Shown piece after piece: positions 1 to 64,000 of a stretch of 64,000 nucleotides of DNA. The DNA is taken from the IMG/VR virus record IMGVR_UViG_3300012001_000008, positions 1 through 64,000 of that record; one strand, 5' to 3'. Source of the stretch: a virus. A program made the translations under genes and the position numbers. The notes under the pieces were generated by a model. The model ran no database searches and had not been told where the DNA came from. It saw nothing but the letters and a program-made list of their open reading frames with translations. Positions within the stretch are counted from its first letter, which is position 1, and each line of letters opens with the position of its first letter.

Positions 1-61
1 GAAGTACACCGTATGATGAAGGTAGCGCTCAGATTAACAATGGAAAAGATAAAAAATAAGC

Positions 62-90
62 TTGTGTTTTAGATAAAATAAGCGCATAAT
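62..90 (+). promoter_or_regulatory. Repeated sigma70-type phage promoter TTGTGT-N17-CATAAT (first of at least 17 copies)
   Basis: TTGTGT 62-67, CATAAT 85-90, exact 17-nt spacer, AAGAAAGG RBS at 104-111. Other + copies have -35 boxes at 6266, 6576, 7209, 8289, 10396. Minus copies (ACACAA on +) at 6244, 38634, 45906, 46513, 50959, 51873, 53224, 53476, 53805, 54666, 55975. Confidence 0.85.
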
Positions 91-117
91 TAATCTTGAA
101 ATAAAGAAAGGTATCAA

Positions 118-552
118 ATGGGATATTCAACAGATTTTAGTGGAGGATTAAAGTTTAATCGTGAGCTAACCCACAAGGAGTGGATGGAACTCAAGCGTCT
201 AGGCAACTGCGACTCTAAGCATGATGGATTCTATACCGAGTTCACAGACACACCTGATACTATCCCAGATTCTTACCTTCAATGGGAACCGAGCGAAGAC
301 GGCACTTCCTATGTTTGGAATGGCGGAGAGAAGTTTTATGACTACATCCACTGGCTTCGTTGGGTAATCAAACACTATATGATTCCGCGCGACCTTGTAC
401 TTAATGGGGAAATACGCTGGCAGGGCGAAGAAATGGAAGATGTTGGTGTCATTATGGCAACCGATAATAAGATAACTACAAGGAAGCTTGTTGTCGAGGG
501 GATGTGCGAATGTCCAAGTTGCGGACACAAGTTCGTGCCACAAAATGCTTGA
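118..552 (+). CDS. Hypothetical phage protein with C-terminal CxxC
   Basis: 144-aa ORF behind promoter and RBS; ends CECPSCG. Confidence 0.8.
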   Translation: MGYSTDFSGGLKFNRELTHKEWMELKRLGNCDSKHDGFYTEFTDTPDTIPDSYLQWEPSEDGTSYVWNGGEKFYDYIHWLRWVIKHYMIPRDLVLNGEIRWQGEEMEDVGVIMATDNKITTRKLVVEGMCECPSCGHKFVPQNA

Positions 553-861
553 AAGACTAATGATTGATATGATGTACTACCCAGTACAGACAACAATAGT
601 CTTATTAGCAGGATTTGCTATCTATTTCTTAGTTATATCATACATAGAAAAAAGGTGGTTAAAATAATGAAGCGAATCAAGGAAATGAGATTCATCGACT
701 GGATTATAGTGATAATACTTATCATTATGCTTGTATCAAGTGTAATGGGTGCTGTAACAAAATAGCCGTCAAATAGGCTCTGTACGGCGCTTGACTTCCG
801 AGTTGGGCGCATGTACCTTTTTCAAATAAAAACGCGCCAGAGACGCTTAGAAAGGCTCATA

Positions 862-1092
862 ATGCCACCCACGACAGACGAGGTAGACCACATCACGCCA
901 GAAGAACGTAAGGCTCTTGTGGGATTCTGTGATAACGACGAAGAGTGGTGGAAGTTCGACTGCCCGATTGATGATGCGCGTTGTCCTAAGTGCAATGCAA
1001 AACCAAGTAAACATAATGGCTTTCAGATAATGACACAACGCACATTTAACCCACAATTACACGGCAAGAAAAAACTCAAAAAAAGGCGCTAA
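862..1092 (+). CDS. Small hypothetical protein (CxxC)
   Basis: ORF 811..1092; start moved to ATG 862, which follows AGAAAGGCT. Confidence 0.55.
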   Translation: MPPTTDEVDHITPEERKALVGFCDNDEEWWKFDCPIDDARCPKCNAKPSKHNGFQIMTQRTFNPQLHGKKKLKKRR

Positions 1093-1097
1093 AACTC

Positions 1098-1126
1098 TTG
1101 CGCTAATATACTTCATTCTGTATAAT
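1098..1126 (+). promoter_or_regulatory. sigma70-type promoter TTGCGC-N17-TATAAT
   Basis: Exact spacing, upstream of the ORF at 1179. Confidence 0.7.
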
Positions 1127-1178
1127 AAGAGTAGAGGAAAAAACCTCGGAACACTTAAAAAAAGAATGGAGTAAGTCA

Positions 1179-1865
1179 ATGAGCTTATCAAACCAAACAT
1201 CAACAGTCAGCCCCGCAAAACACTTTTTGCGCGTAAAGAGCGGTAGTGTAAACTATTACGACAAAGAAGCACAGGACAACATCAATGTTCCACTGCCTTT
1301 GTCATTCGTAGTACTCGACCAGCTTGCAACAGTCAAGGGTTGGTCTGACAATGACCAAAGCGGTTATTGGAGTAACGAGGTCAAGTCAGCAGGACAGGAC
1401 GCAATCACAGTTCGTACATCAAAGGGCGTGAAAGCAACTGGTATCTGGAAAGACATTAAGAACGAACCAGCTGTTAGTGGCTCGAAGTTTAACGCTTCTG
1501 TCTACATCGCAGCCCCAGGACGTGACGGACTAGAGATTCAGAACATTGCGTTCTCAGGTGCTAGTCTTAACGCTTGGATTGAGTTCGTGAACGCGAACAA
1601 GGGTGTACTTCGTGGTAAGAACAAAGTTTCTATCACAGGTTTCTTGGACGCTAAAAAGGGTGCAGTCAAGTACCAAGTGCCAGTATTCGAAGCAGTAGAA
1701 ATTACTGAGGACGAACTTGCACAAGGAACTGCTCTCGACCAAGAGCTACAGGACTACCTAAACGGCTACTTTGCTAATCGTCCAGCTGAGGAAGTGCTAG
1801 AAGTAGCAACTGCTCACGACGAAGAAGACGGTACGCCAGTAGACCTTAGCGAGATTCCTTTCTAG
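1179..1865 (+). CDS. Probable phage single-stranded DNA-binding protein
   Basis: 228 aa, beta-rich core, acidic tail ending DLSEIPF typical of SSB C-terminal tips. Confidence 0.6.
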   Translation: MSLSNQTSTVSPAKHFLRVKSGSVNYYDKEAQDNINVPLPLSFVVLDQLATVKGWSDNDQSGYWSNEVKSAGQDAITVRTSKGVKATGIWKDIKNEPAVSGSKFNASVYIAAPGRDGLEIQNIAFSGASLNAWIEFVNANKGVLRGKNKVSITGFLDAKKGAVKYQVPVFEAVEITEDELAQGTALDQELQDYLNGYFANRPAEEVLEVATAHDEEDGTPVDLSEIPF

Positions 1866-1874
1866 GAACTCACC

Positions 1875-2243
1875 ATGCTTCTAGCAACTGCCGTAAAAGG
1901 TATGACGGAAGCTCGGAGCGCCCTCCAATCTGAGGAGGGCGTTTCTAATCCGTCTTATATCTCAGAGCATACACAAAGACTAGCGCAATATACGGGCGCG
2001 GTAGAGGAAACTCTCGCACTTGACGAAGAAGACCTTGTTATCAAGACTTCTGACCAGTATAAGTCATATATGGCAGCAGGTAAGTCGGCTAATGCAGCTG
2101 GCGAAATGCTAAAGTACGACTTCAAAGAAGAACGAGCCGAGATAGTTAAACTTACTCGACTCGCAAATAGTAGTTGGAGAATAATCAGCGCCTCTCAAAG
2201 TAGGGTGAAACACCTTATCGCAGAAGCGACAAACCAGATTTAG
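1875..2243 (+). CDS. Hypothetical helical protein
   Basis: 122-aa ORF with AGGA RBS directly after the SSB-like gene. Confidence 0.7.
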   Translation: MLLATAVKGMTEARSALQSEEGVSNPSYISEHTQRLAQYTGAVEETLALDEEDLVIKTSDQYKSYMAAGKSANAAGEMLKYDFKEERAEIVKLTRLANSSWRIISASQSRVKHLIAEATNQI

Positions 2244-2572
2244 ACCCAGTCACCAGGGACGCCGTTTTCTAATTCAGAGACGGCGTCTTTATGTATCATA
2301 GAACTAAATGCGTCAACATCACATTGCGCAACTTCGCGCATATTGATATGTGCTGGGTAATTATTCTCTAACATGTATTCAGATACCTCATTAAATGAGG
2401 GGTGAAGATTAAAGAGATAGCTTCCCTGCCCCTTTTCTTCATCACGAATAAAGAAGACATGATTATATAGGGCGAGTCTGCCCATAAAGGTGAATAAAAT
2501 TGTATTATCTCTTGTTGCCTCAAACTCTACCCCATCTGGGAAGCCAATGTGCATTGATGGTTCTTGTTCCAT
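2240..2572 (-). CDS. Hypothetical protein
   Basis: 110-aa ORF, start overlaps the upstream stop (TAATG). Confidence 0.75.
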   Translation of the reverse strand: MEQEPSMHIGFPDGVEFEATRDNTILFTFMGRLALYNHVFFIRDEEKGQGSYLFNLHPSFNEVSEYMLENNYPAHINMREVAQCDVDAFSSMIHKDAVSELENGVPGDWV

Positions 2573-2934
2573 TATCTGTATCCTATTTCTTTTAGCACTG
2601 TTTTTTCAAGTTCTAGTGCCTCTATTGTTAATTCTGCTAGGCTAGATTCGAGATAGTGAGAGCGTTCGTGCATAGCAGCTTTGCCTATTGCGCGACATAG
2701 CCCATCTATATCTCTATAAGTATCGCGTTCTGGTGTCCATAAACGCGAAACAGCCCTAAGAGTGTTATGTCCTAGAGCTGGTATAATCGGCACGACCTCG
2801 TGCATGTAGTCATGGTCAGGTCGTGTAAGTTTTGGTATGAGGCTTGGCGTTCCGCGTAGTTTTAGCCCTTCTGGACGAAGCGACCATTCGGCAGCTGGGA
2901 ATAATAGGTGGTGGCGAGAGTTAGCCCTCTCCAT
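2572..2934 (-). CDS. Hypothetical protein
   Basis: ORF track 2572..2955; likely ATG start MERANSRHH at 2934. Confidence 0.7.
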   Translation of the reverse strand: MERANSRHHLLFPAAEWSLRPEGLKLRGTPSLIPKLTRPDHDYMHEVVPIIPALGHNTLRAVSRLWTPERDTYRDIDGLCRAIGKAAMHERSHYLESSLAELTIEALELEKTVLKEIGYR

Positions 2935-3088
2935 CTCCCAGTCCTCGCTCGACACCTAAGCGTCCTAACATTCTAAGCGCGTACTCGCGTTGCCTTTCGG
3001 CATTCTCTAGCGCCTGTTCCCAATGCTCTCTCTGTAGAGGGCTAAGTTCCTGTGGGACTGGTAGGTAGCGCACGTTATCCTTTTCCAT
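2921..3088 (-). CDS. Small hypothetical protein, 55 aa (MEKDNVRYLPVPQELS...), probably leaderless
   Basis: Read from the sequence (below ORF-track cutoff); ATG 6 nt after TATAAT. Confidence 0.65.
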   Translation of the reverse strand: MEKDNVRYLPVPQELSPLQREHWEQALENAERQREYALRMLGRLGVERGLGDGEG

Positions 3089-3100
3089 ATCTTTATTATA

Positions 3101-4078
3101 CTATGAATAAACTTTTCCTTCAAATAGTAATTCACCTCTGTGGATTGGGGCATGGTCGAATGTATATTGACCTTCTCCAAAGTCGCGAATGACCATAGCG
3201 CTCTGTTGCCAGTTCTCGTAGCGCTCTACTGGCTCGTCATTGTGGTCTACACCAGAGTGGTAAGAGGGAACAATGCCATCAATACGACATAGCGCTCCGA
3301 CAACAAAGGCTCCGAAAGCATGACCGCGACGGTCTGTGTGATATTGTGTTTCGGCGCGGTGGGCGTGTCCTTGCACAACATGACGGTCTGGGTTCTCTTT
3401 GCCTAGCTTAAAGGCGGTCGAGCCAGAGGCTGTAGCAATCGTACCGTGCATAAAGGCGAGGTCATCAGCATATTGATATTCAGCAGCTCCATACCCTCCA
3501 TGGAACTCCCAGCCAATTTCCTCTAGTCTTAGAAGGCGATTCAGCTTAAAGTCTGGTACTTCGGCGAGAACGCCTGCATGTTTCAAGATATAATCTCCCC
3601 AGCGTTTTGCATGATTAGAATCGACGAGATGACGCTCTGCTTCTGGTGTTGCCTCCGATAGTCGCGCGTGCCAGTCATGGTCTGCCTGCAAAGATGGTGC
3701 AAGTGTGTTCTGGAAGTGAGTAGAGTCTGGTGCGAAGCGAGATAGTTCAGCGAGGTCAATATCGTCACCTAAATCTGCTAAAACATCTGGGTGTAGGTTT
3801 CGCGCGAGAGATAATACTGCATTCATAGCCTGTACGTCGTGTAGAGGCTCCATACGCTCTCCGATTCTACGAAAGCCTATTTGTGTGTCTCCAAAGGCTA
3901 GGATTGTCTTAGCGCCGATTTTACGCGCTCGTTTGCGGTTGAACTTTAGTGGAGATATTTCTACGGGCTTGATTTCTGGTACTGTCTCGTAGCTGTGGTT
4001 CATGGTCGTAGACCATTCATTCGTTTCGCGGTTAAAAGCGGAAACTTCCCACTCTTTTCTAAGTTGTCGTTCAGACAT
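3101..4078 (-). CDS. Calcineurin-like metallophosphoesterase
   Basis: Motifs GDTQ, LGDDID, SNH, MHG, GHAH in canonical order. Confidence 0.8.
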   Translation of the reverse strand: MSERQLRKEWEVSAFNRETNEWSTTMNHSYETVPEIKPVEISPLKFNRKRARKIGAKTILAFGDTQIGFRRIGERMEPLHDVQAMNAVLSLARNLHPDVLADLGDDIDLAELSRFAPDSTHFQNTLAPSLQADHDWHARLSEATPEAERHLVDSNHAKRWGDYILKHAGVLAEVPDFKLNRLLRLEEIGWEFHGGYGAAEYQYADDLAFMHGTIATASGSTAFKLGKENPDRHVVQGHAHRAETQYHTDRRGHAFGAFVVGALCRIDGIVPSYHSGVDHNDEPVERYENWQQSAMVIRDFGEGQYTFDHAPIHRGELLFEGKVYS

Positions 4079-4212
4079 AGTCTATAATCTCCTAATTTTT
4101 TGTGTTTTGAATTAGATTATAGGCTCGTCGGACTTGGGTATCTGTACTTAGTATAGCAATACAAAAAGCCAGCTAAAAAACTGGCTTGAAAGGTAATAAT
4201 GTGTGATAATTT

Positions 4213-4289
4213 TGGTGGGACTGGAAGGACTTGAACCTTCGACAATCTGCTTAAGAGGCAGCTACTCTAACCAACTGAGCTACAATCCC
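4213..4289 (-). tRNA. tRNA-Lys(CTT)
   Basis: Cloverleaf GGGATTG...CAGTCCC-A-CCA; anticodon loop CT-CTT-AA. Confidence 0.95.
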
Positions 4290-4519
4290 ATATGTTTGCA
4301 AGAACCGACCGTGCGCGTGGTTAAGGCACAGTTGATACAGTAGATTCTTATGTACTGAAAAGAGCGTGCTGGCATAAATACGTTTACCATTTCATTACAG
4401 CAAAAGCAACGAGGGCGACCATATTCTGCTATGAACTTGTCAATGAACTCGTGATTCAACAATCCTGGACGAACGTGCCGTCTTGCAGGTAAATCTGTTT
4501 GTTTTTTGACTATATCCAT
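4280..4519 (-). CDS. Small Cys-rich (zinc-finger-like) protein inside the tRNA cluster
   Basis: 79 aa, CFCC...CINC; TATAAT-N6-ATG; stop overlaps tRNA-Lys. Confidence 0.55.
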   Translation of the reverse strand: MDIVKKQTDLPARRHVRPGLLNHEFIDKFIAEYGRPRCFCCNEMVNVFMPARSFQYIRIYCINCALTTRTVGSCKHMGL

Positions 4520-4609
4520 ATTTCTATTATAAGGAAAGTGCTTAGGGAAGTTTTCGATATACTTTCACGAGGCAATTCCTGCTGGGTTTGCTCCCTATTG
4601 GCATAATTA

Positions 4610-4684
4610 TGGTGGAGTCGCAGAGAATCGAACTCTGGTTTCCTGCGTGCAAGGCAAGAGTATTAGCCACTATACGACGACCCC
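4610..4684 (-). tRNA. tRNA-Ala(TGC)
   Basis: Cloverleaf with G3:U70, loop CT-TGC-AC, encoded CCA. Confidence 0.95.
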
Positions 4685-4689
4685 ATATT

Positions 4690-4766
4690 TGGTGCCTTTG
4701 GAAGGACTCGAACCTTCAACCGCTTCGTTCGTAGCGAAGTACTCTATCCAATTGAGCTACACAGGC
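4690..4766 (-). tRNA. tRNA-Arg(ACG)
   Basis: Cloverleaf, loop CT-ACG-AA, encoded CCA. Confidence 0.95.
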
Positions 4767-4769
4767 ATT

Positions 4770-4844
4770 TGGTGGGCGATGTTGGATTTGAACCAACGAC
4801 TGGCAGTATATAAGACTGCTGTTCTGCCCCTGAACTAATCGCCT
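4770..4844 (-). tRNA. tRNA-Ile(TAT)
   Basis: Anticodon arm GCAGT-CT-TAT-AT-ACTGC, encoded CCA. Confidence 0.9.
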
Positions 4845-4850
4845 ATATTT

Positions 4851-4926
4851 TGGTAGCTCCCATGGGATTCGAACCCATACTTGAGGCGTTAGAACCACCT
4901 TGTCCTATCCGTTAGACGAAAGAGCT
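4851..4926 (-). tRNA. tRNA-Arg(TCT)
   Basis: Anticodon arm AGGTG-GT-TCT-AA-CGCCT, D-loop GGATA, encoded CCA. Confidence 0.9.
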
Positions 4927-5152
4927 ATATTTCTGCTTTAAGGTACTTGTTGAGCAACTCATTTATCTGGTTTATATGAACCATTCCTGATTGCGACAAC
5001 GCTATTTCGCCGAAGTGCCTACGAAGGACTTCGAAACCCTGTTCTAAGGCTTGCGCCTCTTCTTCTATTGTAATCTTTCTAACGTCTCTTAACAAGTCCT
5101 CTGCTTGGCGACGGATAAGGTTCTCATCTGGGTCTTTGCGATATGCTTCCAT
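4925..5152 (-). CDS. Hypothetical protein (75 aa, MEAYRKDPDE...) inserted between tRNAs
   Basis: 3' part of ORF 4925..5296; ATG 6 nt after TATAAT; the upstream extension overlaps tRNAs. Confidence 0.7.
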   Translation of the reverse strand: MEAYRKDPDENLIRRQAEDLLRDVRKITIEEEAQALEQGFEVLRRHFGEIALSQSGMVHINQINELLNKYLKAEI

Positions 5153-5166
5153 ATCCCTATTATACT

Positions 5167-5244
5167 TGGTGCGAGCGCAGGGAATCGAACCCTGTTCTTC
5201 TGGTTGGAAGCCAGACATAATATAAACCAGTATACTACGCAAGC
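5167..5244 (-). tRNA. tRNA-Gly(TCC), atypical acceptor stem
   Basis: Arm TCTGG-CT-TCC-AA-CCAGA; two mismatches in acceptor stem; encoded CCA. Confidence 0.85.
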
Positions 5245-5247
5245 GTA

Positions 5248-5324
5248 TGGAGCCGTGTTTCGGATTCGAACCGAAGACCTGATGCTTACAAAGCAACTGC
5301 TCTAGCCAACTGAGCTAACACGGC
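5248..5324 (-). tRNA. tRNA-Thr(TGT)
   Basis: Cloverleaf, loop TT-TGT-AA, encoded CCA. Confidence 0.95.
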
Positions 5325-5370
5325 ACGTCCAGGTGTTTAACGAGCTTACCCTGAAAGCTCAATAATTACT

Positions 5371-5446
5371 TGGTTGCGGGGGAGGGATTTGCACCCTCGA
5401 CCTTTTGCTTATGAGGCAAACGAGCTAACTACTGCTCCACCCCGCA
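5371..5446 (-). tRNA. tRNA-Met(CAT), initiator-like body
   Basis: GCGGGG/CCCCGC acceptor, GGAGCAG..AGCTCG D-arm, loop CT-CAT-AA, T-loop TGCAAAT. Confidence 0.9.
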
Positions 5447-5449
5447 TTA

Positions 5450-5525
5450 TGGTGGTTCGTGTAAGACTCGAACTTACGACAACTGGTATGTAACACCAGC
5501 GCTCTACCAACTGAGCTAACGAACC
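5450..5525 (-). tRNA. tRNA-Val(TAC)
   Basis: Arm CTGGT-GT-TAC-AT-ACCAG, encoded CCA. Confidence 0.95.
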
Positions 5526-5530
5526 GTACT

Positions 5531-5607
5531 TGGTTGGCGAGGAAGGACTTAAACCTTCGACCTCCTGTGTATCGGACAGGCGCTCTAATCAACTGAGCTA
5601 CTCGCCA
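5531..5607 (-). tRNA. tRNA-Ile(GAT), atypical loops
   Basis: Arm CCTGT-CC-GAT-AC-ACAGG (C33), T-loop TTTAAGT, encoded CCA. Confidence 0.85.
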
Positions 5608-5616
5608 TTATTCACA

Positions 5617-5970
5617 TTAAGAAATAATGTTGTTTGGGTCAAGGTAAGAAATGGCGTAGTTGTTATCTATCATCCACTTATTCACATTAACACCGTTGCT
5701 GATAATAATACCTAACCAACGCCCATACTTCTCTTTTTCGTCCTTGATTGTCTGTAGGGTGATTTGTTCACCTACTTGGATTTGAGTGAGTAGTGCGTCT
5801 CTAGAGGCTTCCCCCTGTGGTTTGGTGACACCTCTGATTTCAGGTGCATTTATTCCATAAATCCTAATTTTTAAGTTGCGCATTGTCATGTAAAGACCGA
5901 GGTCTACATCTACTGTGATTGTGTCTCCGTCATAGACCGAGACTACTGTTGCATTGTATATATAATTCAT
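5617..5970 (-). CDS. Thermonuclease (SNase)-family nuclease
   Basis: VYDGDTI, IRIYGINAPE and KYGRWL motifs. Confidence 0.85.
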   Translation of the reverse strand: MNYIYNATVVSVYDGDTITVDVDLGLYMTMRNLKIRIYGINAPEIRGVTKPQGEASRDALLTQIQVGEQITLQTIKDEKEKYGRWLGIIISNGVNVNKWMIDNNYAISYLDPNNIIS

Positions 5971-5990
5971 ATACTAATTATAGCAGTATT

Positions 5991-6065
5991 TGGTGGAAAT
6001 GGTGGGATTCGAACCCACGCTCGTTTGCTTAAAAGGCAAGTGCTGTACCGTCTAGCTTCATTTCC
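5991..6065 (-). tRNA. tRNA-Lys(TTT)
   Basis: GGAAATG/CATTTCC acceptor, loop CT-TTT-AA, encoded CCA. Confidence 0.9.
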
Positions 6066-6069
6066 TTAT

Positions 6070-6092
6070 AAAAAAGGAGCTATTGGCTCCCT
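6070..6092 (-). terminator. Intrinsic terminator (attenuator) immediately before the tRNA operon
   Basis: AGGGAGC-CAATA-GCTCC-TTTTTT, ending 4 nt before tRNA-Lys(TTT). Confidence 0.75.
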
Positions 6093-6124
6093 ATCGTTTT
6101 AATACTAATGTAAAAAAGATAGGG
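6089..6124 (-). promoter_or_regulatory. Antiterminator hairpin overlapping the terminator
   Basis: CCCTATC right after the leader stop codon pairs with GATAGGG, which includes the terminator 5' arm; inner TTTTA/TAAAA extends the stem. Confidence 0.65.
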
Positions 6125-6214
6125 TTACAGTTTGGCTTTGCCTCCACGAATGGCTACAGCAAAAGACGCCACTGTTGTGGTTCGCTTTGTCATAGTTGCT
6201 ATTGCTGCACTCAT
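6125..6214 (-). CDS. Putative attenuator leader peptide MSAAIATMTKRTTTVASFAVAIRGGKAKL
   Basis: 29 codons, ATG 6 nt after the TATAAT of promoter 6221-6249; 25 of 29 residues are amino acids carried by the downstream tRNAs. Confidence 0.7.
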   Translation of the reverse strand: MSAAIATMTKRTTTVASFAVAIRGGKAKL

Positions 6215-6220
6215 ACCCCT

Positions 6221-6294
6221 ATTATACATCATCGCGAAAATAAACACAAGCCCAATTTATTCTACTTGTGTTTTGGACATAAATAGCGCATACT
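6221..6294. promoter_or_regulatory. Back-to-back divergent promoters
   Basis: Minus: TTGTGT(6249-6244)-N17-TATAAT(6226-6221). Plus: TTGTGT(6266-6271)-N17-CATACT(6289-6294). Confidence 0.8.
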
Positions 6295-6302
6295 TAATTT
6301 CA

Positions 6303-6569
6303 ATGGATGACTTCAAGATAGGGGACATAGTTACGTCCCCACACACCAAAAAGCGCGAACGATATGGTAACGGAATGGTCATAGCTACTAAAGGCAAAGA
6401 AGAACCTATCATAACGGTCATCTTCCTCATGCAAGACCGAACATTTTTCACCCATAACTTTAGACAACATGAGTTGAAACTAACAGAAATTGACTGGGCA
6501 GAACGCCGACAGATTGAGCAAGCGAGAGACCTCCATAATAGTATCTTAAACGAGACATTTTCTATATGA
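6303..6569 (+). CDS. Hypothetical SH3/KOW-like small protein (MDDFKIGDIV...)
   Basis: 3' part of ORF 6132..6569, downstream of the promoter. Confidence 0.7.
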   Translation: MDDFKIGDIVTSPHTKKRERYGNGMVIATKGKEEPIITVIFLMQDRTFFTHNFRQHELKLTEIDWAERRQIEQARDLHNSILNETFSI

Positions 6570-6628
6570 AAAAGCTTGTGTTTTGGATAAAAAAAGAGCA
6601 TAATTGCAAGCCAGAAGGGTTAAACAAA

Positions 6629-6826
6629 ATGGCGAACAAAAAAAGCGGTCTCGAAAAATACAAATTAAAATACGAAGACAGCGCTCGTAAGTTCCGATTA
6701 AGTCCAACCTTCGGGCAAAAACAACCTTGGGTAGTTAGGGGATGGGACGCAATTGTAGGGGCATTTGCATACTTCTTTTATAACGTATTCTTGGCAATAA
6801 AAATAATCATAAAAGAGGTAATGTAA
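6629..6826 (+). CDS. Small membrane protein (MANKKSG...)
   Basis: Follows promoter 6576-6604; hydrophobic C-terminus. Confidence 0.6.
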   Translation: MANKKSGLEKYKLKYEDSARKFRLSPTFGQKQPWVVRGWDAIVGAFAYFFYNVFLAIKIIIKEVM

Positions 6827-7200
6827 TGTTCGACGCAAATATATTGTACTACGCTTACGATAACTTAGACGGAGACGACTTTGGTGTGGGCTACCTATCA
6901 AACAAAGAAGCATGGATTGAGCGTGTTAATAGTTGGGGTCGTAACAATGGTACGCGTAGCGATTTCACCATTGACGATTTCGAAGAACTTGACGCGACCG
7001 ACTTGCAGGGCGTTTTGCTCGCAGAAGTTGAGCCAATTGATAGCGACCATTTAGTGACTTGGGTCGTGGGCGAAGACGAGTTTTCTGTACAGATTGACAA
7101 AAAAGGCGACATTATTTGGAAAAATAATTCAACCAAAACAACCTCTGTTCCACGTTGGTTAAGTCGCCTAAAAAGAACACTAAAAGAATACAAAGTTTAA
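6826..7200 (+). CDS. Hypothetical protein
   Basis: 124 aa, GAGG RBS, coupled to upstream stop. Confidence 0.75.
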   Translation: MFDANILYYAYDNLDGDDFGVGYLSNKEAWIERVNSWGRNNGTRSDFTIDDFEELDATDLQGVLLAEVEPIDSDHLVTWVVGEDEFSVQIDKKGDIIWKNNSTKTTSVPRWLSRLKRTLKEYKV

Positions 7201-7291
7201 CAAAACGCTTGTGTTTTTAGAAAAAAAGAGTTATAATTGATTCCAGTGAACGACAAAAGAGCGTCACAAAAACAAAGAAAGGCTCAAAATA

Positions 7292-7546
7292 ATGAGTAAA
7301 AAAGAAGTATCGGAACCAAAAGTCACTAAGGCTCAACCCCTTGAAGACGAGAACAAGCAAGCAAAAGGTGTCTTCGTTCGTGGTATAATCGGAATAGTGT
7401 TGCTATTAGTCTTTGGAAGTATAGTCTTTAGCACCGTGGTCATTTGGAATGGCACGGACAACCCAATGTTTAAGATATTGGTTGCCCCACAAGCCATCTT
7501 TGCCCTAGTAATTGCCTTCGTAGCATTTTCAAAAATACTTAAATAA
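7292..7546 (+). CDS. Two-TM membrane protein
   Basis: Promoter 7209-7237, AAGAAAGGCT RBS, two hydrophobic helices. Confidence 0.75.
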   Translation: MSKKEVSEPKVTKAQPLEDENKQAKGVFVRGIIGIVLLLVFGSIVFSTVVIWNGTDNPMFKILVAPQAIFALVIAFVAFSKILK

Positions 7547-7604
7547 AAAAAGGAACAATTGTTAGCGAAACTTCCCAGGGTAATGCCTGATAAGCTGACG
7601 GACT

Positions 7605-8240
7605 ATGCGTAAAGCAAAAATCACAGTAGCTATTCTGGCGTTGGTAATTATCGGTGCATTCACCTACCTAGCCGTTAATAGTGGGGTTACAGCCAAAAAT
7701 CTTGAACTCAAGACGATTAAGCTGCAATCGACAGAAGAAAAACTCAAGAGTGTAGACCTACAGGTTGAACAACTCAAGACGCAGTCTTCTACAGATAAAG
7801 CAAAACAACAACAGTTAGAGAAAGAGAAGCAAGACCTAGAGGCTCAGTTGCAGGCGAAAGCCGACAACAAAGCCAAGCTAGAAGTTGCAGCTGCGGAAGC
7901 AGAAAAGCAACTGACAGCTTCTCACGTAGCATCGGCAGCAACGGTACGAGTACCATTGCCAGCTGGTTCTCACACCGATTGGATGGCTCAGGCAGGAATT
8001 GCCGAATCAGACTATGGTTATGTTGACTATATTGTTAGTCACGAAAGTGGTTGGAATCCTAACGCCGTAAACGCAAGTTCTGGCGCGGAAGGACTACCGC
8101 AAGCCCTACCATACTCAAAAACAGGGTGTGGGCATGGCGACCCAGTCTGTCAGCTCCAATGGGCTACGGCATATGCAGTCGGTCGTTACGGCTCATGGTC
8201 AGGAGCTTATAACTTCTGGACAATTAATCGCTGGTGGTAA
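7605..8240 (+). CDS. Membrane-anchored coiled-coil protein with C-terminal lytic transglycosylase (SLT/Apf-like) domain
   Basis: N-terminal TM, coiled coil, HESGWNPNAVNASSGAEGLPQALP...RYGSW..A..FW....WW. Confidence 0.85.
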   Translation: MRKAKITVAILALVIIGAFTYLAVNSGVTAKNLELKTIKLQSTEEKLKSVDLQVEQLKTQSSTDKAKQQQLEKEKQDLEAQLQAKADNKAKLEVAAAEAEKQLTASHVASAATVRVPLPAGSHTDWMAQAGIAESDYGYVDYIVSHESGWNPNAVNASSGAEGLPQALPYSKTGCGHGDPVCQLQWATAYAVGRYGSWSGAYNFWTINRWW

Positions 8241-8252
8241 GAAAACTCTACG

Positions 8253-8282
8253 ATAGCCCTTCTCGCGAGGGGCTATTTTTTT
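8253..8282 (+). terminator. Intrinsic terminator
   Basis: ATAGCCCT/AGGGCTAT stem followed by a T run. Confidence 0.8.
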
Positions 8283-8348
8283 ATGGGCTTGTGTTTTTAG
8301 AAAAAAAAGAGCATAATTCGAGTTATAAAGCAAACAAGAAAGGCTTAT

Positions 8349-8840
8349 ATGTACGCAAGCAGAGTAAAAATTAGTCAAGAAACCCGTAGTAAACTTAACA
8401 ACCCAGTACTAGATTCGCGCAAGAAAAGCGAGCTAAGGGTTCGTTTAGTATTAGATAAAATTAATAACAATCCAGGAGTTAGGTTTACGAAGCAAGAATT
8501 ACTTGCCACAGCAGGGTATAATCCATCGACGAATACACAAAACTACCAAACTGGACTTGCGTTTATTCGCAACATGGAAAAACGTGGTCTTATTGCCCAT
8601 AATAATACGCGAACATTCAGAAAGCACTGGTTTGTACTCTCTGAGGCGACCATTAAAACAACACCAAAGCAAGTAGCGAAGAGTATTCTGGCTAAAAGTC
8701 AACTAGCTGAAAAGCCAGTAGTAGAAGAAGTTGATATTAAAAAAGGTGTACAGGAAATTGTCACTCGACCGGCAAAAGACTTCGTATGGGAAACCAACTC
8801 AGATAGTCTACATGAGTTCGTTAAGTATTTGCAAGATTAG
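8349..8840 (+). CDS. Basic hypothetical protein, possible winged-helix DNA binder
   Basis: 163 aa behind promoter 8289-8317 and AAGAAAGGCT. Confidence 0.7.
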   Translation: MYASRVKISQETRSKLNNPVLDSRKKSELRVRLVLDKINNNPGVRFTKQELLATAGYNPSTNTQNYQTGLAFIRNMEKRGLIAHNNTRTFRKHWFVLSEATIKTTPKQVAKSILAKSQLAEKPVVEEVDIKKGVQEIVTRPAKDFVWETNSDSLHEFVKYLQD

Positions 8841-8972
8841 CTTAAAATAAGCTCTGTGTGGCGTTTTAGTTACTAAGACGCACAATTTGCCCACTTTATA
8901 ACAAATAGCCCTCAGAGAGGCTTAGAAAGCGTCTGAGGGCTATTTTAGATTGTGTCGCCTAGCTAGGATTTG

Positions 8973-9626
8973 TTATTTTGTTTCTTCGTTCTCTTTTTGC
9001 ATGGCTTTAGTAAAGTAATTACTTGTACTCATGCTTGGCGCTGAACTCATAGAGCGAGTTGCAGTCGATAGGCTTGCAAACATTACTGTCGAGCCTACAT
9101 CTGTGGCATTAAAGTTACTGGTATTATTAACCGTGTAACCGTAAGTAGCAGAGGTGGCAAATGAGTCTTGGTTTGCACCAAGGTAGACGAATGTCCAGTT
9201 GCCTTCTTTTTCGTACTGAGCTTTTAGCTCTTTCATGTCGTTAGCTTTGTACTTCTTAGAAGCATTCTCTCCACCATCTGTTAGTACGACGAATAGGTGT
9301 TTCTCGTCTTTCTTGCCTTTTGCAGCCTTGAGGGTTGTCACGAAAGCATCGTGTAGGGGCGTACCACCATTTGGTGTGTACATTTCAGTTGTTAGTTCTG
9401 GTACGTCATCAACCCACGCATCTTCGTGAATCTTTTTAAGACGTAGTTCTCCGTCATAACCACTGTCGAATGCAGTGAGGCTAAGTTTATACTTGCCACC
9501 ATCATTCTTGAGAGAGTTGACGTACTCGTTATAGCCATCAATCGTTGCCTTACGGACAGAACTCATAGAGCCTGATGCGTCTAGCAAGACATGTACTACA
9601 GTTGCCACTTTAGAAGGATTCGTCAT
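8973..9626 (-). CDS. von Willebrand factor A domain protein
   Basis: MIDAS DASGS, GGTPLHDA, LTDGGEN; N-terminus may extend to ~9733 across a 1-nt indel. Confidence 0.9.
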   Translation of the reverse strand: MTNPSKVATVVHVLLDASGSMSSVRKATIDGYNEYVNSLKNDGGKYKLSLTAFDSGYDGELRLKKIHEDAWVDDVPELTTEMYTPNGGTPLHDAFVTTLKAAKGKKDEKHLFVVLTDGGENASKKYKANDMKELKAQYEKEGNWTFVYLGANQDSFATSATYGYTVNNTSNFNATDVGSTVMFASLSTATRSMSSAPSMSTSNYFTKAMQKENEETK

Positions 9627-9898
9627 CTTACCTTTATTAAAGGCAATCGCGCGAGCTTCCTGTGGTGTTAGTACGCCTTGGTCAATCAGCTTGCTTAGTT
9701 TCGCTTGCTGTTGGCGTTTGTTTTAGTGTCCATGTTAAATCTTTATTCATATTCGTATTCTTCTTCTTCGTAGTTTTAGTTTAACTAGGACGACACATAT
9801 CTAATTGTTAAGGTGTAGCGCGTTTCGTTCCCCTAGCTATGCTGGGTTATATCGGATACGCGACCTGCCGTATCTCGCTACTTCTTTATTATAGCAGT

Positions 9899-10042
9899 TT
9901 ACTGGCAACCTTCGCAAGCTGTCGCGTCCGCTGGGTCTACAAGTGCATCGAGGAAGTTACGTTCGCGGGCTGGGTCGTTCTTTGCTTCTTCCATAGCGAG
10001 TTCAATTTTCTTTAGCATTTCTTCGAGGTCTGTTTGTGACAT
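9899..10042 (-). CDS. 47-aa protein ending VDPADATACEGCQ
   Basis: Read from the sequence; start overlaps the glutaredoxin stop (TAATG). Confidence 0.75.
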   Translation of the reverse strand: MSQTDLEEMLKKIELAMEEAKNDPARERNFLDALVDPADATACEGCQ

Positions 10043-10266
10043 TATAGTAGTCCTAGTATTTTAGAAGGTTGGAATCCGATAACGAAGTCTGTCCCATTTG
10101 TTGTTATTGGTACGGTTTGCATTCCGTCAGTTAGCTTGAAGGCTTCTGCTTGCATCTCTGGCTGTTCGTCAAGGTTTATTGCCTCATACGCGACACCTTT
10201 GAGGTCAAGAAGTTTCTTTACCATGGCACAGTATGCGCAGGCGGTTGTAGTATAGATTTTTAGCAT
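10042..10266 (-). CDS. Glutaredoxin / NrdH-like redoxin
   Basis: IYTTTACAYC, TVP and IGF motifs; GGAG RBS before ATG 10266. Confidence 0.9.
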   Translation of the reverse strand: MLKIYTTTACAYCAMVKKLLDLKGVAYEAINLDEQPEMQAEAFKLTDGMQTVPITTNGTDFVIGFQPSKILGLL

Positions 10267-10457
10267 CCCAGCTCTCCTTTTTGAGTGAAAAAAATATATC
10301 CCCTGAACCAGGACATACCTTTTATTTTTTATTCTATATCTAATTATACTCCACGCATAGTAGAAAATATAGCTAAGAAAATGCGAAGATTGGGCTTGTG
10401 TTTTTTGACAAATGAGAGCATAATTCATAGTATAAGTAAATTAAGAAAGGCTTATAA

Positions 10458-10625
10458 ATGAACGAACCAGTACATATCGACGAAAACGATAACGTAGTTA
10501 TAAACATAAATGCGATTTCACCTTCATCGAAGATATATACGCACTGTAAAGAGTGTGGATGTGAATTGTTCGGTGGGGAACGCCAAGGAGAGGATGCAAA
10601 TGGATACTGCGACACCTGTAATTAG
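10458..10625 (+). CDS. 55-aa zinc-finger-like protein (MNEPVHIDE...CKEC...CDTC)
   Basis: Read from the sequence; directly after promoter 10396-10424 and AAGAAAGGCT. Confidence 0.7.
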   Translation: MNEPVHIDENDNVVININAISPSSKIYTHCKECGCELFGGERQGEDANGYCDTCN

Positions 10626-10641
10626 TACTTGGGATAAAGTA

Positions 10642-10962
10642 ATGGCGATGAAGCCAAAAGACACTCGACATAAGGGCGTTGCTAACACGCTGACTATGGA
10701 CGAGCTACAATGTGTCCTCGGAACAATTGACTACTTCGGCGGTAGTGTTCAGCAAGCTATGTTCGACTTAAATATGGCTAAGTACCGTGTGTTTGACTTC
10801 CTCGGTATGTGTGTTATGGGCGACCGTGTATCAAGCACCGACGCTACAAAGGTTTTAGTCTTCTCGTTCCTAAAGGTTGATGGTGACATTAACAAATGGC
10901 TCGAAGATTTACAAACAACAGATTACGATATGGACGAATCTTGGAAGGAGATTAAACTATAA
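10642..10962 (+). CDS. Hypothetical protein
   Basis: 3' part of ORF 10510..10962; start uncertain. Confidence 0.6.
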   Translation: MAMKPKDTRHKGVANTLTMDELQCVLGTIDYFGGSVQQAMFDLNMAKYRVFDFLGMCVMGDRVSSTDATKVLVFSFLKVDGDINKWLEDLQTTDYDMDESWKEIKL

Positions 10963-11543
10963 TGCCAAACCACATAACAACCCAAGTAGAGATTAGCGGT
11001 ACGAAGGAACAAATCGCTGACCTCGTCGAAAAGACAAAGATTATCCGCGACGGTGAAGCAACTGATAACCAGTTTGACTTCAATGGTATTGTAAAAATGC
11101 CAGAGGAGCTACTTAACACCACCTCGCCAACTGATGTTGTAGAGACGCAGGAGGAGGCAGATAGGCTTAATACTGAGAAGCGTGAGCTTTGGGAAAAGAA
11201 TAAGTATGGTAGCTACACAGATAAGGCTATCTCTAAAGCAGAGAGCGAGCGCCGTCTTAAGGAATATGGAGCAGTCAACTGGTACGACTGGTCTTACCCG
11301 AACTGGGGTACGAAGTGGAATGCCTACGATGTTCACTATACTGATGGCAACGACACTAAGATTGTTATTCAGATTGATACTGCATGGAATACACCTACAG
11401 CTATCTGGGAAGCGCTAGAAGAAAAAGGCTATACCGTTAAGGGTGTTATGTACGGCGAGATGGAAGGCTTTGAGTATATTGGCGAGGGTGCAGATGAAGT
11501 GTGGGAAGCCTACACTAGCGTTGAAGTCGATTACATCGGCTAA
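10962..11543 (+). CDS. DUF1281/Api92-like ferredoxin-fold phage protein
   Basis: MPNH..., FDFNGIVKMP, WYDW...NWGTKWNA, DTAW motifs. Confidence 0.75.
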   Translation: MPNHITTQVEISGTKEQIADLVEKTKIIRDGEATDNQFDFNGIVKMPEELLNTTSPTDVVETQEEADRLNTEKRELWEKNKYGSYTDKAISKAESERRLKEYGAVNWYDWSYPNWGTKWNAYDVHYTDGNDTKIVIQIDTAWNTPTAIWEALEEKGYTVKGVMYGEMEGFEYIGEGADEVWEAYTSVEVDYIG

Positions 11544-11591
11544 CAAAAAGAAGCCGACATTGAGCCGACTTCTTAATTGAGGCTTCCACCC

Positions 11592-11888
11592 TTATGCTTG
11601 TGTCTTGTTTGACAAAGCTTGGTAGCCTGTTGAGTTGCGCAGGGTCATGTTGTATGTGATAGCTGCAAGAACTGATACAGTCCCTACATAAGCAATCCAA
11701 TTCAATACGCCCGCAAGCGTTACCGCTGTCTGCCATGTTACGATGACCGACGCTAGAAGACTCAGTACGACGTTTGTCAGTACTGGGTACTTGTTAGCGA
11801 GGTATACAGGGATAACATTTAGTTTCAAAATTGCCTGCACTGCTACAACTGCGAGAGCTGCTAGTGCTGTGATTGTTGCAAAATCCAT
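11592..11888 (-). CDS. Putative holin
   Basis: 98 aa, three hydrophobic segments, directly after the lysin. Confidence 0.7.
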   Translation of the reverse strand: MDFATITALAALAVVAVQAILKLNVIPVYLANKYPVLTNVVLSLLASVIVTWQTAVTLAGVLNWIAYVGTVSVLAAITYNMTLRNSTGYQALSNKTQA

Positions 11889-11901
11889 AATTTACTTCCT
11901 T

Positions 11902-13140
11902 TTATTTCTTAAATGTGAATGACGACAAGAACTTCATCACTAGTTCGAAGACTCGTGTGAGCCAGCTTTTGGCTGTTTCGCCATTTACTGGGTCGATAGG
12001 GTCTACTACTGGTGGAGTTGGAGCGACGTATGAGCCTACAGAGATTACCTCTGCGATAGGCGCTGTTGTTACAGAGTCAGACTTAACGACGCGAGCAGTT
12101 TCTACGCCATCTGTGTAAGTGACCGTGTAAACGGTTGTACGCACACCATTAACGCCAGCTTGTGTGACTTTTTCTTGTCCGAGTGGGAGAGTAGCATCGG
12201 TTACTTTTGATGAAGAGAACGTCACAACCTGTGTTGTAGATACTTCTTTTGTCTCAATAACTGGGGCGACAACAAGTTCGAGGTCTACTTTATTAACACC
12301 AGTAGTCGCTTTTGGGGTTCCTGTTGTATCAGCAGTGCCGAATGAATAAGCAGTCATGTAGTATTCGCTACCTGTCTTGTAGACAGCCTTACCAACGATG
12401 TCGATAGTATCGCCAGCATTGAATGACTTAGATACAGTGAATTGAGCCTGTGTGTCAAAGTTAAAGTTCCATAGGTTTGCATTACGAATGAAACGATATG
12501 TTCCAGGAGCAATCTTCTGGTAGCTTTGCACAGCTGGTGTTGGAGCTGGTGGAGTAACAACTGGTGGGGGAGTCACGACAACAGGGGCTGTATTAACATA
12601 ATTAACAACTGTGTCACGCATTTCCATAATACGAGCAGGGCATTGTGTACCAAGCTGTGATACTTCTAGGTGTCCGTAGACGGTAGTAGCACCACCGAGT
12701 TCTTGGTCGCGTCCACGCCACCACTCACCGAGTACTTTAGCGTCTCCGTCGCGGAGTGTGTAGTTACGGTAGTCGCCGAGGTTCTCGATACCGATTGATG
12801 AACAGTTAACTGCCCAGTTACCAGCGTGCCATGTAATCTGTCCCCAGACATCATCTACAAGCTGTACAAGACGATAACCAGCTGCACGTTCAGCATCTGT
12901 CGCGTCAGGAGTTGTCCCGTCTACGCGCTGTCCAGCGAAGTGAGCCTGCGAGTATGAGCGAGCGCCTGTGTATGGGTTAGTTAGACCAGACCAGTTAGCG
13001 GCATCAGAGCCATAAGCTCGCGCGAAGCCGTTATCAGAAAACCACTGAGCGATTTCTGGCTTAGATTTCTCTTCCCATGTAGGAGTAACAGCATGGTGAA
13101 GAACAAGCTTGTTGACAAGTGTTCGGTTAGCGTCTGCCAT
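11902..13140 (-). CDS. Endolysin: N-acetylmuramoyl-L-alanine amidase with C-terminal G5 domain
   Basis: LVLHH, WHAG, SIGIE, YGH...TQCP amidase_2 motifs; Pro-rich linker; G5-like QAGVNG...TVTYTDGVE...VISVG. Confidence 0.85.
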   Translation of the reverse strand: MADANRTLVNKLVLHHAVTPTWEEKSKPEIAQWFSDNGFARAYGSDAANWSGLTNPYTGARSYSQAHFAGQRVDGTTPDATDAERAAGYRLVQLVDDVWGQITWHAGNWAVNCSSIGIENLGDYRNYTLRDGDAKVLGEWWRGRDQELGGATTVYGHLEVSQLGTQCPARIMEMRDTVVNYVNTAPVVVTPPPVVTPPAPTPAVQSYQKIAPGTYRFIRNANLWNFNFDTQAQFTVSKSFNAGDTIDIVGKAVYKTGSEYYMTAYSFGTADTTGTPKATTGVNKVDLELVVAPVIETKEVSTTQVVTFSSSKVTDATLPLGQEKVTQAGVNGVRTTVYTVTYTDGVETARVVKSDSVTTAPIAEVISVGSYVAPTPPVVDPIDPVNGETAKSWLTRVFELVMKFLSSFTFKK

Positions 13141-13331
13141 TACGCGGTCGCCTTTGGGTCATTAAGTTTCTTGCCTGGAAGATTCTTCCAAACAGCCTCA
13201 GGAATAACACCCTGACCACGGTTAACAAACTCCTTACCTTGTGAGGTTTGAGATACAGTTTTCTTTTCGTCTTGAGCTGTTGCTTTCGCCACGAGCTTTT
13301 CAACTTCTTGTTTTGTTGGTGCTTTTGCCAT
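13140..13331 (-). CDS. Small basic hypothetical protein
   Basis: 63 aa with AAGGA RBS, coupled to the lysin. Confidence 0.65.
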   Translation of the reverse strand: MAKAPTKQEVEKLVAKATAQDEKKTVSQTSQGKEFVNRGQGVIPEAVWKNLPGKKLNDPKATA

Positions 13332-13371
13332 AGTTTTTTTATTCCTTTACTTATCTTATTATCTCATACGA

Positions 13372-14064
13372 CTAGAAATGTATGTTTAGTCCACCGCCAC
13401 CAAGTGCCTTAACGAGTCCTGGAATGAGTCCGTTACTACTGCTACCGCTCCCCTTAGTAGTCTTACTATTGGAACTATTATTAGTCGTAGATTGTTGGCT
13501 ATTGCTCCCCTGCACAGGAGTTGTCGTTGGGTTAGCATCTAGTTGTGCCTGAATCTGTGCCTGTAATTCCTTATTAGCATTTATAAGCGCTTCAATGTCC
13601 TGTGAAACTGTCGCCCCATTAATCTTGAAAGAATCAGATGTAGCGGTAACGGTGATAGGCTTTCTCAATGGTATAACAGAGTATATACCGCTAACCTGTA
13701 GTTGGTATGTCCCAGCTGGCGTTGAGTAAGGAATGATGAGTGTGCTTGTTGAGTCTTCACACCCCTCTTTACTCGTAAGTGTGTCGGCGCTGAGGTTGAT
13801 TGGGGTTAGAGTTTTATCACTGATTGATACGAGTCTGCGAGTAATGGTTGTGAGGACACTATCTCCGACATAACGACAACTATGAATCTTATATGTAAGC
13901 TCGTGACCAGCATATAGAGCTGTAGCGTCCTTTATTGCTGGTTTATCGTACTCAGCTGGGACAATTGGCGCGAATAGTGGGAAGGCTACCAGTAGTGTCA
14001 GGATTACGAGCATAAGCGCATTAAGATGCGTTACAGTTAGTAGTTTTTTAAGCTTATCTTTCAT
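13372..14064 (-). CDS. Membrane-anchored hypothetical protein
   Basis: N-terminal TM, beta-rich domain, low-complexity tail; GGAGG before ATG 14064. Confidence 0.7.
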   Translation of the reverse strand: MKDKLKKLLTVTHLNALMLVILTLLVAFPLFAPIVPAEYDKPAIKDATALYAGHELTYKIHSCRYVGDSVLTTITRRLVSISDKTLTPINLSADTLTSKEGCEDSTSTLIIPYSTPAGTYQLQVSGIYSVIPLRKPITVTATSDSFKINGATVSQDIEALINANKELQAQIQAQLDANPTTTPVQGSNSQQSTTNNSSNSKTTKGSGSSSNGLIPGLVKALGGGGLNIHF

Positions 14065-14065
14065 T

Positions 14066-14455
14066 TTAACCTCCAATAGGTACGAAGTGCCCAATTAGGG
14101 CGACAACAGCAGCTGCGAGTAGAAGAAGAACAAGGAATGTTGTCCATCTGCTTACAAGTGCGTTCGAGAAGTTAATTCCAGGCTTCTTGTCCTGAATATA
14201 TGTCTCTGTTGCAAGGAATCGTTTGTTCATCTGGTCTGTGAACTCGTCCTTCCACTTTTGTTCATCTTGCTTAAACTGGTCAAAATCTACTTTAGATACT
14301 ACAGATAGACCATTGATTTTAGCAAGGACATCTTCGCCATTCTTTTTGACAGCGCTTAAATCCTGCTTTAAGAGGGCGATGTCAGTTTGCATAGTCGGAA
14401 TAGAGGCGACGAAGGTATTTACCATCTCTTCCTGTGCTTGTTTTTGAGTCGTCAT
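14066..14455 (-). CDS. Coiled-coil protein with C-terminal TM (lysis-region accessory)
   Basis: 129-aa ORF. Confidence 0.7.
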   Translation of the reverse strand: MTTQKQAQEEMVNTFVASIPTMQTDIALLKQDLSAVKKNGEDVLAKINGLSVVSKVDFDQFKQDEQKWKDEFTDQMNKRFLATETYIQDKKPGINFSNALVSRWTTFLVLLLLAAAVVALIGHFVPIGG

Positions 14456-14502
14456 TAATTGTTAACTTTCATGTGTTTGTTTTTATCCTACATCTAATTA
14501 TA

Positions 14503-14880
14503 CTAGATGTACGACGCCTTGCTTACTGGAACAAGTTGAATCAAGACTTGACCGTAGGTACACTCGTTAAGAAGCGTAACATAGTGGTCGGCAGCATAAA
14601 AGTTTGCAGTTTTTTCACTACTAGTTTGAGTATCCCAATAAGTAACAGAGAAGTATGCAGCATTTACGGCAGACGATAGTGATTGCGCCTTTGCAAATGA
14701 AAGTTTTGTGGTCTTTATATCAATGTTTGGGAAGATACCGATAAGGGTAGCAATAACAGTACCATTCATATTACGGTCTGCGTTCTTCCATAGCTTTGCA
14801 TATGTTAGTTTGTAAGATTCAATCTCGCCAGTGTTAAGTGTGACGCCATTGATTGTGATGATAGGGTTAGTTACTGACAT
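14503..14880 (-). CDS. Probable distal tail (Dit-like) protein
   Basis: Directly after the tape measure gene; RNMNG motif. Confidence 0.6.
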   Translation of the reverse strand: MSVTNPIITINGVTLNTGEIESYKLTYAKLWKNADRNMNGTVIATLIGIFPNIDIKTTKLSFAKAQSLSSAVNAAYFSVTYWDTQTSSEKTANFYAADHYVTLLNECTYGQVLIQLVPVSKASYI

Positions 14881-14882
14881 GT

Positions 14883-17800
14883 TTATACCAAAATGCTGTT
14901 CCGACCACTCATTTGGGTCTTTTCGTTAATAAGGTCGATAATCTTTGTGGCAATCTTATCTTCACCAATTTGTACGGTTAGGTTAATTGGCTGTCCATTG
15001 CTACCACCGTTTGAAGCATTAATCTTCTCGGCGAGCATATCAATCCAACCAGTGTTGTTCTCAAGAGGCATGACAGCCTCTGTTCCTGCTTCACCGATAA
15101 TTGCGTTTGTAGGTTTGTTTACGATACCACCCTTTGCCAAGCGAGGAAGAACTAGGTGAGGCATCTTGCCAATACTTACACCTGGAATCTTGTTGATAAG
15201 GTCGATAGCACCGTTAATCAGGTCAACAACCGTGTTAACGATTCCTGATACCGCGTTAAGAACTGTGTTCACAACTGTCTTGAACGCGCCACCGATAGCA
15301 TTACCAATAGTTGTACCAATCGAACCAAAGATACCTGTAATAGTATTCCAGATACTCTGGAAGAAGCCTGTGACCGCGCTAAAGGCTACCTTAATGCCAT
15401 TCCATGCAGCTCCGAATACCCCTGCGAAGAATCCAATGATAGGGTTGAAAACGCCCATAATGAAGTTGATTATTCCGACATAGAAGGAGATATAGGCACT
15501 AAAGGCAGCAACAATGAAGTTCCATGCGTTTGTGAATACCGTCTTGAAGAAGTTGGCTATAGGTGTAAATACTCCCACAATGAAGTTAACAATGGCGGTG
15601 AATATGGCGTTAATCTGTGTCTGGAAGGTTAAGTAAAATCCTATGGCAAGCGAGAATGGTAGGAACAATATTGCTAGGATTGTGATTCCCCATTGGTTAA
15701 TGAAGGCAGCGATAGCGTTAAAGATTGTAGAGAAGAAGTTACCAATACCTGTTAGAACTCCGCCAATAAAGCTTCCAATTGCTGTAAATAGTCCTGTAAT
15801 GAAGGCTCCGACGTTAGCTACAATACCCTGTATGAAGCCCCATATTGTACCCCAGTTCTGCCACAGGAGGATAACAATTGCAATAATAGCAACAATCGCA
15901 ATGACGATTAGGAACATAGATAGTTGAAGCACGGTTATACCAAGAGCAGCTGCGATGGCTGAGATACCAAATACCGCAAGTGCGATAGCGATAACACCAA
16001 CTACAACAGCGAATCCGATTAGGAATGGAACAGGATTGGAGCTAATGAACTTACCAATCGTTTCGAATGGGTTAGGAACGCCCTTGCCCAAGTCGCCCTT
16101 AAGTGCGTCGAAGTTCTTTGTCATATCCGCAAGAGACTTGTCAAAAGCGCCTGTGTCAATATTTGGTGAGCCAAGAGCGCCAGCTGGTCCAGATAGGTTT
16201 GGAAGCGAAGGAAGACCAGGAATACCCATGCCCGTCTTTGGTCCGAGGACATTCATCTTGTCAAATGAAGCAAGCTGTCCTTGCGCACCCTGAGCATTAT
16301 CGCCGACTTGCTTGAGAGAGTCGTTAAGGGCAGAAAGACCACCAGTACTGGTCTTGTTACCAGCACCATTGACTGCTGTAAGTTGCTTCTGTAGACCACT
16401 TAGTGAACTACCGAAGCCAACCGCAGAACCTTGTGCAGTATTAGTAGAGCTAGAGAATACTCCAAGCATACCGAGGATAATAAGTACACCAGCAGCTAGA
16501 AGTAGGAGTGGAAGTAGAGCAGCTTGTAGAATAAGCGCACCAGTAGCCGCTACGGTCAAGCCACCACCAGCGACAACACCAGCAGCTCCAACGCCAGCAA
16601 CAGCAGGGATAGTAGCAGTACCAGCGGCAGCAAGTAGGTAGTTAAGGATGATGTAAGCAGCGATAATACCACCAACGATGATTAGGGCAGAACCAAGTGG
16701 TCCACCGATAACCGCGCCGAGATAGATAAGCCCACCAGCAACTAGCAATCCTATAGAGGCAAGCACACCAAGCGCCTGAGCCATAACAAAGATTTGCTGT
16801 ACACCGTTAATGATAACTGAACCAACAAGCTTGATGCTCTGGTATAGAGACGAGAAGTAGCCGATAAGCGGACGAATAGTAAGCGCGGAAGCAAGGAAGC
16901 TAACAATTAACTGCTGGATACTTGGGTCAAGCGTACCAATGACACCGATAACATTGAAGATTATCTTAAGCGCGATACCAAGGGCGTTTGCAACGCTTTG
17001 TACGGCGAGAGCAGTGAACTGGAATAATGCCTGTAGCTGACCTTGTCCCTTAGCACTGTTTACCCAGGCTGTCATAGCGTTTACTATTCCAGTTAAGGTA
17101 GTGATAAGAGAAACTCCACTTATTGCAGAGGATGCGAATATCGAACGTACGAAGCCAAATACAGCGCCAACAAGCGCCCCGATTTGCTGAATAGCAATGA
17201 TACCTTCTTGGATTGCAATGTTAAGTGCAGTTTGACCCTTAGCAGAACTAAGATATGCAGCACCAGCAGTTGCAAGATTAACAAGGAATTGCGCAAGGAG
17301 CGATACATATGGGGCTGTGATGAGGTACAACTGCATAAAGATTGTGAACATTGGTTGTAGCGCACCAGTAAGGATATTAATAGTACGAGCAGTGTCTTGG
17401 AAGATTCTCGCTAGGAGACCAGCAAAGACAGGCTGTGATGCAATATTAGCAGCCTGTTTGAACATACCGTTTAATGCGCGACCAACGATTTGGAAACCAG
17501 CATTAACTGTTGGAAGGATTTGTGCGCCTAGTTGTAGTAGTGTCGAACCGACACCCTGTAGCATCGCCTGCTGGGTATTAAGCTTAACGCTATTGAAGGC
17601 TTTATTAAGACCACCGAGGGCGTATGCTGTTGATTTAGCAGCTGGACCAAGATTAACCATCGCTTGACGGAAGGCTACTGGGTCATTCTTCTGGATTGCT
17701 TTGAATGCTTGTGAAAGACCAGATAGACCAGTCTTAAATGTTAGAGCAGCAGCTCCACCTTGCGCAAGTACAGGCAAAAGAATAGAAACGGTTGAACCCG

Positions 17801-18107
17801 CAGCTACTAATGCACCACCAAGTTGTAGGACTGCACCAGATAGTGCAGCAACTCCAATAATGAGCGAGGTTGTTTGAAAACCTTGCATCGCAACACCGAA
17901 GTTGCGAATAGAAGACGCAGCAACTTGTGCTGTCTTCCTAATATCTTTGAAGTTGTTTTCGGCTTTCTTGGTGTTTGCTCCACCAAGATTCTTCTTAATA
18001 GAAGCACCTGTAGCTTTCGAAGCAGCGTCAGCTTCAATAAGTCCGCGAATAAAAGCGGAAACATCAGCGTCGATGATATATTTTACTGTTTCGCCTTTGC
18101 CTGCCAT
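14883..18107 (-). CDS. Tail tape measure protein
   Basis: 1074 aa, Ala/Gly/Ile-rich amphipathic repeats, LAKGGIV..PT.AIIGEAG.EAV.PL motif. Confidence 0.9.
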   Translation of the reverse strand: MAGKGETVKYIIDADVSAFIRGLIEADAASKATGASIKKNLGGANTKKAENNFKDIRKTAQVAASSIRNFGVAMQGFQTTSLIIGVAALSGAVLQLGGALVAAGSTVSILLPVLAQGGAAALTFKTGLSGLSQAFKAIQKNDPVAFRQAMVNLGPAAKSTAYALGGLNKAFNSVKLNTQQAMLQGVGSTLLQLGAQILPTVNAGFQIVGRALNGMFKQAANIASQPVFAGLLARIFQDTARTINILTGALQPMFTIFMQLYLITAPYVSLLAQFLVNLATAGAAYLSSAKGQTALNIAIQEGIIAIQQIGALVGAVFGFVRSIFASSAISGVSLITTLTGIVNAMTAWVNSAKGQGQLQALFQFTALAVQSVANALGIALKIIFNVIGVIGTLDPSIQQLIVSFLASALTIRPLIGYFSSLYQSIKLVGSVIINGVQQIFVMAQALGVLASIGLLVAGGLIYLGAVIGGPLGSALIIVGGIIAAYIILNYLLAAAGTATIPAVAGVGAAGVVAGGGLTVAATGALILQAALLPLLLLAAGVLIILGMLGVFSSSTNTAQGSAVGFGSSLSGLQKQLTAVNGAGNKTSTGGLSALNDSLKQVGDNAQGAQGQLASFDKMNVLGPKTGMGIPGLPSLPNLSGPAGALGSPNIDTGAFDKSLADMTKNFDALKGDLGKGVPNPFETIGKFISSNPVPFLIGFAVVVGVIAIALAVFGISAIAAALGITVLQLSMFLIVIAIVAIIAIVILLWQNWGTIWGFIQGIVANVGAFITGLFTAIGSFIGGVLTGIGNFFSTIFNAIAAFINQWGITILAILFLPFSLAIGFYLTFQTQINAIFTAIVNFIVGVFTPIANFFKTVFTNAWNFIVAAFSAYISFYVGIINFIMGVFNPIIGFFAGVFGAAWNGIKVAFSAVTGFFQSIWNTITGIFGSIGTTIGNAIGGAFKTVVNTVLNAVSGIVNTVVDLINGAIDLINKIPGVSIGKMPHLVLPRLAKGGIVNKPTNAIIGEAGTEAVMPLENNTGWIDMLAEKINASNGGSNGQPINLTVQIGEDKIATKIIDLINEKTQMSGRNSILV

Positions 18108-18109
18108 TT

Positions 18110-18409
18110 TTATTCCTTGAATATCTTCTTAAAGTGGTCAAGAAGTTTTTTGACTCCCTGTCCGTTCTTGCTTTGTGGCGCGGATGCAATCATTGTGTAA
18201 TTGTACATTCGCTCCGCTTCAATACGCTGTGCTGTCTTCATTAGAAGTAGAACATCCCTATAGGGAAGCACCTCTACCTCTTTAAGTGTGTACTGAGGGA
18301 AGTAGTATGCGATAGTCGCATATAGTTGCCTGTTCTCGCCAGCAGTAGAGCTAGAGCTTCTTGCCGAAGAGACAGACTGAGCTTCTACAGTCTTGCCCTC
18401 AGGTTCCAT
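18110..18409 (-). CDS. Tail assembly chaperone (second gene)
   Basis: Position between the first chaperone gene and tape measure. Confidence 0.6.
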   Translation of the reverse strand: MEPEGKTVEAQSVSSARSSSSTAGENRQLYATIAYYFPQYTLKEVEVLPYRDVLLLMKTAQRIEAERMYNYTMIASAPQSKNGQGVKKLLDHFKKIFKE

Positions 18410-18414
18410 AGTGT

Positions 18415-18735
18415 CTACTCTAGGTTAATTTCTTTAGCCATCATCTTGCGGAAGTTGCGAACAACTGGCAATGGTTGAGACTCAAGAAGTGCGCTAATAG
18501 TATTTTCGTGACCGACTGGTGTTACCAATTGGTTCATCTTTGCTTCACTAATGTCACTCTGCTTTTTAATTTCTTTCTCGTCTGCTTTTTCGTCAACGAG
18601 TTTCTGTAGCTCGATGTTCATTTCGCTTAATTCGCGCATTTCTGCGGTTGTAGGGTAGCGGAAAGAATACTCAAGCTCGCCAATTCTAAAAGTAAAGGCT
18701 TCTGCTGTGTTATCGGTAAGGTTATATTGTGCCAT
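18415..18735 (-). CDS. Tail assembly chaperone
   Basis: Position after the tail tube gene; GGAG RBS. Confidence 0.65.
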   Translation of the reverse strand: MAQYNLTDNTAEAFTFRIGELEYSFRYPTTAEMRELSEMNIELQKLVDEKADEKEIKKQSDISEAKMNQLVTPVGHENTISALLESQPLPVVRNFRKMMAKEINLE

Positions 18736-18916
18736 GTTAAATTGTCTCCTGTGGACTTAATGGTTGCTTTGCCCTAGGCTTATGCCTACGGTATATATGC
18801 TCTGTGAGCTGTTCTAAGCCGTTCTAAGACGTTTTAGGCGCGGAGACGGGAACTTGTCCCATCTCGTTGCCAAACTCGCTTAAAATGGCTGTTTTTAGCG
18901 TTTTTCTTTTAATGTA

Positions 18917-19426
18917 CTAGCTAATGCTGTCAGTTGCAGATGAGAACACCTGTACTGAACCAGTACCAGCAGCTGGCTCACCAACGAACTTGACTGTGAA
19001 CGTAAGAACTGTTGAGTCCTGTAGGTCAATCGAGTCAATTACTGTGCGAGCGTTTACTAGACGAAGAACTGTTGCGTTTGAACCACAAGAGATGATGTCT
19101 AGGTGGTTGTACACTGGGGTTGTGTTACAGCTTGCAGCGATGATGTCAATTGCACCACCCGCGTCTGATACTGTCTCACCTGTACTCATTGTCGCACCTT
19201 GTGCGATGAAGTACTGAGGGAGAACAACTGCTAGGCTTGCAATATCGCTTCGTAGAAGCTGTACTGAAACGCTAGCTGAAACTGCACCTTCGAGAGTAGT
19301 CTTGCGACCGTCAAGAGTGGTGTAGTCATTTGAGTCTACACTGTAATCGAATGAGTAGTCTTGCACGTTTGTAAGCGTGTTAGCTCCCCATTTTACTACG
19401 AATGGACCTTTTACTAATCCTGCCAT
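18917..19426 (-). CDS. Major tail (tube) protein
   Basis: 169 aa beta-rich, strong RBS, synteny. Confidence 0.7.
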   Translation of the reverse strand: MAGLVKGPFVVKWGANTLTNVQDYSFDYSVDSNDYTTLDGRKTTLEGAVSASVSVQLLRSDIASLAVVLPQYFIAQGATMSTGETVSDAGGAIDIIAASCNTTPVYNHLDIISCGSNATVLRLVNARTVIDSIDLQDSTVLTFTVKFVGEPAAGTGSVQVFSSATDSIS

Positions 19427-19449
19427 TTTAATTTCCTTTTTCTTTTAAT

Positions 19450-19851
19450 TTAACTGACGTATATCTGCGTCGCGATTACCATTGAGCCATATCGACGGTT
19501 TTCGGCATCTCTGTCGTTGTCTTGTGGCATGGTAGCCTCGATTGCATACACCTCGAAACCATCTAACTGTAATCCGATAGTGTTATTCACTGCCTGATTA
19601 AGCGCGAATAGCTTGTGGTCTACTTCTGCACCAGAAGTGTTTCGGTAGTAGACCTGTGTGCTGAACTGCTGAACTGCTTCTTGTGTTACCAAGTTGCGCG
19701 TTACACTTCCTCCTGCACTAACAACCCAAAATGCGTTGTCAACTGCATCGTCTGGTATCTGGCTGAGAAATATGTTTGTACCGAACGTACCGTAGCCGTT
19801 GTCTTCTAGCCATTTGACTATTGACTCTGAAACTGTCTGTGGGTTTGTCAT
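19450..19851 (-). CDS. Tail terminator / neck protein
   Basis: GYGTFGTNIFLSQIPD motif, synteny. Confidence 0.65.
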   Translation of the reverse strand: MTNPQTVSESIVKWLEDNGYGTFGTNIFLSQIPDDAVDNAFWVVSAGGSVTRNLVTQEAVQQFSTQVYYRNTSGAEVDHKLFALNQAVNNTIGLQLDGFEVYAIEATMPQDNDRDAENRRYGSMVIATQIYVS

Positions 19852-20225
19852 ATCTTTTTACCGAAATACCTTTTAGAGCTTTGTGTAACCTTAACTACGG
19901 ACTCTTCTGCAAAATGCGCTCGCGTTCCAGGTGTGGTGTAGCGCTTGACAACACCGTTGGTGTAGCCACGCTCTTGATACCACGCGTATGGACGCGCCCA
20001 TTCGATTGTCCCTCGGATTACATCTCCTAGTTTAATGACGTTTTTCTTCACATCTCCGCGAAGCTGTCCACTAAGCATAGGTGTAATTGGGCGAGAGGTG
20101 CGATGGATATCTTCAATCAGTTGACGCATACCGCTAAGTGTTTCGATTTCAAGGTTGCGTTGTTTATCCGCAAAATTGAAGTCTCCAACTTTGTATGCTT
20201 TTATCTTAACTGTTGCATTTGGCAT
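19848..20225 (-). CDS. Neck protein (HK97 gp10 / minor-capsid-2 like)
   Basis: TPMLSGQLR...PYAWYQE...TPGT motifs; AGGAG before ATG 20225. Confidence 0.7.
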   Translation of the reverse strand: MPNATVKIKAYKVGDFNFADKQRNLEIETLSGMRQLIEDIHRTSRPITPMLSGQLRGDVKKNVIKLGDVIRGTIEWARPYAWYQERGYTNGVVKRYTTPGTRAHFAEESVVKVTQSSKRYFGKKI

Positions 20226-20226
20226 C

Positions 20227-20598
20227 TTATGCTCCTCCTGGGGTCGCAACGATTTGTAGTGTTACAAGGACGTTGTTAACCTCGTTTCCGAGAAGCTTGC
20301 GTTGTGCAACTGTTACAGTAGTAATTATATACCACTGGTCAATACCGAAGGCATTTATTTTGAAGTATTTGCCCTGTAGTTTGTAGCCTAGCCCCTTTAT
20401 GAAGGCGTTATTAACGTCTAGGTAGGCGTAGGCATCGGATTGTGTCAGTTCTTGGTTGGTCGCGTTTTGTTGGTTAAATTGCTGGAAAAAGCCACATTTG
20501 ACTTCTTCTAGGTCAGATACATTATTATCGCCATAACCATTTCTGGCTAACGTAGCGATATATGCGGTGTCAGGAGTTTTTACTAATCTATTGCTCAT
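20227..20598 (-). CDS. Putative head-closure protein
   Basis: Size and synteny. Confidence 0.55.
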   Translation of the reverse strand: MSNRLVKTPDTAYIATLARNGYGDNNVSDLEEVKCGFFQQFNQQNATNQELTQSDAYAYLDVNNAFIKGLGYKLQGKYFKINAFGIDQWYIITTVTVAQRKLLGNEVNNVLVTLQIVATPGGA

Positions 20599-21359
20599 AC
20601 TGTTGGAATCCTAGTGGCATAAGTGCCATTAGGTCCAGCGTATTGCTTTAGGATTCGAAGACCTGCATCTGATTGCTCAGGAGAGAGGTCAACCCCTCGA
20701 CCACCACCAGCGTTGCTGAGGGTGTAGCTGTGACCGTTTACGGACTCTGACTTGATGTTTCCTGTAACGGAAATACTGTCGCTAGAGTAGTAAGTAACCA
20801 TATCTGCCCACAAATACTTGAGGTCATCTGGCATGTTGTTACAGTCTAGCCAGTCGCCATCAACGGCGAGCAGTAAGCCTGTACCGTTTCCTAGCTGTGA
20901 GACTAGGAATCCGTACCATTTCCAGTTGAACCAAGTAGTTTGTCGTTGTATAAACTTGCCGAACTTACGACTGTTCTTAACGGTAAAGTCATTCAAGTCC
21001 CAGATAGTGACGAACTCATCGTCGGTACGGGCTTGTACCAGTTTAACGTGGTAGACATTGCGGAAAGGGTCTGTCATAAGGTAAAGGTCGCTATCGTTGT
21101 AATTAAACATACGATATGCGCCCTCTACATTAGTATCAGCAGGTAGAAGAACGGCTTCGCTTGTAGGGTAGTATGGGTATGCCCCATTGAACTGCACTTT
21201 GCCGAGTTCTTGTTTGTCAAGGTTCTTTTGTGCGGAGAGAGAGTAGCCTAGCGCAGATTCTAGCAGACCATTGGCGCGACGAATGACGGCTGTATAACGA
21301 GCTACGTCTCCCGTGGCGACCGTTGTCCCTGTTAGTTCCTGATATTTAGCTAGGTCCAC
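20595..21359 (-). CDS. Head-tail adaptor protein
   Basis: Follows the capsid gene; IKSESVNGHSYT motif. Confidence 0.7.
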   Translation of the reverse strand: MDLAKYQELTGTTVATGDVARYTAVIRRANGLLESALGYSLSAQKNLDKQELGKVQFNGAYPYYPTSEAVLLPADTNVEGAYRMFNYNDSDLYLMTDPFRNVYHVKLVQARTDDEFVTIWDLNDFTVKNSRKFGKFIQRQTTWFNWKWYGFLVSQLGNGTGLLLAVDGDWLDCNNMPDDLKYLWADMVTYYSSDSISVTGNIKSESVNGHSYTLSNAGGGRGVDLSPEQSDAGLRILKQYAGPNGTYATRIPTV

Positions 21360-21415
21360 TCTGGTTCCCCTTTTTGTGTTAACTTTTTGTCTTTAAGAGA
21401 TGGGCTTCATCTCGA

Positions 21416-23596
21416 TTAAGAGATTGAAGCACCTGTGATAGCAGCTACTAGACGTGTGTCCTTAACTACACCACCACGGAAGAATGAGCCACGTAGGACT
21501 ACTTCGTTACGTTGGTAGGCAGAGTAAGTAACTCCATCAATTTCGTAAGATGCGCTACCGTCAACGTCGTACTTTAGACCACCTGATGTGCGACCTGTGA
21601 AGGTGCTTAGGTCAGCGTAGAATACAGCGCTTGTGATAGTTACTGCAACACCGTGAACTAGGAAAGAACGAGTCTCGCTAGTGTTAAGTGTAGGAAGCAA
21701 GTCGTTTGGAACAGTAACGAATGGTGTACCGAAGATAGTGTTGTTAGACACTTCTTGTAGAACAGCAGCGTTAGATGTAGAAACAGCTTGTCCGATTAGG
21801 AAGCTCTTAGTCTTGTTGTTGAAGATAAGAGTACCAGTGCTTGTAGCGTCAGATGCAAGAGCAACTGCTTGTGCCCAGCCAACTAGACCATCAGAGATGT
21901 CCATGATGTGAACTTGTCCGCTAGTTTGAACAGCTTGTTCCATACGAGCAACAACAAGTTGAGCACGCTTACGGTCGTAGTCTGAACGGTAGCCTTCTGC
22001 GATGTCACCAAGGATGTCAGCAGCAGCAAACTTAATTACGTTGATAGAGATAGGAGTAACAGCAGCCATTTCTTCTAGGCGGTCAGTGTTAGCACCGTAA
22101 CCAGTTTGGCTAATAGGCTTCAAACGGTTTCCGTCATCACCAGAGATACCAAGTGGCACTGATTTCATGTCGATGTCAGAAGAACGAGTCAACCAACCGA
22201 AGTCGATAGAGTTAGTCTCTTTCCAAGTAGTCATGTTCAATAGTGTTGTGTAGTTGTTACGCTTTGTAGCGATTTCGTTGTAAAGCTCAGGAGCAATAAC
22301 AAAGTTACCAAGGTCTTCAAGAGTAAGGCTGTTTTTAACAATCTTTTCTTCCTTAAGAGCGTTTAGGTTACGTTCGTTAATCTCGCGAAGGGTCTTTGCA
22401 CCTTCTACAGAGTTCATGCGCTCTACGGCAACAGCAGCGTTAAGTTGCTTTGCGAATAGTTCGTCGCTAGAAAGTTCGTCAAGTGCGTTCTTAGCTTTTT
22501 CAGCTTCTTCGGCAGCGTGGAACTCAGGAGCTTTAGCAGCAGCGTCAAGAGCGTTTTGTGCTAGTTCTTTAGAAGCAGCGATTTCGTCTTGTACTGGCTT
22601 AAGAGCAGCAGATACAGCGTTAGCTACGATTTCTGCGATTTCTTCTTTAGTCATTTGATTTTCCTTTTGGTTTAATTCTTTTTCTTTTGCAGCATTTTCT
22701 TCTGCTTCTTTTGCTTCGGCTTCTGCTTTCGCGTCTTCCTCTGCTTTAGCTTCTTCTGCTAGTTTGGCAGCTTCTGCTTCTTCCTCAGCCTTTTTATCAG
22801 CTTCGGCTTTTTCAGCTTCTTCGGCAGCTAGCTTTGCAGCTTCTGCTTCCTCAGCTTCTTTTGCAACCTTAGCAGCTTCTTCGGCTTCTAGGGCTTTCTT
22901 CTCTTCTTCTGCTTTAGCAGCTTCTTCATCAGAGGCGTCTTGCTTTGCTTTTTCAGCAGCAGCATTTTCAGCTTCAATTCTTGCAGCTTCTTCAACAGCG
23001 AGTTTTTCTTTTTCTTCTTTTGTCATGCTTTCTTCCTCATTAGCCTTTGCAGCATTTGTGATAACTGCTTCGATACCGTCGGTATCAAGACCGTTTGATT
23101 TAGAGCGTTCAAGTGAGTTATGAACAATCTCGTTAAATTGATTTGCAACAGCATTGTAGTTGTTTGGTAGAACTACCTGAGACAATCCTACTAGTTCAGC
23201 GTTGTAGAAGATTCGGTCTTGTTCATCGGGGTATGGTCCCATTGTTTCAATACTAAATGAGTTCGAGAACCCACCCACAAAGAGGTCGTATGCAAGTTTT
23301 GCATATGCGTTTTGTGATGTTGCATATTGAATGGCGGAGACGATAACGCGATTTCCCTGCTTGGCGACACCGATTGCTTTACCAATCAGGTTGCCGAGTG
23401 AATCGACGTGGTCAGCAGTAATCTGCTTACCGTACTGGGTAATGTCCATCGAAGAGATGTCATACTTAGTACCGTTGCGCTGAACAGAATCATCCGTGAT
23501 AGTGAGACCGCCAGGGAAGGAGATTAATCCGTCGCCTTCGTCTACAAAGCTATTCTTAGAAACTGAGACTTGTAATTGGTTTGTTTTTTTTTCCAT
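21416..23596 (-). CDS. Prohead protease - scaffold - major capsid fusion (HK97 fold)
   Basis: N-terminal TADH / SFSIE / ELVGLSQVVLPNN protease-like motifs, central E/A/K coiled coil, C-terminal capsid motifs GNFVIAPEL and SAYQRNEVVLRG. Confidence 0.8.
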   Translation of the reverse strand: MEKKTNQLQVSVSKNSFVDEGDGLISFPGGLTITDDSVQRNGTKYDISSMDITQYGKQITADHVDSLGNLIGKAIGVAKQGNRVIVSAIQYATSQNAYAKLAYDLFVGGFSNSFSIETMGPYPDEQDRIFYNAELVGLSQVVLPNNYNAVANQFNEIVHNSLERSKSNGLDTDGIEAVITNAAKANEEESMTKEEKEKLAVEEAARIEAENAAAEKAKQDASDEEAAKAEEEKKALEAEEAAKVAKEAEEAEAAKLAAEEAEKAEADKKAEEEAEAAKLAEEAKAEEDAKAEAEAKEAEENAAKEKELNQKENQMTKEEIAEIVANAVSAALKPVQDEIAASKELAQNALDAAAKAPEFHAAEEAEKAKNALDELSSDELFAKQLNAAVAVERMNSVEGAKTLREINERNLNALKEEKIVKNSLTLEDLGNFVIAPELYNEIATKRNNYTTLLNMTTWKETNSIDFGWLTRSSDIDMKSVPLGISGDDGNRLKPISQTGYGANTDRLEEMAAVTPISINVIKFAAADILGDIAEGYRSDYDRKRAQLVVARMEQAVQTSGQVHIMDISDGLVGWAQAVALASDATSTGTLIFNNKTKSFLIGQAVSTSNAAVLQEVSNNTIFGTPFVTVPNDLLPTLNTSETRSFLVHGVAVTITSAVFYADLSTFTGRTSGGLKYDVDGSASYEIDGVTYSAYQRNEVVLRGSFFRGGVVKDTRLVAAITGASIS

Positions 23597-23715
23597 TTAC
23601 TTCCTTCTCGTTTTCTGTTTCTGTACTTTTTTAAGGTGTTTTTCTTTTAGGGTTATCATATCTCGGTACTTTTGCTAGTCTCTGGATACCTTCAATAGTT
23701 ATTATAACAGATATG

Positions 23716-23741
23716 CCAAAAAGGGGATTTTTCAACCCCCT
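23716..23741 (-). terminator. Probable intrinsic terminator after the 1999-aa gene
   Basis: GGGG...CCCC-TTTTT on the minus strand. Confidence 0.5.
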
Positions 23742-26700
23742 ATAAAGCCTCTATCCAGTTGCCATTTGAGTCTTTGTAGTAGACTTCCGCCTGTACCCAG
23801 TTGCCATTAACAGGGTAGAATACCATAGCGTTAACCCATTGTCCGTTAATGAGTACCCACTTGCGACCCAGTAGCGTGTATAGTGCAGAGTCTGTGGTGT
23901 GGAATACTATCGAAGCAGAAGATAACGATGAGTCAGTTGTATGTGTTACTTCACTTGTACCGCGCTTATTCGCATCTGTTGCGTGGGAAACGACGATAGT
24001 CGTGCGTAGCTGGGCGTCTGTTGAGTGCGTGATAACATAACGCTGTTTCAGCAGAGCGTCTGTGCTATGAACTATCTGTGTCAACTTACGCTTGTTGGCA
24101 TTAGTCGTGTGATAAACAGTATCAGCCTTACGCTTGTTCGCATCTGTGAACTGGGCGAGGCTAAATAGCTTGCGTATAACAGAACTTGTTGTGTGCGATA
24201 CTACTGTTCTTCGTACAAGTAGAGCATCGGTGAAGTGGGATACTGTAGTGCTAATTCGCTTGAGCGCGTCTGTCGTGTGTGTAACTACAACTACCTTGCG
24301 GAGTAATGAATCGGTCGTGTGTACCCGTGTATTAGCACTTAGTACAGACTTGTTCGCATCTGTTGTGTGAGAAATACTGCTTGTAGTTCTTAAGACTGCA
24401 TCTGTTAAGTGTGAGGCAGTTGTACGAGAGCGCTTCAATGTATTGGTAGTGTGATACTTGCTATTTGCTTTCTTGATATTTGCGTCTGTTGCGTGTGAGA
24501 CGGTTCGCTTGCTTCTTAGCAGGCTATCTGTGGTGTGTACAAGTTGTGTCAACTTACGCGCGAGAGTGTCTGTAGTGTGCGAAAGACTTAGCGCCTTACG
24601 GATTGCAGAACTTGTAGAGTGGGCGACAGTGTTAGCTGTGTGCCTGTTCGCGTCAGTAAGGTGGTGTCTCTTAATTGAAGCTACTCTCTTGTTGGAATCT
24701 GTCGTGTGGCTTAGTTGGTTTGCACCATGTATGAAGGAGTCAGTTGTGTGTACAACAGTGATAGTCTTCTTCTTATTTGCATCGGTAGTATGCGAAGTAG
24801 TTAGCGAACGATGAGTGAACGCATCTGTGGTGTGAACCTTCGTATTTGTACGACGTATATCAGTGTCAGTTGTGTGAGAAAGTATGTTCTGAGTGCGCTT
24901 TAACGCGTCAGTTGTATGTGTTTTCGTTAGGGCTTTGCGTGTATTCGTATCTGTTGTGTGAGAGATTGCAAGGCGCTTACGCAATAATGAGTCAACCGTG
25001 TGCGTTAGCGATACCGCGCTACGAATAAGCGCATTTGTTGTGTGCGTGAGTGAATTACGTGTCTTCTTTAGGGCATCAGTTGTGTGGAACTTGCTATTTT
25101 GAGTTCTCTTAAGAGTGTCGGTTGTGTGTACGACTACATTGGCTTTGCGCTTATTAGCGTCAGTTGCATGAGTTAGAGTTACCTGTTTGCGCAGCACAGA
25201 ACTCGTAGTATGAGTATGTGTGCCTGATTTGCGGACAAGGCTATCTGTGGTATGGCCCTTAGACGACGTGAGACGACGCAGGGCGTCTGTTGTGTGCGAA
25301 AGTGCGCCCTGTGTGCGTATTAACGAATCTGTCGCGTGTGAGAGGCTATTTCCAGCCTTTTTCTTGTTTGCGTCAGTTGTGTGGCTAACAGCAGACTGGC
25401 TGAATAGGAATGAATCGGTAGTATGTGAAAGCGTATGCTTACTTCTAACAAGCGCGTCTGTCGTATGCGTTTTGGTGAATTGTTTATGAGTTACAGCACT
25501 TGTAGTGTGTGAAACTGAATTAGAACTACGCTTTAGGGCATCTGTTGTATGCGATAGGGTGAGATTAGCTTTTCTCTTGTTCGAATCAGTAGTGTGGAGT
25601 ACTGTAGTAGCCTTGCGCAGGTTGCTATTTGTCGTGTGGGCGACTGTTTGTGCCTTCTTCTTATTGGCAGATGTTGTGTGCGAGATTGTTTTTGAAACTC
25701 GCAAGAACGAATCAGTCGAGTGCGATAGGGTTGATGACTTACGCAATACAGCACTAGTTGTGTGGTTAACAGTGCTACTAGTACGCTTTAGGGCGTCTGT
25801 GGTGTGGGTTTTAGTGGTGGCAAGGCGCTTATTAGCACTAGTTGTGTGAGAAAGTGTTAAACCAGCCTTCTTTTTGTTCGCGTCGGTAGTGTGGGTCTTA
25901 GAGACACTCTTTCTTAGGAATGAATCAGTAGTTTGGGTAAGTGTAATAGACTTACGCGCGAGCGCATCAGTGGTGTGTGATACTGTTACCTGCTTGTGCC
26001 TGAGTGAGTCAGTTGTGTGGGAAAGCGTGTTTGTAGTACGTTTAACGGTATCTGTTGTGTGAGATAGCGTATTGCCTTTACGCTTAATTGCATCAGTTGC
26101 GTGTGTCTTGACACTTTGAATACGTTTTAGTGCATCCGTGGTATGCGTCTTAGTAACTTGGACATGCTTTAGAGCGTCGGTTGTGTGCGTTCTTGTAGCC
26201 TGAATGTGCTTGAAGGAGTCGGTAGTGTGTGTTTTAGTACCAGACTTGCGCAATACGGAACTAGTTGTATGTGTCTGTGTGCTAGCCTTGCGCTTAAGTG
26301 CATCAGCCGTGTGGGTCTTCGTTACCTGTACACGCTTCAATGCGTCAGTTGTGTGTGCGACAGTTAGCGTCTGTATGCCAGTGCGAAGATACGAATCTGT
26401 CGTATGGGTAAGAGTGAGACCACCCTTCTTCTTTAGGGAGTCTGTTGTGTGTGTGCGAGTTAGGGAGGCAACCTTCTTATTAGCGTCTGTGGTGTGGCTA
26501 GCTGTACCCTGTTTACGAATGAGTGTGTTTGTTGTATGCGTCTTTAGTAGACCAGATACCTTCTTGCTTGCATCTGTTGTATGTGTCTTTGTGACAGCTA
26601 GTCGCTTATTAGCGCTAGTGGTGTGGGTTAGCGTAGCCTGCTTACGCTTTAAGGTGTCAGTTGTGTGGGTCTTATTACTAGATGTGCGCTTTAGTGAATC

Positions 26701-29700
26701 CGTTGTGTGTGTAAGCGTATTAGCCTTGCGCTTAAGGGAATCTGTAGTATGGGTATCGTTAACCGCCTTACGCTTGTTTGAGTCTGTTGTGTGCGAACGA
26801 GTATAACTAGAAACACCAGAACCAATTGTGAAGTCTGATGCAGTTTCTGCATTTCCACCATAAGAAACCTTAGTACCATCTGTACTAGATTCAGTTCCCC
26901 ACACTTGCCAGTGATAACTCGTGCCAGATGTTCCGCTAGTGAAACGACTATAGAACGGAGTATAGACAGCTGGTGCTTTTTCAGCCCAAGTACTGCTATT
27001 TGGTGTGCTGTAGTTAGGTGTTAGTTCCCAAGTGTCGTTATACCAAGTACCTGTAGATGGGCGACCACCAAATATGTATAGCTTTCCAGAGATAAATGAA
27101 CTCATTGATGTACGACGAGCTGCTGGACCACCAGTAGGTGTTGCAGAAGCCCATGTTGTACCAGATAGAGAGAAGTATTGTAGTGATTGTAGTACGTTTG
27201 TGCCATCGAAACCACCCCAGATAATGAGCTGGTCGTTTGTTGCGTCATAGGCATAGTTTGGCGTACGACGAGCAGTACCACCAGAAGATGTTGGCGTTAC
27301 CCAAGCACCACTAGTAGTCGAGTAGTCAAGATATACGAGTTGGCTTGAAACGGTTGTAAGAGCAGCATCAGTTGCACCACCATATAGGTACATACGAGTG
27401 TTGCTTGTCTTATTGAATACACCTGGACCCAACACTGCTGTAGGCGCTGTGCCAGTAGGGGTGCGTAGTGTCCAAACACCATCAGCACTTGACGAGAAAC
27501 TTAGCTCCCATACTTGGTTATATGCAGTAGAAGCATCTCCACCCATAGTGAAGATTGCGCGGTTATTCGTAGCATCGAAAATACCGACAGATAGCCAGCG
27601 AGGAGATGGAGGTGTCCCAGTAGGGTTAAGCTTTGAGGCTGTATAGTTACCGAGTGAGTCGGCAGTTAAAGCCCAGACCTCATTGCTGTTCTGTGAGCCA
27701 CCATTAAGACCACCGAAGACAATAACACGACTACGGGTAGAGTCGTATACACCAGCAATACCCTCCATAGGAGGAAGTGTCTTAAAGCCTTTGTTTGTGT
27801 AGCGCCAAGTATTATTGCTCTGATTGTATGCCCATATATCACCGACGTGTGAACCAGTGACAATGGTGGCACTGTCGTACATGTCCGCGAAGCCACCAAC
27901 AATTACCCACTCAGAGCGGTCAGAGTTCCAGATGCTAGCGTTCGCGTCGCGTGATGTAAGATATTCACCCTGAGATAGACCATATACGACAGAGCTTGCT
28001 TCCGTCATGTCGATAGCGTATTGGTAGCGCTCTGTACTATCCACCGTTTCCATTCCACGAAGGACTAGATAGTTTAAGTCTGTGTTTATGGTGTTGGCGG
28101 TATAGACGTTACCAGCAAAGGCTTGGTCGGTTGTACTATTGGCGCGGAGTTGTACATATGCAGGAGAGCCGTCTAGGTCAGAGATGTAGCCAACGTCGTT
28201 ATAAGCACTTGCCTGTGTACCCTGAAAACCAGCTGCATAGAAGAAGCGGTTATTAACGGCATCGTAACCACCAGAAGAGAACTCACGACCTGCTGGGGCT
28301 GTGCCAGAAGGAGTAATTTGAGTCCAAGCATTTCCAGCTATGTCATAAGACCAGAAGTCTGATAGGTATGTAGTACCGTTGTAGCCACCGAATAGAAATA
28401 GTTTGCCAGTTGAAGACTTATAGTCAATAACAGCACCAGTACGAGCAGAAGGGCTACCAGCTGCACCATCGGCTAATAAGACTGTCCATGTAAGTGAGCC
28501 AGGGGAGTCAACATCGAAAGTACCGCGCCAAAGCGTGTTGACACGAGTCGCGCCAGGCCAACCACCGAACATGTAGACATAGTTCTGTGAAGCATCGCCA
28601 GATACAGGGATAGCTGCCATTTGACGAGTGATGTAACTCATCGCTGTTGGTGTGTTTGTCTGTGTTACTGTTGTCCAAGACTCACCACCAGGTGTAGATA
28701 CGTCAAGAGCGTGCATTTCGCTTAGGTCAGAGCCAGTAGTACCACCCCATATAACCATGAATGCCTTATCAGCACCACCAGATGTAGCAGTACCGCGTAC
28801 ATATGTCGCCCCAGCAAGGTTCTTCGCTGTAGGAGGAGTACCAGTTGGAGATAGCTTGCGCCAAGGCATACCAGGACGGTCAGCAGGCTGTTCCCATGCT
28901 TCGTTATAACGAGTTGTGCCATCGTAACCACCAAAGAAGATATAGCGCTTATTCTTCTTGTCATAGATTAAGTTAGCACCACGATTACCGTGTGATACGG
29001 CTGTCATCGACTGAGAACGTGTACGCTCCGTGATATTAGCAGTATTTGTGAAGCTCGTGCTTGTGTTTTGTACCTCTGCCTTGAGTATGTCTTGGTTGCC
29101 AACAACACCGCTAGTATATTCAGAGTTGAGGTTCACATAGGTTGTCACGCCATCTGTAGTAGATGTCCCAACAGGGGTGATAGTGCTAAAGTCGTCCGCG
29201 TATTGACCGAGCGTTCTTACTGTGGGAGTAAGTGTGGGGAACGGAGTAACGATACTAGTGCTTGAGCCACCAGTTTCTATAGCAACAGATACAGCACCAC
29301 CGTGCGAGTTGGTGCTACGGAACTGGTAGCGAATACGAAGACGGTCTGTAGAAGAACCAGCAGACCATGTAAGTGAGCTGAATGTGAAGGTTTTAATACC
29401 TGTCGTCGAGATGTTATTTTCGGCGCTAATTGTCTTACTCTCCTGAACCGTGCCAGAGCTATTTATGCGTTCTAACTGTACGGCGAGGTAAACAGAGCTA
29501 CTCGCAGTCGTTACGTTTACATTTACAGTAATAGTACCGCTCGTAAAGGTGCTTATTCCAGGCTCGTTTGGTTTAGTGTATCCAAAGCTTGCCTCTGTCG
29601 CGGAGTTTGTTACGGCAACAGTAATAGACCCTGCTGCTTCTGCAACTAGGGTCTCGTTCTTGTTAAATACTACACCACCAGTTAGTGCCGAGTCGGTGGC

Positions 29701-29724
29701 GCTAAGATAGTATGTTCTAGCCAT
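23740..29724 (-). CDS. Giant virion-associated protein: Kelch beta-propeller repeats plus ~65 tandem 15-aa HTTD repeats
   Basis: Repeated FGG/WGG...W Kelch motifs in the N-terminal half; repeat region 23880-26805; likely start MARTYY. Confidence 0.85.
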   Translation of the reverse strand: MARTYYLSATDSALTGGVVFNKNETLVAEAAGSITVAVTNSATEASFGYTKPNEPGISTFTSGTITVNVNVTTASSSVYLAVQLERINSSGTVQESKTISAENNISTTGIKTFTFSSLTWSAGSSTDRLRIRYQFRSTNSHGGAVSVAIETGGSSTSIVTPFPTLTPTVRTLGQYADDFSTITPVGTSTTDGVTTYVNLNSEYTSGVVGNQDILKAEVQNTSTSFTNTANITERTRSQSMTAVSHGNRGANLIYDKKNKRYIFFGGYDGTTRYNEAWEQPADRPGMPWRKLSPTGTPPTAKNLAGATYVRGTATSGGADKAFMVIWGGTTGSDLSEMHALDVSTPGGESWTTVTQTNTPTAMSYITRQMAAIPVSGDASQNYVYMFGGWPGATRVNTLWRGTFDVDSPGSLTWTVLLADGAAGSPSARTGAVIDYKSSTGKLFLFGGYNGTTYLSDFWSYDIAGNAWTQITPSGTAPAGREFSSGGYDAVNNRFFYAAGFQGTQASAYNDVGYISDLDGSPAYVQLRANSTTDQAFAGNVYTANTINTDLNYLVLRGMETVDSTERYQYAIDMTEASSVVYGLSQGEYLTSRDANASIWNSDRSEWVIVGGFADMYDSATIVTGSHVGDIWAYNQSNNTWRYTNKGFKTLPPMEGIAGVYDSTRSRVIVFGGLNGGSQNSNEVWALTADSLGNYTASKLNPTGTPPSPRWLSVGIFDATNNRAIFTMGGDASTAYNQVWELSFSSSADGVWTLRTPTGTAPTAVLGPGVFNKTSNTRMYLYGGATDAALTTVSSQLVYLDYSTTSGAWVTPTSSGGTARRTPNYAYDATNDQLIIWGGFDGTNVLQSLQYFSLSGTTWASATPTGGPAARRTSMSSFISGKLYIFGGRPSTGTWYNDTWELTPNYSTPNSSTWAEKAPAVYTPFYSRFTSGTSGTSYHWQVWGTESSTDGTKVSYGGNAETASDFTIGSGVSSYTRSHTTDSNKRKAVNDTHTTDSLKRKANTLTHTTDSLKRTSSNKTHTTDTLKRKQATLTHTTSANKRLAVTKTHTTDASKKVSGLLKTHTTNTLIRKQGTASHTTDANKKVASLTRTHTTDSLKKKGGLTLTHTTDSYLRTGIQTLTVAHTTDALKRVQVTKTHTADALKRKASTQTHTTSSVLRKSGTKTHTTDSFKHIQATRTHTTDALKHVQVTKTHTTDALKRIQSVKTHATDAIKRKGNTLSHTTDTVKRTTNTLSHTTDSLRHKQVTVSHTTDALARKSITLTQTTDSFLRKSVSKTHTTDANKKKAGLTLSHTTSANKRLATTKTHTTDALKRTSSTVNHTTSAVLRKSSTLSHSTDSFLRVSKTISHTTSANKKKAQTVAHTTNSNLRKATTVLHTTDSNKRKANLTLSHTTDALKRSSNSVSHTTSAVTHKQFTKTHTTDALVRSKHTLSHTTDSFLFSQSAVSHTTDANKKKAGNSLSHATDSLIRTQGALSHTTDALRRLTSSKGHTTDSLVRKSGTHTHTTSSVLRKQVTLTHATDANKRKANVVVHTTDTLKRTQNSKFHTTDALKKTRNSLTHTTNALIRSAVSLTHTVDSLLRKRLAISHTTDTNTRKALTKTHTTDALKRTQNILSHTTDTDIRRTNTKVHTTDAFTHRSLTTSHTTDANKKKTITVVHTTDSFIHGANQLSHTTDSNKRVASIKRHHLTDANRHTANTVAHSTSSAIRKALSLSHTTDTLARKLTQLVHTTDSLLRSKRTVSHATDANIKKANSKYHTTNTLKRSRTTASHLTDAVLRTTSSISHTTDANKSVLSANTRVHTTDSLLRKVVVVTHTTDALKRISTTVSHFTDALLVRRTVVSHTTSSVIRKLFSLAQFTDANKRKADTVYHTTNANKRKLTQIVHSTDALLKQRYVITHSTDAQLRTTIVVSHATDANKRGTSEVTHTTDSSLSSASIVFHTTDSALYTLLGRKWVLINGQWVNAMVFYPVNGNWVQAEVYYKDSNGNWIEAL
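23880..26805 (-). repeat. Degenerate 45-nt coding tandem repeat (HTTD[AS]xxR)
   Basis: Recurrent CACACAAC[AT]GA every ~45 nt on the minus strand. Confidence 0.9.
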
Positions 29725-30112
29725 TCTTTGGCTCTCCAACCACTACTGGTTCAGCAGGGTGTAGCCATTCGCCATAGTCTTCGAAGGCTATCTTTTCTAT
29801 CTTCATTAGATTGTCCCAGTGCGTGTATTTTCCATAGAGAATATGACCACTGACCTTAGTAGTGTCATCAAAGTGGGAGGTGAAGCGTAGGTCTTCTGTG
29901 AGGGCATAGTAATCGCAACCAGAAGAGTATAGACGGGTGTGCCGTCCCATGCCATCAAGTTTAACGAAGTAAATCATTACAACCTGAATGTCATCGGTAG
30001 GAGCTTTTGTCCATTCCTTGTACGTTGTGCCTGTGTAAGTACTATCAGAGTACCAGATTTTGAATCCAGCAACTTCCTGATAGTCCAATTGTGGTGTTAT
30101 AGAAGTATCCAT
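29717..30112 (-). CDS. Hypothetical protein
   Basis: 131-aa ORF in the tail-tip operon. Confidence 0.7.
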   Translation of the reverse strand: MDTSITPQLDYQEVAGFKIWYSDSTYTGTTYKEWTKAPTDDIQVVMIYFVKLDGMGRHTRLYSSGCDYYALTEDLRFTSHFDDTTKVSGHILYGKYTHWDNLMKIEKIAFEDYGEWLHPAEPVVVGEPKNG

Positions 30113-30139
30113 AACAATTAAGCCTTTGCGGGAGATGTC

Positions 30140-30565
30140 TTAGAGAATAGTAACGCCATCAGAGTCCGCATCCGAAGCATCCTCTTGTTCGCTCTGAGGC
30201 GGATAGAACCATTCACTGTTAGGGAGAAATTGAGAAGTAGCTTCAATGTGTCCATCAGACTCAAAGATGCCAACAATTCCCTGTTCGCCATTTTTACCAA
30301 TCTTACCAACAACATGGCATGTCTCAATGACACCGCCACCTGGCGTTGCCTGATTACGGCGTCTCCAAACAAGACGTTCGCCGTGTTTGAAAGTAACAAG
30401 AAGAACGCGCTCGTTTCTAGCCCAATCCCATAACTCAAAAGACTTCAAGTTATCGAGTGGAATATCCTCATACGCGTTCCTCTGACCAGAGGCAGCTACT
30501 TGAGATAGTGAACCACCATCGTTACTGTATGCTACCCATCTGAACTTATCACCAATATTTGACAT
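30140..30565 (-). CDS. Hypothetical protein
   Basis: 141 aa, AAGGAG RBS. Confidence 0.75.
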   Translation of the reverse strand: MSNIGDKFRWVAYSNDGGSLSQVAASGQRNAYEDIPLDNLKSFELWDWARNERVLLVTFKHGERLVWRRRNQATPGGGVIETCHVVGKIGKNGEQGIVGIFESDGHIEATSQFLPNSEWFYPPQSEQEDASDADSDGVTIL

Positions 30566-30622
30566 TGCATTGTCTCCTTTTCCCTCATTGCATTGAGGTT
30601 AAAATACTTATTTATTTTTCAA

Positions 30623-30871
30623 TTAGCCGATAACGACGATGTTATCTTCGGTTGTCCACCAACCCTTGCCTACCACTGGTAGACCGTTGCCCTGTTCACG
30701 CTCGTCGACGAGACCGTCGAGGCTATGTGCATAGACTGTGTACTCGTCAAGCTCTACGCCAACTTTTTTACCAACTTCATCTTGTACAACTTTAACTGTA
30801 CCGTTAATTGGGGTGTTCTGTGGTGTGCCGACGAGGATAGTGACCTTGTCACCTACTTTAAGTGTTGCCAT
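30623..30871 (-). CDS. Small SH3/KOW-like protein
   Basis: LKVGDKV...VGVELD; AAGGAG RBS. Confidence 0.7.
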   Translation of the reverse strand: MATLKVGDKVTILVGTPQNTPINGTVKVVQDEVGKKVGVELDEYTVYAHSLDGLVDEREQGNGLPVVGKGWWTTEDNIVVIG

Positions 30872-30902
30872 AAAGTGTTATCTCCTTAAACCTTAGTTTA
30901 TC

Positions 30903-31439
30903 TTAGCTTGATGTGTCGTCGTACTTCCAGGTGAAAGTCTCAGCTGCTGTAGCACCTGATGCTGCTGTTGTACCGACTACGATTTGGTATACAACGTAGT
31001 TACCAAACTGACCAGTAGTGGTAGTTGTACCAGTAACTGATAGAGGTGACGCTGATGTAAACGTGAATGGGTCTACAGGAGTTGTAACTGTTGTGTAGTT
31101 AGTAGTGTTAAGTACTAGACCAGTTGTACCAGTTGTACCAGTAGCCTGTGTGTAAGCAGTAGCTTGGTTAGCTAGGGCTGTAACACCTGTACCGAAGTTA
31201 TTTACGCCGTCTGTGTACCACTTCAAGTTGTCTACTGTACCGCTTGTGATAGCAGTTACATTAAGACGTGTAACGACCCAGAATGAGTAGTTAGAACCTG
31301 ATGTTGGAACAAGAATGCTGTTTGCAGTACCCGCTGTTGAGTGAGCGTCTTCTGCGTTTGCACGAGTGTTGATTGATGTGATGTCAGTCGCTGTTGGACC
31401 TACACCTGTCAATCGGTTAATTATCACTGTTGCTGCCAT
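30903..31439 (-). CDS. Thr-rich structural protein (probable virion decoration)
   Basis: 178 aa beta-rich, strong RBS, own TATAAT at ~31483. Confidence 0.7.
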   Translation of the reverse strand: MAATVIINRLTGVGPTATDITSINTRANAEDAHSTAGTANSILVPTSGSNYSFWVVTRLNVTAITSGTVDNLKWYTDGVNNFGTGVTALANQATAYTQATGTTGTTGLVLNTTNYTTVTTPVDPFTFTSASPLSVTGTTTTTGQFGNYVVYQIVVGTTAASGATAAETFTWKYDDTSS

Positions 31440-31494
31440 TATGTTTCCTTTTTTTGTTTATGTAGTATGTCTACTACTATTATTATACAATACC

Positions 31495-31803
31495 TTACGC
31501 CGTCTTGACCCAAGTATCTTCTGTTGTTGCATTATTCGGCGCGACACTGCCTACCCATTCGACGTATAGAGCATTTGGTCTCGCTACGTTTGGGTCTGCT
31601 TGGTGGTGCGAGCGCACGAATGTGCTGACCCCAGTTGCTCCTATATCGCCTTGGTCTCCCTTGTCTCCCTTGTCGCCTTTTGGTCCCACTTTTCCTGAGT
31701 GGTGAAGACTAACATTCGAGTTCTTCTTACTGAGCTTGACATTGTCCTTGCGATAGACGATTTTAATGGTCTTGTCTTGTTTACTAAGACGAATACTTGC
31801 CAT
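31495..31803 (-). CDS. Collagen-like repeat tail protein
   Basis: GPKGDKGDKGDQGDIGATG. Confidence 0.75.
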   Translation of the reverse strand: MASIRLSKQDKTIKIVYRKDNVKLSKKNSNVSLHHSGKVGPKGDKGDKGDQGDIGATGVSTFVRSHHQADPNVARPNALYVEWVGSVAPNNATTEDTWVKTA

Positions 31804-32138
31804 TACGAAACCTCTATCTGGTCCAATGCCTCATTTACGATGAACTCTGGGAAGTCGCTTCCACAACCATCACAATCACCTTGTGGCGAAGGGTATTTCT
31901 CCGTCTGCCCAAGTGCATCTGTAATGTTTATTTGATAGAAGTAGGTGTCAAGAGGAATCTGGGTGTCTATACCTGTGAATTGGAATGTACCAACCCCATT
32001 AGTAAGAGTGATATGCTTTGTCAAAACAAATAGTTGTCCTGGCTTGCCAATATAGATGTCGGCAGAAACTGCCGTAACATCACCTGCGTCAAGGGGTAGA
32101 GTTACGTCTTCCCCATATCTAATACTGATTGATTCCAT
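31803..32138 (-). CDS. BppU-N-like small tail protein
   Basis: ISIRYGED...T.IP..TYFYQI.ITD...KYP pattern. Confidence 0.55.
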   Translation of the reverse strand: MESISIRYGEDVTLPLDAGDVTAVSADIYIGKPGQLFVLTKHITLTNGVGTFQFTGIDTQIPLDTYFYQINITDALGQTEKYPSPQGDCDGCGSDFPEFIVNEALDQIEVS

Positions 32139-32275
32139 TTTATCCTTTTGTGGGTTGAGTTTGCGACATCGTTTCCATCGCTAGGAAACTTAGACACCGT
32201 CTATGTAGCCCATACTACACGAGGAACGTCGCTCTAGTCGCTAGGACTTGCTTGTGTCTACTTTTATTATAACAG

Positions 32276-32614
32276 CTACATGAAAAACAGGATTGAGCCT
32301 GTCTTCTTAGACGAACCAGCAAGGGTTGTGAAGCTAGTATTACTAGAATACTCGAATGTGTTGCCATCCCATTCACGCGCGTAGATATAGTATAGCGTCG
32401 ATGGACTAAGCCCTGTTAGTGTACCACTATACGCGCCGTTACCAGAGAGAGATATATCCTTTGAGTAGGTCGTAGAGCCACTTGTAAGACCATAGTAGAG
32501 CGTAACTAGGGAAGCTGGGTACTGGTCTCCATATGCCTGTCCAGAGATAGTGACACTCGTGCTAGAGTTATTAGCTACAGAGGTTATTGTTACATAGCCT
32601 TGTGCGCCAGCCAT
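32276..32614 (-). CDS. Fibronectin-III-like domain protein
   Basis: LTGLSPSTLYYIYA...SFTT; start MAGAQG at 32614. Confidence 0.7.
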   Translation of the reverse strand: MAGAQGYVTITSVANNSSTSVTISGQAYGDQYPASLVTLYYGLTSGSTTYSKDISLSGNGAYSGTLTGLSPSTLYYIYAREWDGNTFEYSSNTSFTTLAGSSKKTGSILFFM

Positions 32615-32615
32615 T

Positions 32616-34397
32616 CTAGTAGTTGCCCATGACTGTAATACAGTCCCACTTAGCGTCCGTAGCATTGTATATCACGCCAACATACAGGTTCTTGCCAGCA
32701 ACAGTGGTGGTTGGGAGAACGGCATCTCCTGAACGGTGACTTGCAGGCCAAGTAAGAGCGCGAGCCGTGCCATTGTCCTTAATGTGGTAGAGAATACGGT
32801 TGTTGTCCGTCGGAGTACCAGTAGGTTCACTAAATGAGGCAGCAGCAGCAAGCGCCGTGATGTCTAGGGTGTTAAGACTAGCAGACCCGCTTGCTTGTGG
32901 AGTCCCAGAGCTTACAATGCTGATGTTATTCTGGTATGCTACCTCTTTGAAGTAAACATTACGGTCTGTACCGATACGGAAGATAGACTGACCAGTTGGT
33001 ACACTGATTGTCTGTGTAGTTGTGTAAAGACCATCTACAATTCTTACCTGAACCTGATAGGAGTGAGCAGAAGATGCTGTACCAGTGGCTGCAACAATAA
33101 TACCCTGGTCATTAGCTGCAATTGCACCCGTACCGCTCGTCTGTGTGTTTGCTACATTTGTCCAAGATACACCAGTGATGTCTGCACCGTCTGTAATGTA
33201 TCTGTATTGAACACCGCTTGTAGCATTTACTGTGTTCTTATCTACTGAGCTAATTGTGACGGGCGAAACGACACCATTAATCTTAAGGATAAGAGCGTCG
33301 TCATATCCGTTGGCGCGAATCGCTGTTGCGTTGACAGTAGGTTGAATATATGGAATTATAGTTACTGGTAGTGTTGCCAATTTGCCATTTCCACGCGAAT
33401 CCACCGCTCTCGTAGAGATTGTCTGTACACCAGTAACATCAGATACGCTTCCAACAGTTAATACTGCGTCGGCAGAGCTTGAATATGATAGGTTATTAGA
33501 ATACCCACCGATGTTGACCGTGTAGTGGCTCATCGTTGCGTACTTCTGTGGAGTTGCCTTATTTGCAAGAGGCACTGTCACCTGTAGCGTAGATTGACCC
33601 TGAATAAGATACTGATTGTTGCCAGTTAGCGTCGCGGTTGTCGAATTAGAGTCCGCATATGTGAATGTACTGAATATAGGGTTCGCCTGTCCCGTATCAT
33701 TCTTAATAGTTACCGTTCTTGTACGGTAGTCATAGTTATCGCCACCAAGAGAGTCATGGATACCGATATTGATGTTGAATGTATTAGAGTTTGGCGAAGA
33801 AGCCTGTAGGTGGTTGATGAGTGCCGAGTTAAAGGTATAGTTATGACGGCTTGTGGAGTTAGCGTCTGTTACCGCGCGACCAGATGGGTCATCAATGAAC
33901 GAGTCTACAGCAGTGCCAGCAGGGTTGTTGAACTCTACCCACATTGGTCCTTCGTCGTAGGCTGTAATGCCACCAGAGTCCATAGAAAGCGCCGTAAGTG
34001 TAGCGTGGCGAGGGATTGTAGGCAAGTCCCAAGAACCTGAGTTAGAGTAATTGCCGTATGAGTATAGCCACCCAGTTGAGGAGATACCGAAGTTCTTTGT
34101 ACCATCGGTATTGTGACCAATGTCCCAAGAACCGCTCAATAGTTGAACATCTCCACCAACAGTAATGTTAGACCAAGTGTTACCACCGATTGCCTGACCA
34201 CCGTTAATGTAACCATCAACAGATTTAATAGCATTTGAATACCAAGTAGCTGTAGCGCTACCAGATTTAGATACACCCCATTGCCAGTTAATGGTTGAGT
34301 AGTTGCCAGCTATGTTTTGACTAGCCAATTGCCATTGGAAGTAGAAATAGGTGTAGTTAGCTACGCCTGAGTTTGCTCGTCCTGATGTACTTGACAT
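32616..34397 (-). CDS. Siphovirus minor tail protein (DUF859-like N-terminus)
   Basis: QNIAGNYSTI, HNTDGTK and LPTIPR motifs. Confidence 0.8.
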   Translation of the reverse strand: MSSTSGRANSGVANYTYFYFQWQLASQNIAGNYSTINWQWGVSKSGSATATWYSNAIKSVDGYINGGQAIGGNTWSNITVGGDVQLLSGSWDIGHNTDGTKNFGISSTGWLYSYGNYSNSGSWDLPTIPRHATLTALSMDSGGITAYDEGPMWVEFNNPAGTAVDSFIDDPSGRAVTDANSTSRHNYTFNSALINHLQASSPNSNTFNINIGIHDSLGGDNYDYRTRTVTIKNDTGQANPIFSTFTYADSNSTTATLTGNNQYLIQGQSTLQVTVPLANKATPQKYATMSHYTVNIGGYSNNLSYSSSADAVLTVGSVSDVTGVQTISTRAVDSRGNGKLATLPVTIIPYIQPTVNATAIRANGYDDALILKINGVVSPVTISSVDKNTVNATSGVQYRYITDGADITGVSWTNVANTQTSGTGAIAANDQGIIVAATGTASSAHSYQVQVRIVDGLYTTTQTISVPTGQSIFRIGTDRNVYFKEVAYQNNISIVSSGTPQASGSASLNTLDITALAAAASFSEPTGTPTDNNRILYHIKDNGTARALTWPASHRSGDAVLPTTTVAGKNLYVGVIYNATDAKWDCITVMGNY

Positions 34398-37261
34398 TAG
34401 CTTATTGCTCCTACGAAGGCTAGTCCAGCATTAACGCCAGAGGTGATTGGAATAGCCCTGATTATGTTACCAAAGTTTGTTGCGCCGTCTACCTGTAAGT
34501 TTGCAACCTGTGTTGTATCGCGGTTAACCCAGAACACCTTCTTGCTTGTTCCAGATACGTCAGAATAACCAGCGAACTCGATAGGTGTCATCACTGTATA
34601 GTCTCCTGAGTGTGTATTGCTTGATACTCGAATACCCTCAGTTGTTAAAGCAACCTGCGTGTTGAGGATTTCAGAGTGTGACTGGTCCCATTGTACCAAA
34701 GTCTTACCTGCCATAACCCTTAAGTCAGTGATTTCGATACTAGTAGTAGTGCTTGTTGCCGCGAGAGTGATGTCCCAGTAGTTCTGTCCAGGCGTTACAT
34801 TCTCTAGCTTGAGTTCTTGCCAGACATAGCCAGTTGCACTGTCGATTGTAATAGAAAAACTTGTAACTGCATTAGAGATGGTTAGTGTTGCACCACCGTT
34901 GCCGAGTGTCTTGTTAACACGGAAGCCGATAGAGTATGGCGAGTTGTTAGCAACGCTAATACGCTGTGTAATCTGGGCGCTACTGCCTATAAGTTGTATG
35001 GCGTTACCAGATGTAGCGCCTGAGCTGAGTGAACCTGCGCTAGAGTACGATGTCACCGTTCCTGTGCCAGTCTTAGTCCAGAAGCTTAGTGAGCCATCTG
35101 TCTCTTTAGCATAGCCTACTGAGTTAAGGATTAAGTTACCACCACCAACGCTTTGAATCTGTGTCGTTACTTCATCAATCGTTTGATATACTTCTGTAAA
35201 GGCATTGGTCGTGTTAATGCCATCTGTTACCTGCTGACTAACAATGCTTGCGATGTCATTGCCCTGCTTATCAACCTTAATCTCTGTGTTATAGATAGTC
35301 TTAAGAATACCACCAGCAGTCTGGTAGTTAATCGTCTGCGCGGTAGGGATAATAGATACGAGGCTCTCATCTACCGAACCAGCAAGAGTTAAGTGAACCT
35401 CGCTTAGGAGCGACAAGTATGTCTTTGAATCTTGTGTGTATTGAATAACGTCGCCGACCTCATACCAACCAAGACCAATTGTGCTTGCCTTGCTTGCGTT
35501 CCAGTCTGTTCCGACCAATTCTCTGTATAGTGGTGGCAATAAGTCTTGACGGTCGTCGTCGAGAATCTGTACGTTATTAATCTGCACTTCTTTAACCGCT
35601 AGGATAGAGATAGTAATAGTTCCGCTACCTGCTGTTGTTAGGTCTATGATGTTAGTGCCTGATAGTGCATCTGCGTATGTTGGTGTAAGGGCGAAGGTGT
35701 CTGCGCTACCGCCAGTATAAACGAAGTAGTTAGTACTAGGCAATAGGGGCGCTGGAAGGGTAGTTGTAGAAGATAGTTGTACAAGCGTACCATCTCCCAT
35801 GCCGTTTGCTGTCACTGTTATGAGGTTAGTGCTTGTATCAACACTAGTAATCGTGCTAGAGGCAGAGTTAGGGTTCGTTTGGGCGACGTTATCGTTCTGA
35901 GGGACGCGACCAAGAACAACACTTGTGACTGGACCATACTCGTCGCCTATTGTGAGCTTCTTTAGCACTGTCGAGTCTAGCATGTCTATGCTATATGCTG
36001 TAGCATCAATATCTGCAAGGTCGCCAATGCGTGGGTCTTGAAGGATGTTGAACTTGTCCATTATTACTGTTGAACTTGTAGTTTCGGCAGCCCATGTACC
36101 AGCAGTAGGCTCTACAATGAGCGCGGTGAAGTCGATAGGATTAGCAGCAGAGTACTGAGTGACCCATGTATATCCGTCGGACGATGTCTCCCAGTATGTT
36201 GTGCCTGAGTTCTCGCGGATTCTAAAGTATACGTCATTAGCGGTGCTGTATGCAGAACTTCCAACGACTGTTCTTGTTGAGGCGACTATCTTGTACGCGT
36301 ATTTAGTGTTACCACTCACCATCCAAGAGACGGCATTAGCAGCAGTCGCATCGCGTGCCTGTACAGGGTATGCTTCTAGGCTTGTAAGCGATTGGTCGCC
36401 AGCATTCACTAGCTTCATACTGACTTGTCTACCCGTCATGTTGAATGGGGCAGAGAGCAGACCGTGGTACTGCGTAGAGCCTGATGGGAGAGCGATGTTA
36501 AGTTGACCGTTAACAATAGAGAGTTGAGCAGCGTTGTATGAGCCACCCTTCCACTTGGTTGTTGTGTCAATAATATCGAAGTCATCATCGAATGGTACAG
36601 GAGCGGTGTTGAATCGCGCGAAGACTAGTGTTGTGTCTGTTACGCGGGCAGTTGTGCCTGTTGAGCTAGCAATCTCCTGAATAACCGTCTGTAGCGTGGC
36701 ATTGGAGAGGTTAGCGTAGAGGTCTTGGAGGATTGTGTACCCTGCATTAGGGAGACTAGGGAACTCAGCCATAAGGCTAAGACCAAGCGTTGAGGCAATA
36801 CCCTGAGCAAGAGCAGTCACCGTAAGGGGGAATGTAACGATACCAGCAGAGTAAGGGGTCCTGCTAGCAGTCCACATGTGGTCGTATAGGGTAATAGTGG
36901 TGCTTCCAGCATCATAATCATAGGCAACAGTGTCTACAATGTAGAATCCTTCGCTAATATAGTCGTAACCAGACACGCTTGGGTCATTATTGTATAGACC
37001 AAGACGAATCTGGAATAGTTCGCCAGATACAGCGCCACTGATAATACCAATAAGCTTGACTGTCGCCTTCTTTGTTACTGTGCCGAGGAATCCACCAACA
37101 GAGTCAATACCGACAGACATAAGTGTGTCTGATGAGGTGTACTTAGCAGTCGTGTCGTCGTAGTAGCCGTATGGGTCTTGTGTTTGGCGGACAACAATAA
37201 CATCACTCTGTTTTACAGGTGCTTGAGCGAGAGTCTCAAAGACAGAGTCATGGATAATCAT
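34397..37261 (-). CDS. Tail tip / baseplate hub protein with carbohydrate-binding-like domains
   Basis: 954 aa; EGFYIVD, LYDHM, GGNLILNS motifs. Confidence 0.75.
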   Translation of the reverse strand: MIIHDSVFETLAQAPVKQSDVIVVRQTQDPYGYYDDTTAKYTSSDTLMSVGIDSVGGFLGTVTKKATVKLIGIISGAVSGELFQIRLGLYNNDPSVSGYDYISEGFYIVDTVAYDYDAGSTTITLYDHMWTASRTPYSAGIVTFPLTVTALAQGIASTLGLSLMAEFPSLPNAGYTILQDLYANLSNATLQTVIQEIASSTGTTARVTDTTLVFARFNTAPVPFDDDFDIIDTTTKWKGGSYNAAQLSIVNGQLNIALPSGSTQYHGLLSAPFNMTGRQVSMKLVNAGDQSLTSLEAYPVQARDATAANAVSWMVSGNTKYAYKIVASTRTVVGSSAYSTANDVYFRIRENSGTTYWETSSDGYTWVTQYSAANPIDFTALIVEPTAGTWAAETTSSTVIMDKFNILQDPRIGDLADIDATAYSIDMLDSTVLKKLTIGDEYGPVTSVVLGRVPQNDNVAQTNPNSASSTITSVDTSTNLITVTANGMGDGTLVQLSSTTTLPAPLLPSTNYFVYTGGSADTFALTPTYADALSGTNIIDLTTAGSGTITISILAVKEVQINNVQILDDDRQDLLPPLYRELVGTDWNASKASTIGLGWYEVGDVIQYTQDSKTYLSLLSEVHLTLAGSVDESLVSIIPTAQTINYQTAGGILKTIYNTEIKVDKQGNDIASIVSQQVTDGINTTNAFTEVYQTIDEVTTQIQSVGGGNLILNSVGYAKETDGSLSFWTKTGTGTVTSYSSAGSLSSGATSGNAIQLIGSSAQITQRISVANNSPYSIGFRVNKTLGNGGATLTISNAVTSFSITIDSATGYVWQELKLENVTPGQNYWDITLAATSTTTSIEITDLRVMAGKTLVQWDQSHSEILNTQVALTTEGIRVSSNTHSGDYTVMTPIEFAGYSDVSGTSKKVFWVNRDTTQVANLQVDGATNFGNIIRAIPITSGVNAGLAFVGAIS

Positions 37262-37515
37262 TAGTTAATTGGCTGAATCCTTACGCCAGTTTGGATTTGT
37301 GCATTTTTATCTGCGCCGAATAGGAAGTTTAGTCCACATTTACGGCAACGTGCCTCGCCAGCAGAGCCAGCAGTCACCTTAACACAAAGGGAGTTACACT
37401 TATATAGCTTGTTGTCAGACTTGCTGATACGTTCGTAGGGGCATCGTACCTCTAGGAGTGTAGTTGGCTCATCTGGTAGGCTATCGGTGTCTTGGAGGGG
37501 GTTTTCTGTGTTCAT
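37261..37515 (-). CDS. Mu Com-like zinc-ribbon protein
   Basis: EVRCP...CNSLC...RCRKC. Confidence 0.6.
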   Translation of the reverse strand: MNTENPLQDTDSLPDEPTTLLEVRCPYERISKSDNKLYKCNSLCVKVTAGSAGEARCRKCGLNFLFGADKNAQIQTGVRIQPIN

Positions 37516-37670
37516 GTAATCTCTTTTGGATTTAATTTATATCTATTACCAGTATACCACTACCAATAACTCAAAAAACAAGCCCCACAGCGAGCTTTGC
37601 TGAGGGACTTGGGCAATTGGTGCTTTTTGTGTCTAAAACGCGTTAGAGAGGCTTAGAACGCGTCACAGGA

Positions 37671-37916
37671 CTATTCTTTGTCGTCTTCGCTTACGACATT
37701 ATCGACAGTTGGGATTTTGCCTGTCTCTTTCTTCACAATATTCTTGTTAAGAACAGTTGCAGGGATATTTTTCTCTGATTTGTTGCCATTGTTCTTGCGT
37801 GGGGCTTGTCGTACCGACTTCTCCAATAAAAAAGCGTCTAACTGCGCCTGCTCTTCGTTGGTCATTGTGTAATATTGGTTGCTCGATAGCTCTAATAGCT
37901 GTTCAATTGTCTTCAT
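37671..37916 (-). CDS. Hypothetical protein
   Basis: 81 aa, AAGGA RBS. Confidence 0.65.
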   Translation of the reverse strand: MKTIEQLLELSSNQYYTMTNEEQAQLDAFLLEKSVRQAPRKNNGNKSEKNIPATVLNKNIVKKETGKIPTVDNVVSEDDKE

Positions 37917-38139
37917 TTTTATTTCCTTTTAACTGTTGTTCTACTAATAAGTATACATCTTCCTCTGGTTTTTTCAAGTATTCGGCGAGGTCACTAACGG
38001 CAATTTTCTTAATTGTATCGAAGGTTGTCATCGGTATTGGGACATTTGTATCGCGCGAGTTCTCTAGTAGCTGTATAACGACTAGCATCCCCATCATCTG
38101 TCCGTGTCCGTAGTCGTCGCTTGGCTTTGGTATCTGCAT
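37903..38139 (-). CDS. Hypothetical protein
   Basis: 78-aa ORF. Confidence 0.65.
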   Translation of the reverse strand: MQIPKPSDDYGHGQMMGMLVVIQLLENSRDTNVPIPMTTFDTIKKIAVSDLAEYLKKPEEDVYLLVEQQLKGNKNEDN

Positions 38140-38201
38140 ATATAAGTTTCTCTATTTGTTTTTATTAAACACCTATATAAGTATCTATAAACTTATATAG
38201 A

Positions 38202-38408
38202 TTAACGAGTGGGGAAGATTGGGCAGGTCTTAATCCAGAGTTCTTCGTACTTGTCGCCATTAAGTTCTGCAAGAGTGGCAGCATAGGCAATCATACGGTC
38301 AAGGCGCTTTGCCTCATCTGGTTCATCGAACTTATCCATTACATGATAACGGAAAGCAGTACCTATACGGTACTTGAGGATTGTTACCGAGTCCTCTGAT
38401 AAATCCAT
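38202..38408 (-). CDS. Small hypothetical protein (MDLSEDSV...), candidate immunity protein
   Basis: 3' part of ORF 38202..38480; GGAG RBS. Confidence 0.55.
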   Translation of the reverse strand: MDLSEDSVTILKYRIGTAFRYHVMDKFDEPDEAKRLDRMIAYAATLAELNGDKYEELWIKTCPIFPTR

Positions 38409-38409
38409 C

Positions 38410-38589
38410 TTATGCTCCGACCATTGCGATGACCGCTGTAACCGTAGCGTCATCAGTAATGCGTGGGAGACCCACGGCATCTAAGAAGACCTCGCTCTTA
38501 GCGACATCAACAAAGTACTTAGTACCATTTAGTGTAATCATCAGTAGTGGTTGGTCGTCCACAGTTCCTACCATATATTCTTTAGCCAT
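38410..38589 (-). CDS. 59-aa protein (MAKEYMVGTVDDQP...), candidate immunity protein
   Basis: Read from the sequence; GGAG RBS; promoter copy at 38611-38639. Confidence 0.65.
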   Translation of the reverse strand: MAKEYMVGTVDDQPLLMITLNGTKYFVDVAKSEVFLDAVGLPRITDDATVTAVIAMVGA

Positions 38590-38642
38590 TATAAACTCCG
38601 TTCAATCTCTATTATGCTCTTTTTTTACGAAAAACACAACCC

Positions 38643-40550
38643 CTAGTGCAGGTCTGCATAGACAATATCACCATCTATGCGGGTTATAGTTAGTGACGAA
38701 CCGCTAGGCATTAACACCTCTGCTTCGCCCATAGTGCGTCCACGCTTACCGAATGTAACATAGTCAGGGATAATTGCTTTTTGTCCCTTTTTTGCTGAGA
38801 TAACGAGCATGGAACCACCCTTATACTTGAATGTATCAGCTATCTTCTGGTCGGTTGAGGTGCTTAGGAATGAGCGCGAGTGTATAGTCTCTCCGACATC
38901 TGTATTCTGGTGTACTGGAATCTCTGTACCACGATAGATAGTGGTATCGTTGGCGAGAGTGACATTAGCAGCAGTATCAATGTTCTTGATTGTGTCGCCG
39001 TAGGTAGTCTTTGTACCGTAGACGTTAAGTGGGTCATCAAGCATATTGGCGCGAGCATGAATGTTAATGGCATCGTACATGTGACCTTGGTAGGCGCGTA
39101 CTGAGTCAGTAACATCACCTGAGTGCTGTCCTAGAGAGCCATCGAAGTAAGAAGACTCAACATACTTATTGAAGTCATTAACATTGCCTAGTTTAGATAG
39201 GTCAACAGGGATACTCTTGCTTCCACCCTTCTTCTTAGCGAACTTACCAGTAAGGTCGCGTGGGTGCAGGTCTTCTACGAAGGGTACATCGTTAAGCATC
39301 TTGCCATCGTAGGTGTTGAAAAAGCTTCCGTCCTCGCGTTGGATAAGGAGTTCATAACGGCACTGACAGTTAACGTGAATGTGTCCGCTCTGTAGCTTCT
39401 CGTAGGTAGGCTTAATCTTGTATGTCTTGCCACCGTCCTTAACAGAGAAAGTCTTGCCGAAAGGGATGAAGTCGTTCTTGAAGGGGATAGGATTAAGCGC
39501 AGTTGCGTCGATGATAGCCTGACAGATAGCCTCTGGGTGTCCTGTGTTACTTACTAGGCGCTTGTATGCCTTGTCGGTAAGTTGGTTCTGGGCGAGGAAC
39601 TGCTTGTCTGCATCGAACTGACTCATAGTGAATACACGGTTAGCTTCGTTGCCAGCAATGACAGTGGCGCGACGCTTACCAATACCAGCGAAGTTCTCTT
39701 GGAGGTTTTTGATAACAGCCTGTCGAGTATCACCCTTAAGGATAAGGTCACGAGCGTAGGCATAGATGTTCTCGTCCTTGTGGACAGCGCGTAGGTACTG
39801 CTTCTCGTCTAGTGAGGCGAGTGCTTCGAACTTGTCTTTAAGAGCAGCCTCAATACTTGGGTTACTTAGCTCGCTATCAATAGCGTCATCGAGTGAGTTC
39901 TTAAGGTCTTTGGCAATAGTGTGTACATGGCTCTTAGCGCCACGCTCTGCTTGTAGCTTCATAGCAGCTTGTCCAGATTTAGTCTGGGCGAAGACGGTGT
40001 GTAGACCGAACTGCACGAGTAGGTGTTGTAGGCGTTGCTTGGCGTAGAGAGGAAGCAAGATAGCCCCGATAGTTAGGAGCGCGAACATAAGCGTATGTGT
40101 CTGTTGGCTCTCAACGGCGTTCTCTAGGATAGCCTCAGCCTCAGCATAGTCGCCATTCTGTACGGCTTGTACATATCGAGCAAGGATTTGGTTATCAACA
40201 CGCTCAACACTCTGCTTGAACTGCTCTGTTGCTAGGTCTATCTGGCGTTGCTCGTCAGGAGAGATGTTAGCATTAGCAACGAATGCGCGTGGACCCATAC
40301 CGAAAGACTGTTCTTCAACAACTGACGCATCTGGCTCGTTAGCAGGCTCTAAGTCGCCTTCGCTACGGAGTTCCTTAAGAAGCGCCTTGGCCTCCTGAGC
40401 CATGGTCTTAATCTTCTTTGCATTCTCCTCTGGGGTGACGAGTTGTACCTTTGTCGAGGCAGTAAGAGCAGCCTTAAGAGCAGCGAGTGAAGCAGCGCTA
40501 GGATTGGCTGGTGTTGGAGCTTGCTGTGTAGGAGCATTGCTATTCTGCAT
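38643..40550 (-). CDS. MuF (SPP1 gp7-like) minor head protein fused to an ADP-ribosyltransferase domain
   Basis: After portal; RATVIAGNE and HVNCQC MuF motifs; HPRDLTGKF linker; R-S-E ART motifs IYRG, FLSTS, EAEVL. Confidence 0.85.
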   Translation of the reverse strand: MQNSNAPTQQAPTPANPSAASLAALKAALTASTKVQLVTPEENAKKIKTMAQEAKALLKELRSEGDLEPANEPDASVVEEQSFGMGPRAFVANANISPDEQRQIDLATEQFKQSVERVDNQILARYVQAVQNGDYAEAEAILENAVESQQTHTLMFALLTIGAILLPLYAKQRLQHLLVQFGLHTVFAQTKSGQAAMKLQAERGAKSHVHTIAKDLKNSLDDAIDSELSNPSIEAALKDKFEALASLDEKQYLRAVHKDENIYAYARDLILKGDTRQAVIKNLQENFAGIGKRRATVIAGNEANRVFTMSQFDADKQFLAQNQLTDKAYKRLVSNTGHPEAICQAIIDATALNPIPFKNDFIPFGKTFSVKDGGKTYKIKPTYEKLQSGHIHVNCQCRYELLIQREDGSFFNTYDGKMLNDVPFVEDLHPRDLTGKFAKKKGGSKSIPVDLSKLGNVNDFNKYVESSYFDGSLGQHSGDVTDSVRAYQGHMYDAINIHARANMLDDPLNVYGTKTTYGDTIKNIDTAANVTLANDTTIYRGTEIPVHQNTDVGETIHSRSFLSTSTDQKIADTFKYKGGSMLVISAKKGQKAIIPDYVTFGKRGRTMGEAEVLMPSGSSLTITRIDGDIVYADLH

Positions 40551-40551
40551 A

Positions 40552-41949
40552 TTAGCTTACCTGTGGTGTTAAGTCTGGCTGTCCACCTGGGTTAACTGGT
40601 GGTTGAGGTTGGGTTATCTGGGCGATTTCCTCTGGTGTTGCACCAGCTGCATAGAGAGCAGCAACAAGGGCATCTTCATCAGATATACCAGGTTGTAGGG
40701 TTGGAGAACCAAGAGCAGCCAAGTCAATCTCACCAGTAACGAACTGGGTGGCAATCTCTTCTTCGTAGCCAGCAGCGATAAGTGTTTGGCGGAAGGCAAG
40801 TTGACCTTGGTTTACTTGAATCTCAAGGAGTGTGTTAGCGAAGTCGCTAGAGAGAGGGTTGTTTAGGGCAATCTCGTAGCCAGTAGACACAAAGTCCTCT
40901 GGGTAGTAGCGCTTGTAGTCCATGTTCAATGCACCAATCATCTTCTTGACCATAGGCATAACGGCATTCTCCGTGAAGTCGTCCTTCTGTACGGATGCTG
41001 TCTCGCGTCCTGTACCGCTTTGGTCTAGACCGAGTTGGTTCTTAGATGTACCACCAACAGAGATAAGTTGGTCGCGGTTATCAGAGTTAACAGTAGTAAG
41101 AGCAGACTTGTTTAGGTCAATGCTTGTGTCTTGGTAAGAGATAGCAGATGGACCGTTACCGAAGAGTGGCTCACCAGGAGCGTGGTTCTTAACGCGCTCT
41201 TTGAAGTTCTCGAACTCGTAGTCTTCCATGATGATGTCTGATGTGATGAGTCCAGGAGCGTTGATGTTGTTACGGATACTCTTACGAGAGTAGTCAGCAG
41301 CCTGCTTAAGGACGAACTGTGCGTCGCTAGCAGCATCACCTAGTGAGAAGGACTTCTTACGGTCTACTGGGTTCTTCTTGATAACCTCAATAATCATCTC
41401 TTTAGGGATTTCACGCTGTAGTCCATCACGGCTCTCAACATAACCACCTAGCTCGCCTTCTTGGTTGAAGACACGCTTAACTTGGTATGGGTTAAGGAAC
41501 TCGAAGTTCTGTATGTTGCCTACCTTTGTGTAGCCATTCTTGAGCTTCTGGTTGGTGACGGTACGGACTGCCATGACGTAGAATACGCCTTCCAAGTCCA
41601 TGTAACGAGAGTACTCATACCAAAAATCCTCAGCCGTGAAGTCGAGGGAGTCATTAATAAGTTTTAGGTAAGGGTGTTCGCTTGATGTACCATCTTTCTT
41701 GGTACTCTTTGTGTAGGTGTATTCTGTGCCGAGGATAACAGCACGATTGGCGCGACGCTCGATGATAGCATAGCCGTAGCCTGTATACATATCCTCGTCA
41801 GTAAGGACGGGGTCATCAATGTTGAGTGTCATCTTAGGGCGTGAGCCGTAGCGGAGGAACTCGTTGCCGATTGTTGAGTTGTTCGTCTTGTCGATACTTG
41901 GCGCATTAAAGGCTCTGACCGCATTTCGAACTCTTTGGAGTGGGTTCAT
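40552..41949 (-). CDS. Portal protein (HK97-like)
   Basis: After the terminase; HPYLKL, LNPYQV, NAPGLI motifs. Confidence 0.85.
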   Translation of the reverse strand: MNPLQRVRNAVRAFNAPSIDKTNNSTIGNEFLRYGSRPKMTLNIDDPVLTDEDMYTGYGYAIIERRANRAVILGTEYTYTKSTKKDGTSSEHPYLKLINDSLDFTAEDFWYEYSRYMDLEGVFYVMAVRTVTNQKLKNGYTKVGNIQNFEFLNPYQVKRVFNQEGELGGYVESRDGLQREIPKEMIIEVIKKNPVDRKKSFSLGDAASDAQFVLKQAADYSRKSIRNNINAPGLITSDIIMEDYEFENFKERVKNHAPGEPLFGNGPSAISYQDTSIDLNKSALTTVNSDNRDQLISVGGTSKNQLGLDQSGTGRETASVQKDDFTENAVMPMVKKMIGALNMDYKRYYPEDFVSTGYEIALNNPLSSDFANTLLEIQVNQGQLAFRQTLIAAGYEEEIATQFVTGEIDLAALGSPTLQPGISDEDALVAALYAAGATPEEIAQITQPQPPVNPGGQPDLTPQVS

Positions 41950-42025
41950 ATATGTTTTTTGTCTCTGTTTATTACTCTATACGCTACGGTATTGTTGTCT
42001 ATAGTTTATTATACAGCATAGCTCG

Positions 42026-43441
42026 CTAGAAGCCAAGCCTATTCATGTTATGCTTATCGTCCTTAATCTTGCCGTGGAACTTGCTGTGCATACGGACAGC
42101 AATACTGAATGAGTCAGCGAAGTCGGGTGAGCGTCCGAGGACTTCTTTTATCTTGTCCTTCTTGGTGACCTTCTCTACACCATCCACCATATCGGTGTCA
42201 TGGGCAGATAGTTCTCGCCATAGCTCATCATCATGTCCTCTATAGGACTCTCTCTGTAGGACTTGGACTTCCCCTTCGTCTAATGCTCTACGCATATTGA
42301 GCATCGTTTCATTGCGCGACTTGCCTGTAGCGGTGTATTCGTCTATGTGCCAACCGAGTATCTTCATACTGTCACGCATAGCAGTACCAACGCCGTTTAC
42401 CTCTAGGCTTATCTGTCGTGCTTGTCCCTTAGTGAATCCCTTGCTCTCGGCGAAGGCAATTAACTGCTGGGCGAATAGGTATCCTGTTGGGCGCGAGTCT
42501 ATCTCGCTATTCTGACCATAGGTGCGTTCAGGAATCTTGAGTTCCTTCTGCTCTGTGAGAACGCCATACTCAATAAGACTGACTACGGTAGCGTCGCCAC
42601 CATTATCGCTTACGTCCACGCCGATGACCTTGTCTAGCTTATAGCGTGAGTCTTTAGGAATGACGTTGCCCTGCTCGTCTCGCTCTGGCTCTGGTAGCTT
42701 GAAGATGCTTGCCTTCTCCCACAGGTAGCCAGTAATGAGGGCGCGGTCTTCATCGAGATAGTTCCAGTTATTGTAGAGGTAGCGTTGCGCCCACCACTTT
42801 GGCTTGCTCTTTATAAGGGAGTTAATGTCTTGGTCGGTCTGCCAAGAGTCCTCTAGGGTGAACTCTATGACCATAACATTGCTAGGTAGTTCGTTCTTCT
42901 TCCACTTGTCGTAGTAACGGCTCTTTGTCCAACCGTTATTAGGGTTCATTGTGTGGATGTTAATGCTTGGCTGTCCCTGTTGGTTAGCACGACCTTTACG
43001 ACTCATAATCATGTCTACTGCATCTTCGATTAGCTCGTTGCTTTCCTCTAGTTGGTTAGCGGTAATGTCGAGTCCCTTAATCTTGTTCTGGTCGCGGTCG
43101 GTAGAGCTATCTGCTTGGGCGAAGGTGATAATGCTCTTATTGGGGAACTCAATCAAGAGTGAGCCTTCATTAAGGCGATAGTGGTCTTCCTCAATCATGT
43201 TCATATCGGCGAGCATCTTCTTGTATGTACGCCAGATAGTCTTACGCGCAGTGTTGAAGTTCTTGCGCCAGACAAACATCTGCGAGTAGGGGAACTCGTT
43301 AGCTATAGAGATGAAGACATGGGCAGCGAGAGCAGACTTACCCACACCAGTTGGACCAATAAGAATCAACTCGTCAATATCTGGACGGTTGTTAAGGATG
43401 TCGATGACCTCTTGTTGCTTAGGCTTAAGCTGTAGAGCCAT
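42026..43441 (-). CDS. Terminase large subunit
   Basis: LKPKQ, Walker A GPTGVGKS, TMNP coupling motif, nuclease IGVDVS and LGRSPDFADS. Confidence 0.92.
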   Translation of the reverse strand: MALQLKPKQQEVIDILNNRPDIDELILIGPTGVGKSALAAHVFISIANEFPYSQMFVWRKNFNTARKTIWRTYKKMLADMNMIEEDHYRLNEGSLLIEFPNKSIITFAQADSSTDRDQNKIKGLDITANQLEESNELIEDAVDMIMSRKGRANQQGQPSINIHTMNPNNGWTKSRYYDKWKKNELPSNVMVIEFTLEDSWQTDQDINSLIKSKPKWWAQRYLYNNWNYLDEDRALITGYLWEKASIFKLPEPERDEQGNVIPKDSRYKLDKVIGVDVSDNGGDATVVSLIEYGVLTEQKELKIPERTYGQNSEIDSRPTGYLFAQQLIAFAESKGFTKGQARQISLEVNGVGTAMRDSMKILGWHIDEYTATGKSRNETMLNMRRALDEGEVQVLQRESYRGHDDELWRELSAHDTDMVDGVEKVTKKDKIKEVLGRSPDFADSFSIAVRMHSKFHGKIKDDKHNMNRLGF

Positions 43442-43862
43442 CTTCGATTGCCTTTGGTTCGACTATCTCAGCATCAATAAGATTGCGAGGTTTAATCTGT
43501 GAGATGACAATTGGCTCCATCTTGATAGTCTCGCCATTGCTAGTAATATCAATCTTGTCACCGAAGCCTGTCTTGCGTAGCCACTCAGCAGAGAAGTGCG
43601 AGCCACCCATAGCTTTAAGTACCTGAGCGATAGTAACCGCTTGCATAAGGGTCTTAGTGCCAGTAGGCTCTAGCCATAATGGTTTGTTCTTTAAGTTCTC
43701 GGTAAGCTTATTGAATAGTTCTTCGTCGTTAAGAAGTTCCTGTACGACAGAAGACCAGTTCTTGCTTCCTTTCGGGCGACCACCTAGCTTGCCTGCTTCG
43801 CTTGGGTCTAATAGGTTGCCTAATTGCTTTGCAGCTTTCTCTGGGTCTTGTGATATTGGCAT
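43425..43862 (-). CDS. Terminase small subunit
   Basis: GGRPKGSKN and DKIDITSNGE motifs; overlaps the large-subunit start. Confidence 0.75.
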   Translation of the reverse strand: MPISQDPEKAAKQLGNLLDPSEAGKLGGRPKGSKNWSSVVQELLNDEELFNKLTENLKNKPLWLEPTGTKTLMQAVTIAQVLKAMGGSHFSAEWLRKTGFGDKIDITSNGETIKMEPIVISQIKPRNLIDAEIVEPKAIEDGSTA

Positions 43863-44085
43863 TTTTGTACGCTCTCTGTGTATATTTAACCGTATTATTC
43901 GGCTTTATTTGGGTTATAACCCTATTATACAACAAAGAGCTAAATGACGTTGTTGCTACTTAGCTCGGTAAACTTATCTTTCACCCACTGAGGGATACTA
44001 TTGCCTGGTACTAGTCTACCCAAATAGAACCACCTATAAGAATGGTTACGCCAGTTCAGCCGTCGCCATAGCCAATATGTGTCAC

Positions 44086-45160
44086 TCACTCGCTATATCT
44101 AGCCCCAGAGATTGGTAGAATCGGAAGTTGTGTAAAAGTCGTGTCACACATACCACAGGTACACATAGCATACATTCCAGGATTATCGCGCACCCGTCTA
44201 AGCATGTTCTTTCTTATCTCAGAATGTATGCGTTCGTGTACCTTGTCTTGCTCTATCTCTTTTAGAACCTCTTTTACCTGTTCCTTAGACTCTTTTGTTA
44301 TCATTCTTCTTATCCTCATAGTAAGTCATGTATTTGTTCCTGTCTGTTACCCATAGTATCTCTCTTTCGAGACTGGTAATGTTTTCTTTTAGGGCGCGAA
44401 TCATATGTCGGGCGAACTTAATAGCTTCTTGGGATGGTAACTCTACTAGCCTCTCACCGCGTTGCATAATAGCGAGGGTGTCTTCTGTCTCGGCATCATC
44501 ACCTACGAGCGATATGGTCTTGTGGTAAATACGTTCTTTGGGCGACACTGGTGGAATATCCATCGGGGTGAAGAAGTCTGTAGTGCCGTCGTCGAACTTA
44601 ACCATACTACTTCCCTGTACAGCTATTGACTACTGGGGTAGTTATTGGTTCGGGCGACGCTGTAGGAACCCATGGCGTTGTATCTACTGGAATATCACAG
44701 GTTTCTGTTCCACCCTTCATACACTGTGGGTTAGCTGGGTCTGTGTTATCACAGCCATCTACTGGGTTAGATAGTCTATTAGGATATTGGCAGGTGCTAT
44801 GGTCGAATGTTGTTTCTGTGGGCGCGACAGTCGCAGCTGTTGCGGGACGAGTAGCGCCATACACCCAACCGCTTAGAGCGACAACAAGTAATAGTACAAG
44901 AGTTAGTTTTTTCATTTCTTAACCTCCTTAAATATATATTCATTATACCCCTGTGCGCCAGAACCAACCAGCGGTAGACTATCTATGTACTGCTGGTAGT
45001 GTTCCTTACATAGGTCAAGCTTCTCTCCTGAGAGATATGGAGTTGTGGCGCGACCCTCTGTCTGTTCTGTGGTGAAGCGGACTGATAGCGTCTTCTGCTT
45101 ATGGTCTGCTTCTTTCGAGCAACCCTTTATGTCGCATAGTGTTTGAGTTATAGTACTCAT
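44086..45160 (-). CDS. Run of four small hypothetical genes (44086-44319, 44285-44605, 44607-44915 with signal peptide and four Cys, 44912-45160 zinc-finger-like)
   Basis: Abutting or overlapping ORFs on one strand. Confidence 0.6.
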
Positions 45161-45717
45161 GCGAATAATGCCTCATTGAGTGCTTCTTTGGTTGGGTACT
45201 TTTTTAGTAGGTTTTCTACTGTGGCGAAACGTGTCTTCACTTCTGAATCTAGTCGGAAGTCGTGACTGTTATCTGCTATCTTCCTATCCATTTCTGATTT
45301 AGTTTCTGCCGTTATAAAGTTGTAGTAGCCTGAACCGTGGAAGTCTGGATAGTTCGTTACCATCTTTGCTATATGAATCATTATGCGTACACCTGCTTTC
45401 CGAATAGTGCGTACTGAATTACTGCATCGCCATTCAAGACTGTCATAGTCATCAAAGTCGTGCTTATCCATGAGCTTTAATCCCTTAAGGAACTTAGTGA
45501 GCGTTAACTGATGCCACTTCGAGTCCTCGGCATCCCAAATACGGATACGGTAACCATTAGTGAGCGCATCAGATGTCCACATACCATCATCTGCTTTTTT
45601 CAAACCGATGATGTCTGCCTCTCCTGCCCAGTAGCTAATACCGTTTAATGCAGACGACATAATGTCATTGATATTCTCATCAGTGACGACAATCTTCTTT
45701 TCGATAATCCTACTCAC
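45157..45717 (-). CDS. Two hypothetical genes (about 45381-45717 and 45157-45381) apparently fused by a 1-nt insertion near 45433
   Basis: Removing one base restores ...DGDAVIQYALFGKQVYA-stop overlapping the ATG of MIHIAK. Confidence 0.6.
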   Translation of the reverse strand: MSRIIEKKIVVTDENINDIMSSALNGISYWAGEADIIGLKKADDGMWTSDALTNGYRIRIWDAEDSKWHQLTLTKFLKGLKLMDKHDFDDYDSLEWRCSNSVRTIRKAGVRIMIHIAKMVTNYPDFHGSGYYNFITAETKSEMDRKIADNSHDFRLDSEVKTRFATVENLLKKYPTKEALNEALFA

Positions 45718-45925
45718 TTAATAGTCCTTCCGTAGAAATGACTTGCCAAATCTCACCCCAGTTAAATGCAACGATTGCCACAAGGACGATAGCGAGCGCT
45801 ATACAGATTCCTAATGCGAGAGTTGTGCCGTTATAGTCTTCGTTCATTTGTTTAAAGCCTTTCTTACTGTCTTTATATTTTAATTATGCTCTTATTCGGC
45901 GAAAAACACAAGCCCTTTTATCAAA

Positions 45926-45954
45926 GAAAATAGACGCCATTATAGCGCCTATCT
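45926..45954 (-). terminator. Intrinsic terminator closing the non-coding transcript
   Basis: ATAGGCGC-TATAATG-GCGTCTAT-TTTCTTT on the minus strand. Confidence 0.7.
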
Positions 45955-45982
45955 TTCACATCCCCTTTGAACTCAATCCCAC

Positions 45983-46466
45983 ATTAAGCGCACAATTCTG
46001 GTAAGTAGCTCGTTTGTCGTGCAGGGGCTACTTTAGGATTGAGGTGGCGACCCTTCGCTGTTTCGCGTATCGTGACTCATTTGATACTTACCAGAACTAT
46101 GTGTTTAATTATTAAATGCACACACGGGGGGACGTTTTCACCAATGACCGTTTTAGATGGACAGTCCACGGTTTCAGAAGGACTTATACAACGGAGCTAC
46201 CGTCTTGTAACCTCATATCCGCCGTGTGGCGTAAGTAGCTACCTCCCCCTCTGTGTGCATTTATTCAATAAGTGACAATCCAGCAAGCACGTCCGTAGAC
46301 ACATGTATCCTACGGCGTACTCGTGTGTACATCACAGGGGGTATTCTTCGCGTTGCAGGGTTAGTGGTTCCGCTCCCCCATCTGGGCTATGACTATTTTC
46401 CGATTGCCGTCCCTCACTCTTGCAAGAGCTTCTCGGTTCGACCTGCTTACCAGATTATCACTTATT
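45983..46466 (-). ncRNA. Candidate ncRNA with three tandem units, each closed by a long stem
   Basis: Inverted repeats 45983-46007/46085-46109, 46113-46132/46244-46263, 46267-46289/46444-46466; promoter 46490-46518; no sense ORF of 60 aa or more. Confidence 0.7.
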
Positions 46467-46522
46467 TGTCTGTTAATGTTCTATAGTTAATTATGCTCTT
46501 TTATGTGCGAAAACACAAGCGT

Positions 46523-48217
46523 TTAATCACGCAATTTTTCAGCAATTTTTGTGTCCACGAAGTAGCCACCCTTTGGGTCAGGAGTGACACCACGAGCATA
46601 CTCTCGCTCACCACCTGTCATGCTACAGAACGGACACTTATGCTGGTAATAAAGGACATACTCATTATTACCATCTGCCATTAGCGCCCTCGGTAGTCGT
46701 GTCTCTGGACCAAGAACTCTACAGTTATGGTAGTAAACTGGTGTTGCTTCTGATGTCTGGGTCATTATATCTCCTCCATTGTGTCTACATCTATTTCGTG
46801 CATTTCTATTTGGCGCGGCATATTCCAGTCGGCGAATGCCGTATCAACAAGATAGTGCTTATCTGTGTTGGGCTGTCCCTCATTAAAGGCATAGAGTGGA
46901 CCTTCTTTTTTGAAGTAATAACCCTCTCGTACACGACGCTTACCCGTGAATCGGTCGGGTGTTGGGTCTATGTCTAACGCCTTATAGCGCTTAGGCTCAT
47001 ATCCGAGTATTTTAGGGGGCATTATTAGTAGCCTTTCTTAATCATAAATGTTACCACAAAGATAAACCCCTTATAATTCCGCTTTGCAGGGTATGTGCCT
47101 TCCATCGGCAAACTTGTAAGCTTATACAAGCCAAGTATGAATGTGCGCCTATCATCAAGGAACTCAGGTCTCTTGTATAGCCTACATTGTACCTGCCACT
47201 TGTTAGGTGTGTATTTCATCAGTATCTCGATGGAGTGCTTTCGCCGAACGAAGCCTCACCTGTTAGTTGCCTTGTTAGTAGTTGACGAATGTTAACGCCA
47301 TTCTCCTCAGCTTTCGATAGCACCTCGCTCAGAGAGACGCCCATCTCTACATAGCCACCTGCTTGGCAGTCCCAGCCTGTGTAGTCGCAACCACCCTGTA
47401 TATACGCATAGGTGTGGTCTTTCATGGCAATAATCCAGTGGAAGTCTGGACCATCATTCTCTCCCTGTAGATAAGCAAGCACATAGGCGACATCTTCGAG
47501 CGCGAAGCCCTTAGTATCGGTGATTGCATAGCTCATAGCTGCTGATAGGTCGTAGTCTATACGACGCTCAACTGCATCTGTTTCGTGGTCATAGTAATAA
47601 CTCATTTTCTTCTCCTTATTTATGGTTGAACTTCAAATATCTGAATATGGAACACGGACGATAATACGAATGCGGTGAGGGCGATAATAATACATATCAG
47701 TACCCATGCGGTGGCTAGCGAGATAAGACCGAATGTCAAATAGAATAATATCGCTAACTTTGGATGCTTCGCGAGCCACATCGCTCGTCTAAACTGCTTA
47801 TCGTTCATAGTATCTTTCTCTTTCCGCACTTAGTGCATAATTTTGCTCTTACTTCGGCGGGAACGGCTATTCCCCCACCGACACCAGCTAACCAGTGATA
47901 TACTTTAACTTTACCTATATATGACCAGCGATGCCAACACATTAGCTCATGTCCACTTTCCAATAGATTTTACATTTAGTACACCATTGAGTAACATCGC
48001 TACCACTAGGAGTGTGTTGTTTGCTATGCCACGCATTAGGGAATGCTGAGTAATAGTTATGGGCATGGTCAACACAGTTCGTATACCTATCTGGATTCAT
48101 AGTCCAGTTATTGTGCCATCCTAAAAACTCGTACCCCATCGTGATGAGCTTTTCTTCTTCGGGCGGAATATCCCTGAATTGCAGTGGGTCTAGTTCTTTT
48201 GTGTATGGTGATTTCAT
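46523..48217 (-). CDS. Run of small hypothetical genes (46523-46765, 46765-47022, 47025-47219, 47219-47605, 47620-47808, 47942-48217)
   Basis: Closely spaced or TAATG-coupled ORFs; 47219-47605 has a GGCDYTGWDC motif. Confidence 0.65.
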
Positions 48218-48699
48218 ATCGTGTCTCCTAGTAAGGCGTGTATGTTTGGGACTAATTGTCTAACTACTTCTGTACCTTTAATTATTGTGTTTGTGTTTCG
48301 GCGACGCTCTCTGAATTGCTCAGGTGTCATAATCTTATGACCCTTAGCTCCATTACAGGGGTCGCACATCGTTTGCTTATTATCGAGACTCTCAATCTCA
48401 TCTTGTGTCCAGCCCAGTAGCCTCGCTTCGTACTTTGGAACGGTGTGGTCTACCGTCATAAGCACAAAGTCATCGGTATAAAGGTCAATATGAACGCGCC
48501 CATGGGACTTCTGGTGGCGAGTGTACTTACGGCTACCATCTTCCCTACCAAGCGCTAGAAGCGTCCCTACGCGCCCACAGGCTACACATTCTCTACCCTT
48601 CTTGGCAAATACCTGTAGGCGCTCGTGTTCAGCGAACTCAGTGTATAAGTCCTCAAGCGGTAGGAACTCGATTAGCTCCTTACCGTGTGGAAGACGCAT
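48214..48699 (-). CDS. HNH-type endonuclease
   Basis: CVAC...MTVDHTVP...NKQTMCDPCNGAKG. Confidence 0.8.
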   Translation of the reverse strand: MRLPHGKELIEFLPLEDLYTEFAEHERLQVFAKKGRECVACGRVGTLLALGREDGSRKYTRHQKSHGRVHIDLYTDDFVLMTVDHTVPKYEARLLGWTQDEIESLDNKQTMCDPCNGAKGHKIMTPEQFRERRRNTNTIIKGTEVVRQLVPNIHALLGDTI

Positions 48700-49198
48700 T
48701 ACGTCGTTCCTTTGCTATTTTCACAATCCGTTCGAACGCCTCCACATTGCCCATTGCATCGTTTACTGGGTTATGGTCATGTTTGGTCTGGCGAAAACGC
48801 TTCCAACTCTGTGTCTCACCAAAGTTATTGTTCAGCCCTGCCCAAAAGTCAGAGATACGGCGACCAGAGTGACCGAATGGATTATCCATCTCGGCAACAT
48901 CAAACATACCAGCAATCCACATCCAGTCGTAGGCTACATTATCACTTACGAATACTGGACGGTCGTTACCGCATACCTCTTTAAGCCACACAGCAAACTC
49001 TTTAGCTACCTTATCATCTGTACTTAATCGCTTACCAATAACTGGCACAGCTGGGTTATCTGGGTCTGGCGTACCTTCAAACAGGATGCCATGGAATACT
49101 TTTAATGACGTACCATGCACAGCGCCAAACTCGGTCATCGTTCCCCTTACTGGACTTGTTCCTAGTGCCTCAACATCTACGAATATATAATTAGACAT
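48680..49198 (-). CDS. DEDDh 3'-5' exoribonuclease (RNase AS-like)
   Basis: VDVE, SDNVAYDW, HNPVNDA motifs. Confidence 0.8.
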   Translation of the reverse strand: MSNYIFVDVEALGTSPVRGTMTEFGAVHGTSLKVFHGILFEGTPDPDNPAVPVIGKRLSTDDKVAKEFAVWLKEVCGNDRPVFVSDNVAYDWMWIAGMFDVAEMDNPFGHSGRRISDFWAGLNNNFGETQSWKRFRQTKHDHNPVNDAMGNVEAFERIVKIAKERRNASSTR

Positions 49199-49619
49199 GA
49201 TTTAGATGCTCCGTGACCGCTTTAGCTATCTCTGGTGTTAAGCCCTCTGCCCATCGCGTCTTAAAGAAGTTAGGTGCTTGATACACCAACATGTCCATGT
49301 CGTCGTCCAGAATCGCATATACATCAACATCTGGGTTTTGCTCTAGCCATGCTTCAATCTCATAGCCACGGTCTTTGCCGTGTAGGTCGGGAGTAATGTC
49401 CACAAAGTCCACAACCTGCTTCCTGACATCTTCCTTACCCTCGTCCCATAAGCGCCATGTTGAGCTTAGGACTACTTCACAGCCTGTGTCGAGTTGGATT
49501 TTGCCGACTAAGAACGCTGGGTATGGGTCAATTCCAAGTATCCCACGGCTCTCAGAGGCTACTGCGAACTGAGCGCTATTACATACTCCATCAATATCGA
49601 GGAAAAGAACCTTACGCAT
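49191..49619 (-). CDS. HAD-family phosphatase (RNA-repair-associated HAD type)
   Basis: FLDIDGV, LSSTWR, RGYEI, AILDDD. Confidence 0.85.
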   Translation of the reverse strand: MRKVLFLDIDGVCNSAQFAVASESRGILGIDPYPAFLVGKIQLDTGCEVVLSSTWRLWDEGKEDVRKQVVDFVDITPDLHGKDRGYEIEAWLEQNPDVDVYAILDDDMDMLVYQAPNFFKTRWAEGLTPEIAKAVTEHLNHV

Positions 49620-50912
49620 TGCGTTCCGCCTCCACTTGGTCTAGTGTTTCCTGTGTTACGCCTGCTGTTTTAAGGAACAGTTCTGGCTTAAATGCAGGAT
49701 TGTCATTTTGCATATCGTGGGCAATCATATCGGCGACATAAAGCAAGTTATCTTGCCCCAAGCCTCCTGCGCATTTAGCTAGTGCTTCTGCTACTAGGTA
49801 ATAATCTTTTCTTGTCATGGTTCTTTTCCCCTATAACTTTATTATTTTTGTATCTCCGCTGAGGTTCATCACCTCACCGTCCTTCTTTGATATATCACAG
49901 TTGCGCCAGTCTTTGTCTTTACAATTATCTGGGGTGTATGCCGAGTGGTCTAGCGTCAGGTCAACCGAACAGTCGTCCTTCTGGTCTAGAACAGTAGCTT
50001 TGCTACCGTCAAAGGAGTCAGACACAATGCCTATTTTATCTCCCTTTTTAACTACTGTCGTACAGCTATGAGGATTGTTTGGGTCAATCTTTTTAGGTGG
50101 TTCGGTAACAATCGCTAGAACAGTAAGGCTAGACACTGCCAACCCACCAAGAATAGGAAGTACAACAGCGCATATCGTCTTAAACGAGACGTACGGGCGA
50201 CCGCCGAAGCGCGATGCGTATTTGTTTCTGTTGTAGCTGTCCCCATAGCGACCGTTCATCTCCTCTACCCAAGCATCTGCTTTGGCGTTCCATTCATCAA
50301 TCTTGGCGCGACGCTTTTCTAATACTGGTTCCAAGATAAACAACATGTTACTTAATCTCTTTAATTTTCTTTGTAATGTCTGTGATAGCCCAGTACTTAG
50401 GGTTACCGAGAAGCATAATCGTACCATATAGGAACGGTAGTGCTGCGACAAATGCGATAATACTCCAATACCCAACTAAGTGAGATAGGAACACACCAGC
50501 GCCGATAAGTACAAGTGCCGTAAATAGCTCAGTTATACCTTTTACGACATATTGTCGAACAAAGATAGACCATAGTTCAATCGCTGCAACACCAAGTCCC
50601 TTGGCGAGTGCCTCAACCCCAGCCTTAATGCTATCTGGGATTTGAGAGTCGAGGACTTTCTTCTGAGCGTCTTTAGTTGCGCTCATACTAAAATACGTCT
50701 TTCTTTTTCTTTTCGTCAACGGCGTGTCCAACAAGTCCACCAAGAACCGCAGGAATCACATTAGGGTATTTTTCAACTGCATCAGCTAAAAAGTAACCAA
50801 TTACTGCACCAATAGCTGCACCTTTATTTTCTTTTACTACTTCTGGTACATCTTTTGTGAGCGTGTTAATCGCCTTATCAATGACCTGTTTTACGTTTTT
50901 CTTTTCTGCCAT
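49612..50912 (-). CDS. Hypothetical genes 49612-49818, 49831-50347, 50348-50687 (membrane) and 50688-50912 (glycine-zipper-like)
   Basis: Abutting ORFs downstream of promoter 50936-50964. Confidence 0.65.
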
Positions 50913-50967
50913 ATTCCTCCTTATTTATAAACTCAATTATGCGCCTTTTTTGTGAAAAACACAAGCT

Positions 50968-51421
50968 TTATTTAGGCATTAAGTTCAAAATAGATGTTGC
51001 AATATCTTCTGCTGGGCGACCTGTTATAACTTCCATCTTGTCATACTCTTGAGCGATAGCCTTTCGTATGAACCTTTCAAGTTCTGGCGATATACTACTG
51101 CTGTATTGCGTAAGAATATACTCACCCATAGCAATCTGACCAGCTGCTAATCCAACTGAATTGGCTTCTTTGATGTCCTGTTCGCTATATATCCCGGTCA
51201 TCGTCACTCTCCTGTTCCCATTCTTTAGGGAATATCTCGTCATACTCAAGACGTTCTGGCGATGGGTAAAATACAACAACGCTATCAATTTTACTTACTT
51301 CGGTAGCTTCTCGTGTAATACCGCCGTAACTGTTACCCTCTTCATCGCTCGACATATAAACATCATAGTCGTCTGGGTATTCATTTAATAGCTCTTTTAG
51401 TTCTTTTACAGTGATACTCAT
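50968..51421 (-). CDS. Two-gene cassette copy A (51185-51421 and 50968-51201)
   Basis: Paralogous to 52107-52358 and 51884-52117. Confidence 0.7.
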
Positions 51422-51816
51422 TAGAAAGGTATCTCCGACAAGTCGATTGGCTTGTCTTCTGTTTCTTCAACGACTACGATTTCAGCTGGAATAGCAAGAG
51501 CTTCTAGGTCTGCTTCTGTAATTGGGTCAGTTGGAATACCATCAGCAAGCGCGAGTTGTGAGTCCCTACACTTATCTACTACAGTGTCTTCAAGCACTTT
51601 AGCAAGTTTTATAATCGGCGCGATGGCTTGTAGCGGTAAGTCGAACTTGTTCTTGTCGCTATACCAGCTTTCGGTCGATACGGTGTATGTTGTAACTTCC
51701 ATGCCACCTTCTGTCAAGAGGTCGATTATTGCGCTCACTACTGGCTTGCCTTCTTTGAGTTCTACGGTGTAGCTCTTTAGGCGTGCTTTGGTGATATTAA
51801 TGTTTAGTTGTTTCAC
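51421..51816 (-). CDS. Hypothetical protein with SSB-like C-terminal tip (DKPIDLSEIPF)
   Basis: GTG start after AAGAAAGG and promoter 51850-51878. Confidence 0.75.
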   Translation of the reverse strand: MKQLNINITKARLKSYTVELKEGKPVVSAIIDLLTEGGMEVTTYTVSTESWYSDKNKFDLPLQAIAPIIKLAKVLEDTVVDKCRDSQLALADGIPTDPITEADLEALAIPAEIVVVEETEDKPIDLSEIPF

Positions 51817-51883
51817 TTTTCTAACCTTTCTTATTTGCTTTCTGACCGAATTATGCTCTTTTTTTGTCTAAAACACAAGCGAT

Positions 51884-52358
51884 TTAGGCGAGTCTAGCTT
51901 CCATAATGCGACTTACGCTTAATGCTACATCTTCTGCTGGCTTGCCAATATTTTCTGCGATATGGTCATATTCTGCATTACATACTTTTTGTAGTAAGTT
52001 CGTGAGCATTGGCGATAGTTCTTCTGCATAAGTTGCTAGAATAAACTCCGCGAGCGCTACTTGACCAACCGAACAACCCTGCGCATGTGCTGTTCCAATA
52101 ACTTCATCAAACGTCATGGTCTTCCTCGGCTTCTTTCTCCCATAGTTTAGGGAATACTTGGTCATAATATAGGCGTTCGAGCATAGGGTAGAAGATAATT
52201 GACTTATCCTCGGCACTAATCTCGACATTCTCTGCTGATAGCGTATTGTAGCCGTTCCCCTCTGCGTCACTTGAGAAGAACACCTTCGTGTCGCTAGGGA
52301 ATTGTGTCAGTCGGGCGATGAGGTCATCAACTGTCATTGTTTTTATTTCTTCGCTCAT
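51884..52358 (-). CDS. Two-gene cassette copy B (52107-52358 and 51884-52117)
   Basis: Paralogous to copy A. Confidence 0.7.
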
Positions 52359-52467
52359 TTTTTTCTCCGTTTATTTTGACGTTCTTCATACTTATTGGAT
52401 AACCAAGCTGCAAATGAAGCTATAATAAAAAAGCCCAATCCTAGCCATAAAACTAACGTTGGGTCTT

Positions 52468-54117
52468 TCACGAAACATCTCCCCTCTTATTAACAAAGAT
52501 TTTGAGGGTTCGTCCGTCGTCCTGTAGTGAAGCCTCGACTTGCTTATTAGCATTCCAGAACACTACTTCGCGTCCGATACCCATACCGTTGCCGTGGCAA
52601 GATGGGCATTCGAAACGTCCAGGCTGTCCAGAGATATAGATAGTTCCTACGCCAAGACAAGCGTCACAGATAGTATTATCAATAATCTCTAGGCGAGTGA
52701 CGTTAGATAAGTTTTCCATCGTTTTCCTCATCTCTATAGTCTTTAGCCCATTCTTTCAATTCTTCCGATACATGAGAATAAGCTTTCTTCTCATCATCCG
52801 TGTTGTCGTACTCTTCGCTCTTGTTCTCAACCCAGCCGTCAATCATTTTGGCAAAAGCCTCAAGAACATTTGCGGTTTGTTCGTTATTACTCATTCCAAG
52901 CCCTCTTGAATCGTGCTTGATATGCAGAACGCCCCATACCAGTTTGTGCCACGCATTGTGCTTCAAGTTCGGCTTCGTAGTCGGCAGAGTTCATAAACTC
53001 CTCTTGCACCTTACGAGCCACTTGCTTAACAACAATATGTTGTGGGCGATTAACTGGCATGTGACGTACTATTTCACTCCTGTATCCCATTGAGACAGCT
53101 TCCGCTTTAGTCTTGATGACTATGTCTTCGATGGTTGGGTATTCGACGGTTATTGTAGTTTTCATTGTTATAAGCCTTTCTTATTTGCCTTATAACTAGA
53201 ATTATGCGCCTTTTTCGCCGAAAACACAAGCCCTTTGTTAGGCTTTTTGTAGTTTTGGTTGAAACCGAGCGTCGTTATACTCTTGGATAGCCTCGATAAT
53301 TAGTCGGGGGTTATAACGATTGCTGATTGCGCGAGCAATGGTAAGGGAGCTACATCCAGCTTCGTGCATTGCTGCATATTCTGCCTTCAAGGTTTCCTTA
53401 ATTTGTTCGTTAGTTCTACGAATCATATTGTCCTCCTTTCTTTACAACACCAATTATGGGGTTATTTATAGGAAAACACAAGCCCAATTTATAAAAACTT
53501 GTGATTACACTTGCGACACACCGTAACTTTGTTCAGATACAGTCCTACCGCCGTCTTTAGTAATCTCAGTGACAACTTTGCGCTTAATTGCGCCACAATT
53601 AGGGCATTTTATCTTACCGCTATTGACTATAAGTGCAACTGGGACATAGACTACAATAAATAAAATTGGAGTAATAACAAAGATTGCGAATAGTATCCAG
53701 AGAATCGTGTTATTATAATTAGCCTGCTCTTGGGCAAGGACTAATGATTGGTTATACGCTTGTAATGTATCCATATTTTGAATTATGCTCTATTTTTTAT
53801 AAAAACACAAGCACTAGCTTTTTGCACCACCGTGGAAGGCTGCGTAGAGCAAGATTCCAGCAATTATAAGTAGGAATAAAATCGTCATAATACTGCCTTG
53901 CAGTTCTTCGTCATTCAACAATGATAGTAGTCTTTTCACTTGGCTTTTCCTTTATCGCTTTAACAATTTCTATTGCTATCTGTAACCCATTATGAGAACC
54001 AAATCGAAACCATTTAACACTTCTCTCATCGGCGACATCTATTTCAAGCTTCTTAACATCGACGAGCTTGAGCATTTCCACCAATTCTTGTTTTTGTTTT
54101 TTAGTTAGATTCACCAT
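52468..54117 (-). CDS. Small hypothetical genes (52468-52719 DnaJ-type CxxCxGxG, 52703-52894, 52887-53165, 53238-53426, 53505-53774 TM plus zinc ribbon, 53911-54117)
   Basis: ORFs, four of them directly behind their own promoter copy or variant (53201, 53453, 53782, 54132). Confidence 0.65.
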
Positions 54118-54167
54118 AATCTCCTACTCTCAGTATAGCGATAATACCCCAAAAACGCAAGCATAAT

Positions 54168-54478
54168 AAAAGACCACCCGCTAAGATGGTCTTTTGCTTT
54201 CGGCAAAACAATTGTCATGCCTCTGAGCGCGGTTGTGGGTTGGGCTTCGTCCTTCAACGATTTTCCAACATTCGGACGCCTCGACTAGTCTAGAAGTAAA
54301 TCTTTTGTAGTTTTGGTAATGCGTCCGTTCAACTCCATAGGAATCTTGTCACTCTGTCAAGAGGTTTTCGATTCATTGCCACCGAGTCCTTGGTTACTCC
54401 TCGATGTACGCTACACTTTCGTGCCTATTAGGTGCTTTAGCCGTCGAGATACTTATTAAGCTACCACAACGCTCATAT
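54168..54478 (-). ncRNA. Candidate ~300-nt structured RNA
   Basis: Promoter TTGAAT-N17-TATTAT at ~54483-54511; closing stem TGAGCG-TTGTGG / CCACAA..CGCTCA; internal helices; terminator AGACCA../TGGTCT-TTT; no ORF of 60 aa or more. Confidence 0.65.
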
Positions 54479-54539
54479 ATACATAATAGCATAACCTGTT
54501 TTATTATTCAAGCATTTTATGTAGTGGAATAGTCTACAA

Positions 54540-54637
54540 GCAAAGAGACACCAATTAAGGTGTCTCCCAAGAAAGGCTATTAGTAACCACAGCATCCGCT
54601 CACAACTAAACGATACGGTGCTTACTGCTACTAACAT
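54540..54637 (-). ncRNA. Candidate ~95-nt sRNA with anti-RBS segment AGCCTTTCTT
   Basis: Promoter 54643-54671, 5' hairpin, unpaired AGCCTTTCTT, terminator GAGACACC/GGTGTCTC. Confidence 0.6.
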
Positions 54638-54660
54638 TTCTAATTATGCTCTTTTATTTG

Positions 54661-55182
54661 CTAAAACACAACCCCATTGTGCCTTTTAATTACCTCCTCT
54701 ATATCTGCTTGACTGACCTTATTGCCAGAGTGAGCGAGTTGTTTAAGATTATCTATTGCTTCATCGCCATATTGGGCGCGTAGCTTAATCTCGTAGACCT
54801 TTAGATTTCCACCCTTTACGACATTACATTCGTTGCACTGTGGGTGACAGTTTATATCATTCCAGCGTGTGTTCAGGAATCGGCGGTTTATGAAGTGACC
54901 ATTCTGTAGCTCTTCGAACTTACGGTTGCAGGTATAACAATACTCGCTTAAGCCTCTAATATAGGCAGAATGGTACTTATCGGCGTATCCTATGAGCTGA
55001 CTACGTTCAGAATTGCCCTTGTAACGTAACGTAAGCCTCTGTGGGGCGTTTTGGGACGAAAGTGGGGGAATTGTGCGTTTTCGGTTATAAGTCTCTTGGA
55101 AGGGCTTAATTTCGCGCTTTTCACATTTATTCTTTGAATGCCAAATCGACCCGCACCATTTACACGGCTTGTGGGTCAACAT
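54661..55182 (-). CDS. NinG/Rap-like recombination endonuclease
   Basis: CYTC, QNGHFINR, TRWNDINCHPQCNECN. Confidence 0.85.
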   Translation of the reverse strand: MLTHKPCKWCGSIWHSKNKCEKREIKPFQETYNRKRTIPPLSSQNAPQRLTLRYKGNSERSQLIGYADKYHSAYIRGLSEYCYTCNRKFEELQNGHFINRRFLNTRWNDINCHPQCNECNVVKGGNLKVYEIKLRAQYGDEAIDNLKQLAHSGNKVSQADIEEVIKRHNGVVF

Positions 55183-55220
55183 AGACTGGTACAGCTTCTA
55201 CAGCTGGTTCGCCTTCGGGT

Positions 55221-55918
55221 TTATTTTCCATCGCGTTCCTCACCAAACCATTTTTGGGTATCTGCCCATAGGTTCTTTATATTTTTATCAAGTAGTTCGT
55301 AGGCATAGCAACATGCGCAACGAGAACTTACTGGGCTATCTTTGAGTTCTGGAAAGTCCTCTAAGTCTAAGACTTCGCAACGCTTTCCCCATATTTTAGA
55401 ATAGGCTTTCTCAACCTTGCGCTTAAATACTTCGAAGTCTTTATCCATACTTCTATTATAGAGTATCGGTAGTATGTCCGCAAGCGTCATGTGTATTATT
55501 ATTCATCACCTCACGTTCTTGCTCGCACCAGTTACACTTCTCATAATGCCAATACCAACGAGACTCCTTGTCATCACCAACACCAGCGAATTGCCAGTTA
55601 TGGTTACAGGTCATTTGCTTCCATACCTTCTGTAGCTCAACTAAAAACATATTATTAACCACGGAAGCCCGCAATCTTACGCATATTTACTTCTGTGTTA
55701 TGCTTTGCTGTCTTTAGGTCATATAAGATATTATGGATAATTTGTCGTTCCTCGGAAGAGTTGTTATCGGTTAACTCCTGCATAAGCCCAGCACGAACTT
55801 TCTGTATCTCTTCTTGCGCGGCATACTTGCCTTCGAGGTCGGTGAACTTAATGTTCATCAGGCGTTCAATCTCGTATTCCTCACGCTTTGTTTCATCGAA
55901 TTGTTTTAAGTCTGTCAT
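55221..55918 (-). CDS. Small hypothetical genes (55221-55448, 55456-55653, 55655-55918)
   Basis: ORFs behind promoter 55952-55980. Confidence 0.6.
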
Positions 55919-56005
55919 TGTGTAAGCCTTTCTTAATGAATTACAACTTGAATTATGCTCTCAATTATGGCAAAACACAACCCCCTTTTCGTATAATAAG
56001 GATAT

Positions 56006-56395
56006 ATGTATTACAAACAAGGTGGAGTCTGGAAAAAAGACACCAAGAAAAACCTACAAATTGTCTCGCCTTCAACTTTGAAGCGTAAGCGTGACGCCTT
56101 TGAGCGCAAGAAGCTTACGCAAGCTTTCAAACGCTGGCGAAGTTACCAGTACAGGACTCAAGGGGGTCTCTGTTACTATTGTCTTCATCCGATTGATGGG
56201 GCTTGGCATACAGACCACTTTATACCACTGGGCAGGTTCTATGGCACTTCTGCCTACAAGAACCTGAGAGTCTGCTGCTCCCACTGTAACTACTACAAGT
56301 CCGTTCAATACCCCACCGCTCGCATACTTGCCGAGCTTAGGAGCGGTGTGGCTTGTCGTCATATTCACAAAGTCTCTAGAACCTCTGTCTTGTAA
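56006..56395 (+). CDS. HNH endonuclease
   Basis: CYYC...HTDHFIP...NLRVCCSHCNYYK. Confidence 0.85.
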   Translation: MYYKQGGVWKKDTKKNLQIVSPSTLKRKRDAFERKKLTQAFKRWRSYQYRTQGGLCYYCLHPIDGAWHTDHFIPLGRFYGTSAYKNLRVCCSHCNYYKSVQYPTARILAELRSGVACRHIHKVSRTSVL

Positions 56396-57126
56396 CCGTG
56401 GTTATTTAGCCGTAGCTCCCACGTTCCTTTACCCTTGCTCTGATATACCTTACAGTAATCTGGGTAGTCTTCGGCGAGAATCTTCGCAGCTCTCTCAATA
56501 ATCTTAGGTGTGCGCTTCTCTTGCATACCGCCTGGTTGCTTGTAATAAGCGGTGTTAACAGTGATGTAGTCAAATCTAACCAGTCCACCTTCTTCGGCAA
56601 ATACTTGGAATCCGCGACGGTAGTCATCTTTTTCATCTGTGAGGACATGGTGAGCCTCTGAACCTGTGTTAATTAGACCCCAGCAAGAACCAACCTGTAG
56701 GAATAGACCGCGTGTAATACGGGGCTTCATAAAGAAGGCGTTACGCGCTGCATAGATACCCCATGTACTTGTGCCGAGTTGGTGGCATAGTTCAAAGCCC
56801 TTTTTAGCAAAGTCGAGATTGCTCTCTACAAGCTTCTTGCCATCCTTAGATAGCTTCTCAAATGACTTAATATCATCATCTACGAATAGAATCTCTGTTC
56901 CCTTTGGGTAATAATCTAATATGCGCGAGACATTCTTGCTCTTGGTGGGGACGGAGTCTACAATCTTGACCATGCCACCAGTCTGACGGACATAGTCATC
57001 GTGTTCCTCTGGGTCGCTTAGGAAAACCGTGACATCAGCCAAATTAGCCCCACTACGAATAAGTGAGGCTATGGTTAGTTCAAAAATCTTATCGGCGCGA
57101 CGGTAGCTAGGAATTGCTATTTGCAT
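56365..57126 (-). CDS. TET-associated (GREB1-like, GT-A fold) glycosyltransferase
   Basis: IAIPSYRRA, FVDDDI, WGIY, EKDDY, PGGMQ motifs; adjacent to the oxygenase. Confidence 0.8.
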   Translation of the reverse strand: MQIAIPSYRRADKIFELTIASLIRSGANLADVTVFLSDPEEHDDYVRQTGGMVKIVDSVPTKSKNVSRILDYYPKGTEILFVDDDIKSFEKLSKDGKKLVESNLDFAKKGFELCHQLGTSTWGIYAARNAFFMKPRITRGLFLQVGSCWGLINTGSEAHHVLTDEKDDYRRGFQVFAEEGGLVRFDYITVNTAYYKQPGGMQEKRTPKIIERAAKILAEDYPDYCKVYQSKGKGTWELRLNNHGYKTEVLETL

Positions 57127-57964
57127 CTTTTTCCTCCTGAATCATACGGAGTAACTTTTCGAGTTTGCGGTCTTCTGCCTTCTTTGCATTGGCGACTTCA
57201 AGGGAGGTCTCAAGACAGTTCCACATTTGAACGAGTGAATAGAACACAATAGTGAAGCGATAAGATGCCTCAGTTGTACCCTTCATTGGAGTTACGCCAT
57301 GAACGAATCGCTGTCCGTCAAACATAGAGAGTGAACCGTTGCTAATCTTTAGGTTAACTTTTAGTTCAGGGATGTGGAGGTAGCCTCCCTTGATGTCCTT
57401 TTTGAGGCCAAGCATGATGGAGAATACGTCCTTAAAGTTACCAGTGTCCATGTGATACTTGAGTGGATTATTCTTGTTGATGATGCCACTAGTAAAGTGA
57501 GTCTCTGGCATGAGATATTCACCACGAACATTCGTAGCGAGTTCGGCGTGGTTTTTGTAACGCTTGTCGGCGTACTGGCTATATAATTCCTCGGCTGACT
57601 TAGCAACAGCAAACAGGTCGTCTTCTATAGACTTGTATTTGTTGCCGAAAGCAGTCTTCGAACAGGTCTTTTTACCAGCAAGACCAACCATGCGTGGACG
57701 GTAGCCGATAATCTCCGACTGAGTTACAAGTCCGTTTGTTCGCTTGTTAACAGAGAACTTGACCTTACTTAGGGCATTAATCATGCGGTCGGTGTCGAGG
57801 AGTTCGTCGGTGTCTTTGTAGATAAGTAGCGTTTCGCCAGTGTTCTTGTCTACAATGATGGTGTCCTCCGAGATGATTGGGTCATCATTCTCGAAGGCTT
57901 TTTGGCTTAGAAGCTCTTTAGTGTTATTTGGGGCTTCTGATAAATCAACGTATAGCGTCTTCAT
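57107..57964 (-). CDS. TET/JBP-like 2OG-Fe(II) dioxygenase
   Basis: FTSGIINKN, HMD (HxD), HGVTP, RFTIVFY. Confidence 0.85.
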   Translation of the reverse strand: MKTLYVDLSEAPNNTKELLSQKAFENDDPIISEDTIIVDKNTGETLLIYKDTDELLDTDRMINALSKVKFSVNKRTNGLVTQSEIIGYRPRMVGLAGKKTCSKTAFGNKYKSIEDDLFAVAKSAEELYSQYADKRYKNHAELATNVRGEYLMPETHFTSGIINKNNPLKYHMDTGNFKDVFSIMLGLKKDIKGGYLHIPELKVNLKISNGSLSMFDGQRFVHGVTPMKGTTEASYRFTIVFYSLVQMWNCLETSLEVANAKKAEDRKLEKLLRMIQEEKDANSNS

Positions 57965-58586
57965 ACTTCTCCTTTACAGCGGTTACGATTGCATCCGTAA
58001 CGGTATCTACGCCATAAAGTTCACGGAAGTAATTTGCGTAGGTCATAAACTCTACGAATGAGGCTTTGTCGAACGTAAGGGATACGCTCATAGAATCACG
58101 AAGTTCAGTATCGGCGAGTGCATCTCCTGGTGTGCGAGTTCCTTCTGGGACTTGGGTAACTTCTTCACCGAGTTCGTAGAAGCGAATGCCATCAAAGTTA
58201 GTCAGTTCGAATACTTCGGCTTCTGGCAGTTCGTAGGTAGCGATAAAGTTATCAATACCCTCTTGGGTGATTGTACCGTATTGCGAAGTAATTTGTAGAA
58301 GGCGAGCCATAGCTGCATTCATGTCTGGCGCATCAAGTGTGATATAAGGAATCGGCTCGTTCCAGCCTTCTGTCTGCAAGACGTGTTGGCGTTGGTGTCC
58401 GTCTAGTAGCCACTTCTGACCAGTCTCATCAATCCAAGCAACGAGAGGAATATCAAATCCGTTTTTCTCGATAGCTTTCTTTAGCTTTGCATAATTATCT
58501 TTGCTAAGGTATTTGAGTTCGCCTTGGCTTGCTTCAAACTCCGTTATAGGCGCTGTTGGCAACTTGTTGGGGTTATTTACTTGCAT
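57945..58586 (-). CDS. ParB/sulfiredoxin N-terminal domain protein
   Basis: LKKAIEKNGF..P, LLDGHQR. Confidence 0.85.
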   Translation of the reverse strand: MQVNNPNKLPTAPITEFEASQGELKYLSKDNYAKLKKAIEKNGFDIPLVAWIDETGQKWLLDGHQRQHVLQTEGWNEPIPYITLDAPDMNAAMARLLQITSQYGTITQEGIDNFIATYELPEAEVFELTNFDGIRFYELGEEVTQVPEGTRTPGDALADTELRDSMSVSLTFDKASFVEFMTYANYFRELYGVDTVTDAIVTAVKEKYEDAIR

Positions 58587-58603
58587 GTTATTCCTTTTTT
58601 ATT

Positions 58604-60064
58604 TTATTCTTCACCGCGAATGATGTGTGATTCAAGTTCTTCGAGTTCTTCTTCTGTGGCGAGGCGCTCTTCATCTACTGGGAAGTCATCACTTCCGTAC
58701 ACGTCTAGGGCATCGTCAAAGCGTTCAAGTTCTGCAAAAATAAAAGCACCAATTCTTCGTTTGATAGTTTCAATTTTGTCTGATATTTTTTCTACAATTG
58801 GTGGTTTTTCCATATCGCTATTATACCTTATTTATGTTTGTACACTAGTTCTTGGATTATCACCGCTACACCACTCATTATGAGCGTATAGATGATAAAT
58901 GTCAATATACTAGTTGAGATGAGGATTGCGAATAGTCCCGCAACCCATACAGATACACAGTAGAAGCAACTAACAAGGTCATATAGCCCACCTGAGCGCT
59001 TCTGCCGTTTAGCGAGTAAGGCTCTAGCGCGAACAAAGATGTCGAGTGGACCACGTTCAGTCCATAGGATTCTTGATAAGCGCCAGACACCTACTCCGAG
59101 TAGTACTAGAAGCCAACAATCCATCGTATGAGCTTAACCGTTACGGCTACGATAATTGCGACGATACAAAGTCCGATGACTATGCCAGCCACTCTCGCAG
59201 CTTTGCCGTCTTGTGGTTGATTTACCATTACACTTCCTCCATTTCGATTTCGTTATCTTCCTCTACCTCTTCTGGGTGTTCCTCAATTTGCTTGAGACGG
59301 TCTTCGTGGCTAGAAATTGCATTCTTGTACACGTTGATACGACCTTGGTGGAACATCTTTTCTACTTCGACGGTGTTAACCTCTTTTAGCAAGCCTTCGA
59401 GGACAGCCTTACAGTCTGCGTAAGAGTAGTAAGACATGGCAATAGGCTGGATTTCTTTTTTCAGTCCATTAATCATAAAGCTATACTTAACCTTGCCTGG
59501 CTCAAGCGAGCTAGTGCTAATCTGCACGGTATAGTCGAGAGTGTTGTCCTTAAATGCGAGACGGATTACCTTGCGTACAAGCTTCTCTAGCTCGATGACG
59601 CTCTCTGTTGGTGTTGATGGTTTTGCCATTAATGTGCCTTCCTAAATGCTTTTTTTGATTTTGCTCGTGCAAGTTGCAACGAATGAGTTGATTTTGTGTA
59701 TTTTGGGTCAGTCGCTGGACGCTGACGACGAGCTGCGCGAGTCTTAATGACCATGTTGCCATCATTGTCGAAAGTAGTGATACCACCATGTTCTGCGAAA
59801 TACTCGATTTCCTCTTGGGTTAGTTCTACTTTTGCCTGTTCCATACTATGCTACTTCCGTGAAGTCGATGTAGTAGCTTTTCCCTACAACAAACTGGTCT
59901 GCTGTTGACTCTTGCACTAGACCCATTTCTAAGACACCACTTGGCGTGTACTTAAAGAAGGTCGCATTCTCTGCGCTTGAGCCAATAACTGCCGTTAAGC
60001 GTACTCGGTAGCCGTCTTTGACCTCTGTTTTAGATTCTACTGTGAACTTTGCTCGTGTTGCCAT
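58604..60064 (-). CDS. Hypothetical genes (58604-58813, 58828-59124 DUF1360-like membrane protein with CFYC, 59228-59629, 59629-59844, 59846-60064)
   Basis: Closely spaced ORFs on one strand. Confidence 0.65.
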
Positions 60065-60112
60065 ATTATCTCCTATTTCTATTGTATCTTTAGTACTTAA
60101 GGTTGTCAAGCA

Positions 60113-60850
60113 TTATAACGCTTTTAGGTCTGCTTGTAGTTGGGCGATGTTTAAGTTGCCGACGCTGACACCATTCTTGAGCATTTCTTCACTGAGGTAT
60201 ACGATACTTTCATCGTTATACTTCTTAAAGAATCCCCATGTCATCTTCTGCACTTTTCCCCAAGTAACGACATAAACATAGCGCCTGTCATAGCCGATAG
60301 CAGGGATGTAGTGTCCACCTTCGATTGCTGAACGAACGATTCGCCATGGCTTATCATCGTTAAATTGCTTCATAGCGCTTCCTGGGAAGTTAATACCAAG
60401 ACCAACAACTCCGAAAGTTGAGATAGCCTGCTTAAGTTGTGTTACGTTTGAAGCCTCCAAAGCAAGATAGGCTGCAACCTTGTGTCGCTTACCCTGTGTA
60501 TCGACAATACCGACATTCTGACGATACTTCGCTGCAACTGCCATATCAGTACCTTGGTCTGAGTTAGGGTCATTTGGGTTAAACCCTGTTACTGCTGAGT
60601 AGTCTGAAAGCGAGTTCGAGTCGTTGATTATAACATTAACAGTTGCTTCATTATTCCAAAGCATTGTTTCGTGTCCAGCACCTGCCCAAACACAGTCGCC
60701 ATAAGAGTCGTTTCCAAGTACGCCCCAGATGCCTGGATAGTACTTATTAGCCGTGTAAGAGCTTGGTGGTTTTGGCAATTCTGTTAAGTAAGCCTTTAGT
60801 TTGAATGATACAGCGTTTGGTCGCGCTGGTAGTTTACCGAGTTTATACAT
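60113..60850 (-). CDS. Papain-like (C1-type) cysteine peptidase
   Basis: GNDSYGDCV, GGHYI, VTWG. Confidence 0.7.
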   Translation of the reverse strand: MYKLGKLPARPNAVSFKLKAYLTELPKPPSSYTANKYYPGIWGVLGNDSYGDCVWAGAGHETMLWNNEATVNVIINDSNSLSDYSAVTGFNPNDPNSDQGTDMAVAAKYRQNVGIVDTQGKRHKVAAYLALEASNVTQLKQAISTFGVVGLGINFPGSAMKQFNDDKPWRIVRSAIEGGHYIPAIGYDRRYVYVVTWGKVQKMTWGFFKKYNDESIVYLSEEMLKNGVSVGNLNIAQLQADLKAL

Positions 60851-60859
60851 TTGTTCTCC

Positions 60860-61924
60860 TTATTTATTCCTACCTACTATTATATCGGTTCGGTCATTAG
60901 AGAACTTTAGCCGTGCGCAGATGCCAATGTTAATCTCGCGCGAGATAGCTCTCTGCTGTTCATAGCTAATATAACCATACTCGCTAAACTTACGAGATGC
61001 TGGCATAGATACCTTTTCTAGCCACTTCTTCCAACGAGCATCTACATCGTCTTCCTCGAAGAAGATTGGATTAGCATGAGAAGCTTCCATATCGAATCCA
61101 TAGTGACTCTTTTCGTACTCGTTACCAACTGGCTTGTACTGGTTTAACATGAACGAAAGCTCTGGTAGCATAAAACGAAGTACACCAAAATCTTCCATCA
61201 ACTGAATACCAGTACTGGAATACTCACCCATAAGTAGCTTATCTATCTCTTGTACCCAGCGCTCTCTTGATACGTCTAAAATACGAGCTGCAAGCTGTCT
61301 TGCCTTACCAGTAAAGTTTGGGTCAACAGTGAAGCCGTAACGCGCTGCAAATCGAGCTGCACGAAGCATACGGAGAGGGTCTTCCTGAATCCTATCCTTT
61401 GGAAGTCCAACTGTAACAATCTTCTTTCCATGAATATGTAGCTTACCACCGTATGGGTCATAGATAGTTCCGTCTGGGCGAAGCACCATAGCGTTCATCG
61501 TGAAGTCACGGCGAGCAAGGTCTGAATCAATATCTGTCACAAAAGTAACATCAGGTTGACGGCTCTTGCTCGTATAAACCTCGGTGCGGAAAGTAGTTAC
61601 CTCTACATATTCATAAACGGTGTGAAACTCCTTGTACCTTTCTACGTCACCCCATACCTTCTTCATTTCTTCGTTTGTTGGAACCTCAACTGGAACCTTG
61701 AAACCGATAGTGCCATGCTTCTTGCCATTACCAACAAAGTAAGCGTGGCGTCCAGCGTCATGCACGAGCTTCTCCATTTCTTCAACAAGTAACGGGGTGG
61801 TGAAGTCGTAGTCCTTCGGAGTATTGCCCATAACGATGTCTCGCACTGCGCCACCAACAAGATATACCTCGTCTGTACCGAGAATCCTTATTACTTCTTG
61901 CTGAATTGCTAGTGCCTTTTCCAT
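60860..61924 (-). CDS. cca: CCA-adding tRNA nucleotidyltransferase family enzyme
   Basis: YLVGGAVRD, DYD, EVTTFR, DLARRDFTMNAM, EDPLRMLRAARF, SRERW; no obvious HD domain. Confidence 0.9.
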   Translation of the reverse strand: MEKALAIQQEVIRILGTDEVYLVGGAVRDIVMGNTPKDYDFTTPLLVEEMEKLVHDAGRHAYFVGNGKKHGTIGFKVPVEVPTNEEMKKVWGDVERYKEFHTVYEYVEVTTFRTEVYTSKSRQPDVTFVTDIDSDLARRDFTMNAMVLRPDGTIYDPYGGKLHIHGKKIVTVGLPKDRIQEDPLRMLRAARFAARYGFTVDPNFTGKARQLAARILDVSRERWVQEIDKLLMGEYSSTGIQLMEDFGVLRFMLPELSFMLNQYKPVGNEYEKSHYGFDMEASHANPIFFEEDDVDARWKKWLEKVSMPASRKFSEYGYISYEQQRAISREINIGICARLKFSNDRTDIIVGRNK

Positions 61925-62217
61925 TACTTCTTAATCCCTAACTTTAGGTCTACTTTTTTGTATAATATCTGTGCGACGGCTTTTATAACCCTATCGTCGA
62001 ATGCTTCTTCTTTTGAAAGCCAATATAGTGAACGGCTCTTTACGGCTTTGTCAATTAAGTTGTCCATACTTAACTCGTCTGGTAGCAACTGCTTAACACG
62101 CTTATCTACTAGGCTTTCAATAGAAGCCTCAACCATGTCACGGATTTCTTGCTTTGTGATTCCCACTTCGTTATAAATAGCGTTGCGGAGTCTGTTTAGG
62201 TCTTGTTTATCTGCCAT
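61924..62217 (-). CDS. Hypothetical protein
   Basis: 97 aa, coupled on both sides. Confidence 0.65.
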   Translation of the reverse strand: MADKQDLNRLRNAIYNEVGITKQEIRDMVEASIESLVDKRVKQLLPDELSMDNLIDKAVKSRSLYWLSKEEAFDDRVIKAVAQILYKKVDLKLGIKK

Positions 62218-62903
62218 TACATATTCTCTTTTCTAATCTTATAAAGAAGTGCGTCAATCGCCTTCCAGTTTGGTTCGTCTGGGAGAACCGATACAATGTA
62301 CTCCATCTTCTTGTCCTCGGCGATGAATGCGTCCACAACAGTGTCTGGCGTTTGCTCACCCATCTTAAATAGCCACTCGCGCTGTTCTGGTGTTACTCGA
62401 ACAGTTAGTTCACCAGTCTCTAGTAGCTGTCGCGCCTGTAATAGAAGACGGAAACAGTGTCGAGTATGCTTGGCGAAACGGTTCTTTAGGGCGCTATCAT
62501 AGCCGTCCTTACCTTCTGCTTGGCGACGGCTAAGGCTAAGTGCCTGTCCCATGGCGTAGCCTCTGTACGCATTCATAACAGCCTTAGTAGACAAAAATGC
62601 CTTGCGGTTCTCTACTAGTAGCTTGCCAATTGGCGATAGGATTGTGTATTCCTCTAGCCATAACAGTTCTGAGACTGTTGGGTTTCCGCCGATGACTAGT
62701 TTCATAAACTTACCCACCTCGTGATATACCCAGTCTGGGTCTGTGTGGTCTACGGTTGTCTTAGCTGGATTAAAACTTAAAGATAACACATCTTTCGTAG
62801 GCAATAGGTAAACACCCTTGATGTCTACATCAGAGTTCTCTGTTGCGAGTCCGTAGGCTGTTGAACCTGTTACGCCTTCTAGAATTATGTTATCTGGCTT
62901 CAT
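62217..62903 (-). CDS. Pol-beta superfamily nucleotidyltransferase (YcgL/RlaP-like)
   Basis: GSTAYGLATENSDVDIKG, GNP, KHTRHCFRLL. Confidence 0.85.
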   Translation of the reverse strand: MKPDNIILEGVTGSTAYGLATENSDVDIKGVYLLPTKDVLSLSFNPAKTTVDHTDPDWVYHEVGKFMKLVIGGNPTVSELLWLEEYTILSPIGKLLVENRKAFLSTKAVMNAYRGYAMGQALSLSRRQAEGKDGYDSALKNRFAKHTRHCFRLLLQARQLLETGELTVRVTPEQREWLFKMGEQTPDTVVDAFIAEDKKMEYIVSVLPDEPNWKAIDALLYKIRKENM

Positions 62904-63821
62904 TACTTCAATTCCCTCACATAGCGACCCTTAATTCTATTCCCATAATCGCCAGATTCTACTTTGGCTAGGATTTCGTCAATGATTTTTAGGTCGCTCT
63001 TTTTTACTTCTAATTGTTCTGTTTTCGCGCGAGCAGGTGGTTTTCCAGCACTAACATAAGCATAACTACTATCGTTCTTATCTTGCAACACTTTTGTGAA
63101 GCTGATAGGTTCTTCGTCACTACGATAGATATATGTCCATATAAGTGTCTTGACAGGAGTCTCACGTTTGCGCAACTTCTTTTCAGTCCTATGACCATAC
63201 CAAGAGTTGTTATTGACCTCGACTTCATATTCTTCCATCGTGTCCCAGACCTCACCAAGACAAACATCAATCTGAGTAATAGTCTTTATATACTCCACCC
63301 TGTTCCCACTTAGTTGTCTTGCTAGCTTTCTTCATCGCTGCCTTGTGCGCCATATCTGCGGTTGCATCTTTATATGCTTGCATACCTTCGTGGATAAGTC
63401 CTGGCTGTCCACCCTTGCGAGCAAACATGACTTTCTCTTTAATAAGACCATTCTCGATGTGACTATTTCTGATTAAGTCTGCAAGGACTGCATCATTAAC
63501 ACCTATGTTAAACTTAACGCCATCTTTTTCTACCTCACATTGCCAAAAAGACAGACGACCACCCTGCGAAGAACCACCTGCTGATTGTAGAATCTTAGCA
63601 GTGAAGCCCTTATTTTCGAACGTGTGGATTTCTGGCTCGTGAGTCTTCACATACTCTTTCTTCTCATAGTCATATTCACGTTCGGTTGCCCAGCTCTTGG
63701 CTGACTCTAGCCCTTTTTTATCTTTAGCATCAACAATATAGCCAGTGAAGTCTCTGCGTCCAGGAACCGTCTTTACTGCGACGGTTATATTATCCATTAG
63801 AACCCAGTAGTTATAAGCCAT
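62903..63821 (-). CDS. Hypothetical protein, probably one gene split by a 1-nt insertion near 63285
   Basis: Overlapping ORFs 63267..63821 and 62903..63298 join as GGVYK-TITQIDVCLG if one A is removed. Confidence 0.55.
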
Positions 63822-64000
63822 TAGAACCTCTCAGCCAACCACTTAAGTGTTTTACGCATGAACCGAGGAGTACCGTCATAACTAGTCATAAAGTCGTATG
63901 AACGGAATCCGCGAGCAACATGATTAAGCGCTTTGTACGCATCTTCATATTTGTTGCCTTCGCCGGTGTATAGGTCGAAACTCTCAAAGATTTGACGCTT

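What the first reader, a model, noticed from the sequence alone, without database searches (positions are those of the whole stretch)
4213..6249. Phage tRNA operon gated by a leader-peptide attenuator whose codons match the encoded tRNAs
Seen in sequence (minus strand): promoter TTGTGT-N17-TATAAT (6249-6221), then a 29-codon ORF at 6214-6125: ATG AGT GCA GCA ATA GCA ACT ATG ACA AAG CGA ACC ACA ACA GTG GCG TCT TTT GCT GTA GCC ATT CGT GGA GGC AAA GCC AAA CTG TAA. Of 29 residues, 25 are Ala/Ile/Thr/Met/Lys/Arg/Val/Gly, exactly the eight amino acids of the 11 downstream tRNAs. Codons readable by 10 of the 11 anticodons are present (GCA, ATA, ATT, ATG, ACA, AAG, AAA, CGT, GTA, GGA); only AGA is missing. 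Immediately after the stop, CCCTATC can pair with GATAGGG, which overlaps the 5' arm of a GGAGC/GCTCC-U6 terminator ending 4 nt before the first tRNA. Established: this is the logic of trp/his/pheST-type ribosome-mediated attenuation. Inference: a ribosome reaching the stop masks CCCTATC so the terminator forms, while a ribosome stalled by loss of any of these tRNAs frees the antiterminator. The phage would then make replacement tRNAs on demand, for example after host anticodon-nuclease defence. I am not aware of a described multi-tRNA-sensing attenuator on a phage tRNA array. Caveat: internal TATAAT boxes (5977, 5159, 4526) may drive the distal tRNAs independently.
Basis: partly seen in the sequence, partly recalled or inferred. 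Interest (0 to 1): 0.92.

Follow-up and report, generated by a model that had tools for sequence, protein, structure and literature searches.

The report
Leader-peptide attenuator gating phage tRNA genes
A tiny test gene spelled in the amino acids of the tRNA genes behind it, joined to a switchable transcription stop, probably lets this uncultured phage make those tRNAs when ribosomes read the matching codons slowly.

Summary

**In the window:** a promoter, a 29-codon ORF starting 6 nt after TATAAT, a hairpin starting right after the stop, an overlapping terminator with U6, and 11 tRNA genes all sit where stated.

**In relatives:** six related uncultured phages keep this unit. Five (G001-G004, L087) share the same leader family. 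The sixth, G006, has a different leader sequence.

**Three leaders:** G001-G004 carry three such start-at-the-5'-end mini-ORFs, one before each tRNA block. The three tRNA blocks split all 20 amino acids, and each leader is written mainly in its own block's residues:
- Leader 1 covers 8 of 8 amino acids of its block.
- Leader 2 (YYEEE-type) precedes tRNA-Glu and tRNA-Tyr.
- Leader 3 covers 10 of 10.
- In 0 of 100,000 within-phage shuffles was the match reached, in each of the four phages.

**Folding:** with a ribosome placed at the stop, the modelled terminator probability rises from 0.01-0.47 to 0.93-0.96 in 6 of 6 leader-1 copies.

**Limits:** there is no RNA data, no synonymous-codon bias, and three internal promoters may bypass the switch in this window.

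Eight paper searches found no published account. This scan has noted the same kind of element on other phage DNA.

The parts
6221..6249 (-). Promoter: TTGTGT (6249-6244), 17-nt spacer, TATAAT (6226-6221), with TG directly 5' of the hexamer
   Evidence: Sequence. The hexamers and spacing are kept in 5 relatives. It was not listed by the consensus scan, because the -35 box matches only 3 of 6 positions. The gene on its far side runs divergently (+ strand, from 6309), so this is the only upstream promoter.
6125..6214 (-). Leader ORF of 29 codons plus TAA. The ATG lies 6 nt after TATAAT, so the mRNA probably has no 5' leader.
   Evidence: It is open with the same layout in G001-G004 and L087. 24 of 28 residues belong to the block's eight amino acids, and all eight are present.
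6132..6147 (-). 16-nt box GGAGGCAAAGCCAAAC inside the last leader codons; function unexplained
   Evidence: 15 of its 16 columns are invariant in 6 of 6 leader-1 copies; the one variable base is A or G. The same box retrieved the relatives from IMG/VR.
6089..6124 (-). Antiterminator hairpin: 5' arm CCCTATC(TTTT) at 6124-6114, 3' arm (AAAAC)GATAGGG at 6100-6089
   Evidence: RNAalifold finds 12 pairs, 3 with compensatory changes. 87.5% of cells are paired against 49-67% when slid, and 0 of 500 shuffles reach this.
6070..6092 (-). Intrinsic terminator: AGGGAGC / CAATA / GCTCCTT with a T6 tract. Its 5' arm shares 6092-6089 with the antiterminator.
   Evidence: It folds at -9.2 kcal/mol when the ORF plus 12 nt is masked. 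RNAalifold finds 7 pairs, 3 with compensatory changes.
5991..6065 (-). tRNA-Lys(UUU), the first gene behind the terminator. No promoter lies between them.
4213..5607 (-). Ten further tRNA genes in three groups: Ile-GAU, Val, Met, Thr, Gly; then Arg-UCU, Ile-UAU, Arg-ACG, Ala; then Lys-CUU
5617..5982 (-). Internal TATAAT-N6-ATG promoter plus a 117-aa SNase-like ORF, inserted in the array
   Evidence: PF00565, E = 4.3e-07. No close relative was found in IMG/VR.
4925..5164 (-). Internal TATAAT-N6-ATG promoter plus a 75-aa ORF
   Evidence: No Pfam family.
4280..4531 (-). Internal TATAAT-N6-ATG promoter plus a 79-aa ORF whose end overlaps the start of tRNA-Lys(CUU)
   Evidence: A homologous ORF sits in the same place in G001 and G003.
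4156..4187 (-). Terminator closing the array: a 9-bp stem followed by a T-rich tail
   Evidence: It is the only other minus-strand terminator-like site found in 3500-7500.

Best explanation
The 29-codon ORF is a translated leader peptide, probably on an mRNA that begins at its AUG. Together with the two overlapping hairpins it forms a ribosome-mediated transcription attenuator on the only promoter that leads into the tRNA array.

**Shown**
- The parts and their order.
- Their conservation in relatives.
- The overlap between the two hairpins.
- The match between leader residues and the tRNA isotypes downstream.

**Inferred**
- *Ribosome reaches the stop:* it covers CCCUAUC, which begins right after the stop. 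The G-run is then free to form the terminator, and RNA polymerase stops 4 nt before tRNA-Lys(UUU).
- *Ribosome held up earlier:* if it stalls at an Ala, Ile, Thr, Met, Lys, Arg, Val or Gly codon, or never loads, CCCUAUC pairs with GAUAGGG. The terminator loses 4 of its 7 pairs, and transcription runs into the tRNA genes.
- *Result:* tRNA supply is tied to how well the matching codons are being decoded.

**Open**
- Whether the trigger is a host tRNA-cutting defence, loss of host tRNAs during infection, or simple feedback from the phage's own tRNAs.
For: 1. **Conserved anatomy.** TATAAT-N6-ATG, a 28-38 codon ORF, a stop 0-1 nt before the first arm, a G-run shared with the terminator, a T-tract, then tRNA-Lys(UUU). 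Present in 6 of 6 leader-1 copies: the window, G001-G004 and L087.
2. **Three leaders in each of G001-G004.** Each matches its own block. Own-block residues are 51/71, 48/63, 49/64 and 50/67. Shuffle means are 24-28, and 0 of 100,000 shuffles reach the observed value in any of the four.
3. **Coverage.** Leader 1 covers 8 of 8 isotypes in 6 of 6 copies. Leader 3 covers 10 of 10 in 4 of 4, against 0-5 of about 13,500 proteome windows.
4. **Leader 2.** The peptides are MINSNTYYEEESNL, MSKTYSYEERVTE, MTNSVSYYEEEYNS and MSNVYYSEERITD. Each directly precedes tRNA-Glu, with tRNA-Tyr next in 3 of the 4 phages; G004 has no tRNA-Tyr call.
5. **Folding model for leader 1.** P(terminator) is 0.01-0.47 with no ribosome and 0.93-0.96 with the A site on the stop codon, in 6 of 6 copies.
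6. **Stem support.** Both stems are recovered by RNAalifold, each with 3 compensatory pairs.
7. **No other way in.** No promoter lies between the terminator and tRNA-Lys, and the upstream gene is divergent.
8. **Start at the 5' end is a habit of this phage.** TATAAT-N6-ATG occurs 7 times in the window against 0.68 expected, and 0 of 100 shuffles reach 7.
9. **Co-variation.** In G006, tRNA-Tyr lies in the last block and that block's leader has 2 Tyr codons.
Against: - **No expression data.** None of the 4 runs that hold the DNA is RNA.
- **No third-position excess.** Differences between the six leader-1 copies are spread evenly over codon positions (0.26, 0.30, 0.31), so there is no classical coding signature.
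- **No synonymous-codon preference.** 18 of 24 codons are readable by the phage anticodons, against a background of 0.62 (P = 0.14). No AGA or AGG codon is present although tRNA-Arg(UCU) is encoded.
- **Incomplete exclusion.** In the window and in G001, a 4-bp remnant of the terminator coexists with the antiterminator in the minimum-energy fold. P(terminator) without a ribosome is 0.47 in G001.
- **Weak slid control for the terminator.** Helices slid by +1 to +3 pair almost as well (78-81% against 83%).
- **Two copies where the model fails.** It finds no antiterminator for leader 1 of G006 (P 0.96-0.97 at every ribosome position) and little effect for leader 3 of G001 (minimum 0.66).
- **Possible bypass.** Three internal promoters in this window may feed 10 of the 11 tRNAs without passing the switch.
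- **Low sensitivity.** Several amino acids appear only once or twice in the leader, so sensitivity to mild shortage would be low.
- **Crude model.** The fold model is at equilibrium and uses a rough ribosome footprint.
Confidence: 0.75

Rival explanations
1. A small gene with a leaky terminator. The ORF encodes a short basic peptide with a job of its own. The hairpins simply end its transcript, and tRNA-Lys is made by constitutive partial read-through. The match in composition is incidental.
For: The C-terminal RGGKAK(L/Q) is conserved in 5 of 6 copies (GGKAKL in G003), and the peptide is moderately conserved overall. Other TATAAT-N6-ATG sites in the window start ordinary genes of 55-117 aa.
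Against: It does not explain why three separate leaders each match their own tRNA block (0 of 100,000 shuffles in each of four phages). It does not explain why the stop always abuts the first hairpin arm, or why that hairpin shares its G-run with the terminator. The conserved C-terminal stretch is conserved at the nucleotide level, which points to an RNA or positional role.
Confidence: 0.08
2. An RNA-only element. The hairpins are processing or stabilising structures at the 5' end of the tRNA precursor (for RNase P, E or III), or a fixed partial terminator. The ORF is never translated.
For: There is no third-position excess in the substitutions. Two antisense frames are also open across the leader in 6 of 6 copies. 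No Shine-Dalgarno sequence is conserved before the ATG.
Against: The frame is open in 6 of 6 copies despite 63% mean column identity. The ATG is fixed 6 nt after TATAAT, and the stop (TAA or TAG) is kept in place. The +1 frame has 2-6 stops. Amino-acid content tracks the tRNA isotypes in three leader classes, and that property exists only in the reading frame. The open antisense frames follow from the purine-first codons of the leader.
Confidence: 0.07
3. Direct tRNA sensing by the RNA, in the manner of a T-box. Codon-like triplets in the leader bind tRNA anticodons without any translation and stabilise the antiterminator.
For: The leader holds triplets cognate to 10 of the 11 downstream anticodons.
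Against: No T-box or any other Rfam family matches 6066-6260 at E up to 1. The triplets are all in one frame, bounded by ATG and a stop. The element is about 150 nt and has no specifier-loop architecture.
Confidence: 0.02

Closest known systems
Multivalent leader-peptide attenuators of enterobacterial amino-acid operons: thr leader (Thr and Ile codons) and ilvGMEDA leader (Ile, Leu, Val). Recalled, not from a call.
   Same: A short promoter-proximal ORF rich in codons for several amino acids, followed by mutually exclusive antiterminator and terminator stems. Ribosome position chooses between them.
   Different: - The genes controlled here are tRNA genes of a phage, not biosynthetic enzymes.
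- The leader lists all eight isotypes of the block, mostly without long runs of one codon.
- The mRNA appears to start at the AUG.
- Leader 1 has three RNA elements, so the default is read-through. There is no 1:2 protector stem.
trp operon attenuator (trpL), four-region model. Recalled.
   Same: Leaders 2 and 3 of the relatives behave like it in the fold model. The terminator forms without a ribosome (P 0.84-0.99) and also with a ribosome at the stop. It is lost only when the ribosome sits at particular internal codons.
   Different: The window's own leader 1 lacks the protector pairing. The target is tRNA genes. Many amino acids are sensed rather than one.
pheST operon attenuator (pheM leader).
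   Same: A component of the translation apparatus is placed under leader-peptide attenuation, so decoding capacity feeds back on its own supply.
   Different: pheM controls a synthetase and senses Phe codons only. Here the product is the tRNA itself, and eight isotypes are sensed.
T-box riboswitches
   Same: Transcription read-through is coupled to tRNA status through an antiterminator/terminator choice.
   Different: A T-box binds uncharged tRNA directly and has no ORF. No T-box match was found here.
Anabaena trn operon: a silent 26-gene tRNA array induced under translational stress (PMC8421152 and PMC10272220; abstracts in the listing, word look-ups)
   Same: An accessory tRNA array is switched on when translation is impaired.
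   Different: By its title and abstract, the 2023 paper assigns control to the repressor TrcR. The words attenuat- and leader occur 0 times in the 2021 text, and attenuat-, leader peptide, ribosome stalling and uORF occur 0 times in the 2023 text. That array is cellular, not phage.

Membership tests
Ribosome-mediated (leader-peptide) transcription attenuators | A short ORF between the promoter and the first controlled gene | tested here: met
   A 29-codon ORF at 6214-6125, placed between the promoter (6249-6221) and tRNA-Lys (6065). It is conserved in 5 relatives.
Ribosome-mediated (leader-peptide) transcription attenuators | The leader is enriched in codons for the amino acids (here tRNA isotypes) that the controlled genes serve | tested here: met
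   24 of 28 residues against a background of 0.50, with all 8 isotypes present. 0 of 13,426 proteome windows do both. Three leader classes in the relatives each match their own block. The match holds at amino-acid level only, not at synonymous-codon level.
Ribosome-mediated (leader-peptide) transcription attenuators | An intrinsic terminator between the leader and the controlled genes | tested here: met
   A 7-pair stem plus T6 at 6092-6070, -9.2 kcal/mol, with compensatory changes in 3 of 7 pairs.
Ribosome-mediated (leader-peptide) transcription attenuators | An alternative stem that excludes the terminator | tested here: met
   Hairpin 6124-6089 shares 6092-6089 with the terminator. Exclusion is complete in the minimum-energy fold in 4 of 6 copies. 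In the window and G001 a 4-bp remnant of the terminator remains.
Ribosome-mediated (leader-peptide) transcription attenuators | The stop codon is placed so that a terminating ribosome masks the antiterminator arm | tested here: met
   The arm starts 0-1 nt after the stop in 6 of 6 copies. The model gives P(terminator) of 0.93-0.96 with the A site on the stop.
Ribosome-mediated (leader-peptide) transcription attenuators | The leader is translated, and read-through rises when the cognate charged tRNA is scarce | not testable with these tools
   No RNA run holds the locus, and the phage is uncultured.
T-box riboswitch | Specifier loop and conserved T-box sequence, detectable with the Rfam model | tested here: not met
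   No Rfam match other than tRNAs and chance hits in 3900-6700 at E up to 1.
Curated Rfam leader families (Thr, His, Trp, Leu and similar leaders) | A match to a curated covariance model | tested here: not met
   None was listed in 3900-6700 at E up to 1.

The most novel reading that the evidence does not exclude
This phage lineage runs a three-channel gauge of the cell's decoding capacity. Three leader peptides on 5'-leaderless mRNAs divide all 20 amino acids among them, and each gates the tRNA block for its own share. When any host tRNA species is lost, whether to an anticodon nuclease, to host shut-off or to codon demand, the matching replacement block is transcribed on demand. The phage's RlaP-type and CCA-adding enzymes would serve tRNA repair alongside it. 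This would be the first attenuation system whose output is tRNA itself.
Probability: 0.55. Interest if true: 0.92.

Novelty: new variant of a known kind. Interest (0 to 1): 0.86.

Why it matters
Phage tRNA genes are usually treated as constitutive helpers for codon usage, or as decoys against tRNA-cutting defences. A leader-peptide switch in front of them would mean the phage measures decoding directly and answers with the tRNAs that are short. That is feedback from translation onto tRNA transcription, and I could not find it described.

It gives a concrete, portable test object of about 190 nt. It also offers a sequence rule for finding regulated tRNA arrays in metagenomes: leader residues equal the downstream isotypes. 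And it is a natural example of attenuation on mRNAs that start at the AUG.

The same kind of element has now been noted by this scan on several unrelated phage genomes, so it may be widespread.

Tried and rejected
**Searches for relatives**
- Close relatives in GenBank phages: megablast matched one tRNA only. The sensitive blastn matched only the tRNA part of the query in 37 records, and none covered the leader.
- The terminase finds nothing above 28% identity among 11 records. No cultured relative exists to work with.
- Relatives found through the metallophosphoesterase (6 loci) had 0 tRNAs nearby.
- The SNase-like ORF gave no relatives in IMG/VR.
It yielded 1 true leader, identical to G003.
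- G005 (46% complete) had only one weak tRNA hit and was not used.

**Expression data:** no RNA holder was listed.

**Phage T5:** in the tRNA region (record 20000-50000) I looked at one promoter-to-tRNA gap and nine small ORFs by eye and saw no codon-matched leader. This was a limited look, not a test.

**Other checks**
- Codon-level (synonymous) matching to the phage anticodons was tested and is not significant.
- A classical coding signature by codon position was tested and is flat.
- I first read the inverted repeat ACACAAG...CTTGTGT upstream of the leader as a terminator of an upstream gene. I rejected this because the neighbouring gene is divergent, and the repeat is better read as two facing -35-like boxes.
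- I first called the -10 element 'extended'. I withdrew this for the window, because TG abuts TATAAT without the usual 1-nt spacer.

**Literature:** eight full-text searches found no account of leader-peptide control of tRNA genes. Supplementary files were not consulted, and subscription-only papers are outside the library. The older literature on the T5 tRNA region, which I recall only vaguely, could not be checked.


Full report
**What is there.** The window is the first 64 kb of a 72.9-kb IMG/VR virus record judged 56% complete.

On the minus strand ARAGORN finds 11 tRNA genes at 4213-6065: Lys-UUU, Ile-GAU, Val, Met, Thr, Gly, Arg-UCU, Ile-UAU, Arg-ACG, Ala and Lys-CUU. Rfam confirms them.

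Upstream, in order, the sequence reads:
- TTGTGT (6249-6244), 17 nt, TATAAT (6226-6221), then 6 nt;
- ATG (6214) and 29 codons giving MSAAIATMTKRTTTVASFAVAIRGGKAKL, ending in TAA (6127-6125);
- CCCTATC (6124-6118), a loop region, GATAGGG (6095-6089);
- a terminator AGGGAGC-CAATA-GCTCCTT (6092-6074) whose T6 ends at 6070;
- 4 nt, then the tRNA at 6065.

The terminator scan lists only two minus-strand sites in 3500-7500: this one, and 4187-4166 at the far end of the array. It does not list the promoter, because TTGTGT has only 3 of 6 matches to TTGACA.

The neighbouring gene is best read on the + strand from 6309 (M-D-D-F-K-I-G-D-I-V...), and it has a counterpart in G001. The leader promoter therefore sits in a divergent intergenic region and is the only way into the array from upstream.

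**Is it more than chance?**
- 24 of 28 residues after the initiator belong to the eight amino acids of the 11 tRNAs. Those eight make up 50.2% of the window's long ORFs.
- The binomial tail is 9.6e-5, and 12 of 13,478 proteome windows of that length are as rich.
- None of 13,426 is as rich and also contains all eight.
- None of 289 other short ATG-ORFs in the six frames is as rich.
- Taken alone this would still be a post-hoc pattern. The decisive evidence is comparative.

**Relatives.**
- GenBank phages hold nothing close.
- Through the terminase (87% identity to G001, 51% to G006) and the CCA-adding enzyme (55-70% identity), I reached IMG/VR records G001-G004 and G006.
- A 16-nt box from the leader retrieved 7 true leader loci among 34 stretches. 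These included a further lineage, L085/L087, with a 38-codon leader.
- A metagenome scan added only a duplicate of G003.
- In G001-G004 and L087 the unit is the same as in the window. It has TATAAT-N6-ATG, 28-38 codons ending (I)RGGKAK(L/Q) in five copies and GGKAKL in G003, and a stop followed within 0-1 nt by (A)CCCT(T)AT. A long A/U-rich hairpin follows whose 3' G-run is also the 5' arm of a short G/C stem. Then come T5-6 and tRNA-Lys(UUU).

**Three leaders, three blocks.** The complete relatives carry 23-28 tRNA genes in blocks.
- Each block is headed by a mini-ORF placed 6-7 nt after a TATAAT box.
- **Block 1** (Lys, Ile, Thr, Gly, Arg, Val, Met, Ala) follows leader 1.
- **Block 2** (Glu-UUC and Tyr, plus Glu-CUC in G001; only Glu was called in G004) follows 13-14 codon leaders: MINSNTYYEEESNL, MSKTYSYEERVTE, MTNSVSYYEEEYNS and MSNVYYSEERITD.
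- **Block 3** (Trp, Asp, Asn, Pro, Phe, Cys, Leu, Ser, His, Gln) follows 24-30 codon leaders such as MSNLFSHLQPSLLWNCPDQFGIGV.
- The three isotype sets divide the 20 amino acids as 8 + 2 + 10.
- Own-set fractions are 0.83-0.96 for leader 1, 0.33-0.46 for leader 2 (background 0.088) and 0.71-0.83 for leader 3 (background 0.41).
- Every leader 1 contains 8 of 8 of its set, and every leader 3 contains 10 of 10. That happens in 0-5 of about 13,500 proteome windows.
- I pooled the residues of one phage's three leaders and dealt them out again. The observed own-block totals (51/71, 48/63, 49/64, 50/67) were reached in 0 of 100,000 shuffles for each of the four phages. The four phages are related, so these are not four independent events. 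The three leader classes within one phage are independent of each other.
- In the more distant G006 there is no separate Glu-Tyr block. tRNA-Tyr lies in the last block, whose leader (MKANTSQQQLNCNHWSLTPDYFSVGANEYNS) contains two Tyr. tRNA-Glu ends block 1, whose leader (MKNTVVTIERMKTDAKGGAISKRTFTIYNS) contains a Glu. It is weakened because leader 1 of G001 and G002 also has a Glu, and G004's leader-3 tail has a Tyr.

**The window's array is probably not the whole tRNA set.** The gene order downstream of block 1 is shared with the relatives. In G003 the homologue of window ORF 118-552 ends 1.8 kb before leader 2. In the window only 117 nt remain beyond that gene before the contig ends. The remaining 9 kb of the record on the other side hold no tRNA. 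Blocks 2 and 3 are therefore most likely cut off. This is an inference.

**The switch.**
- *Window, folded free:* the leader-1 region forms the CCCUAUC/GAUAGGG hairpin, and only a 4-bp remnant of the terminator remains. With the ORF plus 12 nt masked, it forms the full 7-pair terminator at -9.2 kcal/mol.
- *Other copies:* the remnant is 2 bp or absent in G002, G003, G004 and L087, and 4 bp in G001.
- *Footprint scan:* I slid a footprint of about 29 nt (A-site first base -15 to +13) along each ORF and computed the mean pair probability of the terminator stem.
  - For leader 1 it is 0.16, 0.47, 0.13, 0.19, 0.27 and 0.01 with no ribosome. It is mostly low for stalls in the first 24 or so codons, with single-codon peaks up to 0.77 in G003 and 0.65 in G001. 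It is 0.93-0.96 with the A site on the stop codon.
  - Leader 1 is thus a three-element switch whose default is read-through.
  - Leaders 2 and 3 are built like trp. P(terminator) is 0.84-0.99 with no ribosome and also at the stop. It falls to 0.01-0.10 when the A site is at codons 3-9 of leader 2. That range includes the Tyr codons in three of four phages.
  - It falls to 0.01-0.03 at about codons 5-14 of leader 3 in three of four phages. G001 leader 3 falls only to 0.66.
- *RNAalifold, six leader-1 sequences:*
  - It returns the antiterminator (12 pairs, 3 compensatory) on the full stretch, and the terminator (7 pairs, 3 compensatory) once the first arm is removed. The two share four alignment columns.
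  - Antiterminator pair counts: 87.5% of cells paired against 49-67% when slid, covariation score 0.344, reached by 0 of 500 shuffles.
  - Terminator pair counts: 83.3% paired, covariation score 0.448 reached by 6 of 500 shuffles. Slides of +1 to +3 still pair at 78-81%, because a G-run faces a C/U-run.
- *Leader 3 arms:* the antiterminator's 5' arm lies in the last codons, and it changes together with the terminator arm between phages. Examples are GCGCUCGG with CCGAGCG in G001 and G003, and AUUGGUG with CACCAAU in G002 (by eye).
- *Exception:* the model fails to find any antiterminator for leader 1 of G006.

**Start at the 5' end.**
- The A of the ATG is the seventh base after TATAAT in all six leader-1 copies, and 6-7 nt separate them in leaders 2 and 3. 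By established knowledge of sigma-70 promoters, that is where transcription normally starts.
- The bases in between are not a conserved Shine-Dalgarno sequence.
- TATAAT-N6-ATG occurs 7 times in the window, all on the minus strand, against 0.68 expected. No shuffle of 100 reaches 7. The other six start ordinary ORFs of 55-117 aa.
- Internal genes do use Shine-Dalgarno-like motifs: 24 of 33 long ORFs, against 11.5% of random 17-mers.
- The phage therefore appears to start promoter-proximal genes at the AUG. For an attenuator this would load the ribosome as soon as the 5' end emerges. This is inference; the transcription start has not been mapped.

**What speaks against.**
- There are no RNA data.
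- Substitutions among leader-1 copies are flat over codon positions (0.26, 0.30, 0.31), and two antisense frames are open as well. The latter follows from the purine-first codons of the leader.
- Within the eight amino acids, codons readable by the phage anticodons are not preferred: 18 of 24 against a background of 0.62, P = 0.14. No AGA or AGG is present in the window's leader, although 4 of the other 5 copies have AGA at codon 4.
- Three inserted ORFs with their own TATAAT-N6-ATG promoters break the window's array. With no terminator between them, only tRNA-Lys(UUU) depends strictly on the switch. In G004 the same block is almost uninterrupted, so the insertions look secondary.
- The 16-nt box GGAGGCAA(A/G)GCCAAAC is nearly invariant at the nucleotide level, and the model does not explain it.

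**Comparison with what is known.**
- The logic is that of leader-peptide attenuation. The closest cases are the multivalent thr and ilvGMEDA leaders, and pheST, where a translation component is the target. These are recalled, not taken from a call.
- The defining sequence features were tested and met. The functional one, read-through rising with stalling, cannot be tested here.
- Rfam has no family for the element, and no T-box is present.
- Eight full-text searches found no report of tRNA genes under leader-peptide control.
- The nearest case in print is the stress-induced Anabaena trn operon. The words attenuat- and leader occur 0 times in the 2021 text. The words attenuat-, leader peptide, ribosome stalling and uORF occur 0 times in the 2023 text. 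The 2023 title and abstract assign control to the repressor TrcR.
- A brief look at the phage T5 tRNA region showed no matched leader.
- Earlier notes of this scan describe the same kind of element on other, unrelated phage genomes, also without a published precedent. These are unchecked AI notes. I reached my reading before seeing them, and they are not counted as evidence.

**Verdict.** The mechanism is unproven experimentally, and the proposed link to anticodon-nuclease defence is open. I class it as a new variant of a known kind, namely attenuation applied to tRNA genes and listing the isotypes of each block. My confidence in the attenuator reading is 0.75.

Noticed in passing
Relatives only: L051 13230-13530, L052 16680-17100, L053 (reverse strand; my coordinates 6600-6990), L055 13690-14130, L212 (reverse; 4545-4780): Between the leader-3 terminator and tRNA-Trp lies a conserved, ORF-poor stretch of 300-450 nt. 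Shared motifs include TTTAACAA, GACGGACAAGGCT and GATGGGTAGCGAG. It matches no Rfam family at E up to 1 in the one copy searched (L051). It may be a structured RNA placed under the same attenuator.
   Followed up: partly
window 3086-3100, 4517-4531, 5150-5164, 5968-5982, 6212-6226, 55446-55460, 58811-58825 (all minus strand): TATAAT-N6-ATG occurs 7 times against 0.68 expected. Promoter-proximal genes of this phage seem to be made as mRNAs that start at the AUG, while internal genes keep Shine-Dalgarno-like motifs (24 of 33).
   Followed up: partly
window 6244-6285; also 53474-53492 and 6575-6605: The inverted repeat ACACAAG...CTTGTGT upstream of the leader looks like two facing -35-like boxes, one for the leader and one for the divergent gene at 6309. 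A 19-nt identical copy of the box region lies at 53474-53492. The box CTTGTGTT recurs before leaders in the relatives.
   Followed up: no
window 6132-6147 (minus): GGAGGCAAAGCCAAAC is nearly invariant at the nucleotide level across all six leader-1 copies and contains a GGAGG. It could be a ribosome or polymerase pause signal near the stop. It is unexplained.
   Followed up: no
window 60860-61924 and 62217-62903 (minus): A CCA-adding enzyme (PF01743 and PF12627; phrog_2244) and an RlaP RNA-repair nucleotidyltransferase (PF10127) sit close together. The phage therefore also invests in tRNA end repair. An earlier first-stage note proposes a five-enzyme tRNA rescue cluster here; I checked only these two.
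   Followed up: partly
window 6309-6569 (+) versus 6300-6470 (-): The real gene next to the leader promoter is probably the 86-aa + strand ORF (MDDFKIGDIV...), which is conserved in G001. The 56-aa minus-strand ORF is probably not real. No Pfam family matches.
   Followed up: partly
window 4280-4289: The 79-aa ORF (4519-4280) overlaps the first 10 nt of tRNA-Lys(CUU) (4289-4213). The same ORF and the same overlap are present in G001 and G003.
   Followed up: no
L051 4462-4536, L051 3043-3124, L055 4623-4693: These are odd tRNA-like genes inside block 1 of relatives. ARAGORN could not assign them a three-base anticodon, or they have an over-long variable region.
   Followed up: no

Follow-up and report, generated by a model that had tools for sequence, protein, structure and literature searches.

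On the minus strand of the window, as we call the whole stretch of 64,000 nucleotides of viral DNA analysed here, positions 46519 to 45926 very probably form a self-contained non-coding transcription unit that encodes several separate structured RNAs and has been selected at the level of RNA, a conclusion which sequence comparison supports strongly. Read along that strand, this cassette consists of a repeated promoter, three units each closed by a stem (200, 151 and 127 nt), and a terminator hairpin (Table 1). The units belong to new RNA families that are absent from Rfam. Our preferred reading, to which we attach a probability of about 0.6, is that the cassette is an operon for stable RNAs in a tailed soil phage, built like an rRNA operon, from which units of new families would be released by RNase III to act in a manner resembling that of Y RNAs.

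Table 1. The parts of the cassette and its downstream border, in positions of the window.
Feature	Position	Strand	Description
Putative promoter	46490..46519	minus	clade-typical, sigma-70-like, CTTGTGTTTT-N12-AGCATAAT; exact match to the pattern (0 mismatches)
Promoter elements	46490..46519	minus	putative -35 TTGTGT, 17-nt spacer, -10 CATAAT
Leader motif GAACATTAACA, boxA-like	46471..46481	minus	at or beside the predicted transcript start
Unit 1	46267..46466	minus	200 nt; 23-position closing helix with a 3-bp extension; multi-branched interior
Unit 2	46113..46263	minus	151 nt; closing helix of 12 bp + 6 bp; 3 or 4 interior hairpins
Unit 3	45983..46109	minus	127 nt; 25-position closing helix
GGATTGAG	45972..45979	minus	complementary to the unit 3 loop CTCAATCC (46043-46036); candidate pseudoknot partner
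Intrinsic-terminator-like hairpin, then U-run	45926..45954	minus	13-pair hairpin by RNAfold
Next promoter copy	45883..45912	minus	downstream boundary of the cassette; exact pattern, followed by a ribosome-binding site and ATG; 45-aa membrane-like ORF

The earlier note on this DNA had described a promoter and a terminator bounding a stretch with no sense ORF of 60 aa or more, and this holds: between 46490 and 45926 no sense frame stays free of stops for more than 41 aa, and the only sense ORF of at least 30 aa that lies wholly within the transcribed stretch (46077-46169) has 30 aa. Two antisense ORFs (46039-46275 and 46253-46486) gave no informative Pfam or PHROGs family, and neither did ten neighbouring ORFs or the two ORFs in the cassette of the closest relative, the complete genome G001; the contig that contains the window (G000) is 72.9 kb long and about 56% complete. 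The three units are separated, at the coordinates first given for them, by spacers of exactly 3 nt each (GAA and ATA), and the words said to be shared between units each occur exactly twice on the minus strand of the window, TCTGGTAAG at 46454-46446 and 46095-46087, and AGCTACTTAC at 46240-46231 and 46010-46001. On the terminator side, 45958-45844 shares 77% identity with the sequence that ends the G001 slot. The sole matches in the window that reach an Rfam gathering score are 11 tRNAs.

The promoter, boxA and RNase III assignments of the cassette are made by analogy and are to be taken as probable ones. The promoter pattern has 18 matches in the window with up to 3 mismatches, against 0.15 expected, a number that none of 100 shuffles reaches; among the 11 promoters of the contig that fit a stricter pattern, that of the cassette is the only one without a ribosome-binding site and ATG after it, and a simple consensus scanner called neither this promoter nor the cassette terminator. 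Located 3′ of the cassette promoter in G000, G001, G004 and G005 is a leader motif, G[AT][AT]C[AT]TT[AG]ACA, which recurs in G000, G001 and G002 within their tRNA clusters, on the same strand as the tRNAs. Over 755 kb of strand-space this motif has 13 matches, five in cassettes, three in tRNA clusters (on the tRNA strand) and five elsewhere; eight of the 13 lie in the 2.7% of strand-space occupied by cassettes and tRNA clusters, five of these eight having defined the motif, which was derived from the cassettes themselves and has the three tRNA-cluster matches as its sole independent support. The boxA consensus is GYTCTTTAANA (10.1101/091223). In the window, GAACATTAACA agrees with it at 8 of 11 positions and keeps the critical C4, this consensus being gamma-proteobacterial, and the matches of the leader motif agree with boxA at 7-11 of 11 positions when they are set against the same gamma-proteobacterial consensus and the E. 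coli rrn boxA-spacer. By analogy, the motif would be a boxA-like element and may also function as one.

The three closing helices rank first to third among the inverted repeats of the window and are the strongest of the contig, and the pair counts originally given for them, including the four G·U pairs of unit 1, were reproduced: 19 of the 23 positions of unit 1 are Watson-Crick and 4 are G·U on the minus strand, with no A·C; the helix of unit 2 has 12 + 6 bp; and the 25 positions of unit 3 comprise 21 Watson-Crick, 2 G·U and 2 A·C. There are three inverted repeats that score at least 14.5, where 20 dinucleotide shuffles of the 72.9-kb contig yield 0.1 on average, and the two best (19 and 18) exceed the maximum of every one of these shuffles (highest 15). 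Folded as RNA, unit 1 reaches -71.4 kcal/mol (z -4.25; antisense -57.8), unit 2 -59.2 kcal/mol (z -4.54; antisense -53.9) and unit 3 -35.3 kcal/mol (z -3.55), in this last case with an antisense that is more stable (-47.6); the fold of the whole stretch has a z of -5.20, and no shuffle equals it or the folds of the single units. Across the cassettes of the window and its relatives, 11 of 13 units fold more stably as sense than as antisense RNA, the exceptions being unit 3 and its homologue, unit b of G004, whose closing stem has on the sense strand 2 A·C beside 3 G·U. That deviations confined to G·U are a sign of selection on RNA, as had been argued from unit 1, gains support from the covarying helices described below and from the 13 closing helices taken together, in which the transcribed strand has 34 G·U and 13 A·C (p = 0.0015 in a one-sided binomial test, the count treating both strands alike). 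The units would also appear to have in common a helical handle, in which GGUA, some 16-28 nt from the 5′ end, pairs with the 3′ arm: 11 of 15 units have this word at nt 16-28 (shuffle mean 2.5; 0 of 2000 shuffles reach 11).

Cassettes of the same design, with one to four units in varied combinations, are present in four of six related viral contigs (G001, G002, G004 and G005), the two that have none being fragments of 5.9 and 11.5 kb. In G001 two units and two ORFs occupy one promoter-to-terminator slot, G002 has an array of four abutting units, G004 has four units, and G005 has at least one unit together with further structure; the spacers between units go from an overlap up to 22 nt. As units of this kind, holding different RNAs, recur in the relatives, the cassette can be taken for a real, so far undescribed set of phage RNAs. 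In their arms, unit 1, G004 unit a and G002 unit 1 are alike (CUGGUA... / ...UUGCU.CU.G). Unit 2 has its homologue in unit 2 of the G002 array, and between the two there are five compensatory double changes in the outer helix, while an inner helix of a G-run and a C-run is kept. Unit 3 is 77% identical over 104 nt to unit b of G004, and in the closing helix it also has homologues in unit uB of G001 and unit d of G004. The last genome holds units like unit 3 and like uB together, and unit 2 occurs only in G000 and G002; whole units have evidently been exchanged as modules between phages.

The homologues also display the covariation that the earlier note had expected of them. When the helices of unit 3, b, uB and d are aligned, pairing is kept in 91.3% of 103 cells and 13 of 27 pairs have changes on both sides, a result from four sequences that 0 of 500 shuffles reach, in a shuffle control that ignores relatedness; when the 3′ partners are displaced by 1-3 columns, 29-46% are paired and 1-4 pairs are changed on both sides. 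The RNAalifold consensus helix of unit 3 and b has 3 double and 4 single changes with 0 broken pairs (4 stem positions omitted), and that of uB and d has 6 double and 3 single changes, also with 0 broken. The homologue sets comprise 2-4 sequences per unit family from five genomes, and the MAFFT/RNAalifold alignment of unit 1 with G002 unit 1, in which the arms were misaligned, was left out. Such comparisons show that the cassette type is conserved in the relatives and that pairing on the transcribed strand is under selection. As to the pseudoknot proposed for unit 3, the complementarity of CTCAATCC and GGATTGAG and the positions of both were verified, whereas comparison adds little to it, its counterpart in G004 being a 6-nt version (CUCAAU / AUUGAG) noticed post hoc in an otherwise non-homologous flank.

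No family of Rfam 15 (ROOL, GOLLD, pRNA, 6S and ribozymes included) matches the cassette of the window, and phi29-type pRNA, 6S, ROOL/GOLLD and self-cleaving ribozymes were rejected on this ground; E-value scans of this cassette and those of the relatives against Rfam gave nothing or rows at chance level, and the known family that might have removed their novelty did not appear. Searched by blastn, the cassette had no match in 50,697 phage records, and the neighbouring ORF P0002, as a query for more relatives, had none either; the upstream zinc-ribbon-like ORF matched only in the G001 contig among viral and metagenome contigs. The core 20-mer of unit 1 had 0 matches in viral contigs, where the conserved hairpin of uB and unit 3 of the G002 array was found only in G001 and G002, and neither of these two patterns was found in 185,579 prokaryote genomes; a search with promoter plus leader recovered only G001, G004 and G005. 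Outside the cassettes, G000 and the sequence of the relatives that was searched held no copies, only chance matches of up to 16 nt. Four sequencing runs of one study (X1-X4) have an identical cassette sequence with 0 variants, and in a run of another study (X5) the core of unit 1 (46386-46321, 66 nt) recurs with 2 differences and diverged flanks; among the runs listed as carrying the sequence, none is recorded as RNA. Genes for RNase III or RtcB were not found in five phage genomes, and no description of such arrays was found in the phage literature on noncoding RNA with RNase III and on Y RNA with Ro60. The idea of a polycistronic non-coding cassette of separate RNAs, with which the work began, is strengthened by covariation, by the G·U bias of the strand, by module exchange and by the lack of dispersed copies.

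An rRNA operon has a promoter, a leader with boxA, and RNase III helices of leader and trailer around 16S and 23S. The cassette is like it in having a single promoter, in carrying a putative boxA-like element where its untranslated transcript would begin, and in products that stand head to tail, each enclosed by a roughly 20-bp helix that its own flanks make up; the bracketing helix of the rrn type is found in the units (23, 12 + 6 and 25 positions), where it is conserved and covarying. It is unlike it in that the products, of 127-200 nt, are not rRNAs, in a boxA identity of 7-10 of 11 positions to the gamma-proteobacterial consensus, and in being carried by a phage and varying between relatives, Nus binding and RNase III cleavage being assigned by analogy only. 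In the mechanism that we propose, the RNA polymerase of the host would transcribe the cassette from the repeated phage promoter, and the boxA-like element would shield the untranslated transcript from Rho, as in the rrn operons. Host RNase III would cut the 18-25-bp helices, freeing RNAs of about 100-190 nt, a release that is plausible by analogy with pre-rRNA, and the leftover helix would protect their ends. The released RNAs, with one helical handle and different inner modules, may serve, in the way of Y RNAs, as protein-binding scaffolds or decoys. The decoys for defence systems suggested in the earlier note are possible, the results speaking neither for nor against them. A further comparison is offered by the species 1 and 2 RNAs of T4, stable small RNAs of a phage tRNA cluster. 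They too are phage-encoded and non-coding, are not known to have a role, and are co-transcribed with other stable RNAs; the cassette, in contrast, would be a transcription unit of its own, about 40 kb from the tRNA cluster of the phage, and each of its RNAs is closed by a long helix.

In what we consider the best reading, the nearest analogue of the units would be the Y RNAs. In both, a long helix between the 5′ and 3′ ends surrounds a variable inner module, several different RNAs stand in a row, and phages can be the carriers; the closing helices here would be longer than the stems usually depicted for Y RNAs, and more regular. The relative G002 packages a YrlA-like RNA in this same stem-closed way beside a Ro60 gene (TROVE, 81.3 bits), in a locus whose order is promoter, leader (TATAGAACCTTTACAG), stem-closed tRNA-like unit (42.8 bits with the Rfam tRNA model), abutting YrlA-like unit with a 27-bp closing helix (RF02553, 28.8 bits, E 0.0013) and Ro60 gene; as positive controls for RF02553 this RNA and those of phage BRock (32.8 and 32.4 bits) all score below the gathering score of 69. 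According to Chen et al. (2014; PMC4201824), bacteria have at least two Y RNAs, YrlA and YrlB of M. smegmatis arise by processing of one precursor that lies upstream of Rsr, Y RNAs have lengths of 80-130 nt, GNCGAAN0-1G near their 5′ end is the proposed contact of Ro60, and 22 phages with YrlA are tabulated.

It is possible, but rather unlikely, that the units are true Y RNAs, the closing helix docking a Ro60 (Rsr) supplied by the host and the interior being the effector module. The architecture would fit, with its long stem around an inner module, its series of several different RNAs and its shared handle, and so would the precursor upstream of Rsr reported in PMC4201824 and the G002 Ro60 gene, preceded as it is by a stem-closed YrlA-like unit with a similar leader; moreover, GGUCGAACCGAG, just inside the helix of unit 1, and GACGACCGUGAG in the YrlA-like RNA are equally placed, unit 1 of the G002 array contains a T-arm-like hairpin (UUAGG-UUCAAAU-CCUAA), and many phages carry a Ro60 gene (149 records). 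However, no Ro60 gene (TROVE, PF05731) was found in the contig of the window, which is about 56% complete, in its complete closest relative or in G004, G005 and G006, and the four-unit array of G002 is 43 kb away from that phage's Ro60 gene. The Ro60 neighbourhoods of three other phages gave YrlA-like matches only in BRock, and none of the three loci has long ungapped closing helices, the AT-rich locus of a megaphage not being interpretable. Unlike Y RNAs, the units of the cassette have no tRNA-like T/D domain, and the RF02553 and tRNA models matched nothing in the cassette of the window or in that of G002 (E ≤10) or in the cassettes of G001, G004 and G005 (E ≤1). Of 10 units examined, a single one has the sequence GNCGAA, namely unit 1, where GUCGAA is followed by CCG (N = 2) and departs from the GNCGAAN0-1G rule; units 2 and 3 lack it, as does the YrlA-like RNA of G002. 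Units 1 and 2 are also longer than the 80-130 nt that Chen et al. give for Y RNAs.

Other explanations for the cassette accord less with what the relatives display. That the entire transcript of about 560 nt would be one large multi-domain non-coding RNA, with long helices that are architectural and not processing sites, was an alternative raised at the outset; one promoter with one terminator, spacers of just 3 nt, the fold of the whole transcript (z -5.2) and the common words TCTGGTAAG and AGCTACTTAC, which could pair between units, would agree with it, but no Rfam model of a large RNA matches, spacers in the relatives range from overlap to 22 nt, and this alternative is weakened because the units occur in other numbers, orders and combinations across phages, so that we hold it to be improbable. 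We regard as very improbable a role of the units as cis-acting leader elements that control downstream genes, be it as antitermination RNAs or as mRNA-stabilising processing sites: although they lie directly 3′ of a promoter, make up in G001, where a cis-regulatory role is conceivable, the 5′ leader of an mRNA with two ORFs, all within one promoter-to-terminator slot, and, as the tRNA-like and YrlA-like units of G002, precede the Ro60 ORF, in the window, and as we read it also in G004, the last unit is succeeded by a terminator hairpin, and a separate promoter copy stands before the next gene; G005 has no sense ORF of at least 70 aa within about 800 nt downstream, and the interiors are too different for one regulatory class. 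Hardly any credit can be given to the arms as features of DNA (MITE-like terminal inverted repeats, recombination sites, or hairpin or cruciform origins), even though inverted repeats bound the units, modules are exchanged between phages, and unit 3 and G004 b have A·C (nearly) as numerous as G·U and a better fold on the other strand. The overall surplus of G·U favours the transcribed strand, all the cassettes have one orientation behind the promoter, a recognised RNA, the YrlA-like one, is closed in the same way, and there is no adjacent transposase, reverse transcriptase or TnpB-like gene; the dispersed copies that MITEs would leave did not turn up in G000 or in the relatives' sequence searched, and because copies occur only inside cassettes, the units are to be seen as RNA and not as MITEs. 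Retron msr-msd is likewise comparable in that a1/a2-like inverted repeats close a structured RNA of 120-250 nt, but the cassette has several different units and not one, and the retron-like closure suggested in the earlier note fails because no reverse transcriptase (PF00078) was found in the window's contig or in the two complete relatives, G001 and G002.

Returning to the stable-RNA operon, a wider version of it would be a new class of modular RNA system in phages, with a launcher like that of an rRNA operon, made of promoter, boxA-like leader and RNase III helices, swappable modules that share a handle, helices as the joints at which they are swapped, and Ro60-free scaffolds or decoys directed against RNA targeting or RNA sensing by the host; we consider this unlikely and offer it as speculation. 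Apart from tRNAs, structured RNAs encoded by phages have, to our knowledge, seldom been assigned a role. Here, a whole clade of soil phages of about 85-100 kb devotes a strong promoter to cassettes of RNA only, whose units are conserved in structure, exchanged in the manner of genes and not found in Rfam. If the analogy with rRNA operons is true, a phage would express and stabilise a set of untranslated RNAs by means of the Nus factors and RNase III of its host. If that with Y RNAs is true, modular RNAs made of a handle plus a payload would extend to phages that lack Ro60, with several new payload domains, whose possible partners may include host proteins of defence or RNA decay.

On the minus strand, between a copy of the repeated promoter and a terminator-like hairpin, the window holds a non-coding cassette of three abutting units, each closed by a long helix. 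The motif coordinates that an earlier note had given here from the sequence alone are all exact on re-checking, the three closing helices are present as it described them, and its claim that no sense ORF of 60 aa or more exists stands, the longest stop-free sense stretch being 41 aa. Two antisense ORFs (77-78 aa) across the cassette have no PHROG match, and they cannot be conserved, because other units occupy that place in related phages. No inverted repeats in the window are stronger than the three closing helices. Three repeats score ≥14.5, whereas 20 shuffles give 0.1 on average, and each unit, as well as the whole stretch, has a more stable fold than every shuffle (z -3.6 to -5.2).

Features of the window, and related contigs with the identity of their large terminase (TerL)
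Feature	Position or length	Strand	Remark
Cassette promoter	46519-46490	minus	
Leader	23 nt	minus	between cassette promoter and unit 1
Unit 1	46466-46267 (200 nt)	minus	
Spacer GAA		minus	between units 1 and 2
Unit 2	46263-46113 (151 nt)	minus	
Spacer ATA		minus	between units 2 and 3
Unit 3	46109-45983 (127 nt)	minus	
Tail	28 nt	minus	between unit 3 and terminator hairpin
Terminator-like hairpin and U-run	about 45954-45926	minus	
Next promoter copy	45912-45883	minus	then ribosome-binding site and 45-aa ORF
Promoter copies, examples	61-90, 6575-6604, 8288-8317, 45883-45912, 53782-53811		pattern match
Tape-measure protein	14883-18107		
Large terminase	42026-43441		
G001	99,006 bp		complete, terminal repeats; TerL 87%
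G002	84,762 bp		complete; TerL 51%
G003	5.9 kb		fragment; TerL 83%
G004	86,430 bp		about 87% complete; TerL 80%
G005	23 kb		fragment; TerL 78%
G006	11.5 kb		fragment; TerL 49%

The contig itself (G000; an IMG/VR viral contig of 72,923 bp, ~56% complete by CheckV estimate), whose first 64 kb form the window, belongs to a tailed phage with tape-measure and tail proteins, portal and large terminase, and 11 tRNA genes lie in the window at 4.2-6.1 kb. The sequencing runs that contain its sequence are soil metagenomes; the phage is without a close cultured relative, every match of its terminase among 50,697 phage records being below 30% identity. The genes neighboring the cassette are short, on the minus strand and without an assigned family; elsewhere in the window, a 1999-aa ORF (23740-29739, minus) and a 726-aa ORF (21416-23596) find no PHROG match with an E-value of 0.001 or less.

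The promoter pattern, CTTGTGTTTT-N12-AGCATAAT, matches 18 times in the window against 0.15 expected; it is nearly invariant, stands upstream of most short genes on both strands, and is usually followed by AAGAAAGG and then a start codon. Because its -35 part (TTGTGT) is unusual, a sigma preference specific to the phage or its host is possible. Neither the cassette promoter nor its terminator was picked up by a consensus scanner, and both calls rest on repeated-pattern statistics, fold and conservation.

A search with the terminase alone, and then with a three-sequence alignment, yielded six related viral contigs, the five larger of which were scanned whole with an inverted-repeat finder that scores G·T and A·C alike. 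Cassettes are present in four of the six, the two without being small fragments. G001 retains both flanks of the slot at 73-77% identity (upstream ORF and promoter on one side, terminator and next promoter on the other), and the content differs from that of the window, with stem-closed units uA (271 nt) and uB (123 nt) followed by two ORFs. These ORFs, of 155 and 119 aa (1904-2723 of the G001 stretch L003), lie in the same transcription unit as uA and uB, match no Pfam or PHROG family, and may be functionally linked to the two RNAs. G004 carries four units in the same slot, a (173 nt), b (121), c (102) and d (141). In G005 the cassette sits elsewhere in the genome than in the window, flanked by large minus-strand genes on both sides; there a copy of the clade promoter and the leader motif discussed below head an 830-nt ORF-poor stretch (5469-6330 of its stretch L035, plus strand; fold z -5.8), which opens with a 151-nt stem-closed unit and continues with a larger nested structure. 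The G002 array comprises four abutting units (188, 202, 259 and 180 nt; 19307-18478, minus strand) whose junctions are, in order, a 3-nt gap, a 2-nt gap and a 4-nt overlap, with a promoter-like element (TTGACT-17-TACAAT) and a terminator-like hairpin, both identified by eye, as its bounds.

The homology of the units is a patchwork. Over 104 nt, window unit 3 and G004 b share 77% identity, and the arms of unit 3 can be aligned with those of uB and d, whose interiors differ; uB, d and part of G002 unit 3 have in common an inner hairpin, AACGUCAUUCGG...UAUGUGACGUGU. Window unit 2 can be aligned with G002 unit 2, and unit 1 shares arm sequences, though not the interior, with G004 a and G002 unit 1. 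A 66-nt core of unit 1 (46321-46386) recurs with two differences in a 249-nt contig from sequencing run X5 of a different study (2025), where the flanks differ and the hairpin adjoining the core is swapped for another. Most units have a handle in common: 11 of 15 carry GGUA at a distance of 16-28 nt from the 5′ end, where 2.5 would be expected, a count equivalent to roughly 6 of 10 independent families.

Such paired arms could belong to MITE-like or other DNA-level elements, a reading that the earlier note had named, with copies elsewhere, as one that would refute its own. No further copy or solo arm is found in G000 or in the searched sequence of its relatives, and two unit-derived patterns have no match among 185,579 prokaryote genomes. 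Against the same reading stands the compensatory change that keeps the helices paired: in the four-sequence alignment of unit 3, b, uB and d, standard pairs occupy 91.3% of the 103 cells and both sides have changed in 13 of 27 pairs, whereas none of 500 shuffles (a control that ignores relatedness, on small sequence sets) attains either value, and sliding the 3′ partners by 1-3 columns leaves 29-46% paired with 1-4 double-change pairs. RNAalifold consensus helices contain no broken pair for unit 3 with b, four of whose stem positions are left out, or for uB with d. In a strand-neutral count over 13 closing helices, the transcribed strand has 34 G·U against 13 A·C (p = 0.0015, which is optimistic because homologous units are not independent), and 11 of 13 units fold more stably in sense than in antisense, the exceptions being window unit 3 and its homologue b and the largest gap that of G004 c (-40.7 vs -25.7). 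Compensation, G·U bias, sense folds and the absence of copies all point to RNA on the transcribed strand and therefore make a DNA-level reading unlikely, and the selection at the RNA level that had been suggested from the window is supported by pairing and G·U bias across the helices of the window and its relatives.

A shared motif is found in the leader, where G[AT][AT]C[AT]TT[AG]ACA follows directly 3′ of the cassette promoters in G000, G001, G004 and G005, with a second G001 copy between uA and uB. Among 11 promoters of G000 that fit a stricter pattern, only that of the cassette is followed by the motif, and the other ten lead to a ribosome-binding site and a start codon. Its 13 occurrences in six genomes comprise five in cassettes, three in tRNA clusters and five elsewhere; the tRNA-cluster copies, on the tRNA strand between tRNA genes (window 4448-4438, minus; G001 3744; G002 74530), are independent of the definition of the motif, and such clusters account for about 2% of strand-space. 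The rrn boxA of E. coli is given as UGCUCUUUA, part of ugcucuuuaacaauuua (PMC2724277), and the boxA consensus as GYTCTTTAANA with a critical C4 (Baniulyte et al., bioRxiv 10.1101/091223); the phage motifs agree at 7-11 of 11 positions with this consensus, which may not be that of the host, and always keep C4. As boxA is described as recruiting NusB/NusE and shielding untranslated rRNA transcripts from Rho (PMC4807359), a boxA-like element confined to RNA-only operons would fit a role in anti-Rho protection.

The units also invite comparison with Y RNAs, described as a long Ro60-binding stem with a large internal loop, of which a bacterium has at least two, YrlA and YrlB of M. smegmatis being processed from one precursor (Chen et al., 2014). 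G002 has a Ro60 operon (877-2700 of its stretch L022, about 61.3-63.1 kb of G002, minus strand) with promoter, leader (TATAGAACCTTTACAG; the window cassette has TATAGAACATTAACAG), tRNA-like unit, YrlA-like RNA and Ro60 gene (TROVE 81.3 bits, plus vWA), in this order and on the same strand. For the tRNA-like unit, matched by the Rfam tRNA model at positions 5-66 only (42.8 bits), reading of the sequence gives an 8-bp closing stem. The YrlA-like RNA abuts it, is enclosed by a 27-position helix and scores 28.8 bits with RF02553 (E 0.0013), short of the gathering score of 69. In this clade, therefore, a recognized non-coding RNA class has exactly the packaging of the cassette units. A dual-specificity-phosphatase-like ORF lies just upstream. 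Among phages, Ro60 genes are widespread (149 records). In G000, the complete G001 and G004-G006 none is found; the RF02553 and tRNA models match no cassette, the GNCGAAN0-1G motif occurs imperfectly in one of ten units, and two of the three window units exceed the 80-130 nt given for Y RNAs. The cassette units resemble Y RNAs in design, yet are not classifiable as such, and their membership of that family is not established. Streptomyces phage BRock has two sub-threshold YrlA-like matches (32.8 bits, 1913-1974, and 32.4 bits, 2268-2326, of its stretch L041) in 580 nt of unannotated sequence that separate a tRNA cluster from the Ro-like gene gp191, and a near-threshold manA RNA match between two tRNA-Lys genes.

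The cassette would be transcribed early from the repeated promoter, its boxA-like 5′ end would afford Nus-dependent protection of the transcript, and host RNase III would cut the 18-25-bp helices, as in pre-rRNA (the five phage genomes encode no RNase III or RtcB of their own), so that stable RNAs sharing a helical handle but differing in payload would be set free. For contact sites of the payloads, the conserved single-stranded stretches CAAAUGAGUCACGAUA, ACCUCAAUC and CCCUGCACGACAAA of unit 3 and b are the best candidates. The possible pseudoknot of CUCAAUCC with GGAUUGAG raised in the earlier note has a 6-nt counterpart in G004, but the flank is otherwise unrelated and the resemblance, noticed post hoc, may be due to chance. 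The layout is like that of rRNA operons, yet the cassette is not classifiable as one. The anatomy of the cassette, its conservation, the selection on its RNA strand and the modularity of its units are shown, and it is a real, conserved feature at the RNA level; read from sequence, it is a phage operon of stable RNAs that belong to new families, with putative expression, processing and function.

Follow-up and report, generated by a model that had tools for sequence, protein, structure and literature searches.

A conserved promoter-to-hairpin unit in a phage genome carries the complement of a ribosome-binding-site tag shared by small phage genes, and may encode a trans-acting small RNA

The phage genome analysed here presents a puzzle. 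A ten-nucleotide sequence, AAGAAAGGCT, lies a few nucleotides upstream of the start codons of a set of small genes, and its exact reverse complement is found in a short stretch of the minus strand that begins with a promoter and ends with a hairpin. Is this stretch the gene of a small RNA, and might such an RNA act on the ribosome binding sites (RBSs) to which it is complementary? The sequence examined (the window) covers the initial 64 kb of a virus record made up of one contig of 72.9 kb, with 44.6% G+C. It comes from an uncultured phage that we term G000, which has tape-measure protein, tail, portal and terminase genes together with 11 tRNA genes. A run search placed it in four sequencing runs, all of DNA and all from one soil study. 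In public phage records the terminase matched only phages of Bacteroidota, at 21-28% identity, and the small-RNA locus had no match there by megablast or blastn. The protein database contains about 33 clusters of terminases at 76-88% identity, indicating that the clade is larger than the genomes that could be reached.

The genome of G000 contains 17 copies of a promoter-like module, i.e. GCTTGTGTTTT followed after 11-12 nt by GAGCATAATT. This count was obtained with a relaxed regular expression that gave 19 matches in the 72.9 kb, from which two overlapping one-mismatch matches at 54092/54094 on the plus strand were dropped as spurious. Fourteen of the copies have the start of an ORF within ~60 nt downstream. 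One heads the tRNA cluster, and another, at 46518 on the minus strand, heads a stretch with no ORF. The remaining copy is that of the small-RNA unit, and was found at 54671-54643 on the minus strand, where the original prediction had placed it.

The sequence AAGAAAGGCT (hereafter the tag) occurs eight times in the window where 0.18 copies would be expected, and none of 100 shuffled sequences contained as many as eight. Seven of the eight copies have the sense orientation of a gene and lie 3-8 nt before an ATG. On the plus strand these are at 7275-7284 (preceding an 84-aa ORFan, 7292-7546, with a promoter copy at 7209), 8336-8345 (a 163-aa ORFan, 8349-8840, promoter copy 8289) and 10443-10452 (a 55-aa ORF, 10458-10625, promoter copy 10396). 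On the minus strand they are at 45856-45865 (a 45-aa membrane-like ORF, 45710-45847, promoter copy 45911), 47030-47039 (an 85-aa ORFan, 46765-47022), 53173-53182 (a 92-aa ORFan, 52887-53165, promoter copy 53229) and 55925-55934 (87 aa, 55655-55918, the first gene of the operon whose last element is the small RNA). All seven genes are predicted targets. It had been claimed at the outset that the complement of the linker precedes at least six promoter-proximal genes; all six were recovered, and the copy at 47030-47039, which has no promoter copy upstream, is additional to these. The 9-mer AGAAAGGCT at 849-857 on the plus strand, before the ATG at 862, marks a possible further target. The exact tag is thus the RBS at six of the 14 ORF-linked promoter copies, and a further three match it at 8-9 of 10 bases. 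For five of the six promoter-proximal genes, the distance from the predicted 5′ end of the message to the beginning of the tag is 11-12 nt. The tagged genes are all small ORFans of 45-163 aa, and none has a match in Pfam or PHROG. The eighth copy of the tag, at 54569-54578, is antisense, and corresponds to the linker of the small RNA. The complementarity between linker and tag is not the result of chance.

The small-RNA unit spans 54671-54537 on the minus strand, and comprises a promoter, a 5′ hairpin, the unpaired sequence GCCUUUCUU, a 10-bp hairpin and a weak U-tract. The promoter copy, P1 (54643-54671), has a -35 element TTGTGT at 54671-54666 separated by a 17-nt spacer from the -10 element CATAAT at 54648-54643. 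P1 overlaps the 3′ end of a NinG-like gene on the same strand (54661-55182; Pfam NinG, 1.1e-12; PHROG NinG/Rap), including its final codons and stop codon, and the gene ends inside the -35 element. We infer that an RNA is produced from this promoter, and where its ends lie. The start site was assumed to be 6 nt past the -10 element (54637), and the resulting 101-nt RNA was folded. In the predicted structure a long, imperfect 5′ hairpin is formed by RNA positions 2-60 (54578-54636), and is followed by the unpaired linker GCCUUUCUU, nine bases at positions 61-69 (54577-54569). The seed, AGCCUUUCUU (54569-54578), is the exact reverse complement of AAGAAAGGCT. Positions 70-95 (54543-54568) form the 3′ hairpin, a putative intrinsic terminator with a stem of 10 bp that includes two basal G-U pairs and a loop UUAAUU. 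Beyond this lies the interrupted U-tract UGCUUG (54537-54542), the first two U of which are drawn into the stem. The calculated minimum free energy of the RNA is -37.4 kcal/mol (z = -4.65), and none of 200 shuffled sequences folds as well. Each base of the linker has a probability of 0.63-1.0 of being unpaired. If the assumed start is moved 3 nt upstream, a 5′ GAAA is predicted to pair with part of the seed.

Two related uncultured phages containing the locus were reached, G001 (IMG/VR 3300020061_000001, 99 kb, with terminal repeats) and G003 (IMG/VR 3300020444_000002, 86 kb). The NinG-like protein of G000 shares 66% identity with its counterpart in G001 and 60% with that in G003, and in both relatives a promoter copy, 5′ hairpin, linker and 3′ hairpin come directly after the NinG-like gene. 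The sequences of the 5′ hairpin are unalignable among the three phages and include a 13-nt indel, yet the hairpin still lies 2-4 nt from the predicted 5′ end. The z-scores for folding are -2.87 for G001 and -5.00 for G003. The nine-nucleotide core GCCTTTCTT is identical in all three phages, and from the seed to just past the 3′ hairpin only two of 46 columns differ between G000 and G001. The probability of the linker being unpaired is 0.81-0.97 in G001. For G003 it is 0.92-1.0 over UUUCUU and 0.51 for the preceding C, while the first two bases of GCCUUUCUU (GC), together with the G that precedes them, are predicted to be drawn into the 5′ stem. The 3′ helix is paired in all 30 cells of the comparison (i.e. 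ten pairs in three phages), and in G003 two of the ten pairs have undergone compensatory double changes (A-U to C-G, and C-G to U-A) and one G-U has become A-U, with the loop remaining invariant. These values were reached by 54 of 500 shuffles, a control that has no power with three sequences. It is probable that the unit is a selected, structured and non-coding element.

How widely is the unit distributed? A scan with the exact pattern of seed plus stem returned three stretches, two of which were chance matches in coding sequence, and a pattern for the large structured RNA that lies downstream (see below) found only G001 and G003 in IMG/VR. Exact-pattern scans also gave three stretches in metagenomes, one being the G001 phage again and two chance matches, and none in GTDB genomes. 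A looser three-block pattern identified 23 viral and 88 genome stretches. In the 117 loci scanned, made up of these stretches and others that include the G001 and G003 loci, there were 112 matches to the looser pattern; the four that passed a filter for hairpin or promoter lie in four loci that cover the known G001 and G003 sites. Besides G001 and G003, a NinG profile search yielded no more than five relatives, which are 30-31% identical, and the NinG loci L002 and L003 (37% identity) do not contain the small-RNA unit. A fourth phage, G002, whose terminase is 51% identical, lacks the RNA locus, the exact tag and the promoter class alike. Since this comparison involves four genomes, the co-occurrence of promoter, tag and RNA is suggestive only.

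The 3′ hairpin requires closer consideration. Its position immediately past the NinG-like gene, shared by the three phages, would also be expected if the unit served chiefly to close the NinG operon or to lead into a longer transcript. On that view the hairpin would act as a terminator, an attenuator or a processing site separating the NinG operon from the large structured RNA downstream, and the C/U-rich stretch would be maintained for termination, for processing or for binding of a protein rather than for pairing with RBSs. The original prediction had included a terminator; its two hairpins and unpaired stretch fold as described, but the U-tract is weak, and a consensus terminator scan did not call the 3′ hairpin with its U-tract UUUGCUUG. 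The tails that follow the conserved 3′ stem are UUUGCUUG, UUUCCUUG and UUACCUUUUG, those of G001 and G003 being similarly imperfect. Because of the weak U-tract the 3′ hairpin may terminate transcription poorly, so that read-through is plausible into the conserved, structured RNA of ~310 nt that is found downstream of the unit. Moreover, sequence conservation runs for about 20 nt beyond the hairpin. Against this, each of the three phages has kept a full copy of the promoter only ~45-65 nt before the seed, which the end of an operon does not need. The large RNA is served by a separate extended -10 element (TGnTATyAT), itself conserved, and the spacing between this and the conserved 5′ end of the RNA is constant. 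Lastly, the exact complement of the tag is left without explanation. We consider it unlikely that the unit is chiefly an operon end or leader, although this is the strongest of the alternatives to a trans-acting small RNA.

The relationship between seed and tag can be followed in the relatives. G001 contains seven exact copies of the tag, of which five are promoter-proximal RBSs, one is apparently intragenic and one is antisense in the RNA. All five of the promoter-proximal RBSs read TAAGAAAGGCT, i.e. the tag is preceded by T, and this makes 11 Watson-Crick pairs with the CUUA of the phage's own RNA. Both G001 and G003 keep AAGAAAGGC(T) on their promoter-proximal RBSs. G003 has nine copies of AAGAAAGGC, comprising six promoter-proximal RBSs (five with GGCT and one with GGCA), two intragenic copies and one antisense copy. 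Five of the six RBSs read CTAAGAAAGGC, with a preceding CT that matches the CUUAG of the G003 RNA, giving 11 Watson-Crick pairs plus a G-U pair where the seed has G in place of A. The complementarity of the tags in these two phages to their own RNA therefore extends over 11-12 bp. There is exactly one antisense copy of the tag in each of the three phages, always within the small-RNA unit, and in each the operon that ends in the small RNA starts with a tagged gene. The ORFan at 52887-53165 has orthologs in G001 (L012) and G003 (L041) whose leaders are variable apart from the tag, which is also kept by the G001 ortholog (L015) of the ORF at 10458-10625. Across orthologous genes the tag is fixed, including the GCU that lies beyond the usual Shine-Dalgarno (SD) core, and the remaining leader sequence and the distance to the ATG are variable. 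Joint conservation of seed and RBS motif had been suggested as a check on the idea of a trans-acting RNA, and both relatives reached are positive in this respect. That idea is supported in part; seed and tag are conserved together in G001 and G003, but with three genomes in which both are nearly invariant there is no covariation of seed and target. The only change in the seed, A to G in G003, merely converts an A-U pair to G-U.

The predicted strength of pairing adds little to this. The calculated energies of interaction between the small RNA and the tags range from -8.8 to -17.5 kcal/mol, with a value of -12.5 kcal/mol (as a cofold difference) for the tag at 55925-55934. The best duplex is formed with the tag at 8336, with 11 Watson-Crick pairs and an energy of -17.5 kcal/mol, and this ranks first of 124 translation start regions. 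The tag is predicted to be mostly accessible in the six promoter-proximal leaders, with a mean unpaired probability of 0.56-0.70. The tagged start regions rank 1, 4, 5, 12 and 16 of the 124, with a 9-of-10 variant and unrelated sites interleaved; the crude gene caller from which the start regions were taken missed three of the tagged genes. A genome-wide duplex scan found many chance sites of similar energy, between -15 and -19 kcal/mol. High ranks of tagged regions are expected by construction, and in view of the chance duplexes the energies do not constitute independent evidence.

We note that seven of the ten paired bases correspond to an SD sequence opposite the anti-SD-like core quoted in the original prediction, and that only ~3-5 additional pairs are specific to the tag. 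It could be proposed on this basis that the RNA imitates the tail of 16S rRNA in a general way, with CCUUUCU binding any A-rich SD, so that it would chiefly dampen host translation (host shut-off) or buffer the access of ribosomes, and that the match to the tag is a side effect. C/U-rich seeds that mask SD sequences are usual in the small RNAs of Gram-positive bacteria, and the host of G000 may be Gram-positive, as hinted by an endolysin-like ORF comprising Amidase_2 plus G5 domains and by the strong SDs of the phage. Yet the complementarity exceeds the SD core on both sides in a manner that is specific to the phage, with GC/GCU on one side and, in G001 and G003, UA or CUA on the other. Furthermore, the ordinary AAGGAG-type sites carried by the non-tagged genes (as defined by crude gene calling) give poor scores, the background median being -5.1 kcal/mol. 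General mimicry appears to us quite improbable.

The antisense tag might alternatively be a recombination scar, a fragment of an inverted promoter-RBS module having no function of its own. A module repeated 17 times could recombine, and if the hairpin is removed then the plus strand upstream of the tag weakly resembles the leader of the module. But a neutral scar should decay in the same way as the adjacent 5′ hairpin, whose sequences can no longer be aligned, and instead the 9-nt core is invariant, and in each of the three phages it is predicted to remain in the single-stranded linker of a unit that folds. Nor is there a promoter half of the module at the right distance on the plus strand. 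An origin of this kind without function is very improbable.

On neither strand do the three phages share a conserved reading frame. The original prediction had raised the possibility that the motif is in reality the plus-strand RBS of a decayed gene; this was rejected, as there is neither a start codon at a usable distance nor a conserved plus-strand frame. It had also pointed to a 54-codon frame from the ATG at 54637 that might be translated through the hairpin, and this is not conserved in G001 or G003. The suggestion that a dimeric protein binds the inverted repeat as a DNA operator, or that the region encodes a small protein, deserves almost no credence. A palindromic operator would also account for the paired changes seen in the two half-sites, and the 54-codon frame is present in G000. 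Yet the repeat occurs once in the window even with up to three mismatches allowed (operators usually recur), the seed is read in phase 0 in the G000 frame and phase 2 in the ATG frame of G001, the open frame of G003 has no usable start (its only one lying inside the promoter), there is a 2-nt indel between seed and hairpin among the three phages, and the 54-aa product has no match in PHROG. Comparison with known RNA families was likewise negative. There was no match to Rfam for G000 at the gathering score; a permissive scan of the region gave a best E value of 0.22, which is at the level of chance, and the loci of G001 and G003 gave nothing at E<=5. None of the Rfam covariance models matched, including those of phage c4 and the Gram-positive small RNA families.

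We propose that the unit is the gene of a trans-acting anti-RBS small RNA of the kind exemplified by c4 of phages P1/P7, repressing a regulon of small early ORFan genes. Judged from sequence, this has about an even chance of being correct. The gene would produce a non-coding RNA of ~85-100 nt under the control of the phage's repeated promoter. Its 5′ hairpin would probably protect the end of the RNA, and the 3′ hairpin would end both the small RNA and the upstream NinG operon. The linker GCCUUUCUU would pair over 10-12 bp with the extended RBS tag AAGAAAGGCU, placed 11-12 nt from the predicted 5′ end of messages with short leaders that encode small ORFans, probably for early host takeover. Such pairing would cover the SD region and block initiation, and probably speed decay of the message, so that a single RNA would turn down a whole set of phage genes. 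We infer that pairing occurs in vivo, and the direction and timing of its effect. The RNA and its targets depend on the same class of promoter, so that repression would build up as the stable RNA accumulates; a shared promoter class gives by itself no temporal switch.

If this is correct then one short RNA would control a class of phage genes through a common address at the RBS, providing a simple and portable means of timing early expression that requires no protein regulator. The pair of seed and tag could in that case be small and specific enough to make an orthogonal translational switch.

The c4 RNA lies in one operon with its target. In a similar manner the operon containing the G000 RNA begins with a predicted target, the gene at 55918. 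Both c4 (P1/P7) and sar (P22) are described as phage small RNAs that pair with the RBS region of a phage mRNA and block its translation, using complementary stretches that are exposed in the folded RNA (PMC12197685); each acts on one antirepressor message, in temperate phages. By contrast, the seed of G000 matches a tag that is common to at least seven genes in separate transcription units, and its RNA has neither an Rfam match nor any sign of a role in immunity. It is plausible that the G000 RNA is a variant on the c4/sar mode, i.e. a phage small RNA that acts against the RBSs of a whole regulon. In the parts of the open-access literature covered by our search no phage RNA that reads a shared RBS tag was described, and the phage small RNAs found there act on single targets or on host genes.

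In bacteria, RsaE/RoxS and the hairpins of RNAIII use a C/U-rich unpaired seed to mask the SD of many mRNAs without long antisense overlap. The pyrimidine-rich unpaired seed of the G000 RNA, directed against the SDs of many mRNAs, is similar. Those RNAs are encoded on the chromosome, act on metabolism or virulence, and usually present CCC motifs in their loops. The G000 RNA differs in being phage-borne, with its seed in the linker between two hairpins and with its own phage's tagged genes as predicted targets. In phage T4, early messages are shut down post-transcriptionally at their translation-initiation regions by two proteins, the repressor RegA and the endoribonuclease RegB. For G000 too it is a set of early phage messages that is proposed to be shut down through initiation regions, but the proposed reader is an RNA and not a protein; if true, it would be an RNA counterpart of RegA/RegB.

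There is a further parallel in the Cluster K mycobacteriophages. These carry the start-associated sequence (SAS), a 13-bp sequence GGGATAGGAGCCC located 3-7 bp before the starts of non-structural genes, some conserved positions of which cannot pair with 16S rRNA (PMC3203893). The SAS is found in one orientation, except for a single opposite copy in each K1 genome that is not at the start of a gene, and the authors left open whether its reader is an RNA or a protein (PMC3203893). In 2025 it was still only 'proposed to play a role' (PMC12699233). Like the SAS as it is described there, the G000 tag is longer than an SD and lies 3-8 nt before gene starts, with seven sense copies and one antisense; G001 and G003 have the same pattern. 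The motif, the phage group and the phylum of the host all differ, so that AAGAAAGGCT is an analogue of the SAS and not a member. The phages described here differ also in that the opposite copy of the tag is contained in a conserved, foldable unit running from promoter to hairpin, which names a candidate for the reader. We suggest tentatively, and would not be surprised to be wrong, that phages mark a private regulon by extending the SD into a tag, and that one small RNA reads the tag, outcompetes the ribosome and shuts down the host-takeover genes; the same logic could explain the SAS with its single copy on the opposite strand. On this view, joint transcription of the proposed reader and the tagged gene at the head of its operon might also allow the operon to fold back on itself. 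The G000 unit is a candidate RNA reader for tags of this kind, and would, if the proposal holds, offer a testable answer to a question that has been open since 2011, namely what reads RBS-adjacent tags such as the SAS.

Directly 3′ of the candidate small RNA unit on the minus strand lies a structured RNA of ~310 nt (window 54165-54476, minus strand); of the two elements, this is perhaps the more unusual one. It is preceded by a promoter-like site (54483-54511, minus strand) whose extended -10, TGnTATyAT, is kept in all three phages, that is the phage of the window and two related uncultured phages. The conserved 5′ end of the RNA, A[T/A]GAGCG, lies at a fixed distance from this element in all three, and the 3′ end is formed by a strong terminator (54168-54195, minus strand). 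Analysis of the three sequences by RNAalifold gave 77 base pairs, with compensatory changes in 23 of these. The fold has a closing helix and conserved junction strands, and a covarying stem is capped by a GAAA loop that is conserved in the three phages. Searching Rfam with this RNA gave no matches.

Another candidate non-coding RNA is possibly located behind the full promoter copy at 46518, one of 17 repeats of the promoter-like module of the phage. The minus strand is devoid of ORFs of at least 50 aa over ~560 nt (window ~45930-46490) and this stretch has no Rfam match; ~100 nt of it are 77% identical to one of the related phages (G003:42581-42678).

A further promoter copy, at 53810 (minus strand), is followed by an ATG just 8 nt past its -10 hexamer CATAAT (window 53774-53810), with no Shine-Dalgarno sequence. 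The 89-aa gene that begins there (53505-53774, minus strand) may be translated from a leaderless message. Wedged among the minus-strand early genes, on the opposite strand, is a free-standing HNH endonuclease gene (56006-56395, plus strand), overlapping the upstream end of the promoter region of the tagged operon, i.e. the minus-strand operon that ends in the candidate small RNA.

The phage carries an RNA-maintenance kit, all on the minus strand (window 4213-6065 and 60860-61924, and genome 64354-66553 beyond the window). This comprises 11 tRNA genes behind one promoter copy, a tRNA nucleotidyltransferase (PHROG, 3e-56) and, from inspection of the translations by eye only, polynucleotide kinase-phosphatase-like and RNA-ligase-like ORFs.

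A 412-aa ORF with Amidase_2 and G5 domains (11902-13140, minus strand) is a likely endolysin, and the nature of its wall-binding domain gives a hint that the host is Gram-positive. Using the terminase (42026-43441) as query, ~33 clusters at 76-88% identity were found in a collection of 5.8 billion proteins, mostly from Logan assemblies; none bears an organism or host name. One cluster occurs on 29 contigs and is also present in the Tara source. From these sequences the clade looks widespread, with no cultured member found.

Candidate glycosyltransferase genes lie at window 56365-57126 and genome 66951-71733, both on the minus strand. Here there is a single PHROG match, to beta-glucosyl-HMC-alpha-glucosyltransferase, and several ORFs past the end of the window were judged by eye to be glycosyltransferase-like. 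These genes suggest that the DNA of the phage may be modified.
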